Assembly (NCBI GenBank): GCA_001179505.1 | Contig: CDMY01000170.1 | Coordinates: 1-64,000, forward strand | Length of the DNA: 64,000 nucleotides | DNA from: Vitrella brassicaformis CCMP3155 | Taxonomy: Eukaryota > Protista > Chromerida | Direction: 5' to 3' | Part shown: in pieces, positions 1 to 64,000 of the stretch | How the letters are laid out: the number at the start of each line of letters is the position of its first letter | Position numbering within the stretch: the stretch's first letter is position 1 | Translations under genes and position numbers: made by a program | The notes under the pieces: generated by a model | What the model saw: the letters and a program-made list of their open reading frames with translations, nothing else | Told to the model about the DNA's origin: nothing | Database searches by the model: none

Positions 1-2046
1 CAGATGGCCACAGACAAGCTATACCTCAATGTCAGCGGCGAGATCTTCCGCGGCGTGCGCCGCTCCACTCTGTGTGTCAAGAAGGGATCTGTCCTGGCCT
101 CGCTGTTTGGCGGCTGCTTCGACGGTGCGGTCGTCCGCGACTCGACCGATCGCATTTTCCTTCCGGCGTACCCACCGGCCTTCAAATGGTCAGCTCTCAC
201 ACGAAGGACAGACGTAGGGAGTGTGGTCACGTTTGCAGTGTTGTTTGTGTCACGTTCTGTGTGTCAGGCTGGCTGAGCAGCTGCGCTACTATGAGCTGGG
301 CGACGTCGAGGTCATCGATCTGCCGGCCGCGAAACAGACAGATCTGCCGCACACGTGAGAGAGTGACCGACATAACACCGCAGTCACCTCGTATGTGTCT
401 GTGGGTGTCAGGTATTGGGTGGATGCCCTCCTCTGCGACCCATCGGCCCCCGAGCAGTCCCCTCCACCACCCGACAATGACAGCGACCCTCAGAGGACCG
501 AATTAGACAACACGCATGAGAGTCCAGCAGCTGATCCACTACCAGCAGCCCTGCGCATCAGCACCGAGCTCACAGCCACTCTCAAGCAGATCGAGCAGGC
601 CAAGAAGGCCGAGCTGGCCCGCTTGGATGCCATCAAGCCATTCCTCGAGACAAGCAACACAGACGACGATCAGGTGCACATACAAAGACAGCGATGGGAA
701 GGCTTCCTTCTGTATCGTCTCGGTCGGATGTCTGTTCAGTTGGTTTCCATCGATGTGTTGGGGTCGAGTGTGGCCATCACCCACGCGGTGGCCAAGTCGT
801 TAGGCGGAGAAGACAGCACATTCTACGGACGATTCACTCGGTGAGAGCACAACGGCACTGAGGGATGCCATCCGCCGGCACTCACATGTGGTGGGCTGTT
901 GCTGTGGTTCAGTTACAACGGCTCCACTGACTGTGGCCTCGACTGCGTCCGCCGTGTCGTCGACGTCGCTGTGCGGGCCCACCAGGAGCGCCGGACCATC
1001 ACATCAGCTGACGTGCGGGAGGCAATGGGCGATGTCAGTGCTTCTCAATTCCGTCGGGCGCTCGACGTCTTCGGCATCGGCGCCGATCGGTACCTCGGCC
1101 CGACTGACGGCCTGCTCAAGAGCCAGCACCTGCACAACATCAAGGAATGGAGACAGAAACAGAAATGGGGACATCCCGGGGCTCCTCTCGCCCTGCCCGT
1201 GTTGCCGTCTCATGTGGGCGAGCCGATCGAGCGCATCTACAAGTGACTGAAGTTGCCAGCCAAGAGAGCAGGAGTTTGGACGACTGTATTGCACTGATCG
1301 TTTGTTTGCAGGGCGTCGGTTGATGGGTGGCGTTGGCTGGACTTTGTCGATGCCGTCAGGGGCCAAAAACCGTTGATCATAATCATGCGGGTCAAAGACA
1401 GGTACAGACAGACAGAAAGTCAGACAGACGGCAGGGGCACGCACAACATAGGCGGAGTACCGACGTGTGTTGTGCCTTTCAGTCGTGAGCTGTCTGCTGT
1501 GGTCCTATATGACAAGATAGAGGTCTCAGGTCTCAACCAGACGGGGACAGCTGCCTTCTGTTTACCTACAAGCTCGAGGGGACACTGGACTGCCCCTACG
1601 TCGGAGACCTCTGCTGCGATCCGTGGACCTTTCGGACAGTGATTGCCCGGCTTACCTTCACACGAGTGGCGAGACTGGAGCAAAAGACAGAGACCACTGA
1701 CCTGACCAATGCGCCCTCGCCTCTGTCCTGCCTGCTGGCTCCGCCGGGGATGGACATCGGCATCCCCCAGGGTGGCGTCCCCAAGGCAGCCATGGACACA
1801 CTGCTCAACAAGTGCCAGGGCTTCGCAGTTGAAGGCAGTGAGCCTGACGACTGGGCCAGTTGGCAGCGACCAACTGTCGAGTGTCGGGCCAGCCCGGCCA
1901 GTTGGCAAGGACATACTGTCGAGTGTCTGCTGGGTTTGTTTCGTCCCGTGTCTGTGTTGGGTTTTCACTTTGAGCTCGATGAAATGGAAGTCTATAGCGT
2001 CGCCTCAGTGGGGAGGTGCATTTCAGACATGAAATGGAAGGCATGA
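1..2046 (+). CDS. BTB/POZ-BTB-TLDc domain protein (copy 1), spliced, 5' end outside the window, apparent 1-nt frameshift in the TLDc part
   Basis: First BTB: KLYLNVSGEIFRGVRRSTL..SVLASLFGG. GT-AG introns follow AFKW, ~354, DDDQ, 840, YK and VKDR. Degenerate second BTB: LVSIDVLG..FYGRFTRYNG..FRRALDVFGI. TLDc start IYKASVDGWRWLDFVDAVRGQKPLIIIMRVKD and end FELDEMEVYSV. The segment from GGT(1529) to TACAAG is 38 nt versus 39 nt in copy 2. Confidence 0.75.
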
Positions 2047-2145
2047 GGTGAATTTCTTGACATCTGCACATGGAGAGCTCTTGTGCCATGGGTGAGGGAT
2101 GTGTCGCAAGCTCTTTTTAGGAGGGACGGGGAGGGGGGGGGGGGG

Positions 2146-2445
2146 NNNNNNNNNNNNNNNNNNNNNNNNNNNNNNNNNNNNNNNNNNNNNNNNNNNNNNN
2201 NNNNNNNNNNNNNNNNNNNNNNNNNNNNNNNNNNNNNNNNNNNNNNNNNNNNNNNNNNNNNNNNNNNNNNNNNNNNNNNNNNNNNNNNNNNNNNNNNNNN
2301 NNNNNNNNNNNNNNNNNNNNNNNNNNNNNNNNNNNNNNNNNNNNNNNNNNNNNNNNNNNNNNNNNNNNNNNNNNNNNNNNNNNNNNNNNNNNNNNNNNNN
2401 NNNNNNNNNNNNNNNNNNNNNNNNNNNNNNNNNNNNNNNNNNNNN
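2146..2445. other. Assembly gap (300 N) flanked by poly-G runs
   Basis: N run with G homopolymers on both sides. Confidence 0.98.
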
Positions 2446-2931
2446 GGGGGGGGTGTGCCCATTTTTCGGTTTTATCGAAGGTAGGGGAGTGAGGGCCGGC
2501 GTCTGGTTGTGCCATAGTTGGCATGTATTCTGGCTGGGTGGACGTTTGTGGGTGGGTGGCTGACGTGTACGATCGTGTGTTACTCGGCGAAAGATCTGTT
2601 AGTGCGCCGACACAACACACTGAGAGGGAATCCTGTCCGAATGCTCTCTCTGGTTGTGCTTCCATTATTGAGTCTGCAATGGACAGGACACGCACATTTC
2701 AAATACACTGACCATACACACGCGCGCACACGACCAGATGGCAGAGCTCAGAGTTTTTCTCATGCCGCCGTCATTCGTCTAATCGAAGAGGCAGCCGAAA
2801 GACAGGGCAGCAGGGCATCTTGCAATAAGAAACCAGAGCTCAGAGTCCAGTTACTTAGGTACTCACACCGAAGACACTCTCACAGAGAGGCAGCGACATG
2901 TAGGCATTCCCACTGCATCCATTCATAAACG

Positions 2932-5900
2932 TCAAGGCAGATAAGGGGCCAGCCATACTTCCTCTCGCGCCTTTAAAAGAGTCCAGTAGTTGAGAGGCTG
3001 TGGAATGAACCGCCGCTCTGCTGCTCGATCACCAGGTCCCGCTTCTCGTCTCAGTCCAGCCGCATCAACAGGAAGCCTAATTGTGGCCAGAGGGGCTAAG
3101 GGAGGGAAGGAAGCAGTCCCGTGCAGAGCTAGCGAGACAGAGAGCCGCGTGTCCCCCTCTTCGGTATTTTCCCTCTGTGATGAAGGGGCGATGCACAGCT
3201 GAAAAGGGGGCAGTAGGGAAGAGAACCGCTGCTGCTTGTCGTGTTGGTGGTCGTCCGCAGTCGTTGTCCTGCAGACCAGCCTCTCTCCCACCAAACACTC
3301 CAGCTCATCATCCCAGCGCACGCCAACACTTGACGACGGTAAACCAGCGATCACCATGTCAGCGACACAGAAGGCCCCCTTTGTGCTGTGCTCCTGGCCT
3401 TTCCTGAGAATCCTCCACTCGAGCGCAGAGCTCTTGTCGTGCGTAGCCTTGTGCATGATGACAGACACAGCCGAGAGGACCTCTGTCGCCATGGTATGCT
3501 TTCCGAGATGCAGAGCGGGAAGCATATCTTGCGATATGTCGACGGGCAGTCTCTTGAGGCACTTGAGCCAATGCCGATGGTAGCCGATGTCTCCCTGAAT
3601 TCTTGCGATCAACTTCCATGGAGAGAGCTTGCCGGCGAGGAGCGCGGCGACCGTCCCCTCGATGCGATCACGGCTGGTGTCGTCGGCTGCGATGGATGGG
3701 TGGAGTGTGGGTGCGATAGGCGAAGATAGAGCCAGCCAGAGGGGGGCGTCAGCATGGTCGTCTGCCGTCTGCTGGGTGGTTGACAACAAGAGCTGGGTGA
3801 AGGCTGGATGCATGTGGTATGCCTCTGCCAGGCGATCCCGCAATGCCTGATCAGTACATGACACATCAAGGCATGCACACACGGACGAGTGACGATGGCA
3901 TATATGCACCCACCTTCAGGTAATCGACAATTCGCTCCATCTCCTTCTCAAAAATCTCGATGAGCGGCACCCACCGCATGACTCTCAGCCCTTCTTCCCT
4001 CCTCTCGCCCTTCACAGGCCTGACGGCCCTCTTGATCACATACACCAACCGCTCCAGCACTCTTCTGATCACCGCTCGCCACACACGTGGGCTGACGATG
4101 CCGGATGAGGCTGGTGCAGGAGAGAACATTGAGGGAGGTGGCTGACCGAGGGTGAACTTGGGCCTTGATGATGGGGCGGGAGGGGCCAGGAGGAGGACCG
4201 ACAGGGCGTCTGTCAGCCGCCTCGTGAAGTCGAGAAGAGATGAGGGATCTGCAGATGGGAAAGAAAGAGACATGGGAGCTTCTGGTGCTGCTGGGGTCCT
4301 GAGGCTGCTGAACGCGGAGGAGAGTATCCATCTCATGCAGGCCTCCACTGCCCCTGTCCCTTCGTCGATGTGTCCGGCTTCCCTGCCAGTGCCGTTGCCG
4401 TTTGCCCTTTGGGTGAAGACGCGCAGTGGGGGAAGAGGTGGAGGCAGCAGCAGCTCAGACAAATACGAGGGGCCGGTGGGCCTCTCGGGGTCAGCAACTC
4501 CTACTTGTGTCGAAGACGTGCCCTTCGCTTGGGTGTACCTCCGCCTAACCAGACATACAGACATATGTATACACCAAATACACCATCTGTCTCCCCCACC
4601 TCACCTTTCCATAAGAGGGCTTTGTCGTGCCGGGGCGTCTTTCGGCGGCTCTGGCTGCATTGAAGGCTTCCTCACATACAAAGGCTCGTCACTGTTGACG
4701 GGCAGTAGCGACGCGCCTTCGACGGCACGCACCATCTCTCTGCGGAAGAGATCCACCGCTACACCCAGCCAGTGCGAGACCAGAGATGTATCGACAGCGT
4801 CGAGCCATCCACAGGACTGTAGTGTCGTCTTGACAAGCAGCCATAGCCGCCGGGAGAACACCTCGACTGACTGGTGCTTCTTCAGCCTGCCCCCGGCAAG
4901 TGGCAGGGGAAGAGCCTTCATGAGTGCCGTGAAGTCATGTTCCTCGATGTAGCTCAGCAGCTGGGCGAAGAATGCCTCCACGTTCACTATGGCACTCGTC
5001 AGCTGGGCGAAGGAGATGCTGATTTGGCTCCGTCTCTGTGTGTGCATGCTCAGCAAAGTGAAGAGCCACATCAAGAGAAACACGACCCTCTGGCTCAATG
5101 CGAGTACGCCAGAGACCACCTCTCGAGGCCAATCGGAGGATGCACCATTGCTCTCGGCGACTGGAGGGGGCGGCGGATTGGCACCCACATGCTCATATGC
5201 ACTCGCAGAGGGATAAATAGCCGCAGTGCTCCTCACAGCGGATGAAAGGATCGATGCCGCATCAGCAGCCTCGGAGACACGGCAGTAGAGTGATTGGCGG
5301 ACGATCGATGGAGCCAGAACCCGCTCTATCTGCAGGGGAGAGGCCACAACGAGGCAGACTTTCGCCTTGTTGCCAAGCTGCGGTGCGATGGGCCCCTCCC
5401 CCCTGCAGATCTCGATTGGCCAGAAGGCGTCCACGGGCATGTGGGAAGGAGGGTCTGAGCGCAGCCTCTCTCGTACCAGCTGCTCCACCAGCTCTATGAG
5501 GGTAATCGGGATATCCGCATGTTTGTTGCACGCTCGCTTGGATGACCGATGAGCGGTGACTGCACACACGGATGGACACAGACGTTGGATGCTGTTCGTG
5601 TGGGCAGAGATGTCTGTCCATCATTTTGTCACCTTCCAGCCCATCTTGCCGTACGTCCGCATCACACGCCAGATGAGCGTCATGGACTACAACTAAGGTG
5701 CCCTGCTTCAGAGCCTCGCCAACATCCCCGGCCTTGCCCATGCCGGCAATGCCCTGCTGCAAGGATAGGCGGAGACATGGCATATCGAGCGTAGGGATCG
5801 CCTGTGGAGGCCCGTGTATGATGATCGGTGAAAAGGGCAGTAGAGACGTGGGGGAGAGGTGGCTCTCGATGGACCTGGATATGAACGACAAGAAGTCGTG

Positions 5901-8900
5901 GGAAGAGCCCTCAGGCTGGTCCAGGAAGCTCCCCAGGTCATTCTGCCCGCCGTCAGTCCACCTATGTCTCCAGCTCCTGCCTTTCAGAGCAAAGCCCACG
6001 AGAGCCCTCAGAATCCTCTGTCGATCGGCCGGGCGCAGCGCACACCCCACAATGGCGAGAAGCAGCATGTGGGTCGAGCAGTCTGCGGTTGGAAGCGGCG
6101 CTGGTAAGTCGGGCAGCTGCTGTGTCGTGTTGTCTTCCAAGATTAGCAGCATTCGCTCCGCCCACTGGCGCCACAGCCTCGGCAGATGCCGGAAGCGATG
6201 TGGCCACGAGTGCATTGTCGGCGCGTCGCCGTCCGTCACTCTACGCCTCCTGCTCGGCGATGACGCTCGAGGGCTCTCCTCATCTTTCTCCCTCAGCAAT
6301 CGGAGAGACGGTACCATATCCTCCAAGTCGCTCAGTATTCGGAAGACCATCCAATTGTGGCTCAGCTCGCCAAAGTTGACGACAGCCAAAGCGTCTTCAT
6401 GTATATCGGGTGCCTCTCCCGTGTTTGCGACGATACCCGCCTTGTGGATGTCGTCTGCGGTGATGCGGTGGTCCCCCTGGGCCTGTCTCATTTTGAGTCT
6501 GTACATGGGGTCCAGCTCAAGCTTGTGTCTCTCTTCTCTCGTCAGCACGTCGGGCCGCGGCGAGAGCAGGTGCTCCACAAGAGACACGTCTTTAAACATG
6601 TCGTAGCGGGACATGTCGTGAGAAAAACGCAACAGAGTTGCATTTTCCGCAGCTGAAGGGATGTTGCTGGTCCACGGGAAGCCGAATGCCAGGCACATCG
6701 CGAAGTCGTCATAAAACTGCGGGGGATGCCGCATGGCGAGCAGACGGAACAATCTCGATCGAAACGGCTCGGTGCTGCTCTTGGCGGTCTCAGCTGAGGT
6801 TCGTCGGCCATTGCGATTCTCCTGCCCCTTCCTCTTGTGCTGTGTGTCGGGCTTCTTCCCTTGCGGACCACCACCATGTGCACGAGTGTCTTCGTCCGCC
6901 GCCAGAGCCAGATGGACCAGTCGCTGGCAGGCGTCCATCGACGTCGGTCGGGTATGGCTGCAGGAGAGATAGCACATAATGGTGTGGACACCCGTCTCTA
7001 TCAGCGGAAGAAAGGTCTCGAGGGAGTCATTGATGATCATAGTCTCCAGCTCATCTGATCGCCGAAGGGATGCGTGGATCTCGTCATGCTCATTCTGAAG
7101 GTGCAAAGAGAAGTATACACGTGAGACCATTTTCTGTGTGTGTAACTCTCCCACCTTCAGCTGCGTCAGTCCTTCGAGCACATCAAGCCCCACTTGGAAG
7201 CCGGCCGTGCGTCTGGTCGCCTGCCCGTTGCCCTCATCGCTTGCCTCATCCAAGACCCCACCTTTCAGCAGCTGCTCGTGAAACTGATTGGACTCATATG
7301 TCCTCACGAGGTAGTCCAGCAGCTGCTCCTTTGCATAGTGTAGCTGATGATGCGACCGAGCGCCCTCGGCAACCTGTCGCAAGAAACAGAGGCAGAGAGG
7401 GACTCTGTACACACATATGTCTCTCGGGCTTACAGCTTTGATCTTCTCTTCGAGGAACTCCTTCTTTTCCTCGAGCATGAGGGCCTCCCAGACGCATTTG
7501 ACCACCGCATTGCGGCCCCCCGAGAAGTCAACCATTGTGCCATAAGGCGACCAGCGATCAATCACGTGACGTCGCTCACTCTCGCCATACAAGAGATAGA
7601 GGCGGAAATCCGGGTGCACTGGGGTGAGGTCATTCTGCAGAAGTATGGTCTGCATGCCATCAGTGGCCCAGGATCTGTCTCGATGTGCTGCCCAGTGGTT
7701 GTACGACAGGATGCCCTCCTTCTTGATGCGATCTGCGTCGATTCCCTCGGGGTCCAGCCATTCTTCGAGCTGTCTCAACATCTGACGGCCTTCATCCTCG
7801 GTGATCAGGTGCGTGGCTCGTTTGAGCAGCAGAGTGATAAGGCGCTCCGCCTCCTGCAGCTCGTCTGCGGGCATGGATGGCGTGGTAGAGAATTCGATGA
7901 CCAGCGGAGTGCCTGTCTTCAGGCAGTAGTCGATGGCCTGAAGGAACATAAAGGCTCACGAAGAGAAGCCTGCACGTGTGGCCAGGCCTCACTTTCAAGA
8001 GGGATGAGCTCCTCAGACCAGGAGTGCCCAGCGATACAACAAGAGGCCGAGACACGTCTTCCTTCAGCACCGCAGACTTTGCCTGGGGTGTCTTCACTCG
8101 TCCAATGCCGCCCTCGGCCACGCCTCGCATGTGACACCGAAGCAGAAACTTCATGGCCATATTGAATGGGTCGTATATCAACGGCGGCAGCCACCTTCTC
8201 CTTCCCGTCTCCTCCATGCTTGGAGGGACAGCGGACCAGTGGATCCTCAATGCACTGTCGAATGAGTCTTCATCCGGCAGCAACCCGTCAAGGGCAGTCC
8301 AGAAGCGGTACAAGCTTTTCGTGGGCAGAGGAGCGGGGGGAAGAGATGTGACCAGGTCAGACGCCTGTGTGGGTATGCCCATGGCTGTGAGGGCTTCCCG
8401 CCACCTGTTGAGGATCAGCAATCGGAGGGGGTACGGAAAGGCCCCGAGCAGGTGCATGTTGCAGGACATCAGAAGGGCGTCGCTGAGGAGGAAGCGACGC
8501 TGGTCGAGACTGTGGGTCAGCAGAGACAGCCACCGGTCCTGAAAAACCCAGACAAGCGATTCGTCAAACGGACAGCCTCCTGCGATATTCGCTGACCTTT
8601 TCTGTTTGCAGCATACTGAGCGCTCTGTCGAGCCTCCCACCCCTCTCATTGACGTCGGCCAAACTCTGCGTGAGGCTCTCCCTCTCGGCCGTGGCGTCGA
8701 ACAGCTTCCGTTGCAAGTCCGCCAGCGTCTCGTTGGACTGTCTTGCATCCTCTCTGGACTCCTGCGTGACCTCTGCCAACTCACTGTGCGCGACTTCCGT
8801 CGCTGCAAGTTCGCGTCGCTTCTTTTGAAGCTGATAATAGACACACATGGTGAGACATGCGCGGGACTGTTCACAAGGATCAGAACACAGCTCTCACCTC

Positions 8901-11900
8901 AACAGCTATCTCTGCAGCATCAACGATGGCTTTGCACCACACGTAGAGGGCCGTCACAGCAGGGGTGGCAGCAGCAGATATCCATTTGAACGCGACGCCC
9001 GTCGCGAGCTCCTTGGGACACTCGTCGAGGCACCGCTTCAGAGCAATTAGCTGGCCCTCTGTCATCTCCTCTTTGTTGAAGGTCGTGAGCTTTCTGGCTG
9101 CACCACGCGCGCCTGCAGGTGTCTGCATGAAGGCCCTGCTTAAAAACAGATTCCAGAAATCCTGCGGATCGCCCTCAAACTCGGCCTCGTCTGCAGCGTG
9201 GAATCATTGTCACAGTCACACAATAGCTCGTCAAGATGTCGCTTACTCGTCTTCGGTTCCTCTTCTCCCTCTGTTGCGTCGACTGCTGCTGCAACTGCTG
9301 GTGCAGGCCTCCTAAGCTTGAGGCCTAGCGCCACACACGTGGTCTGCACGATCTTCTTGGTCTCATTCTTTGGCTTCTTGATCGCCGACAGAGCATCGAG
9401 CTCCTTCCCAGTGGCAAGCCGCTCGGCAACTATCCTGTCAGCGGCACTGCTGGCTGCCGACAGGCGCCGCGAAAGCAAGTCACACTCTGAGGTGAGTGTC
9501 TCCATTTGCATGCGCTTTGTCTGTTCCTCGAGGTAGATGCCGGTAGACAACTTCTGTTTGAGCCTGTCGTTGATCTTCTTGGCGGCCTCCATCTGCTCCG
9601 TGTGGTCCTCGATGTAGGCGCTGATGCTCTGCGTGTCACAACAGAGCTTAGAGACACCTCGTCGAGTCTTTGCTCTTTTATTCTCTAGCGCTGACCTTCA
9701 GCCGCGGCGTGACGATGTTGACATATTCCTGTAGTCTGTCAGACTTCCCCTCAGAGGCTTCGATCAGCTCCTTTACACGCGACAGCCTTTCACATGTCCT
9801 TGTGTTGTGGTTCACACTCAGTGACAAAATGTCGCACGCCATCTCCACGATATCGATCAGCCTCGTCGGACTCGCACAATAGGCCTGGACGCGTTGAAGG
9901 TCCTCCAGCCGCAAGAACGGATCTGGCATCGTGAAAGGGCCGTATCTGGCCTGCGATGGCCCACTTGCGATGCAAAGCGGGTTCCAGTCATTCGATGACA
10001 CCAGTCCCCTCAGCTCTGCCAATGGTGTCAATCTTGGCGTGCCGGCTTGGTCCTCTTCGCTGCTTTTGCGACGCAGGTCATCCCACATTGACGCAGCGCA
10101 GGCCTTGAAGGCCTCTTCGGTGACTTGGAAGCTCTTGAACTCGGCAAAGAGGCGGCCCAGAGCCTTCGTGATCAGCGACACGGCCTCTGTCGGCTGGAAA
10201 GAGAAAGCCATCTGAGTCTGGCTTCGCTGAATGGTCCACTCGTAGACAGTTGTGATCGCCGTGTCATTTGCTTGGGCTTTCTTGAGATGTGTGAGATGTC
10301 TCGAGGCAATGTCGATGCACGCAGGCAGCGGCAGGGGATTGAAATAAATGACCTGGGACCGCGACGGATCGCATAGGGAGTTGCTCTCCATCAGTTGCCG
10401 AAGCGGCTCAGATCTCGGCTTCACTTGTGGCTGTTTGCCTTCTTGGAGCAGGATATCAGTGACTCGGGGGTCTCGATCCTGCTTGGCCGTTGCTGTGATG
10501 ACTGCAATCGTGACAGTGGGTAAGAAGAAGTGGTGCATGAGAAGGGACATCAATGTTGCTTTCGACAGCCACTGAGACGGCTTGAAGTCTGAAGGCTCGG
10601 AAAGCAAAGGCTCGACCGCCCGCCAGAATGCTGCTTCTTCTGCATCCTTTGCCGCCTGCACCTCGGCTTCGCGGCCTCGTCTTCGTTTCTTCTCCTTCTC
10701 GCCGTCCTGCTTGCGTCGCTCAAGGGATTTCTGATGCTCAACAGCTCCCTGCTCCAATGCGCGTCGCACCAAAAGGTATGTCTCGTCGAGACAGTCGCCG
10801 ATAGCGTAAAGCAGGCCGTTCAGGTTCTCCCCAAAAGATGGGTTGTCGTCCAGCAGGCTGCCCCAGGAGCCGCCATCGAGCAGCTGAGTCAGTCGCTCGC
10901 GAAGGAAAGGCAATGCAACTTCCTCCGCACGCAAGGCGAGCACCAACCCTCGACAGATCTGCGCTGAGTCGTTGCCTCGTTCGGCTTCAAGTGGCAGATC
11001 CGCATGCCAAACGAGGGAGAGGGAGTCAAGAAGGATAGCCGCTGGCGCGTCACTCTCTGTTGAGGTGTATCGGCGCTTAAATGTCGTGATGACGGTATCT
11101 GGCAGGTGAGACAGCTGCTGCAGCCGACTCTTGATGCGCTTGAGACCAATGTTGACGGCAGTGGTCAGCAGCTTGTCTTGCATCAGTGTCCACTGCCTCC
11201 GGGCCATCTCCTCGCGATTCTCCGCAAGCACATCGGGCCGAGACGTGACCTCATATCGGTCACGCGCATATTGTGCAATCTGCTCCTCTTTGCTCGGCGT
11301 TGTGCCGTCAGTTCTGTCTCTGATCTCGTCACCAGCTGCAAATACGCCGCCAATAAGGGCAGGGAACGACAGCACTTTCAGATTCAGCGCTGAGCATGTC
11401 ATGTGCAGCAGAGTCTCTTTGCCGCTAGCTGCTGGGCCTGCAAGCACGATCGTGCCGCCTGGTGACGGGAGGCTGGTGAGAAGCTGCTGGAGTGCCGGAA
11501 GGGAATGCTGGACAAAGGTCTGTGCGAAGGGTGACGCACGGCTTCCCCGATAAGCCAGATCGACATTGTCCTCACTCGTGGCGGCTGTTGCTGTGTCTCT
11601 TGCTCGGGGTTGCCCGCGGCACACGGTTTGTAGCTGCTTCACGATGCCCTGCGGGCCTGACGCAGGGACGATAGATGGCACCAGACACGAGTCGCCGAGT
11701 GCTTGCAGTGAAGGTAAGCCGATCACTTTATCGCCTTCCTCCATTCTGAGGTATCTGCAGACCTCGTGCTTGAGTCTCCGTACCTCGCCGAGGTCGTGCT
11801 CCTCTTCAGCGGTGAGCATCTCCAGGACTTTCTCTTTCATGTTGATGCCGAGCAGCTCGTCAGCCAAGCGGCCCAAGCAATTTTCCAAGCAGTGAGCGAG

Positions 11901-14900
11901 AAGGGGCACCGTGAGAGTCTCCTGCACGTCGCTGTCTACGTCCTCGGCGACACTGATCCGTCTGCCGAGCAGGGAGCGGATCGTGTGGTAGGAGTAGGCA
12001 AGCCAGTGGACCGTGACGGACGCAATTCGAGTCGAGGCAGGTATAATCGCATTGAAGGATGCACGCACGAGCGAGTGGATCAGCTGGAGCATCGCGTGGC
12101 CCCAGTTGCTGTTGGACAGATGAGCTGCCGACCGCACGAGGCTGGAGTAGACGTGAGAAATGTCTCCTATCGTCAGGGGTGGTTCGTGCAGCTGCAGCAT
12201 CACCCCTTTGGAGAGCAGGCGATGATGAACGGCAGATCCCCCGGCAGACATCGCAGCGACAAATCTCACTCCGTCCACCTTCTTGTAGGCTGACGCGAAG
12301 ATCTCACAAAGAGACGGCTCCATGCCGGCCGTGTCTCTGCATCCATTGCCGCTACCGCTGCTAGACGATGACGTGCTCCCCTCCTCACGGGGAGGCAAGT
12401 CAGTCATGAACGAGGCAGTGGACTCCCACACACTTGGACGCCGGCTCATGTAGCCACTCGTCTCGACAAACTGACGGATCCACTCGCTGCTTTCGCTACC
12501 AGGCTGGTCGATGGAGAGATCGTCAATCATCACCGCTAGCGTCTGTTTCAGCGGAGGCGACCACACCTCCTTCGCCGATATGTCTTCGCTCTTGAGCGTC
12601 AGGTGGCTTTCGATCTGTCTCTCCATGCGTGCAGCAGACAGGGGTCGTTTGTCAGACACGAGAGTTGGAATGACGGCTGGGTGGCTCTTTGGCATGCACA
12701 CGGAGCCGACAATAGCCGGGTCGCCGCTCTTGCGCGCCTCACTTGGGTCCATCAGAGGAGGAATGATCCCTCGCGCTGTGTGCCGGCCACCATGCTGCCA
12801 GTCGTAGGCAAGATGCCTTAGCAGGGTCGATTTGCCGCTGAACGCTGGCCCAATTATCAGTGCTGGGTGCCTGTTGAGACAGGGAAGGCAAAGCTGAAGC
12901 AGAATGTGGACACGGATGATCGATGGGGTGGAGAGCAGGAGCCGATTCGTGAAAGCAAGATCCGCGTACTCCGAATCGTGCCCGTCCCATGGCCTCCATT
13001 GGCTGGCAGAGATGGTTTGCGTGTCGTCGTGGCTGTCAGCGGCCTTGTCTCTTACATGATACTCCCACACGAAAGTGTACCTCCCACCCTCGCTCTCCAT
13101 CGGCGGATTCTCAATCTTCGTTGACAATGGGGGCAAGAACACACTTCTGAAAGCGTCAACTGTCAGAGAGTCGGTCTTCTCTGTTTTTGCTGTCTCGGCT
13201 TCGACATGGATGCTCCCGTTAAGTTTGGTGCTGTCGATCTCCTCGATAATCTCCCAGAAATGGTCCCAATTTGTCTTTGGCTGCGCTGATGAAAGAACTT
13301 GTGTGTACGGTAGGCCAGCTGACATTGCCATGTTCTTAGTGAAAGCCTGCTGGGGAGCTTCTTTCGCCATCCAGACGAGAAGCCGCATGTAGCTGTCAAT
13401 GGCGCGTGCTGTGCTGAACGGGGGACCCGTAATTTCCATCGGCTGCAGCGAGGATGGTGAAGGCAGCTCAGGCTCTTCAGGTCCTTCTGATGGCTGCCGC
13501 TCTCCGTCTTCGGCTTCTTTGTGCTCGTTTTCCTCTCCATGGCCATGCACTTCTTGCTCTTCTGTCTCGTCCATTTCTCGAACGTCTTGCACTTCCTCTT
13601 GCGTCTTCTCCGTAGCTTGGCCCTTGTCTTGTTCTGTGTCAACCTCCCCTTCTCCCTCTGTGGGCCCCTCTGCTAGCACCTCTGCTGTCTCATCCGCTAA
13701 CTCCACTGACGATGCTGCGGGGGACGGAGTGGCATATCGCAGCACTGTCTCCTCTCTGTGAACAGACCTCTCCGGACGGATCACGCTGAAGATGGCCTGG
13801 GAGGCCGCAAAGAGGAGTTGCTTCTCAATGGTATGGCGGACGGTCTCCAGCTCTCTCCTTATTCGGGCCTTGACCCGCAGGCGCTGCTCCTTTTCGGCCT
13901 CCTCGCTTGACGCCGCCCCCTCAGTCGCGGGCAGAGAGACGCTCAGCTCCTCCACTCTTGCAAGCGTCGCCAGCCATTGGGTGGAGAGGCCGGCAATGGC
14001 GCTCGAGTACAAGTTGCTGATGATCGACACTCCTTGTGCGCCGCCGGCCCATGTGTGGAAGCCCTTGCCGAGGATTCTCATGAGCGGTGGGTCTTGCTTG
14101 GTGAGGATGTGATCGATCAGCCGAATGCATGGCTGCAGGATGGTACTGGTGAAATGCAGGACCAGAGGGCGAAAGACGAAGGAGGGCTGCAGCTCACGGG
14201 AGACACACGAGACGATGCGGCCGGTGCAGTCTTCTGCGCTGGGGGTAAGTGAGAGAATTCCCAGCCGACCACACAGCTGGTGACATCAGAAAAAGGAGAT
14301 AGACACTCATCCACAGCACTTCCACATGTGCTTACAAGAGCAGGTGACGCATTGGCGAGGTCAGTCGTTTCGAACAGCAGCCGAACCTTCTTGATCCAAT
14401 CCCCTCTCGCATTGACGCTGCCGTCACTGGACAGCTTGATCATCTCATCAGCCGACGGCAGGATTCCGTCACTGATGCCCTGGCCACCTCCAATCGACGA
14501 CGCCTTCAAAGACTGCCCTGTCTCCATCCTCGACGGGCCTTTGGCGAGCATGGAAGCTTGTGCACAGAATTGGCTGGCCCTGCGGCCCATTCTGCCACCT
14601 CCGTCCCATGCTGAGGTGCTCTGTCTTCTATGCTGGCGATCGGTCTTGTGCTTGTCTGTGTCTTCGGATGGCTCGTCAAGTTGCGACTGGATGCGGTCGA
14701 GCAGGCGGGAATAATGTGACGCCTCTGGCGCGTCACATGAAGGAAGAGCCCCATCAAGGGATAGCCAGCACTGGTGCTGCAGCCTGGCAGATGCGATGCG
14801 CTCGGCAAAGGGGGTCATAGCAATGAACTGCTGCCGAAATCTCCGTTTGGCCTCGGACGCTTGAGCCGCTTCCCTCCTCTGCAGCGCCGACATCATGCTA

Positions 14901-17900
14901 GTGCCGCTGCGGGTTATCATCCTTGCGGCCCTGTCGCCCTCTCCCCCAGTATGCTGCCGTTCTGGCGCTCTTTGCGGCACTGGCGGGCATTCGATCGACA
15001 GCAGGTCATCTTGCCACTGGTCGTAGCTGCGGAAGTTGTGAACCAGCGGCTCGACGAGCTCCAGATAGTCAGCAATGACCTGCTTCAGACCCTCATGCAG
15101 TCCTGTTGGCTGAGGCATTGGCGGCTTGGTCTTGTCGGCCGTCTGGTAGTGTGTGACGATCTTGCCCGCGACGAAATCTCTGTGGGACGTGGCCTGCAGG
15201 TAGCTGGTGATGAACCGGATCTGGTTGAGGATGGACGGGAGGATGGATGGTGCTGCAGCGTGGGTGCGCGCGCGCAACGATCCTGCACCGCTGCCCGCCT
15301 CAGTCAGCGTCACCAGGGTGCGTTCGTCACCAGAGAGCTCCTTGTGTGTGTAGAGGTTCGGGAATGATCGCCACAGCGACACCCCTCCTGTCCTGACTGC
15401 AGCTGGAGAGACATGGGGGCTCTTGTCGGCCTCTTGCGTGTCTTCGTGGGGCGGCGTGGGTGCGATGGAGAGCACTGACTGTCGTGCTGGGCGCATGGCC
15501 TTCTTCCGAAGCACACCTTCAGCGGCATACATGACGCTCTCGAGGAACAGCTGATGCAGCCTGTTAATCGCCATGGCCAGCACAGTCATCACAGTCGACT
15601 TGCCGACGGACGACGACCCGACGATAATGACACCGGCTTTTGTCTCCGTCCACTCGGCGAGCGACAGGCACCTCTGGACGAGCACAGGGGACACGACGAG
15701 GCCGAGACTGCTGATGACGTCGGGCAGGATGTCGGCCAGGGCTTGCATCTTAGCAGACACCAGGGACACGGGCTCTGGATCGACGGCTGTTGCTGGCGGT
15801 GTCTCGATCTCTGCGGGGAGGGAAGCGTGCAGAGCTCGTTTCTTCTCGAGAATCCCCACAGTCACGTCCGTTGTCTGCGCCAAGACCCCGTCCAGATACG
15901 CCTTCACTTCGTCGGCTTTATTCTCCATTGTCGCGTTAGTCACGAACATCAGGGCTGCTCTCAGTGCATCCATCTCCCTTAGATACTCCACACTCTCGGA
16001 GACCACAGCAGGTGTGGAGTTCAGATACATCATCTGCTTGTCTCGTGCTGCCTGATCAATGACGATGCGGGCCGCTTGCTGACGCAGCTGCCCCTCTCGG
16101 AAATAAAGGCCTCTGTCATCGAAAGTCTCGAAGAAGGCGATCACATCGCTTGGAAAGCGTTGACACGCCGTCGGTGTGAAGCCTTTCTGACTCATCATGA
16201 GCTCGAGGACGGCATACGGGGCGGGTGAAACAGTGGTGACGTTGCGGAATGCCTCGCTGAGTGTGGTTGGCACGTCGCGTCGGGCTGACGACACCGATGT
16301 GCAAGCAACAATGGTCCACGGGTTGAGGGGCACTCGTGACTCGCCAGTCACAAACGGGATGTCCACCTCCCTCTCCTCACGGATGCTGGCCACGCGCACC
16401 GCATCCAGTGCCTGAGTGACGGCGGTACATGTGGCCGGCTGCAGTAGATGGCTGTCTTGCAAGACGAACATGCCGCCCATCTGCACAGCAGCCGACAGCA
16501 GCCGACAAAAGTCTGCCGCAGGGGCCAGAGACGGAACTGAGAGAAGCAGGCGCCCGATCAGCTGCGAGATCTCTTTGAGTGCCTGGCAGTCTCCCTCCGA
16601 CATGAAGTGCGGCAGGTGTCGAGAGTGAATGGAATAGAAGAATGCCCTGTGTGGTGCCGTGTGGGAAGTCGACGGGATGAAGTCACATGCTTCAGGGAGC
16701 AGCTCGAAGCCATACAGCATCTAAGACAATAACGTGTACACAGTAGCATGGGATGTATTTGATTGTTGCGCGTTATCTGCAACACACCTTAGTGGGATAG
16801 ACGGCCACGACGATGGCCTCCAGTAGCGTGTCCTCCTCCCTCTCCGCTTCTGAAGCCTCCTCCGCTGCCTCCTGCATGTCCCACGACCGAGACATGGCCC
16901 GAGTGAAACACCTGCTGGTCAGTCGAGACAAGGCACGGACGGACACAGGAGCTGGTTTTTGATGATGGTCCTGCTGCTGCTGAGCTTCCTCTGTGTCATG
17001 GCTGGAGCTGTCGTCGTCAGGAGGGCCAGTGCTCACATGCTTTCCTTGGGATGGGGACGATGGAGCTTCAAGAATGCCCAGGGCGGCTTTTGGCTTCGCC
17101 TTTGGCTTGGGCTTCCTGTCCGCCTGTGGCTGCAGGAGGCCTGCAGTGCTAGGAGGCAGCCTATCGGGGACATTTTCCTCAGCCCTCTCGTCCAAACAGT
17201 AGACACGGAAGCATGACAGCCACTCAAAGGCGCCAAGCCCGCCCGTCTCCGCGAGAGGCAGCAGCTCACTGGTCGTGTCTTTGAGACCGGTGAAGAGACC
17301 GATCATATGCTCCATCTTGCGACACAAGAGCTCTTGGCCCCTCGTCAGTGGCGCGGCCACATGAACCTCCGCAGCCGCTTGTGCGCCCTCTTGCGGTGGC
17401 GCCTGTGTCGTCACGATCGACCTGGAGCGGCCGACGGTATCCGTGACCGCCTTTGCCTGTGGGGTCTTGTACATGATGCTCTTGCGGATAGTGGGACGTC
17501 TCGTGCGCTTCGCAGTCTTGGGCTTGCTGGGCCACCGAAGGGATCTGAGCTGATGAATGAGCTCTTGCAGGACGCTACTCATGTGGCTCTGCACAACGGA
17601 CAGTCCCTCCTTCTCCATCAGTGTCTCGCGAGTCTTGATGTCCGTTGTCAGCCCGCTGACCACTAGAGCTCTCTCCACCTCCCCCGTCCAATGGGCCATC
17701 ACTGCAATCAGAATGACCTGCCACGGATGGCTGCATATCGCCTTCAGCAGCGCGCTCCGCTGCATAGCTGCCGCAACGTCGCCCGCGCGCTCTTTGATTC
17801 TCTCCTGGAGTTCCATCAGCTTTGTGAGACACGTGACGACGGCCGTCTTGAGATTCTGCTTGATAGAGTCGTCGATTTTTCCCATCATGTCGGTCACGCT

Positions 17901-20900
17901 GGCAGGCTTGGGAGTGACTGACAAGAATGGCGATGCGGGGAGGGTGATCTTGCGCGTCAGGAAGAGGGTGTCCGAGCAAGTAGTGAATATCTGTGTCACA
18001 CTGAGGCGCGTCTCGTCCATGGAGCTGTCGTCATCGCTGTCCTCTTCTAGCTTGACACCCCGAATGCCCGGGAAGCAGCAAGCGATGACTCGAAAGAAGA
18101 CCGGCCACTGGCAAGCGGAGAATGAGGTAAACAGAGTATGTAGGGCCTCATCAGATGGTAGCAGCAGGCGGGGGTGGTCTCGGCGTTGCGATTCCAGGCG
18201 GTCGAGGAGTATTGTTCGGATGCTATTAATCTCTTGCAGCGCCACCCGAGCGTTGACCGTCCAGTTTTCGATCGCTGGGTGCTTGAAGGGGGAAGGATTG
18301 ACTTGAGACATTGCCTGATGCTGCAGAGAACACACAAAGAAAAGTGGCTCTTTCCGTCTTCCTCCTGTGTCAACTCTCACCTGTCTGAACAGACCATCGA
18401 CCTTCCTGAATCGGTCAATCACTGTCCTGCCGAGCAACCTCCCAACCAGACTCGTCTGAGCATCTCTTAGCTGTTGGATTGTCTCGGTACTCATCCCATC
18501 CGGACCAATCGCCAGCAAATATTGCAGATACAGCGGCATGGCCTGGACCCACATTCGCAAGAAGTCTGTCGATATCTCCAGTCGGTGTACGACATACGCC
18601 AGTCGGTCGGCGAAGAAGTGGGCATGGCCTGACTGTCGCAAGCCCTCACACACTCCAATCAGATGGTTATATTTGCCCAAGAGGGATACGCCGTTTGTGA
18701 GCAGCAGGACTGTCGGCAAGAGTCCAGACTCCTCCCCGCCTTCAAGCTCCATATCAGTCTCAGTAACTGATCGAGATGGGCCACGAGAGACACTCCTGCT
18801 GGTCAGGCGCTCGTCAGCCAGACCGTCCGCGGCCGAGACAATGGCGCACATGCTGATCTCCACTTTGCCGGCAGCGGCGTGCTGCTCGATCTGCATCAGG
18901 CATTTCTCTGCCCACAGCTCCTTGGCGCTTCTCTCGGTGAGCCTCTGTAGAAAGACGACCCTCGGAGGCACATGGAATCGATACACGAGCATCTGCGCCA
19001 GCGTCAAGTGGTCGGGATTGAGCTCCTCTTTGACCAGTCTCGATAAGACGGACCAGTGGCGCGCGAGGAATCCCTTGAAGCGCAGGCACGCGATGAGGGG
19101 CAGGAATGCCTCAAGCTCTTTGAGCTTGTCAAGCGTATTGCGCGCCGCGCGTGAAGGAATGGGAGCGCTGGTGAATGCCATCTTGAGGCAGCGCTCCGTG
19201 ATTGTTCGCCACGAGGCGAGGGTATCCTGGCACTCCTCGAGAGTCAGGCTGGTCAGCGGCCCATGACACCACAGTGTCTCGGCGCTGTACGCCTGCTGAG
19301 CTGACGTCCAGAAGTCTAGGTACGGCTGGAGTGTCTTCCATGCTGTCTCCATCTCCAGTGGAGATTTTGTCTGCGGGACGCCCAATGCCAGCTGTCTTGT
19401 GACGAAGGTTTCATACATGTCTTGGCATTTGTCAAGGTCGTCCTTCACCCGATTCACGCCGTCTAGTGTCTTGTCGACCGTATCGGCGTCCAATGGCTTT
19501 GTGCCGCTTGGTCCGACTGATTTGAGCTCTCGGATGGCATCCAGTGACGCCGCAATCGCTCGGTTCAGGGAAGTGTGGTCATACTCGAGCTGGTACGTGA
19601 AGAGCTGCCGGCGAGAAATCAGGTCGACCTGTACGAAAGGGAAGGAGGGAAGGAATGCGAGGTAAAGAGGCAGCTATGCGCTGTCGATCACCTGCTTGCG
19701 TTGGGCGAGCATCCTCAGCTTGTTCGGCGAGCCCTTCAGCATCACGTGCTTGATGTGCACAGACATGTCTACCTTGATCATGCGGGTCTCTGAAACGACG
19801 AAAGAGGACCACGATATCCCGCATGAGTTGCCAGTGCACAAGGCTCACCGACCGAAAAAGTCGTAGATTGTCCTTGCGTGCTGCACCAGAGTGTCCAAGA
19901 AGAGCCCCTCTCCACCTGTCTCATAAAGCTCTCGAACCTTCTCGTATTGCCTCGCCAACGTCTCGATGCTCGTCACGTCGTCCTCCAGCCTGCAACAGAA
20001 GTAGACCATCATCTGCCCATCCTGCATCGCTGGCAACCTGTCTTATGGCTCACATGCTCACATGAGGGACAGCGCATCGAAGCGATCCAAGACATAATCC
20101 GATAAGGAAGAGAACTCCTCAACGATAAAGGAAGACAGACTCCTGAGCCGCTCGTCCGCGTGCGCAATGAGTCTGAGCCTGGCGTTCTGACAGTTGACGG
20201 CGAATAGGCTCAGGTGCACTGTTGATGCTGAGCAGCCTATGATGGCATCTTTTTGCTCCACAAGGCTGTCGTACTCGGCCATCAGAGTGCCTATCTCTTC
20301 GTTACTGAGGTAGATGCGCTGTGTCAGTTTTGTTTCGTCCACTCGAATGAACTTAGGGAGCTTAATCGCGTCGTAGCCCTCCTGTCGGGTGTGCACCTGC
20401 AAGCGCAAGAGACATATATGCTATTATGGATAAACATTCCCTGTCAGCATCATACCGGTATAATCTTGACCCGCAGCGAAACTTCTTGTTTCAGGGCGTC
20501 CAGCCACGCCTTCTCTTGCTGTTCAAGAGCCTCTTGTTCCAGCAGCTTCGCCTCCTCATCACCGCTGCTCTCCTCTTCCTCCTCTTCGCTCTCGCCGCTG
20601 ACTTCACTGCCTTCTTCCTGTTCATCGACTGCATACTCATGTATTTCGACCTCCTGAAAGCCGACCCCTCTTCGTGCATGCTCGTCCTCTGCCGGTGGCT
20701 GGTCATCTGGCGCCGGCTCTTCTGGCGGCTCAGTTGTTGATTCTGGCTCTTGTTCGCGTGTCTCGTGGATAAGTGGGATGTCATGCGTCTCCCGATACCA
20801 CCGGCTGATGTACTTTTCGATCACCTCGTGGAACAGCTCCCTCACTTTTTTCTCCGTGTGAGGTCGCCGCTCTGCCTCGAGCATCCGTATGGCCTCTGCT

Positions 20901-23900
20901 TCTTCGCTGGTCGTGTCCATTGCCGTTTGTGTCGTGTCTCGTCTGATAGAGAACTGCCTTTTCACGTGCGCTGTGTAGTCCTGGGACAGAGGGAGGCCCA
21001 GTTTCTGCTCGAGGATGGATGACAAAAGCTCCGGGTTTGTTCGAGAGTACATCGAGGGGTTGGACAGGATGAAGTTGGAGTCGTCGAGGTAGCTCTCGAG
21101 GGCGTCTTCATACAGAGTCTCCAGCGCCTCCATTCGCCGGATGTCGAGCAGCAGTTGTGACGCGAATGCCTCTGACGTGCCGATCAAGAGCGAAGAGAAG
21201 CGGCAGTAGTTGTTTCTGAGGGCTCTGACTGGCATGAGTCCATGCTCCAGCATCGACTTCACTCCTTTGAGGATCGCCTGCAATTCTGAATCGTACAGGT
21301 CGCTGGATGGGAAGTGCTGACAGTCCTCGGGCAGATCCGTTACATACCTGAATGACACATGGACAAGAAGCACGTTGAAAGGTCAGAATTACTGTCTGCG
21401 TGACTACCTGAGAATCGACTGGGTGAGGCTCCTCAGTTCATTGACGACATCAAGACAGTGCTGGAAGATGGTGTGCGTCAACGCTTCAACCACCTCCTTC
21501 TCTGTCGGCCGCATAACTAGTCTCTCCTCATCTCTGCCGCCCCTGCTGTCGTCGTCCTCGCTCCGCGCCGTCACCGCGACCGACTGCTTGTCGGCCTCGA
21601 TGGCTGCGGAGCTGTGCGAGTGTGTCTCGCTCTGGCACATCACACTTGTGGCTGCACTTGATGGTGGCTGGAAGGTGATCTTTGGGATCGATGCCTGCTC
21701 AATGACCTCCCCAAACGCGTCGACGGTCACTGTGTCTGTCGCTAGCGAGACCAGGAAAAGGCTGGAAGCTCGCTTGCGATGTAAGGTGATCAGGGCCATC
21801 GGCGAGATTTCTTCACAGAGAGCCGTCTCCTCGCTGATCTGCTCTTGTTGCAGATCCTCATCCCAGCTGTGCCACTTCAAACGGTCGGCAAAGTCAGCGA
21901 AAGACAGCAGCAACAGTCGCTTAAATTGTGCGGCGCCCATCTTGTTGCCCAGCTGAAGACACGCAATCACTTCTGTGGGCACCTCGGAGACCTTGCCCCA
22001 CCGGTCAACGTCCTCCGGATAGGCTTGTGCGACGATGTGCATCGTCTCTTCGATCACCCGCTTGCTCCACAACTCTTCTATTCGGTTGGCGACAGACACT
22101 CGATGCTTCACCTGGGCGGACTCAAACACCGACACCGACAGCGGCATAGAAAAGATGCTTTCAGTGTCGACCGAGCCGTGCTGTGCGTCCTTTATCGACT
22201 GGCGTGGCGGCGAGGGAGGCCGAGAAACGGCTGGTCCGATCGCCTCGGTCGGCAGGCGAATGAATGCGAAGGAGCGGTCTCTTCCGAGGTCGTCAAAGGT
22301 TGTGAGGATTTGCTGTGTGACGGCCAGCAGGGGCGCATGTGCAACCACAAGCCGGCGGCTCAGAATAGGCAAGGCGTGCCGAAATGCCCGTACATCAGGA
22401 AGAGACGGCCGTCGCTTTGGCTGAGCGATCGGTATTGGGGGGAGGAGACGCAGTCGGTGTCTATGCAACACCTCGTTCCAGCGTTGGTCGAGTCGGAAAG
22501 ACAGCTGGCTGTACGCAAAGTACCACTCCACTTGCAGCAGCAAATCAACCAGGTTCCATCGGTAGCTCTCCATCTTCAGATGTGCGCACTCCTCGGCGAG
22601 CGCACTGCCCTCCTCTGCCACAGAGACCGTCTCCACGTCCATCCTTGTGAACTCCCCGGCCTTCTTCTCCCTCTTCTCCGCCAAATCACGCGGTGTCATG
22701 CCCTCGGGACACGAACCATCTCGCTCGTAGAAAAGAGGTCCACTCGGTCGTCTCCTCTCTGGGCTCAAAAACCGTCCGCCAGCATCTTTTCTTGGCCGGA
22801 AGCCGGCACTGTCGAAGCACAGGGATGGCGGTGGGAGTTTGGAAGACACGAGAGATCGAATAACAGAAGGGGATAGGCCGCAGAGCACCGCGATGTTGTG
22901 TAAGCGCGCGAGAGGCAGGCGATACGGCGGCATCACGTGAGTCCACTGATTCTCCGTGATGTACAGATGGCGTCGCAGCCTCTGCTCGGCTTCCTCACGG
23001 CGCGACGCAGCCGCGACCACGTGGGCAGCAAACTCTTGTGGGTCATCTCGCTGAAGCCTGAGCTCCATCCTCGTGACCGACCGCGGCTGCCTCTCGTATT
23101 TATCTCTCCATCTGGCGCCCTCCTCGCCTTGCAGCATCACATACTGGATGAAGGCACTTGTAAGCGGATGGGTGGGAGGCATCAAGACAACTGTTGCCGT
23201 GCCATGGTACGGCTGGACAGAGACTATGTGGCACGGCGTCCATAGCATTTGTGTGATGGGTTCGACGGGCCATGTCTCCGTTACCGATCGGGCTTCGAGC
23301 TTCAAGGGAAGCTGCGTCTCTCCTGCAAATGGGCACACAAGCCATCAACAGACATCTGGATATCCGAATGCTTGATCGATACCTACTTACCGAGTTCGCC
23401 AGTGTGCACGTCATCAAGAGTGGCAAAGGACACGCCCCCCTCGATTTGCGTATCGAAGTACTCTAATGGAAGCCGTGGTCGGCTCTGCAAATCTTCCAGC
23501 AGAGCGTTGAAGCGCAAGGACGAAGGCGGCTCGGCCATCGTCTCTGTCTCAATCTCTGACGCCTCCTCCAGCCGCCCTCTGGCTGTCCTCGCCCTTTCCC
23601 GCTCTCTGAGCACCGTCAGTCCCTTGACAGCAACAGGCGCCCTCTGTGCCAGAGTGATCGACACCGGCGGCGCACGCGAAGACATGGGGCGGGACGATGG
23701 CAGAGGCGAGACGGTGCGGGGGCGAGGGCTGGCCGGCTTACTTTTACTCCGTGCTTTTGGCCTCGCCTGTGGGGTCGTCGACGTCATCCGACGAGGGTAC
23801 CAGACGAGGGGAGGCACCGGGGGGGGCCGCCGTTGATGGCTGCGAGGCCCAGCCGATGCCGACATCGGACGCTGTCTCGTGGCCGCTTTCGGGGGCGCCG

Positions 23901-24827
23901 ATGACGCGCTCGCCGGCCTGCTCCGTGCGAAGGGGGTATGCAGCCCCTCACTGCTGCTGCCCCCATCCGTGAGCACACTCTCCCTCCCGCCCCTCTTAGG
24001 CAGGGGGGTTGGCGTAGTGGTCCTGTCGCTGGCACTGGCTGCTGGCAGCGGGGTGGTGTTGGTCGGCGTGTGCGTCGTCTGGGGAATGAAGGCGGTCGAG
24101 TCATCAAACGATGGCGCGGCTGACGGGGGGCGACGACGGGCCGCTGGGGGTTGTTCCTCCTCCCCTCCCTCTTCCCTTTTACTCGCCCTTCTCGCTTCTT
24201 TCTCCATTTCGTGTAGCTCGGTCATGCCGCTGCCCATCCGCCGTATCTTGATATGATCGAAGGGCAACTTGGCCTGACCAATCTCAACTTTCTCTTCACG
24301 CAGATTTCTTGCCCACGGCATCGGGGGAGGGAACCGTGGATAAGGCGGCGCCTTCGGGGCGGTCTTGGGCCGCTCCCTCGGTGTCTTCATGACCAGCTGA
24401 GGGGGAATGATCACTGCAAACACATAAGACCGATTGAGATGCGCGATTGTGAAGGTTTTCGCTCACCTTTCCGTGGCATCAGCTGAAACCTCCGCCTCAG
24501 TTTGGCTTCGTGAGCCACTTCCCACGGCCGGATGTAACTCGAGGTTTGCAGCACCAGCTCCGGCACATCAACGGCGCTCTCCTCCTCCTCTTCATCGGAC
24601 TCTCGTTTCTCCCTCTCTCTCACCACCTGCAGCTGATCCCTGAGCGTCCTCTCGGCTTTGCAGAGTTCGTTGCAGGCGCGCTGCAGGCGGACGAGGCGGC
24701 TTTTCGCTGGACCGTATCCTCGGAATCGCTCGAGGGTCTTGTCGGCCGGGGGAAGGGAAAGAGCACGGCGATCACTCATCGTCGAGATCTGAGGTTGCTT
24801 GTGACAGCTTCTCCTGGGGGCGTCCAT
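2932..24827 (-). CDS. Giant divergent axonemal dynein heavy chain (DNAH1-like), multi-exon, roughly 6,500-7,000 aa (estimate)
   Basis: Consecutive minus-strand ORFs join through GT-AG introns (checked at 24466/24414, ~19.6-20.4 kb, ~16.78/16.72 kb, ~14.33/14.28 kb, ~9.2 kb). DNAH1-type N-terminal motifs: LPLEYFD and RMELRLQRDDPQEFAAHV..RREEAEQRLRRHLYI. Pre-AAA1: FEWLSCFRVY and YGFELL. AAA1 remnant: PLNPWTIVACT..RRDVPTTLSEAFRNV. P-loops: GSSSVGKS (AAA2), GPAFSGKS with VMIDDL (AAA3), GPAASGKE (AAA4). Stalk/MTBD: KKPKNETKKIVQTTCVALG, DFW, ALYVWCKAI. AAA5: RRWLPPLIYDP, VHPDFRLYL. AAA6: GEALKQGTLVVVHDAHLA. Stop at 2932. Confidence 0.88.
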
Positions 24828-25061
24828 GGGGGCGTCTCATGCATGCAACTTTCTCAACCCAAGGGCACTTGAGGCGGCAACAAAGTGGGCAGCAGCAAAG
24901 ACGAGAACAACGATGGAACCACTTCAGTCTGCGGAACGGGAACAACAGACAGTTGCAATATGGTGAATGAATCAGATCTGTACGCGCATCCATGAGTCAA
25001 CGGTCAACCACAAAACAACGCATCCACTGGCATCCCTCTACGCATCCACAAGCATGGTCAA

Positions 25062-28060
25062 TCACACATCGGCCCACCCCGCCGTCTCTCGTCTGTTGGC
25101 ACGGATCGCCTCATTGAGTGTCGGGATGAGCCATGCGTCGCTGCCCATTCTCTGCCACGCTGCCCCCGCTGCCCGCGGACTGCCGGTGACACCCTTCCCA
25201 TCCCCCTGAGGCTCCTCGGTGCTCCAGAGGTGGATGTGTGCTCCAGGCCATATCCCGGTGCTCATGTAGATATGCGCCGCAAACGCGTCGCTGGCATTCT
25301 CGCCAGAGATGATGACACATCGAGATGTGGTCCCACGGTTGAACATGGTGCAGCCCCACGGTGGGGTCCATTGGGTGACGAGCTGACGGATTCGGGAGGC
25401 CGCAGCAGAACATGACGGATACTCGACACGTGCCACACAATGCGACCCCTGGCCGATCATCCTGAAAGTGGTAAGGACAAACACGATTGAAGGTGAGCCC
25501 TGGCTGCTGCTGTGGTGTGGTCTTCGCATACTCAGCAGCCACCACGCTGCGAAATGTCCCCGACAGATGCTGATCGTTATCTGGGTCATGATGCTGACCT
25601 ACACACAAGTAGTGCACAACGTGTAAAGGCCTGTGCTGGTTTTCCGTCTTAGCTCACATGTGCGGCTGCAGCCAGGGTCGGCTGCAGAGGCGCTGTCCCC
25701 GACTCCGTAGTATAGCACTAGCTTGTGGTTGCCGAGCCAGTAGTTGGGCCACGACGTGAGCTCCATGGCCCTGCCGAGTCGACGGCTGAACAACGAATAC
25801 TGCCTCATGCTCGCCGCCTGGCTCTCGAGGTCCAGGGAAAGCACATCCCTCCAATCGAGCTGGATGGGCAGTGACTCGAGCCGGCCGCAGCGCATCGCCA
25901 GGCAGATCAGCCGCACGCTGCCCGCCCAGTCGCCGCCATTCGCCAACGCCTCACGCAGACGGATCAGCTGACGGGGACTGCTCGATCTGAGCGGCTCATA
26001 TGCGATCACGCCCGTGAGGCCCTTCTGGTGGATGAGGTCGTCGATGGCTGACGTCAGTGCGGCCTTGTCCACGACCACGTCCAACTGCAGACAGAAACCA
26101 TGAAAAGGATATCGCTCACCCACATACAGCTGTGGTGTCGCCCTGCATTCGGTACGCTTTTGGCTGACCTGATAGACCTCTAGTCTTCGTGCAATGAAGC
26201 CCTGTTGCTCGTGAGTTCGTGGCAGTGGCCCGGGAAGCATCTGGCTGATACCGTGAATATCTGCCCACCCCCAGCACCAGATGACCTCCAGAAGCGTCCA
26301 CCTTCGCTCGGGCCCCACCTACGCTCGCACCAGTCATCTCGATGAAGGTTCCAGGTGCCGATTGAGATGTGTGGGGGCCCGCCAAGGTCCTGAGCTGGCC
26401 GTCGGTGTGGAAGGCTGTGACGTGGCCACTGTCTTCCAAGCTGTCTTCCTCCATGACGAAGACGAGACCACAAGCCTTGCCCACCTGCTGCGGCAGCCTA
26501 TCACAAGACCAGCCGTGTGCATCGCTTCTGAAAGAATACAGACAGACACAAAGACGCGCATTAGAGAGAGACGGATGGATTGATGGATGGCCCGCTGCTT
26601 GGGTGCCTCATCTGCCTGTCTATCTATCTTGCCTCATTCACTCACTCACGTGAAGAGGCGGCGCAGGTGGTAGTTGTGTTGGTAGGTGATGGTGCGGGCG
26701 AGGGCGTCCATGTCGTCACGGGAGAGTATCTGTGGGTACGCCGTCGAGCAGGCCATACACACCGCACTCGTACAGCAGGTCGTCCATCTTGTCACTTGTG
26801 GTCGTCGGCGGGGCCACTCGGGTGCCGGCAGGGAGGACGCGAAGGCGACGGGCACAGTCCACGATCCTGCAACACACGAACACGCACACAATACACAGAC
26901 AAAAGACAAAGGTGTCCGGATGGTGTGTGTATTGTGTTACTCGGTGAAGTGGTCCGCTGACTCAGCCGCTACTGGTCCACGATACCTGAGGAGAACGATC
27001 AAGGCAGACTCGATCTCCCAGAGTGTGTGGGTCCGCGTGCCCCTCCTTACGTATCGAATCGGTTGCACAGCGCGGTGGTCGTGTTCTGCAGAGTCGACTG
27101 GGTGGTGCTGATAACCCTGGTGGGCTGCCCATTGGCCCCCGCCACTCGTACGGAGCTAATCGACTCGGTACCGTCACTGGGCCGCAGGAAGGGAGCGATC
27201 ACCTGACACACACATACACGCACACATACACGCACACATACACGCACTCTCACCCACACATACATGCATTGACCTTCCCCTCCCCTCTGCCACTCTCACT
27301 TTGATGCCGCGGAGTGTGCGATAGTAGAGGGCCTTCTTGGCCGCCCTCTCACGCGACAGCTGAGCTTCCTTGGCGGCGAACTCCTCCACGAACGTCTGCA
27401 TGGCACCCAGGAGGCCGCTGAGGTGCGGCGGAAGCCACTGGGCCTGCACGGACGGCCGACGGGTGACGAGCTGGTTGTGTGCCGCCTCGACATCTGGTGT
27501 AGGTGTAGGGGGCGATAGCAAGAACTGAATCCAATCACAGGTGCCACCTGCTCACACACGCACACACACACATGGAACAAGCACGATGATGCAGACCAAT
27601 GCATGTGGTCGCGTCCCACCCCAGCCCATCCCTGACCCCACTCACCGTTGTAGAGTCCGCTCGCTGCCTCCCGTTTTAGCAGCGCCACACCCGCCGCCCC
27701 GTCACGCACCTCGCTGAGAATGGTCTCGAAGGCTCCCGGGTCCACATCCAAGAACACCCGGTTGTCGTCGTCCCTCGCGAAGCGGCCGTCCCACCTGCCC
27801 GAGAACAACGAGGCCATGACCGTGCCAGGCGCCAGTGTGAGGTGCCTTCTGGCGGCAGTGAGCGGCCGGCCGCCCACGTTGAGCTCCAGCAGGTCGTCGC
27901 CGGAGGCTGCCGACTCGTCAGACGCACCATGAGATCTCAGCAGCTCGTCCAGGTCGTAGGAAGCGGCGATTTCTTTCTCATCAGCTGCGAGGGCCTCGAA
28001 GGCTGCCTCGATTTGCGTCTGAAAGCGGGCAGCGGCTTGCGGGGCGGTGAACAGATCCAT
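25062..28060 (-). CDS. BTB-BTB-TLDc protein fused C-terminally to the lineage-family domain also seen in the F-box-like genes; apparent +1 frameshift near 26740
   Basis: BTB: LLELNVGGRPLTAARRHLTLAPGTVMASLFSGRWDGRFARDDDNRVFLDVDP. Second BTB ends LLYECGVYGLLD. TLDc-like: YPQILSRDDMDAL..LRRLFTSDAHGW..GLVFVM and GFIARRLEVYQV. Family domain: SAIDDLIHQKGLTGVIAYE..GGDW..LPI..YSLFSRRL and YPS..WGC..CVIISGENASDAFAA..STEEP..SPRAA. The frame switches at CTC GAC GGC GTA CCC. Confidence 0.7.
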
Positions 28061-28331
28061 AACTGCACTCACTGCATGTCGGCCCAAGCAACCTGCAGCC
28101 ACGGAAATGAGAAGAGTCAGTCAATGCATTCACACATTCGTCAGCCAGGCATCACGCACCTGTTCGACGCGCGGTGTCAGTCAGAAACTGCCAGTCTGCT
28201 GCCGCCCTCAGCTAAAGAAGGAGTCGGTCGGCTGAGCCGGGCGGGTGCTTCGCCCAAATGGATGAGGGCTGCTGCGGGGGGGTGCTTGGCTGCTGCTGAA
28301 AGTAGATGCGTGGATTGCTTCTCTCTTTTAT

Positions 28332-28341
28332 GCGAGCTCGC
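28332..28341. promoter_or_regulatory. Palindromic GCGAGCTCGC in the divergent promoter between the BTB fusion gene and PDI
   Basis: One of eleven GCGAGCT/AGCTCGC instances found upstream of gene starts in this window. Confidence 0.45.
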
Positions 28342-28457
28342 ATGTGCCGAGGTTGAAGAACGGGAACGGGCTTTTGCAGGTCTTGCCGCCCGGGACACCC
28401 ACTGCTGCCGGCTGCCGTGTGCCTGACAGACTCTGCTTTTCAGGCGCAGATCTGAAG

Positions 28458-31301
28458 ATGCACAGCAGCGCCCTGTGGCTGCTGCCGGTGCTGCTGGGGC
28501 TGCTCGGCGCCTCTCTCACACGTGGTCAGTTCAACACAAGCATAACACACACAAGAAGCACACATATGGCTGTATTTGTATCTGTGTGCTTGATGTGTGT
28601 GATCAGGTGAGGTCCACGTGTTGACGTCAGAGAACTTCACTTCCTTCGTCGAGGGCAATGACAGAGTGCTGGCGGAGTTCTATGCGCCATGGTGCGTGTG
28701 CGTGAGTGCGTCCACACCCATACGTGTCGGAGGCCACACCTGTTGTGTGTGTGTGTGTGTGTGTGTTGCGGATCTGGTGCAGGTGTGGTCACTGCAAGGC
28801 GCTTGAGCCCGAGTACACCAAAGCGGCCGACATGCTCACAGACAAGGGAGCCGTCACCAAACTCGCCAAGGTCAGCCACCACACGGCGTCCAGCGCATAC
28901 GCACTATGAACTGCTGGATACTCACATGGCGCAGATCGACGCCACCGAGCAGAGGGATTTGGCTGAGACCTATGGCGTGAAGGGGTACCCGACGCTGCGG
29001 TACTTCGACAGCCGCGATGCTGACATGCACATCGATTACTCGGGGCCGCGGGATGCTCAGGGTACGTGCCAATCAGCGGCTGCCTGCATGGACATTCTCA
29101 TGCAATGTGTGTATGCGTGTGGCCCTTCAGGCATTGTGAGCTGGCTGACGAAGCGGGAGGTGCCATCGCTTACCGTCCTCGACACCGAAGAGGTACACAT
29201 GACGCAACCCATGAGCCCTCGAGCACCTGAACAGATACGCTTGGGGCATTTGTATGTGCAAACACGCACAGGCCGCCTTGGCGTGGGCTAAGAAGCGCGA
29301 CTACGCCATCGTGGCTTACGGCCTTAGGAAGGGCGGCAAGAAATCAAAGATGGTGCAGCAGATAGCTGAGGACCTTCTGGACAACGACGAAGACTTTGCC
29401 ATCGTGTATGGGGCCACCAAGGTGCGTGGGTCGATGAACACGTCAACACATGCACCACACAGCTCTCCACGTGTGTGTGTGTGCATGTGTGTGTATGCAG
29501 GATGCCCCCCATAGGCTGATGTTCTACCGCAGTCGGTCTAAGTTCCCCTCTCAACACGACGCAACGGGTGAGTGTGCGTGCGTGTCTGTCGTGCACACGA
29601 GCGCAATCACGCGTATGGGTGCATTGCATTTGTGGGCAGAGATCACCTACAAGGGCAGCTGGTCTCGCGAGTCGATAGAGGACTGGATCGCCGAACACAA
29701 ATACCCTTTCATCAGAGACGAAGTCAACACTGGTACGCATAAACACGTGTGCCTGTTGTGTGTGGGTGGGCATCCGGCTGTCCGTGTGTGTGCAGAGATG
29801 TATCTCCAGCAGAACCAGAGGAGGTCAGCTGTCATCGTCTCACAAGGTCAGCATTCCACCGACGCACTGACCTGACCGAGTGTATGTGTAGAACCGTGTG
29901 TGTGATGTGTGCCCGCGTGTGTGCGGCAGTTGACACCGACCGCGCGGACTCCTACCACATGCTGGAGCCGATCATCAAGAAATACAGGGGGAAGGTGAGC
30001 GATGATCTGCAGATCAGATATGCCCATTCACCGCGTGTGTATGGGATGAATACTCACCTGTCGGGGTCGGCTGTGTATGTGTGTGTCTGGTCAGCTCTAC
30101 TTCACCTACATGGACCCATCCCAGTGAGCGGATCAGATGCACACACGCCGATATGTCGTCTGAACACCTTGATGCACACTGATGCCATCAGTGTCCAGGG
30201 TCCCCATTTGGGTCTGAAGGGGGCGCCGAAAGAAGAGATACTCATCCTGGACAGATCCAAAGTCAAGGTACGCACACTCACAGACGGGGACTCAAGGTGT
30301 ACCTGTGTGGGTGCGGGTGACTGTCTGTGTGTGTGTGTGTATGTGTGTGTGTGCACAGGACATTGAGAAAGACGCTGCGGTTAAGTACCGGCTGGAGGGG
30401 CCATTTACCGAGAAAAAGATCGAGTACAGACCACACACACACACCTGCACACATCTACGTGTTCATTCTGGCAGGGGCTTCTTCGGCAAGTGGGAGAAGG
30501 GCAAGCTGAAGGCCTTCAAGCGGAGCGCACCCATCCCTGAAAGCGAATACGACGGAAACGTGCGGGTGCGTGCGTCAACACTGACACACACACGTGCACA
30601 TGCACTTACACGTGTGTGGGTGGGTATGGTGCAGGTGTTGGTGGGCGACACGTGGGAGTCGGTCGTCATGGATAAAGACAAAGATGTCTTCGTCGAGTAC
30701 TACGCCCCATGGTGAGGAGTGTGACAGCCCGGCCAGCCACACATGGATGACTGTGCTCAGGTGTGGCCACTGCAAGGCGTTGGCGCCCACATGGGAGAAA
30801 CTCGCCGAACAAATACACAAGAAATACAAGGTCTGGACCTGCACACGCACAACACCAGACACATCGGTGCGTATGTGTGTTGAGGAGCCTGTGCCGTGTG
30901 TGCAGACGGTTGTGATAGCGAAGCTTGACGCGACGGCCAACGACACTGGCGACGACGTCAAGGGCTTCCCCACACTCTACTTCTACCCCGCTGGTATGTG
31001 TGCCTGCGTACACACACACACACACACACGTGTCTGCACACGTGTTTGTTGTGTGTATGTGTGTGTGGCTGTGCGCAGGCAAGAACAAGATGCGACGGAG
31101 GATCGCATACAATGGTGCGTGGCGTGCGTCACACAGCTACAAACCACACACGCACACCCGCAGACAGACGGACAGACAGAAAGGCACTGTGCGGACATTT
31201 CTATGTGTGCAGGTGGGCGTGAATTGGAGGCTTTGTTAGATTTCGTGGAGGACAACGCCGAGAGCATCGAAGAAGACAGAGAAGAGAAAGACGAGCTCTG
31301 A
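28458..31301 (+). CDS. PDI: Protein disulfide isomerase (a-b-b'-a'), ER-resident
   Basis: Signal peptide [21 protein letters not shown]. Two YAPW|CGHC active sites, each rebuilt across an intron (28692-28782 and 30712-30760). Motifs [36 protein letters not shown]-terminal EEKDEL and TGA at 31299-31301. Confidence 0.95.
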
Positions 31302-31881
31302 CGACCGACGCGACGCGCCACCCAACCACACACCCACTGTCGATACCCACACACATCACATCCACCTTTTCACCCTGGTTAAGGTCGGTTGACGGACGAA
31401 AGGTAGGTCTGTTCATAGAGGTGACTGACTGCGTGTGCGTGTGCGTGTGCGTGTGCGTGTGTAATTCGTTGGGTGGAGTTGGATAACCTGTCTCCCTCTC
31501 TCACCTGACCTGATGTAATTAGCTGTCTGTCTTTGTGTCTGTGCGTGTGTGTGTGAGTGCCAGTAGAGGGGCGGGCTCGTGTGTGTGGGGACTCTCGTGT
31601 GCGTGCTGTTGGTTATTTATCTGCGTGTGCTGCGAGTGCATGTGTGTATGTATGTGCAGAGCGACACTGCTGCTGCCGCATAGTCGTCATGTCATCCATG
31701 CGTTCGTTATACGCTAAATGATGTCCGTGGGTGGGTGGGTGTTGTCACGGTTCGGTTGCTGGCAAACGAAAATGTCAACCATCTCACCACACCACACCAC
31801 AGAGATCGCCACACCTCAGCTACTCATGAGCACCAGAAAAGACGAAAGAAACCCATAGGGCTCCCCCCTGCCCCACTCAAC

Positions 31882-33880
31882 TCATGCAAGGCTATAGACT
31901 TCCATTTCATCGAGCTCAAAGTGGAAACCCAATACAGACACGGGACGAAACAAACCCAGCAGACACTCGACAGTATGTCCTTGCCAACTGGCCGGGCTGG
32001 CCCGACACTCGACAGTTGGTCGCTGCCAACTGGCCCAGTGGTCAGGCTCACTGCCTTCAACTGCGAAGCCCTGGCACTTGTTGAGCAGTGTGTCCATGGC
32101 TGCCTTGGGGACGCCACCCTGGGGGATGCCGATGTCCATCCCCGGCGGAGCCAGCAGGCAGGACAGATTTGTCGGCGCATTGGTCATGTCCAAGGTCTCT
32201 GTCTTCTCCTCAATCCCAGCCAGATGAATCGTCTTGAAGCGGGCATAAGGACCGACGTAGGGGCAGTTCGCCGTGCCCTCGAGCTTGTAGCTGAAGACAA
32301 GCGTAGGTGGCATGGTTTTCTGCGGTCCTGACACGTCGATCCTGCCATCAACGACCACAGCAAACAGCTCGCCACTGAAGGGCACAACACACTTCAGTAC
32401 TCTGCCTGTGTTGTGCGTGCCCATTCCGCCGTCTGTCTGTCTGTCTGTTTGTCTGTCTACCTGTCTTTGACCCGCATGATTATGATCAACGGTTTTTGGC
32501 CCCTGACGGCATCGACAAAGTCCAGCCAACGCCACCCATCAACCGACGCCCTGCAAACAAACGGTCAGTGCAATACAGTCGTCCAAACTCCTGCTCTCTT
32601 GGCTGGCAACTTCAGTCACTTGTAGATGCGCTCGATCGGCTCGCCCACATGAGACGGCAACACGGGCAGGGCGAAAGGCGCCCCGGGATGTCCCCATTTC
32701 TGTTTCTGTCTCCATTCCTTGATGTTGTGCAGGTGCTGGCTCTTGAGCAGGCCGTCAGTCGGGCCGAGGTACCGATCGGCGCCGATGCCGAAGACGTCGA
32801 GCGCCCGACGGAATTGAGAAGCACTGACATCGCCCATTGCCTCCCGCACGTCAGCTGATGTGATGGTCCGGCGCTCCTGGTGGGCTCGCACAGCGACGTC
32901 GACGACACGGCGGACGCAGTCGAGGCCAAAGTCAATGGAGCCGTTGTAACTGAACCACAGCAACAGCAGACCACCATATGAGTGCCGGCGGATGGCGTCC
33001 ACCAGTGCCGTTGTGCTCTCGCCGAGTGAATCGTCCGTAGAATGTGCTGTCCTCTCCGCCTAACGACTTGGCCGCCGCGTGGGTGACCGTCACAGTGCAG
33101 CCAGTCGACTCATCGATGGAAACCAGCTGAACAGACATCCGTCCGAGACGATAGAGATGGAAGCCTTTCCATCGCTCTCTTTGTATGTGCACCTGATCGT
33201 CATCTGTGTTGCCTCTCTTGAGGAATGGTTTGACAGCGTCCAGGCGGGCCAGCTCATGTGCCTTGGCCTCCTCAATGTGCCGAACGGTGACGGCCAAATC
33301 TGACACCAGACGCGAAGCCACACTGCCGTCAGCTGCTGCAGTGGCGGTGCTGCTGGTGCTGATATCTTGGTCGGCCGATGGGTCGTAGAGGAGAGTGTGC
33401 ACCCAATACCTGACCACACACACACACGCGTGCGCCGAATCGAGCACAATCCGACCGCAGGGGGGCTCGTGTGATGGATCACTCCCTCACTTGTATGGGA
33501 GATCTGTCTGTTTCGCCGCCGGCAAATCGATGACGTCGACGTCGCCCAGCTCGTAGTGACGCAGCTGCTCAACCAACCTGACACAAACAACACAACGTAA
33601 CACAAACAACACTGCAAACGTGACCACACTCCCTACGTCTGTCCTTCGTGTGAAGAGCTGACCATCTGAAGGCCGGTGGGTACGCTGGAAGGAAAATGCG
33701 ATCGGTCGAGTCGCGGACGACCGCACCGTCGAAGCAGCCGCCAAACAGCGAGGCCAGGACAGATCCCTTCTTGACACACAGAGTGGACCGCCTTACGCCG
33801 CGAAAGACCTCGCCGCTGACATTGAGGTATAGCTTGTCCGTGGCCATCTGGTCGGCCGACAACTCTGTGAAGTCCGCCAT
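31882..33880 (-). CDS. BTB/POZ-BTB-TLDc domain protein (copy 2, inverted paralogue of 1-2046)
   Basis: MADFTELSADQMATDKLYLNVSGEVFRGVRRSTL. Same exon layout as copy 1, intact TLDc frame, ends FELDEMEVYSLA*. A coiled-coil-like ORF starting at 33993 is in another frame, so the true start is uncertain. Confidence 0.78.
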
Positions 33881-34039
33881 GCCGCCCACTCTGTGATGCG
33901 CTGGCGGACCTCGGCCTCGGCTCTGCAGATCTCCTCATTGATCAATGCCTTCTGCTGCCGCCCTGCAGCGGCGTGGCGCCTCAGATCCGCCATCTGAGCT
34001 AGTCTCTACATCCTTTTGATTCCCTCCTTCGCCTTCGTT

Positions 34040-34055
34040 GCGAGCTTCAGCTCGC
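34040..34055. promoter_or_regulatory. Inverted pair GCGAGCT-TC-AGCTCGC in the divergent promoter between BTB copy 2 and the F-box-like gene
   Basis: Same motif arranged as a spaced palindrome. Confidence 0.45.
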
Positions 34056-34337
34056 AGAGGCATATATGAGATTCATTCGCGTCTCCTATGAACGCATGAA
34101 AATGCATCCATGGAAACGATTAGAAGCGAATTGTGATGCCGAAAGATGCATGAAGAGCTCCGTTAGGCCCCGAGGAATCGGTCTCACCCATAGCTTTGCA
34201 CAACGATGGATGGCAACGCCACTCAGGTGAGAGAACGAGCAGCCTGCAGGCCAAGCAAATCGCGTGAATCACGGCGTGAATCATCGTGTGTGCTGTCTGT
34301 CTGCGTGTGATTGTGTTGTCCTTCGCTTTGGTGCAGA

Positions 34338-36188
34338 TGAGTGAAATGGCAACGAGGGATCAGCTGCTCAAACAGATTCAGACCTATCAGACCAATCAGA
34401 CGAGGGTATCTGACCGACACACTCACTCAGTCACTCATTCAGTGCATCCACCGCTCATCGGTTGACTGCTCGTGTTGTTTGTGTGTGGTGTGGTGTGCAG
34501 GTCAACAATGGCATCGGCCGACTCACTCAGATGGACGCCGCTGCGATCACACCACTGGTGCGGCAGGCTGGCAACCAGCACACTGACAACCGCTCACAAC
34601 AACACAAAGGCCTCCCTCTGTGTCATGGTGCTCTCGTCGTGTTGATTCATTCGTCAGATGGTGGCCAAGGTGAGTCGTCAATTTGCTGCTGTGTCCGAGC
34701 TGCTGGCCGAGTTGGCAGAGACCATCAACTCGACCATCGCACTCACAAGACATAGCCGCACACAGGTCAGAGAGGGAGTGACCACAGGCAGGCACAAACA
34801 CAAGGCCCTCACTGATGTGGTATGCTCCTCTTATGTGCTGTGTGTGTGCATGTCCTTCTGTCTGTGTGTCATCAGGCCCAGCGGTTGTACATCTCTGACA
34901 TTCCCGCCAACCCCATGAGCATCATCCTGTCACTGTCTGCCCTCACCACCATCGCCCACCTCAAGGCGACAGCCCGACCCATCAGAAATGCCCTGCGGCC
35001 CATCGTCCGCAATATTCGGCTGCCGGAGGCCATCGAGGTGGCGGGGGTGGGCGGTGTGGTGCAGTTCGACGATCAGCTGAGCCACGGCGATGTGATGAAG
35101 GCCATGTGGGTGGTGGAGGAGGGGGGCGAGGGCGGCTGGGGGGAGGTGGCCGACACACTCAGATTCGGTGAGCATTTGGGCTATTGCCAGCTGCCGGTTA
35201 CTGTGGGTGCCGGAGATCTGCAGACACACCCCACCAAGGCGGTAAGCACCACACACAGAAGAGGCAATGGGTGAGCTGCTGGAAGTCTCTGTGTGTGTTG
35301 GGTGTGAGACTACTCATCGCTGCCCCGTTTCTGTGCGCTGTGGATGGTCGTCGGCCGCCGTGTGGCCCTCCGTCGCCCAAATGGCCAGCAAGACGGCACA
35401 CTGCAGCTGTTCCGCCATAACCATGAGATTCGCGCCATCCGCAACGAGCCCAACTTCGCCATCGTCATCAACCCGCCCCTCCCCCTCCCCAACCGCCGCG
35501 TCCATTCCTTCTCGCGCCACCCCTTCCAGCAGCACGCCAAGCCCCACGACCCGCCCGTCAGCAGCCGCATTCTGTGGGATGGTGGTGTGGGCTGGACGCC
35601 TGGTGGTGTGAACGACGGGGGCGTTTTCTCATCGGCGAGTTGCCTGCTGAAGAAGCTGATGCTGACTCACCGGATGCTGGCTGTGAGCGACATCTCCTAT
35701 TCGCCACCAGTGGCGGTAGACCGGTAAGTGGATGAAGAGGGCAGGTCGCTCGTTGTCCCTTTCATACATGTATCTGTGTGTCAGGAGTGTTCGTGGTCAT
35801 CTGAATCGTATGCTGACCCGACCGCCTCACACGCCCCTTGACGACTGCTCACACATGATGGCATCCGAGGCGGTCAGTGGGGGGTGTGGGCAGTCGCATG
35901 TGCTGACGTCATCGGACGACTCGTTCGTCGCCTGGATTGCCTTCCGCACCCTTCAAGGCGACAACCAGAACGGTATGCTTACACGTAAGAGAACAGCAAC
36001 TCGACAACACCTGTTGTGCCGTCCGTTGTCTGCGTGCAGTAGAGGTCAGCATCCGTACCACCGAGGCGCCAGCAGCAGGTGTGGCCAATGATGCGCCCTT
36101 TGCCCAGCAATTCCCACGGACGGCCGCCAAGGCCCGCCGCGTCCTCGGGCCGATCGCCGCCATCGTCCTCGACGGCCAGGCACCGTAG
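34338..36188 (+). CDS. Coiled-coil + F-box-like + lineage-family domain protein (one acceptor near 35308 is out of phase, possible pseudogene)
   Basis: Spliced exons: MSEMATRDQLLKQIQ; LYISDIPANPMSIILSLSALTTIAHLKATAR (F-box-like); LPEAIEVAGVGGVVQFD..VMKAMWVVEEGGEGGW..LPVTVGAGDL; HPFQQHAKPHDPPV; FVAWIAF; IRTTEAP..QQFPRTAAKARRVL..*. These match the 49-57 kb genes. Confidence 0.6.
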
Positions 36189-36500
36189 ACAGAAGGTGAG
36201 GGCCACACACGACAGTCGGCTGACGTCTGTCTGTGGTCTACCTGTGTGTTGTTTGCGTTGGTCTGAGTTCTGCAGGCGAACTGAATCGCCCCATCAGATC
36301 GATATAGAGGTTTGGTTGGTTGGCTGGCTGTCGGTTCAGTCGTGCGCATCTCTGTTGGCTGTGTCGGATGGAAGAGGGCCAATGAGAATGGGATGATTCG
36401 TGAGTGCGTCCGTGTCTTGACAGCATGCATGAGCGTGCACGTGATTCAAGACAGAGGCACTTGATTAATTCGGACACGAAATAATCGATCCCCTACAGAA

Positions 36501-37946
36501 TCATCTCCTGGCTGACGCGAATACAAAACGCAGCGCACTAGACACCCTGTCCACCATCCCATTCATAACAACCCCCGATTTTCTAACGACAGTGACAAGC
36601 CGAAAGGCCTCATCTCTCCACACAATCGAGACATGAAACCGATCCGCCTCTTCTCTTATAGCCTGTCGCACCTGCTGCTGCAGATCGGCGTAGCTGACTT
36701 GAGAAATACCATAGCCCCGGCGAGAAAGATAGCCGTTGAGCAGACGACTGACGCGGTTTCTGAGCGGCTGCTCGCCAATGGGGAGGGAGACGTCGGCGAG
36801 GAACAGCGCGACTTGCTGCGTGACCTCATTCGGAAGGTCCCTGCCGACCAGTGCATAGCAGTGCGCAGGAAGAGAGATGTCTAGCAAGGCGGCAAATGTC
36901 TTGACGGCAATGCTGAGTTGCACAGGCAGGTCGTCACGCAGATACTCAGCGTATGCGCCGAGCAGCCGCCGGTTAGTTTCTCCCCGCTGGCAATTGTCGG
37001 GTCTCACTGCCGCCGCCGAGAGCGATGCCCCGCTGCGGAAGAGCAGCCGAAGCACAGCCGGGGAGCACCCATTGCAAGCGGCAAGATATACAGGGGCTCT
37101 CGCACAGGGAAGCCGCCGGTTGACAATGCGCTGTCCGGCCTTGTGGATGAGAAACGCGACAAGCTCCAGCTGGTCGGAGGGATCGTCGAGCGGCCAAATG
37201 CAGAACCAGGTCAGGGCAGATTCAAGTGGCTGCACGACATGACCCTCCCGGCTCCGGAAAAAAGTCTCCGTGATAAGCCCCACTCCGCCGATCTTCACCA
37301 GTTTCTTCACCATCGCCAGCTTCTCAGCAGACGACACTCGTCCGTGACGGGCATGACACGCCACGGTCTCCAGCAGAGACTGTCCTGTGAGCTCCACCCT
37401 AAGATGCCCCTTGGCGACCTGTCCCAGCAGCAGGTTTGCCACGTCATAACGGCCAAGCTCAATCACCGCGTGGATAGGATTTGCTACTCCGACCCGCTGA
37501 TAGTCCAGATGGGCGCCCCTCTCGAGAAGCATGCTGATGATGGCCACCGTGTCATCCGTCCAATGCCGCCAGATGGCCAAGAGAACGAGGGTGTAGGATG
37601 ACGCGACCGCTCCCTGGCCGAGCAGCTCCGCGGCTCGCTCCTTGGTCAAAGTGCCGTCAGCAAGACCGCCGGCGAGCTCACGAGTGGCGGCATTGGCGTG
37701 AGGAGGGAGGCAGAGGGAGGGGCTGACGTATGGGAAAGTGGCGGGACGTTGGATGGCACCGTCAGGGGTAGAGGGACGAGAGCGAGAGCACAGGCCTGGT
37801 GGATAACATGACACGCACCGACACGCGGAGACAGCAAACATCATTGTATTGCCGGATCCCGGTGCCAACATTAGGCTGTGCGGTTCACCTCCCATGGTGA
37901 CGTGATCTCTCCGCCTCAGCACAAAAGAAAACAGCGCCTGTGTCAC
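36501..37946 (-). CDS. Ankyrin-repeat protein (long single ORF; true 5' end uncertain)
   Basis: 481-aa ORF with ankyrin-like motifs IISMLLERGAHLD, NPIHAVIELGRYDVANLLL and APVYLAACNGCSPAVLRLLFRSGASL. Confidence 0.75.
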   Translation of the reverse strand: MTQALFSFVLRRRDHVTMGGEPHSLMLAPGSGNTMMFAVSACRCVSCYPPGLCSRSRPSTPDGAIQRPATFPYVSPSLCLPPHANAATRELAGGLADGTLTKERAAELLGQGAVASSYTLVLLAIWRHWTDDTVAIISMLLERGAHLDYQRVGVANPIHAVIELGRYDVANLLLGQVAKGHLRVELTGQSLLETVACHARHGRVSSAEKLAMVKKLVKIGGVGLITETFFRSREGHVVQPLESALTWFCIWPLDDPSDQLELVAFLIHKAGQRIVNRRLPCARAPVYLAACNGCSPAVLRLLFRSGASLSAAAVRPDNCQRGETNRRLLGAYAEYLRDDLPVQLSIAVKTFAALLDISLPAHCYALVGRDLPNEVTQQVALFLADVSLPIGEQPLRNRVSRLLNGYLSRRGYGISQVSYADLQQQVRQAIREEADRFHVSIVWRDEAFRLVTVVRKSGVVMNGMVDRVSSALRFVFASARR

Positions 37947-37984
37947 ACGGAAGGCAGCAGATGAGTGTCCACCACTCTTAATAT

Positions 37985-38230
37985 GCGGCTGTGTGTGTGC
38001 TGGCAGTCACACACGTGGCCATGCTCACTTTGAGTAGGGGAGGTGGTTGAGTCGGCGAAATAGCGCCCCGAGCATAACATTGCATCCGCTGTCATCGATG
38101 ACGCCTGCAGACACACACACATCACACTGATCCATTTTGTCCATTCCAGTGCGTCGATCTTTACCTGTGTGCTGCCACGCATCATGGCGATGAATCATCA
38201 ACGAGCTGGACGCCCTCTCCATCCCAGATC
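37985..38230 (-). repeat. Inverted dispersed copy of exon 1, intron 1 and exon 2 of the TMEM184-like gene (45470-45720)
   Basis: Near-identical translations MERASSSL(M/T)IHRHDAWQHT|G and VIDDSGCNVMLGALFRRLNHLPYSK, with the same splice sites at both loci. Confidence 0.9.
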
Positions 38231-38340
38231 CGCCTCTCCAAGCTGCAGCGGTTTGCGCGGGGAAGCTTTGGAGCTCGCATCTGCAGTCTAAGCTCGCACT
38301 ACAGAGAACCCGATCACTTTGCTCTGCCTTTTGACCTGCA

Positions 38341-39433
38341 ATGCATCAACATACACCTGTTTCCTTTGTCCCAACGTGGATCTTCGCCTTTCTGTTGGCA
38401 TTGGCATGGTCAGCCGACGGCATCAGCCGCACTGCCAGGCAGCAGCCAATGACGGCATCGCTGCCCGGGCATGACCACCGGCCATGCAGCAGCAGAGTGG
38501 AAGTGAGAACCGTCACCGGTGAGTGAGATCAGCGAGGCATCTCAGTAGCGGGACAGGACAGAGCGCGTCTGTGTTGCTTGTGTTGTCATGACAGGTGGTC
38601 GGTCATTATGTGTTGAAGGCCTCGCACCCGATGCAACCGTGACAGATTTGAAGGTGCGGGGATCCACTGGGCTGGGTGTGTGCCCTCTCACTTCGTTCCA
38701 CACATACCGTACATGTTTGTGGTTCGTCCCATGCAGGCTCGCGTGGAGGTGCTCACGGGGGTGCCTGTGGGGGATGTACTGACGGTGGACCAGCAGAGGG
38801 GGCGGGCAGTGGTCGACAGCGAAGCTCTGGTAAGTGTACCTCCTGATAACGAACCTGCCTTGCATCTTTCTGTACTGACTGCCCTGCGCGTGTGTGCAGG
38901 TGGATGGGTCAGGTGTGTACTACGTGTCGCCACGCATCAGGGGCGGCCTCTCGCTGCAAGTCAAAACACTCTCTGGTACGCGATTGTCAATGCCTGAATG
39001 TGTGTGTGGATGCATTGCTCTCTGTGTGTGTCTGTGTGTGTGTCCGCCCACCTGTGTGCAGGGAAAACCATCACTGTTGACGAGATCGACCCCGACATGA
39101 CGATAGCCTCCGTCAAGGCCAAGATACAGCAGAAAGAGGGCATCCCGCCAGACCAACAGCGACTCATCTTCGGAGGTAACTGACTCTGTCGTGTGCTCAT
39201 GTCGTGTGTGTGTGCATGTGTGTGTGTGTGTTTTTGCAGGCAAGCAGCTTGAGGACCAGAAGACTGTTTCAGACTACGACATTCAGGCAAGGCAATGAAG
39301 AGAGAGAGACCTCTCCCATCACATCCACACAGCACACTCGCACGGAGGTGCATGTCTGTCTATGTCCGTGTCGGTGTGTGTGCAGGAAGATGCAGTTTTG
39401 CATTTGGTGTTGCGGCTGAGGGGCGGCAGATGA
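38341..39433 (+). CDS. Signal-peptide-bearing tandem ubiquitin-like protein (divergent UBL + near-canonical ubiquitin)
   Basis: Exon 1 (38341-38518) encodes [38 protein letters not shown]1 ends SPRIRGG. UBL2 is [78 protein letters not shown]. The last intron is GC-AG (39287-39385). Confidence 0.85.
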
Positions 39434-39449
39434 CTGACCGACCGATCGA

Positions 39450-41206
39450 CACACAGACGGATGGATGGACTGATGGGTGTGTATACTTGTACATAGTGAT
39501 GAGGGAGGGGAGGGGGAGGGGTGTGGGCATTTTTGACTCAATTCACTAATCACTCGTGTCGTGTGACCGACCTGTGGGGATGGATTGATTTAATAGCTCA
39601 TGTATCTGTCTGGGTCTGTCTGTCCGAAGAAGCTCACAGGCACCACTACTCCACCTCACACAAAACCAACCAACCAGAACCACCGTGCCACACACACGTC
39701 CCTCACTGATCCTTCCATCGACACGAGGCAAATAACCCACCCACCCCCCAGCACACTCACACACACAAAGGGACAGACACGTAAAGATACATGCCATGCA
39801 CTTAGCTTACCCCTCCTACCTACCCTCCCTCTCAGACACCCCACAGGTGTCGTGTACGGAACAATCAGTCTGCAGTCAGTGGGCGGGTGGGCGGGGGGAG
39901 AGGGAAGGAGCATTATAAGCACAAACACACACACACGTACACCCTCCCTCCCTCCACCCTCCCTATCTCCCTGTGCAAAAAAAAGTTGATTGACCCAAGA
40001 TAAGATGCATTGGAATGGATGGAATGATGAAAGGTGGGAGTCATTGTCATTGTGTGCGATGGTATGTGTTTGCTGTGTGTCGTGCGTCTGCGTCTGCGTA
40101 CGCGTGTGCGTGTGCGTGCGGATGCATCAAACTGGCACACACGCGCACACACGCGCACACACGCGTGTACTTACGGTAAGGAATGCGTGATGATGTGTGG
40201 CAGCAGCGATAAAAACTGACACACACAGACAGACAGGCGGGACACTTCAAGCTTCTCACCCCCACCCTCACCCCGCCCCCACAACCACAGTGAGAGTGTC
40301 ACGGGTCATAAATTAGAACAAGACAGACACCGAGACACACACACACACACACACAGACAGAGAAAGACAGAGAAAGATGACAGAGGCGATTTAGTTAGCA
40401 GCAAACGGGCCCCGATATCTCTCTCTCTCACACACACACAGACACACGGATGCATCATCAACATAGACTAGATGGCACACACACACATACACATGCACAC
40501 ATGGCTGCAACTGCACTCACTCAGCCCCACTTTTGTCTTGGATCTTGAAAGCGCACCCCCGCCCAGCCACCTACAAACACACACACACACACACAAACGA
40601 CACGAGAGGTTCGGTTTCGGTTCGCTCAGTCAGCGAACACATGTACGCAGGCAACAAAACAGCCAACACCCAACACCAACGCTCGTCTACTGACTCAATA
40701 AACAGCAGGCAGCCGCACAGCCACAACCACACACACAACCACAGCCACAGCCACACACACACACAAAGGCTCACACACGCACTCTTGTAACACATAACAA
40801 GTAGATAAACGATATGCGAAACGATATGCGCCTGCAAAGGCGCAAGGGCACACGATAAACCAGCCAGCCGACCACCAAACCACCCTGACCTCACGCCGAG
40901 AAAACAAAACTGTGCACACCTCGTGTGTGTGAGCACAACCGTGTGTGTGTCATCTGTGCCGACGTGTGCAGGGACCGATCCCCAACAGACACGAACATGT
41001 GACTGTCAGAGGACAGCACTCCCTCAGGCACAACAGAAGACACACCCACACATCCACACACACCTGCAGACCAACAAAAGCAGAGAGAGAGACAGACAGA
41101 AGCAGAGACAGAGACAGACAGAGAGAGAGAGAGAGAGAGAGCGAGGGAGGGAGCCAAAAAGCCCTACCTCAGTCAGTCAGTCAGTCAGTCAGCTGACAGA
41201 CCGAGC
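39450..41206. repeat. Microsatellite-rich intergenic region (CA, GA, GACA, AGTC tracts)
   Basis: Repeated (CA)n, (GA)n and (AGTC)n runs with no credible coding signal. Confidence 0.8.
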
Positions 41207-41506
41207 NNNNNNNNNNNNNNNNNNNNNNNNNNNNNNNNNNNNNNNNNNNNNNNNNNNNNNNNNNNNNNNNNNNNNNNNNNNNNNNNNNNNNNNNNNNNNN
41301 NNNNNNNNNNNNNNNNNNNNNNNNNNNNNNNNNNNNNNNNNNNNNNNNNNNNNNNNNNNNNNNNNNNNNNNNNNNNNNNNNNNNNNNNNNNNNNNNNNNN
41401 NNNNNNNNNNNNNNNNNNNNNNNNNNNNNNNNNNNNNNNNNNNNNNNNNNNNNNNNNNNNNNNNNNNNNNNNNNNNNNNNNNNNNNNNNNNNNNNNNNNN
41501 NNNNNN
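41207..41506. other. Assembly gap (300 N) followed by poly-C
   Basis: N run followed by a C homopolymer. Confidence 0.98.
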
Positions 41507-41813
41507 TCCCCCCCCCCCCCCCTCGTTTCTTCCTTACTCATACATCCATCTCAACTAGGGCCACTCCCTCACTCACACACATACGTATCAATCAACTCAC
41601 TCACTCACGTGCAATGCACACACCCACATGCACACCCACACCCACACGCACGCCCCGCCACGCCCATCCCATCCCACCCCATCAGCTCAGCTCAGCAACA
41701 CTCACTCGCCGGTTTTACACATCACATCCACAATCCAATCCAATCCAATCACGACGGCCCGGCCGTGCCGTGTGCGGCGAGCCTATCTGGTGTGTGTGTC
41801 TCCGCTAGGCTAG

Positions 41814-41923
41814 TTAGTGGCCATTGGTCCAGCCCTGTTTCTGCCAGAATGTGTTGGCGTTCTTGATGAACCCTGAACGGTCGGCACGCCACTCCTCCTG
41901 AATGTTTTATGTATGGCACCACA

Positions 41924-41958
<35 letters not shown>

Positions 41959-44900
41959 GAAAAGTTGGACACAGACGAGTGTGAGTCCGGTAATACTACT
42001 CACAAGTTCTTTGGCTGCGACGGTGAGGTAGAGTTTGCCCTCGTGGATCTCCCACTTGGCGGGGTCGGTCAACACATACTCTGCACACACACACACACAC
42101 ACACGTGTCAACACATACACAAGCGTGGGTGAGTCGATCTATATGTCGGTGTGTAGGGTAGCGTACCTCCGAAAGCCATGGCGAAGGCACACCAAGCGCC
42201 GTACTTGGGCAGGTACGCCTCTGTAGGCACACACACACACAGCGCACAGACACAAATGAAGAGGCTTGCTGAGGTAAGCATGTGTAGGCACCCACCAGGG
42301 TTTGCGTCGAACATCTGTTTGTTCTCCTTGTTCTCGAAAGCAACCTGACGGATGTCATGGGGCCACACACACACGTCTGTGTGTGTGTGTGTCTGTGTGT
42401 GTGTGTGTGGGTGGGTCTCGCTGTGTGTGGTATGTTGCCTTAAAGAGTCCCTTGTAGTCGCTCTCGAGTGTCTCGTCGCCCTTCTTGCCCGTCACAGGCT
42501 GCACACACACACAGACACACACACACAGACAGGTGTCCAGGCATTGATTACGCAGCTCGGTGGGGTGGGTACCTTAGCGTCTTTCTCGAGCTTAAAGTAT
42601 GCTACGGGGTCGGCACCTTAAGCAAATGGAATTATAAAAAAGAAATTGAAAAATGGGAAGAAATGTAAACGAAAGATTTCATAGTAAAGACGCTTTAGAA
42701 AGATCCTCCCCTTCTACCACTCAAAAGATAACCACCTGTACACATACACACACACAGGGAGAGAGAATCTCCCTCTCTCTCGCTCTGTGTGTGTGTGTGT
42801 GTGTGTGTGTCTGTGTGTGCATACCAGGTGCGTAGAAGGTCACTGACTCGCCGATGACCGCGCCGTCGACGTCCACCGGCACAATGGGGCCGGTGCCTGC
42901 ATACACACACACACACACATATTCCCACACGAGTAAATCTCCCTCTGTCTCCTCTGTCTGTCTATCTGTCTGCGTGTGTGTGGTGGCTACTTCCGGTGAA
43001 TGAGTACGGCAGCACGACGCCCAGCACGATGGCCGCGGCGATCAGCACCGCAGCTGCAGTCACGGCTATGATCAAGTTCCTGCACCCATCACACACACAC
43101 ACCCGAACAAAGGAATACACACACGTGTCTGTGAGTAGGTCTCTCTCACTCTCTCTGTGCTGCTTACATTTTGGACTTCTTGCAAGTGGGGCCGCAGGAG
43201 GGTTTGCACTGGAGGGAGGAATTTGATGAAGCCTCACGGTCAGACGCGGGCGACGTCAGGGGCACCACTGATCGATGGACGAATGGATGGCACGCAAACC
43301 GAGAGACAGTGTGTCCATCCATCCATCCACCTCTGAATGCATACCGACCGATGTGTTCGTGCGGAGACGGCAGCGACTTGACAGTGATGCCATTGCAGTT
43401 CTCGCAGGACACCACAGCCGGACCTGTGGTGACAACCGTGTGCTGCTGCGCATTGACACCCCCGCTGCAGCTCGTGTTGTTGACACCGCCGGCACTCTGG
43501 TGCGTGTGGTAGCCCGCACAGGTGCACGGCACCACACGCCTACACACACACACACATCGCACAAAGGCACTCACGAATGCACCACCAGACAGACAGACAG
43601 ACCATCACACCTGTTGCAGCATCTGCAGACAGGGTTGGTGCATGGGCAGTAGACGTCGTGTGTGTGGTGCTGCTGCTGCTGCACGTGGTACAGCTGCTGG
43701 GGAATGGGCGGCGGATTCGGGTTTGTGCCAGCATTGAACCTGCACACAATCAGAGAGAAACACACACATGGATTGCACGGCCTGAGTGGATCTCTCCCTC
43801 TCTGTGCGTGTGTGTGGAAGGGGGGAGGGAGACGTACTGCAGTGTCTTGACTTGCTTCTTGAGGTTCTCGATCTCCAGCATCTGCTGACCCAAACCTGAA
43901 GCACACACGCCACACATGACACACACACACACAGACAGACAGACAGACAGACAGAGGTACGCCTGAGTGAATGTGCGTGCGTGTGCGTACCTCCGAACCC
44001 TCCGTGGTTGAGAGTGTACTGGTGCAGCAGCGCCGACGGATCGTCACACTTGCCTACACACACACATACATCCACACACGCCCATCCGACCACACATCCA
44101 TGTGTGTCTTCGAGCTGCACATTCGTCCAGCCACCCAGCCATGTATCCAGGCATACCGTTGGCAGTGCTGCCGTTGTGTTTGTAGCTGCCGGTGGTGTCC
44201 TTGCCGTCGTGGCCCTGACCGTTGTTCGTCCCGCCCTGCATCCTCGCCGCATACGACACCTTCACACACCACAGACAGACAAACAAAACAAGCTGATGGA
44301 CTCCCGTGTTCGTGTCGTCTTGTGTGTGGTTTACCTCAGCTTCGGGTTCGTCGGTGGAGACCTGCTGCACCTGCTGCTGAAGGTCCAACGCAGCCGGGGG
44401 CAAACCTGACGAAGGACCAAAATATATCATGGATGGATGGAGGGATAGACAAAACCAAACACATGCATGCTTGGGTTGTGCATGGCTGCCTGCCATTGTT
44501 ACTCAGCTCAGCTCACCCCTCGACGGGTGGGAGTGGGACACATGGGTCGGCAAACTCCTCGCACCAGTCTGTTTGATACGCACATACAACCCACACACGA
44601 CACGACAGTACACGATAACACACGCACACACACTCACACCCATCGATGGCACTCCACCTCACCTGTGAGCCGGCGATGCTTTCCTCGAAGAAGACGGGCA
44701 GGTGTGCGCGGGGGGACGGCTTCAGCTCGGGCGACTCCAGTATCAGACGCAGCGACTCAGCCAAACCCAGCCGCTGCTCCGCATCGCGTGCACCTAACTC
44801 GCGACTGGCTCCCTCACTGATACACACATAGACACACACAGACACAGACACAAACACAAATACAGACACAGACACAAACACATGCACGCTAGCCCATCCA

Positions 44901-45288
44901 TCTCTGTCTGTCGGTCGGTCGGTCTGTCTATGCATTCCACTCACTTGTCGACAGTGCAGCAGACCCCACAGACCGGCCCAGCAGCGGGCCTGACTGTTTC
45001 CTGCATGACCACACTGCTGCCGGCCTCGCCGCGATGCGCCGGCCAACTCGACCCATTCGGCGAAGAGCTGTAACCATCTGCAACACCCAACACGCAGAGA
45101 CAGACAGACACCCACCCTGGCTTGTCCCACCTCTCCATCTCTGTCTGTCTGCCTGTCTTCCGCCCATCCCACGCACCTGAAGTATGTCCATTGCCGCTGG
45201 CCTCTCTGTGCACCGGCAGCTGAAGGGGCTCGTGCATGACCTCAGAGGTGCTCTCTGTCGCGACGCACAACCCGCATAGGTGGCTCAT
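41814..45288 (-). CDS. Type II membrane protein with C-terminal YHS-family domain and a long Cys/His/Gln-rich N-terminal region (many small exons)
   Basis: Spliced C-terminus: GGYLLSGADPVAYFKLEKDAKPVTGKKG..YKGLFKVAFENKENKQMFDANPEAYLPKYGAWCAFAMAFG..TDPAKWEIHEGKLYL..EEWRADRSGFIKNANTFW. This matches the GxDPVAYF...PxYGGxCA...W.I.DGKLYL pattern of YHS-domain proteins. TM helix LIIAVTAAAVLIAAAIVLGVVLPY at ~43000-43075. The YHS part is well supported; joining the upstream exons to ATG 45288 is less certain. Confidence 0.7.
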
Positions 45289-45469
45289 GATGCCAACGTC
45301 ACCCGGCTGGAGTCGTCTTCCAGGCAAAAAAAGTGATCGGCTGACACAGGCGGTTGGATCGGGGGGCGGCACGGAGAGATCTGCCCTTGGCGGTTAATGC
45401 CTTCTCAAAGATACGTGCGAGCTCATGTATTGCAGACGGCATAAGAGCTCGCAAACGCCAGAATCTACG

Positions 45470-47841
45470 ATGGAGAGGGCGTCCAGCTCGTTGACGATTC
45501 ATCGCCATGATGCGTGGCAGCACACAGGTAGAGATCGACGCACTGGAATGGACAGAATGGATGTGTGTGTCTGTGTGTGGCTGTCTGTCTGTCTGTCTGC
45601 AGGCGTCATCGACGACAGTGGGTGCAATGTTATGCTCGGGGCGCTCTTTCGCCGACTCAATCACCTCCCCTACTCAAAGTGAGCGAGGCCATGTGTGTGC
45701 ATTGATTTGACTGCTGCACTGTGTCTGTCTGTCTGCTGAATGAATCAATGAACCTGCAGTCTGCCGTATCTATCGGACCACGTCAAGCAGGCGCCCACAA
45801 GGTGACAGAAAAGAGAGAGAGATGACTGACTCAACAAGACAGTCAGTCAATGGTGTCTTATGGGTGTATGTGTCCGAGTCCATCGACAGGTTCATTGTGC
45901 TATGGGTGGTTGCGTGCGCGTCGACGCTGCTCTGTGTGGCCATCATCGGCTACCACTGGTGGTGCCACTTTCGCGTTGGTACACGGACTCACACGCGCAC
46001 TCACTCATTGTGTATCTGTCTGTATGTGTGTGTGTGCGACTTCGTTGGGGTGTTTTGCGTGCAGGCGATGAGCTGCGAAAGTCTCGTGGGCGTGTTCTGT
46101 TGCCGAGGCAAACGCGGCTGACCTTCAAAATCCTTGTGATGGTGCCGCAATTGGCACTATTCAGCTGGTCGGTCGGACAGAAGGGCGGACAGTCATTCTC
46201 TCTCACCTCTCCCCCTCTCTGGGTCTGTGCTTCAGTGTGGGCTTGTTCTACATTCGTCTAGGGCGTCTGTTTGGTCTATTTTCCAATCTCGCTTACATGA
46301 CCGCTCTCTTCGCTCTCTGGTGAGCCGCGCACAGAGGCAGACAGGCAGACAGGCTGGGAATGGATTGACGATGGGTGTGCTCAGGGACCTCCTGTGCGAG
46401 ATGCTAGGAGGCCCAGAAAGGTGAGCGACTCACCATCGGATGGATGGATGGATTGCCCAAGGAGAGTCTTGCATGTGCTTCGTTCAGGTGTATAGCGGTG
46501 CTCCACCACGAACCTCCAATGAAGTTCCTCACCGAATTTTGGGTGACACAGCGCACCAACAGACACAAATGCACCACCTCACACCGACCAACCTGTGTGT
46601 CTGTGTGTATGTCAGATTTGCAAGTGTTTGAGGCCGCTGGATGGGAGGAGATTCCATCTGTCGCACTTCTACTGGAGCCGTATAATGGTCAGTCAGTCGC
46701 CCCACTGCCACACCCATGCCATGAACTGCATCCCTAGGCTGCGCGTGTGTGTGCGCATCAATCAGGTGATGCAACACGCCATGATCGGGCCGGCCCTTCT
46801 GCTGACCCAAACACTGGTCGAGGACTTCATGCCGATGCTCGACTGGGTGAGTATTCTGGCCGCCAGATGCGTGTGCGTGTACACAGCTGTGCGTGTGTGT
46901 GTGCGCTGGATGTGCGCAGGTGGGGATCTTGTCTCAGGTGGTGTGTGGGTATGGTCTGTCCATTTTGATAGCGGCGAGCAGGAAGCCGCTGCGGGAGTAC
47001 AGGAGCGACTGGAAGGCATGGATGGTCATGATATCGGATCCCGCAATTATGCAGTACCTCAGGTGGGGTGGGGTGGGTGCATTCACTGCCACCTATCTCC
47101 CATAACACCTACTCGCCCATAATGCGTGTTTTTTCAGGCTGGTGCTGACGTACCTTGCACACAGGAGGGTGTGTGCCGCTCTGCTCAACCAACAGGAGCC
47201 CGCTCCATCTTACACGGAGGTACGCAGACATCGACACGCACATATGATGCGTGTGCATGCGCAGCGCGCGGTGGCGTGTGAGTGAGTGTGTGTGTGTGTG
47301 TGTGCAGGAGGTGATGAGTGAGGCGTATGCCAACTGCCTGACGTGTGTCCTCACTGTCCCGCTCTCACTCTGGGCGGTGTACGCATTCCCTGCACGAGAG
47401 GTACACACCAACATACACAGCAACATACACACACACATTCACGCGTCGGTGCCTGTGTGTGCGGGTCTGCGTCCTAGGTGAAGCAGTGTGTCCATCGGTT
47501 TGTGGAGCCGCGAGGTGGTGAGACGCAGGACAACGATGAGAACAATGAGGAAGACGACACCAAGTGAGCGACACACACACTCAGACAGACAGACAGACAG
47601 GCACGCACCCACCTCCGCCTGAGTGTGTGTGTGTGTGTGTGTGCGTGTGTGTAGTTTGTTGAGCAGCACATCCACCCCGCCCAGTGAACACGACACTGCG
47701 ACAGAGACACATATACTCGCCGTCGGGTGGGCACATCTGATCGAAAATCTGATACATACAACTGTGTGTGTGTGTGTGTGCAGGTCGAGTCATCGGCACT
47801 CGCCGCTTTATGAGAGGCAGTGGACGGGGGGAATGGCATAG
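45470..47841 (+). CDS. Divergent OST-alpha/TMEM184-family multi-pass membrane protein
   Basis: Spliced translation: FIVLWVVACASTLLCVAIIGYHW; FKILVMVPQLALFSCVGLFY..ALFALWDLLCEMLGG; VMQHAMIGPALL; GYGLSILIAASRKPLREY; AYANCLTCVLTVPLSLWAVYAFP. The ILxMVP, LLC.xLGG and YAFP motifs fit the family. Confidence 0.65.
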
Positions 47842-49525
47842 TATAGTCAGGGAGGGAGCGTAGCTGTAGATTGTGGCATGCAGTGCGTTGATCGATGTGT
47901 TCTTCGTTCCTTCGTTGAATCGTCCATTAATTGTGCTGGCTGGCATGAATGTATAGACATGCAGATTGAGACGACCATTGATATGATTGATGCATGGCAT
48001 GCAGTGAGCGACTGACAAGACGACACAGTCAGCAGTCAATCAGGTCGGACGACCTCTTCTACTTGCAGGCTCTGCATCGTCAGTCATACACGGCGACAAG
48101 TCAGCTTCTACCATCAGAACGTCCTCCCCGGCAGTGTGTACCGCCTTTCCCCCCATCCCCCCCTCGCCACTCGCCTTGAGGCTTCCATTTCATCATCTCT
48201 CACAGTCACAGCGTCAGATAGGGTCACTAGAGAGCCACCAGGTGGCGCGACAGAGTCTCTGTGTGATGGCTGCAAGTGCCTTGATCCTCACAGACAGGCC
48301 TAGACACACCCGTGCACATATACGGGCAAACGAGGCAATGCAGCCGGCCGCATACAAAGCGCGGCAGATACAAACGAGCAGACAGAACACCTGGCTCACG
48401 CATACACACAAACACGGCCGTGCTCTCGCTCAGCAGGTGATTCCTCTCTGGCACGCACATACACACACTCACACACACAGACCGACACATCCCGAGAACA
48501 CGCATCTTTTCTGCCTTCCTGTCGCTCAGAATCAATCCGGCATTGCACACTATCGTGCGTGAGATAAAAATCAGATGACTACTCCTGTTCCTCTCAAGGT
48601 GGCTCTCTCTCGATGTATGCGAGCATCAGGCGTCTAACGCATTGCCCCTCTCTCCGACAGACTAACGAGCGGTTGTCTTGCTTTGCTGGCCTGCGCCAAA
48701 ACGAGAATGCACAGAAAGAGAGCCGTTCGTGTGTGTGTGTGCATGGCGCACGTTCCTGCCCACCTGTCTGTCTAAGGGAACCCGCCAGGCCCCGGGCTGG
48801 CAGGGCTGAAGTAACCAGGGGGCGTGTGTGTGTATCTGCGACGCATGACACACAACCTGGGCCAGTGCCAATCTGGGAGCCAGTGGCAGTTCCGGGGTTG
48901 GTCACGGTCGACACTTGGTCCAGGATGCTCCCCTGGGCTGCACGAAGAGGGGGCGCCATAAGGGGTGTCGCACCTGAATGTCGGTGAGGGACGGAATGAA
49001 CAAAATGGGCCTATCTGCGTACATACCGCCGTCGGTAGCGTCGCTGGCTGTCTCTTGAGCGCCTGTGCACACAGGCACACAGACAGCAGGATCGCAGACA
49101 GATAAGGCAAGTCACTATTTGTTGTTCCGCTCATCCCTTAGCTGCCCGCCCACCTCGAAGGCTCTGTTGGTCCTGTGTGCCCATCGTGGAGGGCACCACA
49201 AGCAGAAGGATCACTACGGGGGACCCATTGTGCGAATACACGAGAAGGGGAGATCTAGAGCCGCGGTCCTGGCGCTGTGACCCTGGTCACTCTCTACTTC
49301 ATCGGCAGAGATCGTCCAATACCCGCCCGCCGTGATTCCCTTTTTCCATTCTCGTGACGGAGCTAAGCTCGCAATTCCTCAGAGCCATTCGTGATCGTTT
49401 TGTTCAATGAATGCCTTGTGTGTTCATGAGGACGCTCGAATGAACGAATGAATGAATGATATAAGCGTGATCTACCGTGTGAGAGTCAGCTTGATCAGCG
49501 GGCCGGCCCGGCGGATTCCAGGACG

Positions 49526-51844
49526 ATGACCGCTGTCGAGCCTCATCTGAGCCGTCTGCCTGATGATGTCGGACGGGAGCTCAAGCGGCACCTCTCGGTC
49601 GCCAGCTGCGGTGCGCTGCGAGCCACATCAAAATGTGGTGGCTGCCATCTCATCAGCGAGGACTACCTGACGCGCCGCCTCGACGATGCCATCCACAACA
49701 AGGACCTCAGCGGCGTGCTGGCCTACAAGAAGCCCCCCACGACGAGCCTGGCGTTTCTGCTGCATTTCGCCACGGCCGTCTACAGCGGCCTGTCGGCGGG
49801 TCTTGCCAAGTTATTCCCACTCATCGTCTTGGTGTCTGTGATGCTTCTCGACCTCCATCCTGTGGTGGCCGCCACGTGCAAGGAGCCCACGGACGGGGCG
49901 GCGTGCGAGTGGCTGGCTTCTTGGGCTCGATTCCTGTTGGCGAGTGGGGTAGTGATTGGTGGCTGGTGGCTGCTTCCGGGCGGCTCCATCTGGGACTCGT
50001 TCTTTGCCCTCCGCAATACTGATGCGGGCGCCCGGTTTTTCTGCGGCCGTGTGGGCTGTCTGGTGGTGGTGGTGGTGACAAGCATTGTCGATTGGAAGGA
50101 ATCGCTGGCCGACCACGTCAGGGGGATCTTCAGCGGTGACCTGAACGGCGCGCTGGACCATTGTGTGTCGATTTCCGCGTCCTTCTATGTTTCTGTCTTT
50201 GCGGCAGAAATAGTCCTGATACCAGTCGGCAACTGGGTGAGGAGAATCAAGTCAGAGATGCCGATGGGCCATGCGGAGTATCTGTTGCGTCTGCTGCACG
50301 TCATGGAGGAGGGCGGCTGCTGGGACCGGACTGTTCAGCTCATCTATTACCTCGAGAACAGCTGCATCATTCCCTCGCTGCCCATTATCATCGCACCGGC
50401 TGACCTGCGACAAGTCGGCAGTCGGGCACTGTTTGACTCTCGGCCACCGGCAGTCCGCCAGCTCTCCCTTCTCATCTACAAATTGGTTCCGGGCCTCTCC
50501 CTGCATGTCCAGCGTACCACCAACAGCCAAGACGATTTGGCCGGCCAAGACGATTTGGGAGAGTTGTTTGGGCCGCACCGGCAGGTGCTGACTTTCCTCC
50601 CCATCGAGGCGCTGATGCCAACGCATCTTCCCTTCAGCTGCGCAGCAAGGGCGGCGGTGGTCATGAAGGAGGGAAGTGAGCACCTTGCCGACGCCGCCAA
50701 AGGGACTGTTGTAGGCTGCCTTGGCCGGCAGGTAATACGGTGCTGTAGCCAGCCAAAGAACGCACGCACGGCGCACAGACATGTCGGTCAGTGTGACTGA
50801 TGGCACGGGTTTGTCAGGTCCGGGCGTTGGCTGCTTTGCCACCGGAGCAGCTGTCGATGCGGATCGATGAGTTCAAGGGATCCCTCATTGGCAATGCCGA
50901 TATTCTCTCACGCCTACTGTCCGAGTTGCAATGACGTACGTACGAGTGCGTCCGTCGCACCCGTGCCATCTGACTGCTGTCCCCTGTCTGTCCGCAGGAG
51001 GAGGCTCGTGTGCTGGACGACATGGCGACCTTGGCGGCGCTCGCCGAGCGACTCGATGGCCAGCGGAGAAAGGCGCTCCTTGAGCTGCTTGGCGCTGGGG
51101 GAAAGCAAAAGGATTCAGTGCTTGTCGCTCTCAGCCACAGCTCAAATGTCAAGGTGAGAAAGGAAGGCAGCACAGATTTGATATCGACTCGGATCAGTGG
51201 CGACAAGGTGATGTGCCGCGTCGTGTAGGTGAAGGATGCGGCAGCTGCGCTGACAGCGACCCTCACGGATGCGATTGCCACCCTCTCCGTCTACCAATCT
51301 GATCCGCCCACCAAACGTGAGAGACCAATCGAAAAAAGGCGGAGAAAAGACAGCACATCACTCACCGTTTGCTCTTCTCGTGCGCCTGATTGTCTCTCTG
51401 TCTCTAGGAGGCAATGACATCTACTCTTCGTTCACGGACTCCATCCTATATCTCGCTTCCCATGCGCCTACTGGGCCTCGCCCCTATCAACTGACCCCTG
51501 ACAGCGTCCTCTCGCCCTCTGAGCAGCGTCGACTCGCAGACAAGCTCAGATTTGAGCTCACCTACAATGTCGTGTGGGGATGCCGCAAGGCGCACAAGGC
51601 TGACGGCAGAAGACCGGACGACCCGAACCGTGACAATCGGGACGAAGCGATAGTCATTCTCTGTGGGGATCGTACGGGTGACGACTTCGCTGCCTCTTTG
51701 TGGGTCGTGCGCCGCAATTGCGGTCCCATGACGGGCCAGACACTGGGGTTCGACATCCGCACCACGGAGACCCCTACGGGAAGCAAGCGTTGCACACAGC
51801 AGTGCTTCCCTCGCACGGCAGCGCTCATCCGCGACAAGCTGTAA
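49526..51844 (+). CDS. F-box-like/lineage-family protein, tandem copy A, with ~175-aa hydrophobic insert; 2-nt deletion gives an in-frame TGA at 50932
   Basis: N-terminus LSRLPDDVGRELKRHLSVASCGALRATSK. Conserved YLTRRLDDAIHNKDLSGVL and EYLLRLLHVMEEGGCWDRTVQL..SRPPAVRQLSL. Last exon YSSFTD..WGC..AIVILCGD..DDFAA..IRTTETP..FPRTAALIRDKL*. Copy A reads CTCTCACGCC where copy B reads CTCTCACCCGCC. Confidence 0.75.
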
Positions 51845-52699
51845 GCATAGGCCTCTCAAGCAAACAGACAGAACAGGTACGACGGCTGACAGAGGGGGAC
51901 CATGGGAACTCCTTTGATAGCCGCTGGCTGACTGCAGGTGGTCGTTTGCATCCTGTGCGGCTGCCTACATGATTTCTTGGGACCTAGCGATGCGACACAG
52001 TGTCTGTTTGTGCTGTACGTATGTATGTACGTATGTATGTACGTATATTTGTGTGATTGGACCGATCCATCTGTAAGGTAAGCTATTTGTGTGTACGTAT
52101 GTAGACAGATTCTCTATCATGTGCTCCTGCTGTAGCTAAGCTAGGCTCGGCTACTCGCTCTCTTTGTCCATCCCTCCCTCTCTCTCTCTCTCTCTCCATC
52201 TATCCATCCATCCTGGCCGTCCATCTGTCGGATTTTGCGAACGTTTTTCCGCCGCCCACCGCAGTGAGACGATGGATGGCACGGTAAGACGGTTGCGTGC
52301 ATCATGTCACACTCATGCTGTCTTTGGGGTGTGCGTGCCGTGGTGTATGGTGGATGTGGAGCAGCTTTTTGATCGGTCGAGAGAACAGCCGGTAACTCCC
52401 CACGTGTGGATGGATGCTGCGTGTGAATGTGGGCTGGTGGATGGGTGTGCTGTATTGTTGATGGCACGGTTGACTGGGCAATTGGTCGGCTGTCTGCTGT
52501 CTGCCTGCCTGCGATACTGCCTGCCTGTGTGCATGGTGTATTCTCTGACGGATTCTCTGCCAGTCTCCCAGCCATGTCGTCGTCTCGCTATCCATAAGCA
52601 TCTCTAAGCCCATCCCACATCTCTATGCCGGTCGAATGTAAGCTCGCAGGAAGGTCTCTCCCCGAGTTCCCAGCCTTGTCAGCAGAGCTGTGAAACACG
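51845..52699 (+). repeat. Conserved intergenic spacer of the tandem array (near-identical to 55084-55921)
   Basis: Both spacers begin GCATAGGCCTCTCAAGCAAACAGACAG and stay near-identical up to GCTATCCATAAGCATCTCTAAGC. Confidence 0.9.
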
Positions 52700-55083
52700 A
52701 TGTGTAGGAGCCGTCCGAGCTGCCTGCCTGACGACATTATAGATGATCTGAAGCGAAATCTGTGTGCCGCCAGCTGCGCTGCTATCCGAGCCACATCAAA
52801 GCGCCTCGGCTGCCATCTCATCAGCGAGGACTACCTGACGCGCCGGCTGGACGATGCCATCCACAACAAGAAACTCAGCGGCGTGCTGACCTGCAAGAAG
52901 CCTCCCACGACGGCACTGGCGTTCCTCCTGCACTTCGCCACGGCCGTCTACAGCGGCACTCGGAGCGGCCTGTTGGTTTGTCTCGCCAAGCTGAGTGTGT
53001 TCATTTTCCACCTCGCCGTCGGGGCGCTCCTGTACTTTTTCGCGCCCCTCTACCCGCTGCACATCGGCTATTGGAAGCTCGTGGAGGTTACGGTCGGCTC
53101 GCAGTGCAAGTGGCTCAGCTTCTGCACGGAGATTTTCCTGCTCGTCTTCCTGCTCCCAAAGGCGTGGGCTTGTATCTCCCCGCGACTTCCACGGGGGTGG
53201 TGGTTGCTTCCAGACGGCTCCGTCATTCTGCGGGCTGGCGACATCCTGGTCGAACTGGCCGAAAGTTTCGACATTATTGCACTGTCTATCGATGGCTATA
53301 CAGGGTGGAAGTTGGCGATATGGGTATTGTTGCTCGCGCGACTCTTCATTCCGAGCGACAGCCACTTAAAACTAGTACTCTTCCCGGCTGACATCCTTAC
53401 GGGAATCTTCAGCGGTGACATCAAGACAGCGGCAGGGAGCTGCATCTATCTGTGCGGGTCCGTCTGTATTGTCTCTTTGGCGTGGCTCAATATGTACCGT
53501 CTACTCGGCAAGTGGCTGGGGAGAATCGTGTCGGAGCGGCCGATGGGCCGTGTCGAGTACTTGCTGCGTCTGCTGCATGTCATTGAGGACGGCGGCTGCT
53601 GGGACCGGACTGTGCAGGTCATCTGTTATCTCAAGAACAGTCACATGATTCCCTCGCTGCCCATCACCATTACACCCGGCGACCTGCGACAAGTCGGCAG
53701 TCGGGCACTGTTTGACTCTCGGCCACCGGCAGTCCGCCAGCTCTCCCTCATCAGCCACAGATTGGTTCCGGGCCTCTCCCTGCAGCGCACCCCCAACGGC
53801 CAGGACCATTTAGGCGAGTGGCTTCGGCACGACCGGCAGGTGCTGACTTTCCTCCCCATCGAGGCGCTGATGCCAACGCACCTTCCCTTCAGCTGCGCAG
53901 CAAGGGCGGCGGCGGCGATGAAAAGGGGAAGTGAACACCTTGCCGACGCCGCCAAAGGGACTGTTGTAGGCTGCCTTGGCCGGCAGGTAACATGACGCTG
54001 AAGCCAGCCCCACGCACGGCGCACATCAATGTGGCTGATTGCACGGGTGTGTTAGGTCCGGGCGTTGGCTGCCTTGCCACCGGAGCAGCTGTCGATGCGG
54101 ATCGATGAGTTCAAGGGATCACTCACTGGCAGTGCCGACATTCTCTCACCCGCCTACTGTCCGAGTTGCAATGACGTACGTACAAGTCCGTCCGTCGGAC
54201 TCGTGCCACCTGACTGCTGTCCTGTGTCTGTCCGCAGGAGGAGGCTCGCGTGCTGGACGACATGGCGACCTTGGCGGCGCTCGCCGAGCGTCTCGATGGC
54301 CAGCGGAGAAAGGCGCTCCTTGAGCTGTTTGCTGCTGGGGGAAAGGATTCAGTGCATTTTCCTGTAAGCGGCAGCTCAAATCTCAAGGTGGGAAAGGAAG
54401 GCAGCACAGATTTGATATCGACTCGGATGAGTGGCGACAAGGTGATGTGCCGCGTCGTGTAGGTGAATTACGCGGCAACTGCGCTGACAGCGACCCTCAC
54501 GGATGAGATTGCCACTGTCTCCGTCTACCAATCTGATCCGCCCACCAAAGGTGAGTGGCCCGGCCGAGATCAGACAGGCGGAAAAGACAGACAGCACGTC
54601 ACTCACTGATTGCTCTTCTGGTGCGCCTCACTGTCTGTCTGTCTGTCTTTGGCCGGCAATTACATCTACTCTTCGTTCACGGATATCTTCCTACATGTCG
54701 CCTCCCATGAGCCTACTCGGCCTCGCCCCCCTTACCCTGACAGCATCCTCTCACTGTCCGAGCAGTGTCAACTCGCAGGCAAGCTCAGATTTGCGCTCAT
54801 CTACGATGTCGTGTGGGGCTGTCGCAAGGCGCACAAGGCCGACGGCAGAGGACCGGACGACCCGGACCGCGACAATCAGGACGAAGCGATAGTCATTCTG
54901 TGCGGGGATCGTGCTAGTGACGACTTCGCTGCCTCTTTGCGGACTCGGCGTCGCAATTACGGTGGCATGACGGGCCAGACACTCTACTTCGAGATCCGCA
55001 CCACGGAGACCCCCGTGACCAGCGATGGTGGCACACAGCAGCGCTTCCCTCGAACGGCAAGGCTCGTCCGCGACAAGCTGTAA
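52700..55083 (+). CDS. F-box-like/lineage-family protein, tandem copy B, with ~210-aa hydrophobic insert
   Basis: SCLPDDIIDDLKRNLCAASCAAIRATSK; same scaffold motifs and exon layout as copy A; the frame appears intact to RDKL*. Confidence 0.8.
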
Positions 55084-55921
55084 GCATAGGCCTCTCAAGC
55101 AAACAGACAGAACAGGTACGGCGGCTGACAGAGGGGGACCATGGGAACTCCTTTGATAGCCGCTGGCTGACTGCAGGTGGTCGTTTCAATCCTGTGCAGC
55201 TGCCTACATGATTTCTTGGGGCCTAGCGATGCGACACAGTGTCTGTTTGTGCTGTACGTATGTGTCTACGTATATTTGTGTGATTGGACCGATCCATCTG
55301 TAAGGTAAGCTATTTGTGTGTACGTATGTAGACAGGTTCTCTATCGTGTGCTTCTGCTGTAGCCAAGCTAGGCTACTCGCTCTCTTTGTCCGTCTCTCCC
55401 TCTCTCTCTCTCCATCCTGGCCATCCATCCATCTATCGGATTTTGTGACATGTTTCCCGCCGCCCACCGATGAGGGCGGCCACCGGTAAGACGTTTGCGT
55501 GCATCATGTCACACTCATGCTGTCTTTGGAGTGTGAGTGCCCTAGTGCATGGTGGCTGTGGAACAGCTTGTTGATCGGTCAAGAGAACAGCCGGTAACTC
55601 CCCACGTGTGGATGGATGCTGCGTGTGAATGTGGGCTGGTGGATGGGTGTGCTGTATTGTTGATGGCACGGTTGACTGGGCAATTGGTCGGCTGTCTGCT
55701 GTCTGCCTGCCTGCGATACTGCCTGCCTGTGTGCATGGTGTATTCTCTGACGGATTCTCTGCCAGTCTCCCAGCCATGTCGTCGTCTCGCTATCCATAAG
55801 CATCTCTAAGCGTCTCTGTGTCTGGGACGAGCCGGTCCAATTTAAGCTCGCAGGAAGGGGAACACAAAGCTGGAGTGTTTGTTTCGCGAAGTTCCCAGAC
55901 AACACAGCAGAGCTGTGAAAG
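55084..55921 (+). repeat. Second copy of the array spacer
   Basis: Near-identical to 51845-52699. Confidence 0.9.
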
Positions 55922-57418
55922 ATGATGAGTAGGAGCCGTCTGAGCTGCCTGCCTGACGACATTATAGATGATCTGAAGCGCCATCTGTCGGCCGCCAGCT
56001 GCGGTGCTGTCCGAGCCACATCAAAGCGCCTCGGCTGCCATTTCATCAGCGAGGACTACCTGACGCGCCGCCTCGACGATGCCATCCACAACAAGAAACT
56101 CAGCGGCGTGCCGGCCTACATCAAGCGCCCCGAGACGGCCCTGCAGCGCGTCACCGCTGTCCGCAGCTCGGTGTCGACATGCCTCAGACATTTTGCCGCC
56201 TTCGCTGTGGAGTGGATCGCAGCTTTGGTCACGATGGCTGCGCTCCTGGCTGTTGTGTTTCTCCTGGTGCCATGGACGCTGAAACTGCATTGGGTCTTGC
56301 AGGTGCCTTTCTGGGCTGCTTCCTTCTATCTCATGGGGACGGTGCCGCACGCGTTGGAACTCTTGGGAGATGAGGGCATGACGCGGGTGCACAACATGGA
56401 GACCGAGGCCTTTACCTACTTTCGAGAAATGTGGCGATCTGCCTGGAGGGCCCTGTGGATATGGGTCCGGTCGAGAGATAGGAAGGTCAGAAGCCGGGTG
56501 GACTACTTGTTGCGTCTGCTGCACGTCATTGAGGAGGGCGGCTGCTGGGACTGGACTGTGCAGCTCATCTATTACCTCGAGAACAGCCGCATCATTCCCT
56601 CGCTGCTCATTATCATCGCACCGGCCGATCTGCGACAAGTCGGCAGTCGGGCACTGTTTGACTCTCGGCCACCGGCAGTCCGCCAGCTCTCCCTCATCAG
56701 TCACCGACTTGTGCTTCAGCTCGAGACAGCCGACGGTCCAAAGACCCTGATAGTGCGTCTTCAACGTCGTGCGAATGGTCAGGAGGATCATTTGGATGGA
56801 CAGCTCCTGACCTTCCTGACGCCCAGTACGGTGCCCGACACGCTGCCCTTCAAAATCGATGAGTTCAATGCATCCGACCCGCCCACCAAATGTGAGTCGC
56901 GGTGAAGAAAAGGGCACCGGGCGGCATGGATAGGCCGGCATGTGTGTGTTTGTGTCTACCGGTCATCAGGGGATCACAACATCTACCCTTCCTTCACGGA
57001 CCTCATCATTCATATTGCCTCGCGGACGGCTCGCTCTCACGACGGCGCCTTCGACGAGCGCCCACGAATTATCATCGCGTCCGAAATCGTGCATGGAAAC
57101 GACCAGCAGCTGCAGTCGGCAGACCGACAAATCGCGGCCAGCCGGGGGCCCGTCTGGGAGGGCTGCCGCAGGGCCGACAAATGTGGCGGCACACCAACTG
57201 CTCACGAGACGATCCTGATCCTCTGTGGGGACAAAGCTGGTGACGAATTCGCCGTCTCCTATGACATCTTCCTCCCTGTGGCGCAGGTTACTGCGGCGGC
57301 TGACATCGTTATCCGCTGGATCATCACGACGGAGCCTCCTGTCACCCGCCATTGTCGCCCGGCGGCCCAGCGCTTCCCTCGTACAGTGGCAGTGGTCCAC
57401 AAAAAACTGCTTAGATAG
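55922..57418 (+). CDS. F-box-like/lineage-family protein, tandem copy C, with a different ~120-aa hydrophobic insert
   Basis: LSCLPDDIIDDLKRHLSAASCGAVRATSK; VDYLLRLLHVIEEGGCW; single intron 56892-56969; IYPSFTDLIIH..WEGC..ILILCGDKAGDEFA..ITTEPP..FPRTVAVVHKKLLR*. Confidence 0.8.
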
Positions 57419-58029
57419 GTGCGCAGAGGAAGGTCTTGTCTTGTGCTGCGCATACCAAGGGTTTGTCTGCTTAGCTGCTGATCGCTGTGTGCGGTTGATC
57501 GATGTTTTTTGGCGGCTGATGCGTCTTTTGCAGTGCTCGATGGCAAGAGAATTCGCGTGTGTATGGCACTTGCAGTGTGGCGAGTAGGTCGATGGCACAG
57601 ACAGGCCGGGTGCATCCTGGTGACTATGGAAGTATTTGTGCATCTGAGACACCATCTTTGTGAGTGTTGCAAATCTCTTGAGCTGCATGTGGTGAACCAG
57701 TGATGAATACACGAGCAAACAGGGACTTGGCAGCTCAGACACGTTCGCACACGGGTACACAAAGGGAAAACCGACATGACAGATATAAAATGTAGACAGT
57801 GATAAATGCCCCCTCCACCCCTCCATCCACCCACCGACATTCACGCAGCGACATCGGCTGCACACGCGCCCATCAGAAGGCCAGCCAGCCGTCGAGTAAT
57901 CCATCACCTCAGTGGCTGGACCGTCCAGAGTTCACCAGCCGCATCAATCAGACACGCCACGCGCCTCCTGGACGGCCGAAAACCACCACAGCAGACACAA
58001 TACAGCCCCTCACCCTCCCTCCCCACTCA

Positions 58030-59520
58030 ACCCTCCTCCACCAGCCCCCTCACGCAATCCACCACGCAGTCGATCGTCTGCTTGGTCTTGTCGATGACAC
58101 ACCGCCCCTCCTCGAGACACGCCACTCGACAGCAGGCCATGCATGCGGCCATCCGCCAGAAGGGGCCCTCCTGGCCACTGTGCACCACCCACACGCCGTC
58201 CTCCTGCTGCCGCCAGTACTCGGCCTCGCCGGTGAAGGCGTTGTCGTACACCAGCCGTCCTCGCCGTCCCCCGCCACACACACTGGAAAGAAGCGGGGGT
58301 ATTTCTTGTCCTGTTGCTGTAGGTGTGGCGGGTTGGGTGGGCTGGGGGCGTGACGGGCTGGTGGTGCGTGTGTGGGAGGGTGGTGTAGACGTGGCGCATC
58401 TGGGCACAAGTCCCGAAAAGTGGGGTTCCACTGCAGTCAGAGGGGAGAGAGAGAGAGACAGACAAACAGACAGACAGGAGGAGGGAACATATGTATGTTG
58501 GATCATGTGTATGCCTTCCTCCTTTATTTCATCTGTGTGTGCGCGACGCACTCACCCGCCCCGGTTTGAAACTAAAGCCCAGCAAGCCCTCAAAGGTCTT
58601 CGGCGGCAGCCCGTCCCTTTCCCGCTCCTTTCGCTCCTGCACACACTCACACACAGAGACAGAAGGATTGTCAGGCGCAGTCTCTCAAACAGCTTCCAGC
58701 AGGCTAAGTGTCTGTCTGTGTGTGTCGTGTCGGCACGTATGTCTGCATCCCTCTCTCTCGGCCTTCCACTCAGACATGCATTCACTCACCCATTCTTGTC
58801 TCGCCCTCCACGTGGCGAAGTCCCGCACCTCGGGGGGTGGCTCAGGCCGTATCACCTCGATGCCCTGCGCCCCCCACCCCCCACGCACAGAGCCAGAAAC
58901 ACAGAATGCAGCGCAGCGCCTGACTGGGTGCGATGAGATAAGGGCTCACGTAGGGCAAGTCGTATACGCGCCGCTTCTCCGGGTTGCCCAGCGTTTCGAA
59001 TGCCTCGTTGACGGTCTGGGCCAGGCGGGTGCTGTTGGCCTTGTTGGTGGCCGCTACGGCCTTGTCGAGGTGGCCGCCGTGCTTCAGCACACACGACACA
59101 GACAGACAGATAGGCAAACGGACATGCAGACAGACAGACAGACAGACAGATGAGATGGTTGCATGACTGATGCACGCACGAATCGATCGGCATTGCAGCG
59201 GTGTCTGTCTCCCCTGGCTACCATCTTCTAGCCCTCATGCTTGTGTCATGCGGGTGTCAGCCACTCACTCACCAGCAGGATGTTGTCGCGCGCCTTCTTG
59301 ATCTCATCTAAAGTGGCGTCTTGGCTGACCCCCAGCAGGGCGTAGTAGCCCATAGGGTCTCGCTCAGGGCGCCGATGTATATGTGTTGCAGATGCCTGTG
59401 TGTCTTCACAAACCATGCTCCTCAGCATGCGCTCGGCCTCTCGCACTTGCTTGAGCTCCTGACGACGAGCACACTGCCTCTTGTACTTCGGCTGCTGGAG
59501 AACATGAAAACTGCCAATCG
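58030..59520 (-). CDS. J-domain (DnaJ-like) protein with HLD in place of HPD; gene boundaries uncertain
   Basis: DPMGYYALLGVSQDATLDEIKKARDNILL|(intron 59272-59082)|HGGHLDK..LAQTVNEAFETLGNPEKRRVYD. Confidence 0.65.
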
Positions 59521-60119
59521 TTTTGTGCATCCTCTTGCGCGCATGCAGAGCCGTTAAGTACCACTTTGCGACCGGCGCTGCCCTGATTACACAAAGAAAC
59601 CAGCCAATAGGATGCGAACAGATGTGTATGCACACTGGCAGCTCCCGGCTAAGCGACGCACCTCGTCAATGTCGGCACCTTCGTTCTCGCCCTCCTTGTC
59701 AGCTGCGCCATTCACATCCTCATCCGCACCGGCCGCCGTCTAAATGGAATATAAAGGTATTGGCCATGGCAGCCAGCGTGTCGTATGTAAGTGTTTCTGC
59801 ACCTGCTCCTGTGCTTTTTGGAGGATGGACGGCATCTATCACCCTCACCTGCTGGTTGTTCTGAGCCCTCGACTGTCTGAACATGTTGGCGATGTCCTGA
59901 CCGACGTGCAGGGGGGTGCGGCGCTCGGCAGGGGCAGCCGGGGGCAGCGGCTGGCCGTAGGGGGGCGAGGGGGGGGTGAAGAAGTACGACAGCCTCGGCC
60001 ACTCGCCCACCGGCACTTCGTCGAGGTACTTGTCATACATCCAGTACCCCCCAGCGAACGAATCCGTACTGTAGAACACCTACATTGACATTGCGTTCAC
60101 AACATGGGTGTGGCAGCAA

Positions 60120-60400
60120 CACGCATTGGCCGGGTCGCGAGCGATCATCTTGCAGATCAGGCCCGCCAGGCCGGGCTCCATCTGCACGTCCGCACACCGC
60201 TGCCGCGCCATATACAGTGGTTGATCGCGTTCATGGGCCACGTGGGGTCACAAATGTAGTTGAGGATGGCCTGATGGACAACGCACACCAGCCGTGTGTG
60301 TGCCAGTCGTGTGTGTGTGTGTGTGTGCGTGTGTGTTGGAGGCAGACCTGTATCTCGTTGTGGCGCCGGTCTTGAGCTCGAGGAGCACCATCCCTGCAGG
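60120..60400 (-). pseudogene. Degenerate protein-kinase C-lobe fragment
   Basis: GMVLLELKTG resembles subdomain IX and GLAGLICKMIARDPAN resembles subdomain XI; they lie in frames I could not join without a stop or frameshift. Confidence 0.35.
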
Positions 60401-61388
60401 CAATGACAAGAGCCAACACACCAAGACACGAACACTCTTTCCCGAGAATGGTGCATCAGTGGAACGGACCGTCATTCTGTGACCACGCTCATTGATGCCC
60501 ACACTGGACAGAGCTCTCGTCTGTTGCTGCCGTGGGAACGCGCCGATAGGGACTTGTGAGCAGCGGTGGTTTTGTTTTTGTTTGTTGTTTGTTTGTTTGT
60601 TTTTTTTCTGTCGGAACAAAGCACCTCGTCTCGTCGAGAATTCGATCGCTGAGTTTCTACATCATGAGTCCCGCGGTCAGAGCGCTACATTCCCGCCAGT
60701 CTCGCCCCCGAGTCGATGCGGCCTCGGATCTAGCACTCTCGACTACCGCACATCGTGCTTGCTCGCCACTGGAGTCGGCAGGCTGAATCGCCGCTAATGA
60801 GTGCTACAGATTCTGGGGCCTCAGGATTATGCTCGCCGGCAATCGGGAGGGAGGGCGAGGGTGAGGGGCGACGAGCAGATGGTTTTCGGTCGGTGGACAA
60901 TGACCTACGAAGAGGTCAGTCGCCGTCGTTCAATGAACACACCGTACCTGACAGCGAACAGACATTGCCGTTCCCAATGTCTGTTCCGACACTTGGGAAA
61001 CGGAGGCGTTGGAGGCAAGACAGGCAGGGAAGGAAGTCAGAATTTTTCTGCTAGCTGCATGTGTTCGATTAGAAGGAGAGTACATGCGTACGGAAGTGAA
61101 GTGGGCTCGCTTTGCTTTGATAGGGGAAGACATACGAACAAATCGAACAACAGAACAAATCGATGGTTTTAATGTGCATACACCCACACGTCCGCGACTA
61201 TGAATGAGCACGGGCGCATTCATGCATGCATCAATCGCCTCTCAAAAATACACGTCTGTCAAGAACACGTACTACCCACTGTATATACACGAAAGACATG
61301 CATACACGTACGAGGAAAGTGAGCAACACACAATCACACGGGCCCACCTTCATGCGCCCTTCCCTCCCTCCCTCTCTCCCTCCCTCCC

Positions 61389-63491
61389 TTAAGACACATC
61401 GAGCACCATCCACTCGGCTGCCTTCTCCCGCTCACGCGCCAACTCAGGATGCGTGTTGGGAGCAAACGCCTGACAGAGAGACATGGGGCAACACGCAATC
61501 GCGAGACACACACATCACATCTCGCCATGAGGCACACTCACCTTGTTGGCCTGTCTTATCCAAGCGTCGCCGTCGGTCATGTCTCTGCCGTGTGGCGCTG
61601 TGTACGACCGCATCAGCCGCAGGGGTGTGGGGGGCAGGCTGCCCCACGCTATCGCCTCCTTTGAAGCCGAACCCTGGACCAGCAGGTCGCTACCGATGTT
61701 CGTAGAACTGACACGAGACACAATAGGTGAGTGGAAGTGGGCTGGTGAATGATGTCGCCCTAGCTCACCGTGAGTGCATCAGTCCTTCGAAAGTGTTCCG
61801 CCTCACGGCCTTGGGATCGCCTTCCTCCACTTCTCCTTTGCCCCTCTGCCCACGCACCCGTCTGCGCACCTTAGCCGCCGCCTTTCTCGCCTTCAGTGTC
61901 TCAATCCGTCTCGCCAGCTGCTCCCGCTTGTGCTCCAGCTCTTGGTCCTCGCGTTTCCTGCGGGCCTCGGCCTCCTTGGTGCCGAGGGTGAATTTTCTCC
62001 ATTGGTGGAGTAGCTCGTATGGCCCCCTTCCGAACAGCCAATCCGGCAAAGACGATAGACGGTCAGGCAGAGACTCGTGGGAAGGGGCGGCGGGGGAAGG
62101 CGCTGGAGAGAACGAGATAGACATGGGCGGAGGGCTGGCTGGCCTTCTATGTGTCTGGTTGCATACCGGATTCCCTTTCGTCGGCCTCCATAGATGCGCC
62201 TGAGCTGAGTGTTCTGAGGTACTGCTGGCTCTTGGGTAGGTAGAGGGGCATGTCCAGCCATGGGAGGGCATCCCTGCCCTGGGCCTTGAGCTCCTCTGGC
62301 GACTTGACGTTGGCCGACGAGGCCATCAGCTCCTGTGTACTTGACTGCAAAAGCTCTACTGACGTGCCCTGGGGCAGCTGCAGAATCAGATGGCGGAAAA
62401 AGAGAGAGGGGGGGAAACTTTTTCCCATATTCGTTTGTGCCTCGCACATACACTGACCACTGCGCACGCCCATGTGATGTGAGGCTCGGTAGTCGTCTTG
62501 ATGACCACGGTAGTGCTGTTGGGGTGATTTGCCGCCCGCACCACCACATGATCGAAGGCCAGACGATTGTTGGCTCGATCGTTCGGGGATTTAAAACGGA
62601 GAGCTACCTGCAGGGAGGGGACACAGTGGAGACATGTGATCAACCAGTTTCTTTCTTCTTTCGTCTCTCTCTGACCCATTGAAAGCCCAGAAATTCCATG
62701 AGTGACAGGGTGTACTGAGGAGTTGCATGGATATCTCCCTTCTCGACAGCCGTGAAGACCTGCAGGCTTCGGTCCACCTCAAACCTCTCCTCAGAACCAC
62801 CCCCACCAACACCACCGGCACCCTTGCCCTTCCTGCCGCCCTCGCCCCGGCGACCACCAGCACCAGCATTCGCACCAGCCAGCAGCCGATACGCAAACAC
62901 CGTGTACTTCGTCTCCTTACTCTTGCCGTTCCTCATCTGCGCCGACCCCATTCGAGTGAAAAATGTCCCCAGGTTGCTGAGCATCGGCTGATGCGGCTGC
63001 TGCCGGTAGGCCGTGATGTCACCGGGCGAGGGAGCGGACCATCGACGGCCGGCCAGGGGCCTGGGAAGTGGCACAGATGAGTCTGGGTGGACCGCAGAGG
63101 GCTTGAGGACAATGTGACGGTCTGGCCGGTCGTCTGTCGAGGCGGGCAGCTGCCCGTATGGTGCATGCTCCGGCAGGGAGGGGAGAGGTGCGAAGCGGGG
63201 CACAAACCGAGGGGAGCCCTCATCCATGCTGGACCGGCTCGACTGGCGGCTTCTCATCCCACTCCCCTCGAGCTCAGCCTCTTCCCCAAGGCGGCTTCTG
63301 CTTCGACGCCTCTCTAGCGGCAGGCCGGCAAGGATGCGCGTGGCTGTGTCGATGGCGGAGGGGTCGCTGGCCCGGCGGTGGGCCAGTTGTGCCTGGAGCT
63401 GCTGTGTGTAGTCCGCATTGAGGGGTTTGTGGGCAGCGGCCTCCTCGAACAGATCCACGAAGTTGAACCGCTTCTTGGGGGAACGCGCCAT
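61389..63491 (-). CDS. Hypothetical protein (multi-exon, low-complexity and coiled-coil segments)
   Basis: 283-aa first ORF MARSPKKRFNF followed by exons with GT-AG boundaries, ending AEWMVLDVS*. No family recognised. Confidence 0.55.
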
Positions 63492-63642
63492 GGTGAACGG
63501 ACGAAGGAAACGAAGTCACGGACGAAAGGTGATGATCACCAACTGAGAGAAAGCATGAGAAAGCCACTGAACGTCTCGAGGACGGAAGCCAGAGCCCCCA
63601 CGCCCCCCGTTTGCATGTGAGCTCGCAGAAGCCCGTGTAAGA

Positions 63643-64000
63643 ATGAAGCTCAGCGCTGTTGTGACAGGTCTGTGGTGCTGGCCTGTGGCGGCTCTGGCAT
63701 TTGCGCCAGTTCCTGATGCCAGATCCAGAACAACTCTTCGCCGAGGCAACGGCGCATCGCGACTGCAAGAACGCCGAGAGGTCAGCACGACTGAAGCAAA
63801 CAGGCAGCGAAAGGATGTCATCACATCTATCACTGCTTTTCCATGTGGATGACACTGTGTGCAGGCACATGTGCTGGTGGAAGATGCGATGAGTTCATCA
63901 TCACGGCGTGTCCATATCGGCACGCTGCTCATCGCACCAGCAGTGCTGACCGCCGCATCGCTCCCTGCAGTAGCAGACAGGTCGGTGCCTTCATCTCTGA
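63643..64000 (+). CDS. 5' end of a nucleus-encoded plastid protein, probably thylakoid lumen (signal peptide + transit peptide + twin-arginine signal)
   Basis: Exon 1 (63643-63780): MKLSAVVTGLWCWPVAALA-FAPVPDARSR. Exon 2 (63865-63980): ..SSSRRVHIGTLLIAPAVLTAASLPAVA-D. Confidence 0.65.

Follow-up and report, generated by a model that had tools for sequence, protein, structure and literature searches.

What is a dynein heavy chain for if AAA1, on whose ATP turnover dynein movement depends, no longer has a recognizable catalytic site, and is such a gene maintained at all? The gene that raises this question lies in the window (the whole stretch of DNA that was analysed, 64,000 nucleotides of Vitrella brassicaformis CCMP3155) at positions 2935–24779 of the minus strand, the strand of all features described here. 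It comprises 22 annotated exons and 6810 codons, and the exons of its public product, CEL93447.1 (A0A0G4ECI3), mapped exactly onto the window. This dynein heavy chain of 6810 aa was recovered at 100% identity in an exhaustive HMMER search. The gene spans 21.8 kb, in line with the frame of ~20 kb described in the initial annotation, and the peptides quoted there are all present in the minus-strand translation of 14117–16720. Whole-protein analyses used the public protein model as query, and exon joins are those of the annotation. The species-rank UniRef100 label of CEL93447.1, 'n=6 Tax=Vitrella brassicaformis', points to identical fragments derived from transcriptomes and is an indirect hint of transcription, as a label and not as a test.

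The AAA1 module matched Pfam AAA_6 (PF12774) with 34.6 bits and is truly AAA1, because this score exceeds the cut-off of 25.2. The region is colinear with dyneins of known structure (phmmer) and with three canonical heavy chains (MAFFT). Both of its subdomains, large and small, and the greater part of AAA2 are encoded in a single open frame on exon 11 (residues 2473–3267, 14336–16720). At the Walker A position (16586–16609), HFMSEGDC stands for GPAGTGKT, with Lys replaced by Asp, Thr by Cys and the glycine-rich loop lost. FVLQDSHL occupies the Walker B position (16445–16468) of ACFDEFNR, with Asp-Glu changed to Gln-Asp, and the Asn is lost from the sensor-I strand VACTSVSSARR (16277–16309), where MNPGYAGR aligned to CT--SVSSARR. 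Three independent alignments agree on these losses, which bear out the earlier description of AAA1 as degenerate in all three motifs: instead of the GKT, DE and sensor-I Asn of a functional AAA1 ATP site, the protein has GDC, QD and no Asn. Fold-defining residues are kept, namely the YGxE anchor (YGYEYLG reads YGFELL, 16697–16714), the Gly of GAW, the Arg of AGR, the LP..L..FR segment and the Tyr of HYD, as is the Arg of ..LFR.. after sensor I, present as AFR (16238–16255). These residues suggest that the AAA1 fold is retained; an AlphaFold2 model of residues 2440–2830 from a 4-row alignment had a mean pLDDT of 41. The initial annotation had named an unrecognised exon encoding GKT, for example within 16720–16790, as what would overturn its reading. 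A 67-nt GT..AG intron (16721–16787) immediately precedes the AAA1 exon and separates ...YPTK from MLYGFELL.... A scan of all six frames from 2000 to 26000 found no [GA]xxxxGK[ST] motif beyond those of AAA2 (15619) and AAA3 (12851), so this intron hides no rescuing exon. Together with the colinearity of AAA1 inside one exon, the scan rules out a hidden exon that restores the P-loop.

The locus is not a decayed pseudogene, because its frame is stop-free over 6810 codons and has normal codon periodicity. In-frame stops number 0 of 6810 codons, whereas the other frames have about one stop every 32 codons (~3% per codon), and the 22 exons include stop-free ones of 1497, 795 and 946 codons. Across exon 11, as far as 14336 and through the AAA1 core, each 240-nt window read in frame has GC3 above GC2, and periodicity is lost beyond this position (in-frame sliding GC analysis). 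AAA1 is only about 15–22% identical to canonical dyneins, and neutral divergence that deep would have left many stops in the frame. A ghost gene or annotation artefact, whether a dynein copy that is dying or died recently or a gene model joined wrongly, in either case without a functional protein, is also hard to reconcile with in-frame GC3 periodicity throughout, with perfect AAA2 and AAA3 P-loops amid near-saturated sequence and with a fully colinear domain order. We consider it quite unlikely, although several observations would fit it. The protein is a single-species orphan, and the sequencing runs that match the locus are DNA assemblies containing the intron, whereas one possible RNA run shared no words with it. 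CEL93447.1 carries many insertions, including large low-complexity ones (6810 aa versus about 4200 in canonical chains), and short pieces of its gene are copied in other gene models. One intron boundary is doubtful, that of the 149-nt annotated intron at 14187–14335 (GTAAG donor), which takes out the AAA2 'VSRCG' motif; an intron at 14133–14197 is the alternative. The open 6810-codon frame and the coding periodicity across the AAA1 core are best explained by a maintained, non-catalytic dynein. With moderate confidence, we regard the locus as a maintained protein-coding dynein heavy chain that descends from a single-headed inner-arm chain of DNAH1 type and in which AAA1 is now a pseudo-active site. 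The maintained non-motor dynein of the initial annotation thus stands as regards the lost AAA1 motifs and the open frame with its GC3 periodicity; the AAA4 P-loop is imperfect, and a complete C-terminus goes beyond what sequence comparison supports.

Domain order along the chain is canonical, with linker, AAA1, AAA2, AAA3, the AAA4 P-loop position, the stalk with its microtubule-binding domain, and AAA5. The linker (Pfam DHC_N2, residues 1644–2122, 17838–19340) is the best-conserved part of the protein. It matched PF08393 with E = 8.4e-22 and 78 bits (cut-off 31.9) over profile positions 5–400 of 403, and a profile of three canonical dyneins gave 68 bits over residues 1400–1805. In comparison with the PDB, DNAH1 matched the linker best (59–64 bits), followed by DNAH3 (43) and DNAH7 (31); this region was matched by single-headed inner-arm dyneins only and by no outer-arm dynein. 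The stalk is likewise recognizable, by its microtubule-binding domain and returning coiled coil (residues ~4844–5112, 8404–9391, with small introns between). The microtubule-binding domain scored 32.4 bits against Pfam MT (PF12777, cut-off 24), is colinear with canonical dyneins and keeps the conserved landmarks. The stalk–AAA5 region matched 48 dyneins in the PDB, again with DNAH1 best (42–44 bits in the stalk, 35–44 across the region). AAA5 itself (residues ~5256–5442, 7299–7919) was matched by the three-dynein profile and by hhalign (E = 0.003), and reached 20.8 bits with AAA_9, below the cut-off.

Towards both ends similarity fades. Residues 5200–6810 gave no Pfam match above cut-off and no PDB match. 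The C-terminal 1111 residues (5700–6810, 2935–6467), presumed to form AAA6, lid and C-terminal domain, are beyond sequence methods. Of the complete stalk and C-terminus claimed initially, the stalk is present with its microtubule-binding domain (PF12777), and completeness of the C-terminus is more than the sequence can show. The best ESM Atlas feature matches of the C-terminal part were all Dynein_C/AAA_lid_11/Dynein_heavy clusters (score 0.88, 174 shared features), a language-model lead towards the presence of AAA6 and the C-terminal domain. An AAA6 assignment by eye (LSLQQG...HDAHLA against SLGQGQG...LQNCHLA) was dropped, the local alignment having reached z~1 against shuffles. At the other end, the N-terminal ~1360 residues, or tail (20453–24779), have no recognizable similarity: residues 1–1400 yielded no Pfam match with E<0.1, no PDB match with E<1 and no usable ESM Atlas match. 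Because the tail resembles no dynein tail, 'axonemal' is a guess. The whole motor, and not AAA1 alone, is extremely diverged, with AAA4, AAA6 and the C-terminal domain barely or not detectable, and loss of function may extend to more of the ring.

P-loops had been described as surviving in AAA2 to AAA4, which is exact for AAA2 and AAA3. The intact AAA2 Walker A, GSSSVGKS (15596–15619), was found by both phmmer alignment and motif scan, and the three-dynein profile matched AAA2 with 24 bits over residues 2790–2862. Its 'VSRCG' motif is removed by the annotated intron at 14187–14335 and becomes VSTCG if the intron is read through, so the Arg, which we take to be the AAA2 arginine finger lent to the AAA1 site, is missing under either splicing reading. 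AAA3 (Pfam AAA_7, 28.7 bits, cut-off 25.8) has an intact Walker A, GPAFSGKS (12828–12851), and a Walker B, VMIDDLSI (12510–12533), that matches the canonical axonemal VFVDDLNMP. In AAA4, the P-loop-like motif GPAASGKE (11415–11438) keeps the Lys and has Glu where a true Walker A has Ser/Thr; AAA4 aligned poorly outside this motif, and residues 3268–4200 had no PDB match. These sites bear on whether the chain could still be a mechanochemical enzyme, an unusual motor in which AAA3 (or AAA2 or AAA4) has taken over the driving hydrolysis from AAA1. The AAA3 Walker A and Walker B do align with those of canonical axonemal dyneins, the AAA2 Walker A is kept, and the linker and stalk, which transmit force, are the best-conserved regions. 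Yet the AAA3 Walker B reads DD, without the catalytic Glu, and both axonemal reference chains in the alignment do the same; past the sensor-I position of AAA3, the GGGR stretch has lost its conserved Arg; and AAA4 lacks the P-loop Ser/Thr. We know of no dynein that strokes without AAA1, and such a relocated motor appears very unlikely.

An exhaustive HMMER search of 1.84 billion representatives with the AAA1–AAA2 exon as query returned the protein itself, with no orthologue or paralogue and no strong relative in any family. Word-index searches (linker plus AAA1; C-terminus; residues 1380–2200) likewise gave nothing but the protein itself, a metagenome scan found no relative, and domain searches indicated no specifically close family. 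Among PDB entries DNAH1 ranked first both for the linker and for the stalk–AAA5 region, and the chain may accordingly belong to the DNAH1/IAD-d class, a placement by score ranking and not by phylogeny. It has the same domain order as the DNAH1-type chains (IAD-d/IAD4; DHC8 in Kollmar 2016), its best-scoring solved relatives. Unlike DNAH1, which has a catalytic AAA1 and about 4250 aa, it is without AAA1 Walker A, Walker B or sensor I, and is ~2600 residues longer, with a tail that has no detectable similarity. The Vitrella dynein repertoire is annotated qualitatively in Kollmar 2016, and Plasmodium, too, is noted to have divergent heavy chains. Like the protist 'orphan' chains treated in sections of Kollmar 2016 and Wickstead & Gull 2007, the protein is taxonomically isolated, intact and highly divergent. 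The tails of those orphans, however, are reported in the same sections to be alignable to one of nine classic classes, whereas the Vitrella tail is unrecognizable; these sections hold no description of the AAA1 state of a Vitrella orphan.

Two non-motile families are known in animals. DNHD1 is a class-11 'orphan' dynein that is reported to be metazoan-specific (PMC5100056), and it is this reported restriction, not a sequence comparison, that sets it apart from the Vitrella protein. DNAHX, a non-motile heavy chain of sea urchin sperm, is full-length, has many insertions and does not conserve AAA1; it descends from the outer-arm alpha chain, and its authors report that protists lack it (10.1101/2025.01.18.633724). 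Its AAA1 keeps Walker B, has Val for the Walker A Thr and is still ATP-bound and locked in the pre-powerstroke state, and its insertions disrupt the microtubule-binding domain; it has been proposed as a phi template (10.1101/2025.01.18.633724). The Vitrella chain shares with it the non-conserved AAA1 and the many insertions. It differs in its P-loop, where the Lys is lost to Asp, in its QD Walker B, in its retained microtubule-binding landmarks and in its nearest relatives, which are inner-arm, with no outer-arm match to the linker; it does not fall within the DNAHX subfamily as so defined. The same comparison bears on a possible role as a non-motor assembly or transport chaperone that, like DNAHX, joins an active heavy chain to form a 'phi' particle, which is autoinhibited, and so keeps that chain silent during delivery to the flagellum. 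The precedent of DNAHX (10.1101/2025.01.18.633724) and the insertion-rich 6810 aa of the Vitrella protein speak for this role. A phi particle, however, needs the ATP-bound pre-powerstroke state seen in DNAHX, which the Lys to Asp change makes unlikely; microtubule-binding landmarks that are disrupted in DNAHX are kept, and it is single-headed inner-arm dyneins that match best, rather than outer-arm alpha chains. On balance we consider a chaperone role unlikely.

For a non-catalytic chain derived from an inner-arm dynein, we propose the following. An AAA1 whose P-loop Lys has become Asp would neither bind nor hydrolyse ATP and is probably empty of nucleotide. Without ATP binding or hydrolysis at AAA1, the ring would have no ATP-driven power stroke. 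By analogy with the mechanics of cytoplasmic dynein, a chain with AAA1 always empty would resemble apo dynein, whose linker is straight and whose affinity for microtubules is high, and this apo-like state would make it a microtubule tether that is static or slowly regulated. The nucleotide at AAA2 would then have a structural role, as a cofactor, and regulatory switching might fall to AAA3. The most likely function would be that of a static microtubule tether or regulator, and this non-motor dynein most likely arose independently of DNHD1 and DNAHX. More tentatively, and with less than even confidence, it may represent a third kind of non-motile dynein, chromerid and inner-arm-derived, in which a permanently nucleotide-free AAA1 gives rigor-like tight microtubule binding, gated at most by AAA3. 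Its part in the zoospore flagellum, or in another microtubule array, could be that of a passive cross-bridge or brake.

Heavy chains without AAA1 turnover have been recognized only recently and only in animals, with DNAHX in 2025 and the re-evaluated DNHD1. For now the value of the Vitrella chain is limited, as it is a single-species orphan known from sequence. It nevertheless adds a separate protist case, in which the AAA1 lesion is more complete than in the animal non-motile dyneins, and would offer a natural experiment on which parts of the ring a non-motor role needs and on what a dynein with an empty AAA1 does on microtubules. If it is indeed a third kind of non-motile dynein, conversion of dyneins to pseudoenzymes would be a recurrent eukaryotic route and not an animal peculiarity.

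The dynein gene lies in a eukaryotic sequence context with a G+C content of ~58% and short GT..AG introns. Searched exhaustively with HMMER, the exon query 16720-14117 returned one full match, P0001, a protein of 6810 aa with 100% identity over residues 2473-3269, which corresponds to the Vitrella brassicaformis CCMP3155 protein CEL93447.1 / A0A0G4ECI3, named 'Dynein heavy chain linker domain-containing protein'. By exact mapping it is encoded by 22 exons on the minus strand (start 24779, stop 2935), and all whole-protein analyses were made on this public gene model. Exon 11 (16720-14336, minus) contains all of AAA1, the main ATP site of the dynein ring, and follows a 67-nt intron (16787-16721, minus) that separates ...YPTK from MLYGFELL.... 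Four annotated introns (18315-18380, 7371-7430, 7095-7154, and 23213-23284) are 60-72 nt long, are multiples of three, and lie inside continuous open frame; they may equally be read as coding, and the public model may under- or over-splice there. At position 18912 in a linker exon, sequencing run X3 carries a C>A change (plus strand; Trp to Cys) that is absent in run X1 of the same sample; heterozygosity or a fault in assembly may explain it.

A profile built from three canonical dyneins mapped colinearly along P0001, placing the tail end and linker at residues 1400-2190, AAA1 at 2545-2669, AAA2 at 2790-2862, AAA3 at 3660-3728, the stalk at 4966-5199, and AAA5 at 5339-5442. Pfam families DHC_N2, AAA_6, AAA_7, and MT exceed their cut-offs and AAA_9 falls under its own; the stalk and microtubule-binding domain aligned with conserved landmarks and one insertion. 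Past residue 5442 sequence methods gave no match, and a protein-language-model search with residues 5700-6810 recovered dynein C-terminal clusters only (score 0.88, 174 shared features), a lead to a dynein C-terminus. The first 1400 residues matched nothing searched. Numerous insertions make P0001 ~2600 residues longer than ordinary heavy chains. One segment of 138 nt with sharp boundaries (15325-15462, minus; residues 2892-2938, within the large AAA2 insertion) has 90% DNA identity to positions 5940-6077 of locus L002, inside the unrelated Vitrella model CEM20390.1 ('Sushi domain-containing protein', with a Pfam AAA_8 dynein hit), and is in frame in both genes; dispersed short elements may thus supply at least part of the extra sequence. 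The AAA1 small subdomain with its lineage-specific insertion (15968-16162; residues 2659-2723) has a counterpart at positions 11221-11391 of locus L001, a 65-residue dynein piece forming the C-terminal end of Vitrella model CEM39975.1, with 55% amino acid identity, about three-quarters of nucleotides identical, and an 8-codon deletion. The rest of a dynein is not present at that locus, and P0005, an MMETSP transcriptome fragment, shares a 90% protein cluster with CEM39975.1.

Alignment of AAA1 by phmmer against solved dyneins and by MAFFT with three canonical heavy chains agreed, being colinear and anchored on either side, and the peptides quoted in the initial annotation are present in the translation. 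Following the anchor YGFELL (canonical YGYEYLG), Walker A reads HFMSEGDC for GPAGTGKT, where Asp takes the place of the invariant Lys and Cys that of Thr, Walker B reads LQDSHL for FDEFNR, and sensor I reads CT--SVSSARR for MNPGYAGR. The proposed degeneration of AAA1 is confirmed, and every catalytic motif tested is lost. Retained are the helix after Walker A (CQALKEISQL for TETxKDLAKA), residues of structural role: the Arg in AGR, the Gly in GAW, the Tyr in HYD, the LP..L..FR segment, and a sensor-II Arg. Identity to canonical dyneins is ~15-22%, and the Pfam AAA_6 match exceeds its curated cut-off. Lost catalytic motifs beside kept structural residues are what a pseudo-active site within a retained fold would show; the AlphaFold model (pLDDT 41) is too low in confidence to confirm the fold. 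A hidden exon carrying a rescuing P-loop, which the initial annotation gave as a refuting case, was looked for in all six frames of positions 2000-26000, where [GA]xxxxGK[ST] motifs occur in AAA2 (15619) and AAA3 (12851) only, and AAA1 therefore could not be restored by an unrecognised exon.

The P-loops said to survive in AAA2-4 are exact in AAA2 (GSSSVGKS) and AAA3 (GPAFSGKS), but AAA4 (GPAASGKE) is without Ser/Thr and the rest of the module fails to align. AAA3 also has a Walker B IDD, in agreement with VDD of canonical axonemal dyneins, and a rival to the non-motor reading is that P0001 is a motor driven from AAA3. The AAA1 site has also lost the Arg-bearing AAA2 motif SPATVSRCG: the annotated GTAAG donor (14336/14335) interrupts it once SPAL has been read, and read-through of intron 14187-14335 would give VSTCG for VSRCG. 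Given AAA+ architecture, this Arg would be the finger from AAA2 into the AAA1 pocket. The intron (minus) opens with VSTCGSAV...GW, similar to the canonical VSRCGMVY...GW that comes after SPAT, and codon periodicity stops at its donor despite this dynein-like start, which may be a relic of once-coding sequence or an alternative splice; an in-frame 65-nt intron (GTGAGC 14197 to CAG 14133) would keep the VSTCG... residues.

A second rival is that the locus is a ghost gene. The 6810 in-frame codons hold no stop, compared with ~1 per 32 codons out of frame, and single exons reach 1497, 946, and 795 codons. Every 240-nt window of exon 11, the AAA1 core included, has a higher GC3 than GC2 in the reading frame, and the signal ends at the annotated donor 14336. 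With AAA1 only ~15-22% identical to canonical dyneins, neutral decay would have spared neither the open frame nor two exact P-loops, and the gene is, as had been proposed, maintained. Runs containing the locus are DNA assemblies only, intron included; transcriptome fragments of identical sequence may exist, as hinted by the UniRef100 label 'n=6 Tax=Vitrella brassicaformis'.

Exhaustive HMMER, three word-index searches, and a metagenome scan turned up neither an orthologue nor a paralogue. HMMER hits below 1e-10 were P0001 itself and a 49-residue shared segment; two word-index searches and the metagenome scan gave no match, and the third word-index search returned P0001 and two weak canonical inner-arm dyneins, which confines P0001 to one species among the collections searched. 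Against solved structures, the linker region matched single-headed inner-arm dyneins only (DNAH1 59-64 bits, DNAH3 43, DNAH7 31) and DNAH1 again ranked top for the stalk-AAA5 region, a score ranking rather than a tree that suggests descent from the DNAH1/IAD-d class.

Documented non-motile heavy chains of animals are DNAHX (10.1101/2025.01.18.633724) and DNHD1 (PMC5100056). DNAHX is of outer-arm alpha origin, its AAA1 is locked with ATP, its microtubule-binding domain is disrupted, and it is reported absent from protists (10.1101/2025.01.18.633724); P0001 lacks the defining features tested and is therefore not a DNAHX member. A third rival is that P0001 is a DNAHX-like assembly chaperone. DNHD1 is a metazoan class 11 protein whose AAA1 is without Walker B catalytic residues (PMC5100056). 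The accessible portions of the literature on protist and Vitrella heavy chains catalogue divergent orphans and annotate the Vitrella repertoire qualitatively, and no account of the P0001 AAA1 was found in them. The interpretation in the initial annotation is partly supported: the AAA1 site is dead and the gene maintained, and an axonemal scaffold or brake is a possible role. Alongside the dead AAA1, P0001 retains its linker, its stalk and microtubule-binding domain, and the nucleotide loops of AAA2 and AAA3. Unlike in known AAA1-dead dyneins, the lesion probably leaves AAA1 empty; presumably unable to bind ATP there, P0001 would have no ATP-driven stroke. If it behaves as canonical dynein does in the apo state, it would hold microtubules tightly with its linker unprimed and serve as a passive tether or brake that AAA3 might modulate. 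P0001 is best placed among the AAA1-dead dynein heavy chains, a known kind, as an independent variant derived from an inner-arm dynein.

What the first reader, a model, noticed from the sequence alone, without database searches (positions are those of the whole stretch)
49526..57418. Tandem F-box-like array with a hypervariable, membrane-like cassette at a fixed site in a conserved scaffold
Three head-to-tail genes share near-identical scaffolds and ~850-bp spacers. Between ..LSGV(L/P)(A/T)(Y/C)(K/I)K(P/R)P and (E/D)YLLRLLHV each carries a different in-frame, intron-free hydrophobic insert with several TM-like stretches: A 49735-50260 (~175 aa), B 52900-53540 (~210 aa), C 56125-56490 (~120 aa, not alignable by eye to A or B). 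The homologues at 25.9 kb and 35.05 kb have only about 7 aa at this site. Coding inserts diverging far faster than the adjacent non-coding spacers points to cassette exchange or strong diversifying selection, as in recognition or immune-type receptors. A membrane-inserted, variable F-box adaptor family is not something I recognise as described.
Basis: partly seen in the sequence, partly recalled or inferred. Interest (0 to 1): 0.75.

Follow-up and report, generated by a model that had tools for sequence, protein, structure and literature searches.

The report
Membrane-type F-box-like gene array, Vitrella
Three neighbouring genes of the alga Vitrella brassicaformis belong to a large family found only in this alga, and their very different greasy middle parts come from ordinary fast drift plus copying between neighbours, not from a cassette-swapping system.

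Summary
Three head-to-tail genes (A 49526-51844, B 52700-55083, C 55922-57418) share an F-box-like N-terminus and two conserved domains (D1, D2). At one fixed site they carry hydrophobic in-frame segments of 179, 216 and 123 aa. Spliced transcripts keep these segments, so they are not introns.

The cassette or immune-receptor reading is not supported. At least 24 genes carry such a segment at this site, and they form one clade of a family of over 100 matches. Only Vitrella proteins were identified among its relatives in 1.84 billion representatives, so one origin is likely. A and B segments are homologous (z 22-29). No donor copies exist in the assembly. Among recent copies the segment has the same synonymous divergence as its flanks, with dN/dS about 1.

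Synonymous divergence differs about tenfold between segments of one gene pair (B-C: N-terminus 0.11, D2 1.44). This mosaic fits gene conversion or unequal crossing-over acting on the conserved parts only.

F-box-like identity has sub-threshold but convergent support. Membrane insertion is likely for C and marginal for A and B. D1-D2 has no known fold. The result is an orphan adaptor-like family with a membrane-type subfamily, and its evolution looks ordinary.

The parts
49526..51844 (+). Gene A (protein P0002, 628 aa); exons about 49526-50731, 50998-51156, 51232-51318, 51410-51844
   Evidence: Exact peptide mapping of the annotated Vitrella protein onto the window
49547..49735 (+). Gene A N-terminal F-box-like domain plus following helix (NT)
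   Evidence: NT HMM boundaries. AF2 helices at 13-22, 25-34 and 38-42 with pLDDT 90-97
49736..50272 (+). Gene A hydrophobic variable segment, 179 aa
   Evidence: AF2 gives long helices at 72-117, 125-147, 168-203 and 206-243
50273..50491 (+). Gene A conserved domain D1 (YLLRLLHV..GGCWD..LPI..RQxSL)
   Evidence: D1 HMM; pLDDT 96
51413..51835 (+). Gene A C-terminal domain D2 (IYSSFTD..ILCGD..FPRTAALIR)
   Evidence: D2 HMM; alpha+beta with pLDDT above 90
51845..52699 (.). Intergenic spacer 1; 92.7% identical to spacer 2, with 300-nt stretches at 97%
52700..55083 (+). Gene B (P0098 = CEL93459.1, 649 aa); exons about 52700-53989, 54059-54175, 54238-54390, 54466-54552, 54781-55083
   Evidence: The transcript-derived P0001 matches 52718-53989, 54059-54175 and 54238-54303 exactly
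52904..53551 (+). Gene B hydrophobic variable segment, 216 aa
55084..55921 (.). Intergenic spacer 2
55922..57418 (+). Gene C (P0006, 472 aa; named 'F-box domain-containing protein' in UniRef); exons about 55922-56890 and 56972-57418
56129..56497 (+). Gene C hydrophobic variable segment, 123 aa, with one strong TM-like helix (WIAALVTMAALLAVVFLLV)
   Evidence: The MMETSP transcript protein P0005 matches 56234-56713 exactly
56972..57403 (+). Gene C D2 domain, strongly diverged from the D2 of A and B (dS 1.1-1.4)
25599..26318 (-). Short-linker relative in the same window (about 4-10 aa between NT and D1)

Best explanation
A, B and C are neighbouring paralogs of a large family for which only Vitrella brassicaformis members were identified. 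The basic protein is an N-terminal F-box-like (in some relatives BTB) domain, a short linker, and two conserved domains (D1, D2) of unknown fold. That layout matches a cullin-RING ligase substrate adaptor (inferred). In one ancestor of a subfamily of at least 24 genes, the linker between the F-box-like domain and D1 was expanded once into a bundle of hydrophobic helices. This bundle most likely anchors the protein in a membrane (inferred; strong for C and most of the subfamily, marginal for A and B). The bundle is constrained only to stay open, helical and hydrophobic. It therefore changes by near-neutral substitutions (dN/dS about 1) and in-frame indels, two to three times faster than the scaffold across the whole subfamily. 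In the tandem array, gene conversion or unequal crossing-over repeatedly homogenises the parts that are still similar enough to pair: N-terminus, D1, downstream exons and spacers. It cannot cross the diverged bundle. The outcome is a mosaic in which nearly identical scaffolds and spacers flank old, very different middles. Gene C is the extreme case. Its N-terminus and D1 are A/B-like (dS 0.1-0.4), while its insert and D2 are as far from A and B as a different subclade (dS above 1).
For: The inserts are retained in spliced mRNA-derived proteins. At least 19 further distinct genes have a 127-299 aa hydrophobic segment at the same site, always in one open frame with NT and D1. Insert-bearing members sit on one side of a branch (SH-aLRT 97, one change, 0 of 500 shuffles as low). 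Insert identity tracks scaffold identity across the subfamily. A-B (scaffold 0.78, insert 0.42) is typical, whereas A-C and B-C (scaffold 0.82-0.84, insert 0.27-0.29, D2 0.37-0.38) combine within-subclade scaffolds with between-subclade insert and D2. Segment dS values are: A-B NT 0.48, insert 1.04, D1 0.25, D2 0.20; B-C NT 0.11, insert above 3, D1 0.26, D2 1.44. Among the recent copies A, C527a and C527b, insert dS is 0.12-0.14 against 0.10-0.13 for D1, and omega is 0.95-1.25 with a 95% bootstrap range of 0.55-2.4. No other copy of the B or C insert exists in the assembly. The two spacers are 92.7% identical, locally 97-100%. F-box-like support has six parts. A short-linker relative passes the Pfam F-box-like cut-off (32.1 vs 24.3 bits) at the homologous position and is followed by D1 and D2. 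Five of 24 NT segments hit F-box-like or F-box at E down to 7e-4. hhalign against bona fide Vitrella F-boxes gives P 1.4e-4, in register at the LP motif. The best PDB profile hit is the cyclin F F-box (E 0.29). The AF2 helix pattern fits, and the nearest Atlas clusters are F-box proteins (scores 0.79-0.81, below the tool's 0.9 level, so a lead only). Skp1 is encoded in the genome. On hydrophobicity, 13 of 21 inserts have a 19-aa window with summed Hessa dG below 0, while 18 control relatives and the non-insert parts have minima of 2.2 or more.
Against: Membrane insertion is not shown. A and B have no window with summed dG of 1 or less (minima 2.3 and 1.3), their helices contain charged residues, and no dedicated TM predictor was available. 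The F-box assignment of A, B and C themselves is below Pfam thresholds, and hhalign probability is only 52%. Tree-based tests of C's mosaicism were not decisive (AU p 0.34 and 0.16), so that case rests on segment dS and identity values. dS in poorly alignable insert regions is inflated by alignment error. An omega of about 1 can hide a mix of purifying and positive selection. The order and direction of conversion events are unresolved. D1-D2 has no significant fold or family match, so the adaptor role is inferred from architecture alone.
Confidence: 0.6

Rival explanations
1. Cassette exchange: whole hydrophobic segments are swapped into a fixed site from donor loci, as in antigenic-variation or receptor-diversification systems.
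For: C's insert is unalignable to A and B although its flanks are 82-84% identical in protein and up to 97% in DNA. Identity changes sharply at the insert edges.
Against: No second copy of the B or C insert exists in the 72.7-Mb assembly by DNA or protein search. A and B inserts are homologous along their length. Inserts follow subclade phylogeny. C's D2 is as divergent as its insert, so the boundary pattern is not specific to the insert.
Confidence: 0.08
2. Strong diversifying (positive) selection on the insert as a recognition surface, as in immune-type receptors.
For: Point estimates of omega in the insert are 0.95-1.25, against 0.27-0.79 in the flanks, among A, C527a and C527b. The insert evolves two to three times faster than the scaffold in all pairs.
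Against: All bootstrap intervals include 1 (0.55-2.4). Synonymous sites in the insert are saturated between A, B and C too, which amino-acid selection cannot explain. The segment is hydrophobic and helical, the kind of sequence that tolerates change as long as composition is kept.
Confidence: 0.15
3. The hydrophobic segment is not transmembrane. It would be a soluble or peripheral helical bundle, for example an oligomerisation module or a monotopic hairpin for lipid droplets or organelle surfaces.
For: The A and B helices carry Asp, Glu, Arg and His, and their summed dG minima are positive (2.3 and 1.3). AF2 draws four long helices of 23-46 residues, longer than a bilayer needs, including a 164-246 hairpin resembling generic soluble hairpins.
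Against: C and 12 other subfamily members have segments with dG down to -5.3. Mean hydropathy is 0.3-1.2 over 123-299 aa in all 21 inserts. Controls never approach these values.
Confidence: 0.2
4. The inserts are unspliced introns or decaying junk in pseudogenes.
For: Omega is about 1. Five related loci have NT and D1 in different frames.
Against: Transcript-derived proteins with the downstream introns removed still contain the B and C inserts. All 21 distinct inserts are open over 123-299 codons, where chance openness at this GC content is about 0.1-1% each (my calculation from base composition). Indels among recent copies are in-frame. The flanks are under purifying selection.
Confidence: 0.04

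Closest known systems
F-box substrate adaptors of SCF (Skp1-Cul1-F-box) ubiquitin ligases
   Same: An N-terminal module of about 45 aa has the L-P-[DE]-[DE]-[VI] start and three short helices, followed by a presumed substrate-binding C-terminal part. Relatives carry BTB_2 instead of the F-box-like domain, as expected for interchangeable cullin adaptors.
   Different: A, B and C do not reach Pfam thresholds. The conserved Trp of the third helix is replaced. A 123-299 aa hydrophobic helical segment sits between the F-box-like domain and the rest. The C-terminal domains match no known substrate-binding domain.
Lineage-specific expanded F-box and MATH-BTB adaptor families of nematodes and plants (from my own knowledge: Thomas 2006, Genome Research)
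   Same: A large family confined to one lineage, tandem clusters, one shared C-terminal module combined with either F-box or BTB, and fast evolution.
   Different: In those families positive selection was reported in the substrate-binding domain. Here the fast part is a hydrophobic linker with omega about 1, and D1 is the most conserved part.
FBXO3-type F-box + SUKH (SMI1/KNR4) proteins (PMC3113570)
Concerted evolution of tandem multigene arrays by gene conversion or unequal crossing-over
   Same: Non-coding spacers and conserved coding blocks are more alike than synonymous sites elsewhere in the same genes, and segment-wise dS differs about tenfold within a gene pair.
   Different: No difference in kind. 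The special feature is a block too diverged to be converted, which mimics a cassette site.

Membership tests
F-box / F-box-like (PF00646, PF12937) | Match to the family profile above the curated cut-off | tested here: inconclusive
   A, B and C full length give no Pfam hit at E up to 1. Of 24 isolated NT segments, 5 hit F-box-like (best 7e-4) and 5 hit F-box (best 2.6e-3), all sub-threshold. No insert-type locus is over the cut-off in the genome scan. A short-linker relative on C859 scores 32.1 bits against a cut-off of 24.3 at the homologous position, followed by D1 and D2.
F-box / F-box-like | LPxE-type start and three-helix bundle of about 45 residues | tested here: met
   The consensus is L.GLPEDV..LL..L.A.SCGALRATSK. 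AF2 places helices at 13-22, 25-34 and 38-42 with pLDDT 90-97. hhalign against 11 bona fide Vitrella F-box-like domains aligns 31 columns in register, P 1.4e-4, probability 52%.
F-box / F-box-like | Binding to Skp1 | not testable with these tools
   Skp1 genes are present in the genome. No interaction data are available.
Integral (multi-pass) membrane proteins | Hydrophobic helices of about 19 or more residues predicted to insert (dGapp about 0 or less) | tested here: inconclusive
   C has a window at -3.6, and 13 of 21 subfamily inserts have a minimum below 0. A (2.3) and B (1.3) are marginal. Controls are 2.2 or more, mostly 5-10. Kyte-Doolittle at 1.6 or more gives 3, 3 and 1 segments. No dedicated TM or topology predictor was available.
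SUKH / SMI1-KNR4 superfamily | Significant profile or fold match to the split beta-sheet SUKH core | tested here: not met
Cassette-exchange / programmed diversification systems | Archive of donor cassettes elsewhere in the genome | tested here: not met
   The B and C inserts match only themselves by DNA and by protein search of the assembly.
Cassette-exchange / programmed diversification systems | Mutation or exchange targeted at the variable site in recent copies | tested here: not met
   Among A, C527a and C527b, insert dS is 0.12-0.14, against 0.10-0.13 for D1 and 0.17-0.28 for NT.
Genes under diversifying selection | dN/dS significantly above 1 in the variable part | tested here: not met
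   Omega is 0.95-1.25 with bootstrap 95% intervals of 0.55-2.37. Site models were not run.

The most novel reading that the evidence does not exclude
A clade of at least 24 Vitrella genes encodes SCF-type adaptors that are embedded in a membrane by a multi-helix module placed between the F-box and an orphan substrate-binding module (D1-D2, possibly a very remote SUKH-like fold). They belong to a family of over 100 matches, seen only in this alga, that pairs the same module with F-box-like, BTB, ubiquitin-like, HMG or SAP domains. I found no description of multi-pass membrane F-box adaptors.
Probability: 0.35. Interest if true: 0.6.

Novelty: new variant of a known kind. Interest (0 to 1): 0.42.

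Why it matters
If the proteins really are membrane-embedded F-box adaptors, they would be an undescribed way of bringing SCF ubiquitin ligases to membranes, in the closest photosynthetic relatives of apicomplexan parasites. The D1-D2 module would be a new, species-restricted substrate-recognition domain. More broadly, the locus is a clean worked example of how homology-dependent gene conversion around a fast-drifting block can imitate a hypervariable cassette at a fixed site. This is a useful caution for scans that look for immune-like diversification.

Tried and rejected
- Pfam on the three exon-1 proteins found nothing at E up to 1.
- PDB sequence and profile searches with the full-length, NT and D1-D2 profiles found nothing significant.
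- Foldseek of both AF2 models against the PDB gave no match at E up to 0.001.
- VIA wide search on the 628-aa model returned only generic helical hairpins for residues 164-246.
- For P0009 the Atlas's own model is too poor to use (pLDDT 0.30).
- The SUKH lead was tested with Pfam at E up to 10 and with a genome scan for PF09346. Both were blank.
- AU tests on whether C's D2 falls outside, or its NT+D1 inside, the A/B clade were not decisive.
- A light-gap pairwise nucleotide aligner gave 64% identity even for shuffled inserts, so those insert percentages were discarded in favour of the MAFFT windows.
- The idea of a second independent gene in the spacer was rejected. The ORFs at 51269-51844, 54610-55083 and 56942-57418 are the last exon (D2) of genes A, B and C.
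- Intron and pseudogene readings of the inserts were rejected on transcript and open-frame evidence.
Only database proteins and single-exon references were used.
Full report
**Organism and locus**

The window is contig C170 of a 72.7-Mb, 1064-contig genome. Proteins identical to its ORFs are deposited as Vitrella brassicaformis CCMP3155. This agrees with earlier notes of this scan.

They sit in a tandem repeat of about 3.2 kb. None has a Pfam match at E up to 1.

**Gene models**

Database proteins show that each ORF is only exon 1.
- Gene A is P0002 (628 aa), with exons about 49526-50731, 50998-51156, 51232-51318 and 51410-51844.
- Gene B is P0098 / CEL93459.1 (649 aa), spanning 52700-55083.
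- Gene C is P0006 (472 aa), with exons 55922-56890 and 56972-57418.

The ORFs that look like a second gene in the spacer are the last exon, which encodes a conserved C-terminal domain (D2).

The architecture is:
- NT: an F-box-like domain plus one helix, about 63 aa.
- A variable hydrophobic segment.
- D1: about 72 aa (YLLRLLHV..GGCWD..LPI..RQxSL).
- A linker.
- D2: about 145 aa.

**Are the inserts introns?**

No. P0001 comes from a 2447-nt JGI contig. It matches gene B exactly over 52718-53989, 54059-54175 and 54238-54303. The downstream introns are therefore removed while the whole insert is kept.

P0005 is an MMETSP transcript protein. It matches gene C exactly over 56234-56713, which covers most of the insert and D1. 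Both then continue into another paralog, so they are chimeric assemblies or recombinants.

**The observation**

MAFFT windows of 60 nt show units A and B at 80-100% identity in NT, D1, the downstream exons and the spacers. Identity falls to 43-67% across A 49814-50230 / B 53006-53510. The two spacers are 92.7% identical overall and 97-100% over several hundred bases.

By HMM boundaries the inserts are 179, 216 and 123 aa. All Kyte-Doolittle peaks lie within them.

**Family**

A six-frame search of the genome gives at least 110 matches. A profile search of 1.84 billion representative proteins gives only 83 hits at E up to 0.001.

Pfam on 86 members finds, beside the orphan D1 and D2, F-box-like, BTB_2, ubiquitin, HMG box, SAP and TLDc domains in single members.

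Most members have 4-30 aa between NT and D1. Among the 30 best loci and the window, 21 distinct genes have 123-299 aa there. The segment is always hydrophobic (mean hydropathy 0.3-1.2) and always in one open frame with NT and D1.

On a D1 tree the 24 insert-bearing rows are one side of a branch (SH-aLRT 97). The tree needs one change of state, and 0 of 500 shuffles score as low. The insert is thus a single old acquisition of a subfamily, not a property of these three genes.

**Homology and rate of the inserts**

Local alignment against composition-preserving shuffles shows that A and B are homologous (z 22-29 overall, and 8-9 for the core without its edges). C's insert is not similar to A or B (z 1.2 or less). 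It is only weakly similar to L020 and L029, and mainly at the edges.

Across all subfamily pairs, insert identity falls two to three times faster than scaffold identity.
- A-B (scaffold 0.78, D2 0.73, insert 0.42) is typical for its scaffold distance.
- A-C and B-C (scaffold 0.82-0.84, D2 0.37-0.38, insert 0.27-0.29) combine within-subclade scaffolds with between-subclade values for both insert and D2.

**Selection or ancestry?**

Nei-Gojobori estimates for the recent copies A, C527a and C527b give:
- Insert dS 0.12-0.14, the same as D1 (0.10-0.13) and lower than NT (0.17-0.28).
- Insert omega 0.95-1.25, with bootstrap intervals of 0.55-2.37.
- Flank omega 0.27-0.79.

So there is no targeted mutation and no significant positive selection. 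Constraint is relaxed, while reading frame and hydrophobicity are kept.

Between the array members, synonymous divergence differs about tenfold between segments of the same gene pair:

| Pair | NT | Insert | D1 | D2 |
|---|---|---|---|---|
| A-B | 0.48 | 1.04 | 0.25 | 0.20 |
| A-C | 0.37 | 1.26 | 0.19 | 1.14 |
| B-C | 0.11 | above 3 | 0.26 | 1.44 |

Amino-acid selection cannot do this, so the segments must have different ages. The simplest cause is gene conversion or unequal crossing-over among neighbours. These processes act where homology remains (NT, D1, 3' exons, spacers) and stop at the diverged block.

Segment trees agree in topology. C sits inside the A/B/C527 clade for NT and D1 and outside it on a long branch for D2. 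AU tests do not reach significance (p 0.34 and 0.16), and dS in poorly aligned insert stretches is inflated. I therefore treat the mosaic as well supported but its exact history as unresolved.

DNA and protein searches of the assembly find no other copy of the B or C insert, which argues against a donor archive.

**Is NT an F-box?**

Six lines of evidence bear on this.
- A, B and C are below Pfam thresholds. Five of 24 isolated NT segments hit F-box-like (best 7e-4) and five hit F-box.
- The best PDB profile hit is the F-box of cyclin F, residues 32-58 (E 0.29).
- hhalign against 11 Vitrella domains that pass the Pfam cut-off aligns 31 columns in register at the LP motif (P 1.4e-4, probability 52%).
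- A short-linker relative on contig C859 passes the cut-off (32.1 vs 24.3 bits) at the homologous position. It continues with the same FLTNRIE..GL helix, then D1 and D2.
- AF2 gives the expected three short helices at pLDDT 90-97.
- The nearest Atlas clusters are F-box proteins, but at scores of 0.79-0.81, which the tool treats as a lead only.

Skp1 is encoded in the genome. I accept 'F-box-like'. Skp1 binding is untested.

**Is the insert transmembrane?**

AF2 of gene A's protein (pLDDT 79, pTM 0.70) draws the insert as four long helices at 72-117, 125-147, 168-203 and 206-243, with pLDDT 40-84.

A simple sum of Hessa dG values over 19-aa windows gives:
- -3.6 for C.
- A minimum below 0 for 13 of 21 inserts.
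- Minima of 2.3 for A and 1.3 for B.
- 2.2 or more (mostly 5-10) for 18 control relatives and for the non-insert parts.

Membrane insertion is therefore likely for the subfamily and for C, and marginal for A and B. Topology, including whether the helix number is odd or even, could not be determined.

**D1-D2**

AF2 of a natural D1+D2 protein (P0009) is confident (pLDDT 88, pTM 0.85). Foldseek finds nothing.

F-box plus SUKH is the FBXO3 architecture (PMC3113570), so this is an attractive lead, but it is not established.

**Verdict**

The sequence pattern is real and the family appears undescribed. The 'hypervariable cassette' is best explained by three things:
- A single-origin hydrophobic linker.
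- Composition-only constraint on that linker.
- Concerted evolution of its conserved surroundings.

The remaining interest lies in two possibilities: that these are membrane-embedded F-box adaptors, and that D1-D2 is a new module seen only in Vitrella.

Noticed in passing
window 27296-28102 (-) and 33569-33889 (-): These ORFs have KCTD/BTB_2-like sequence (LELNVGGR.., LYLNVSGEVF..) and lie next to D1-family members at 25599-26318 (-) and 34822-35274 (+). They may be BTB-type relatives of the same family in the same window.
   Followed up: no
proteins P0001 (JGI) and P0005 (MMETSP, A0A7S1JVF7) mapped on window 52700-57000: Both transcript-derived proteins switch paralog midway: B then C527b-like, and C then B. 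They are either assembly chimeras of near-identical paralogs or real recombinant transcripts.
   Followed up: partly
L046 (G000:C859:13500-18500): This is a tandem pair of short-linker relatives whose N-terminus passes the Pfam F-box-like cut-off and is followed by D1 and D2. One copy contains a masked run.
   Followed up: partly
L011, L014, L016, L019, L022: In these insert-type loci NT and D1 lie in different reading frames. The cause is either an intron inside the hydrophobic segment or a frameshift in a pseudogene.
   Followed up: no
L005 (G000:C814:1402-5514): NT, insert, D1 and D2 lie in one 583-aa open frame without introns, whereas genes A and B have three to four introns after exon 1.
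   Followed up: no
window 50998-51318 and 54059-54552: Genes A, B and the C527 copies have an extra helical linker of about 110 aa (EEARVLDDMATLAALAERLDGQ..) between D1 and D2, encoded by small exons. Gene C and the C200/C814 genes lack it.
   Followed up: no
window about 5000-24500 (-): Long ORFs here have weak dynein heavy chain matches (DHC_N2, AAA_6, AAA_7). Others in this scan have already noted them as a dynein with a degenerate AAA1.
   Followed up: no
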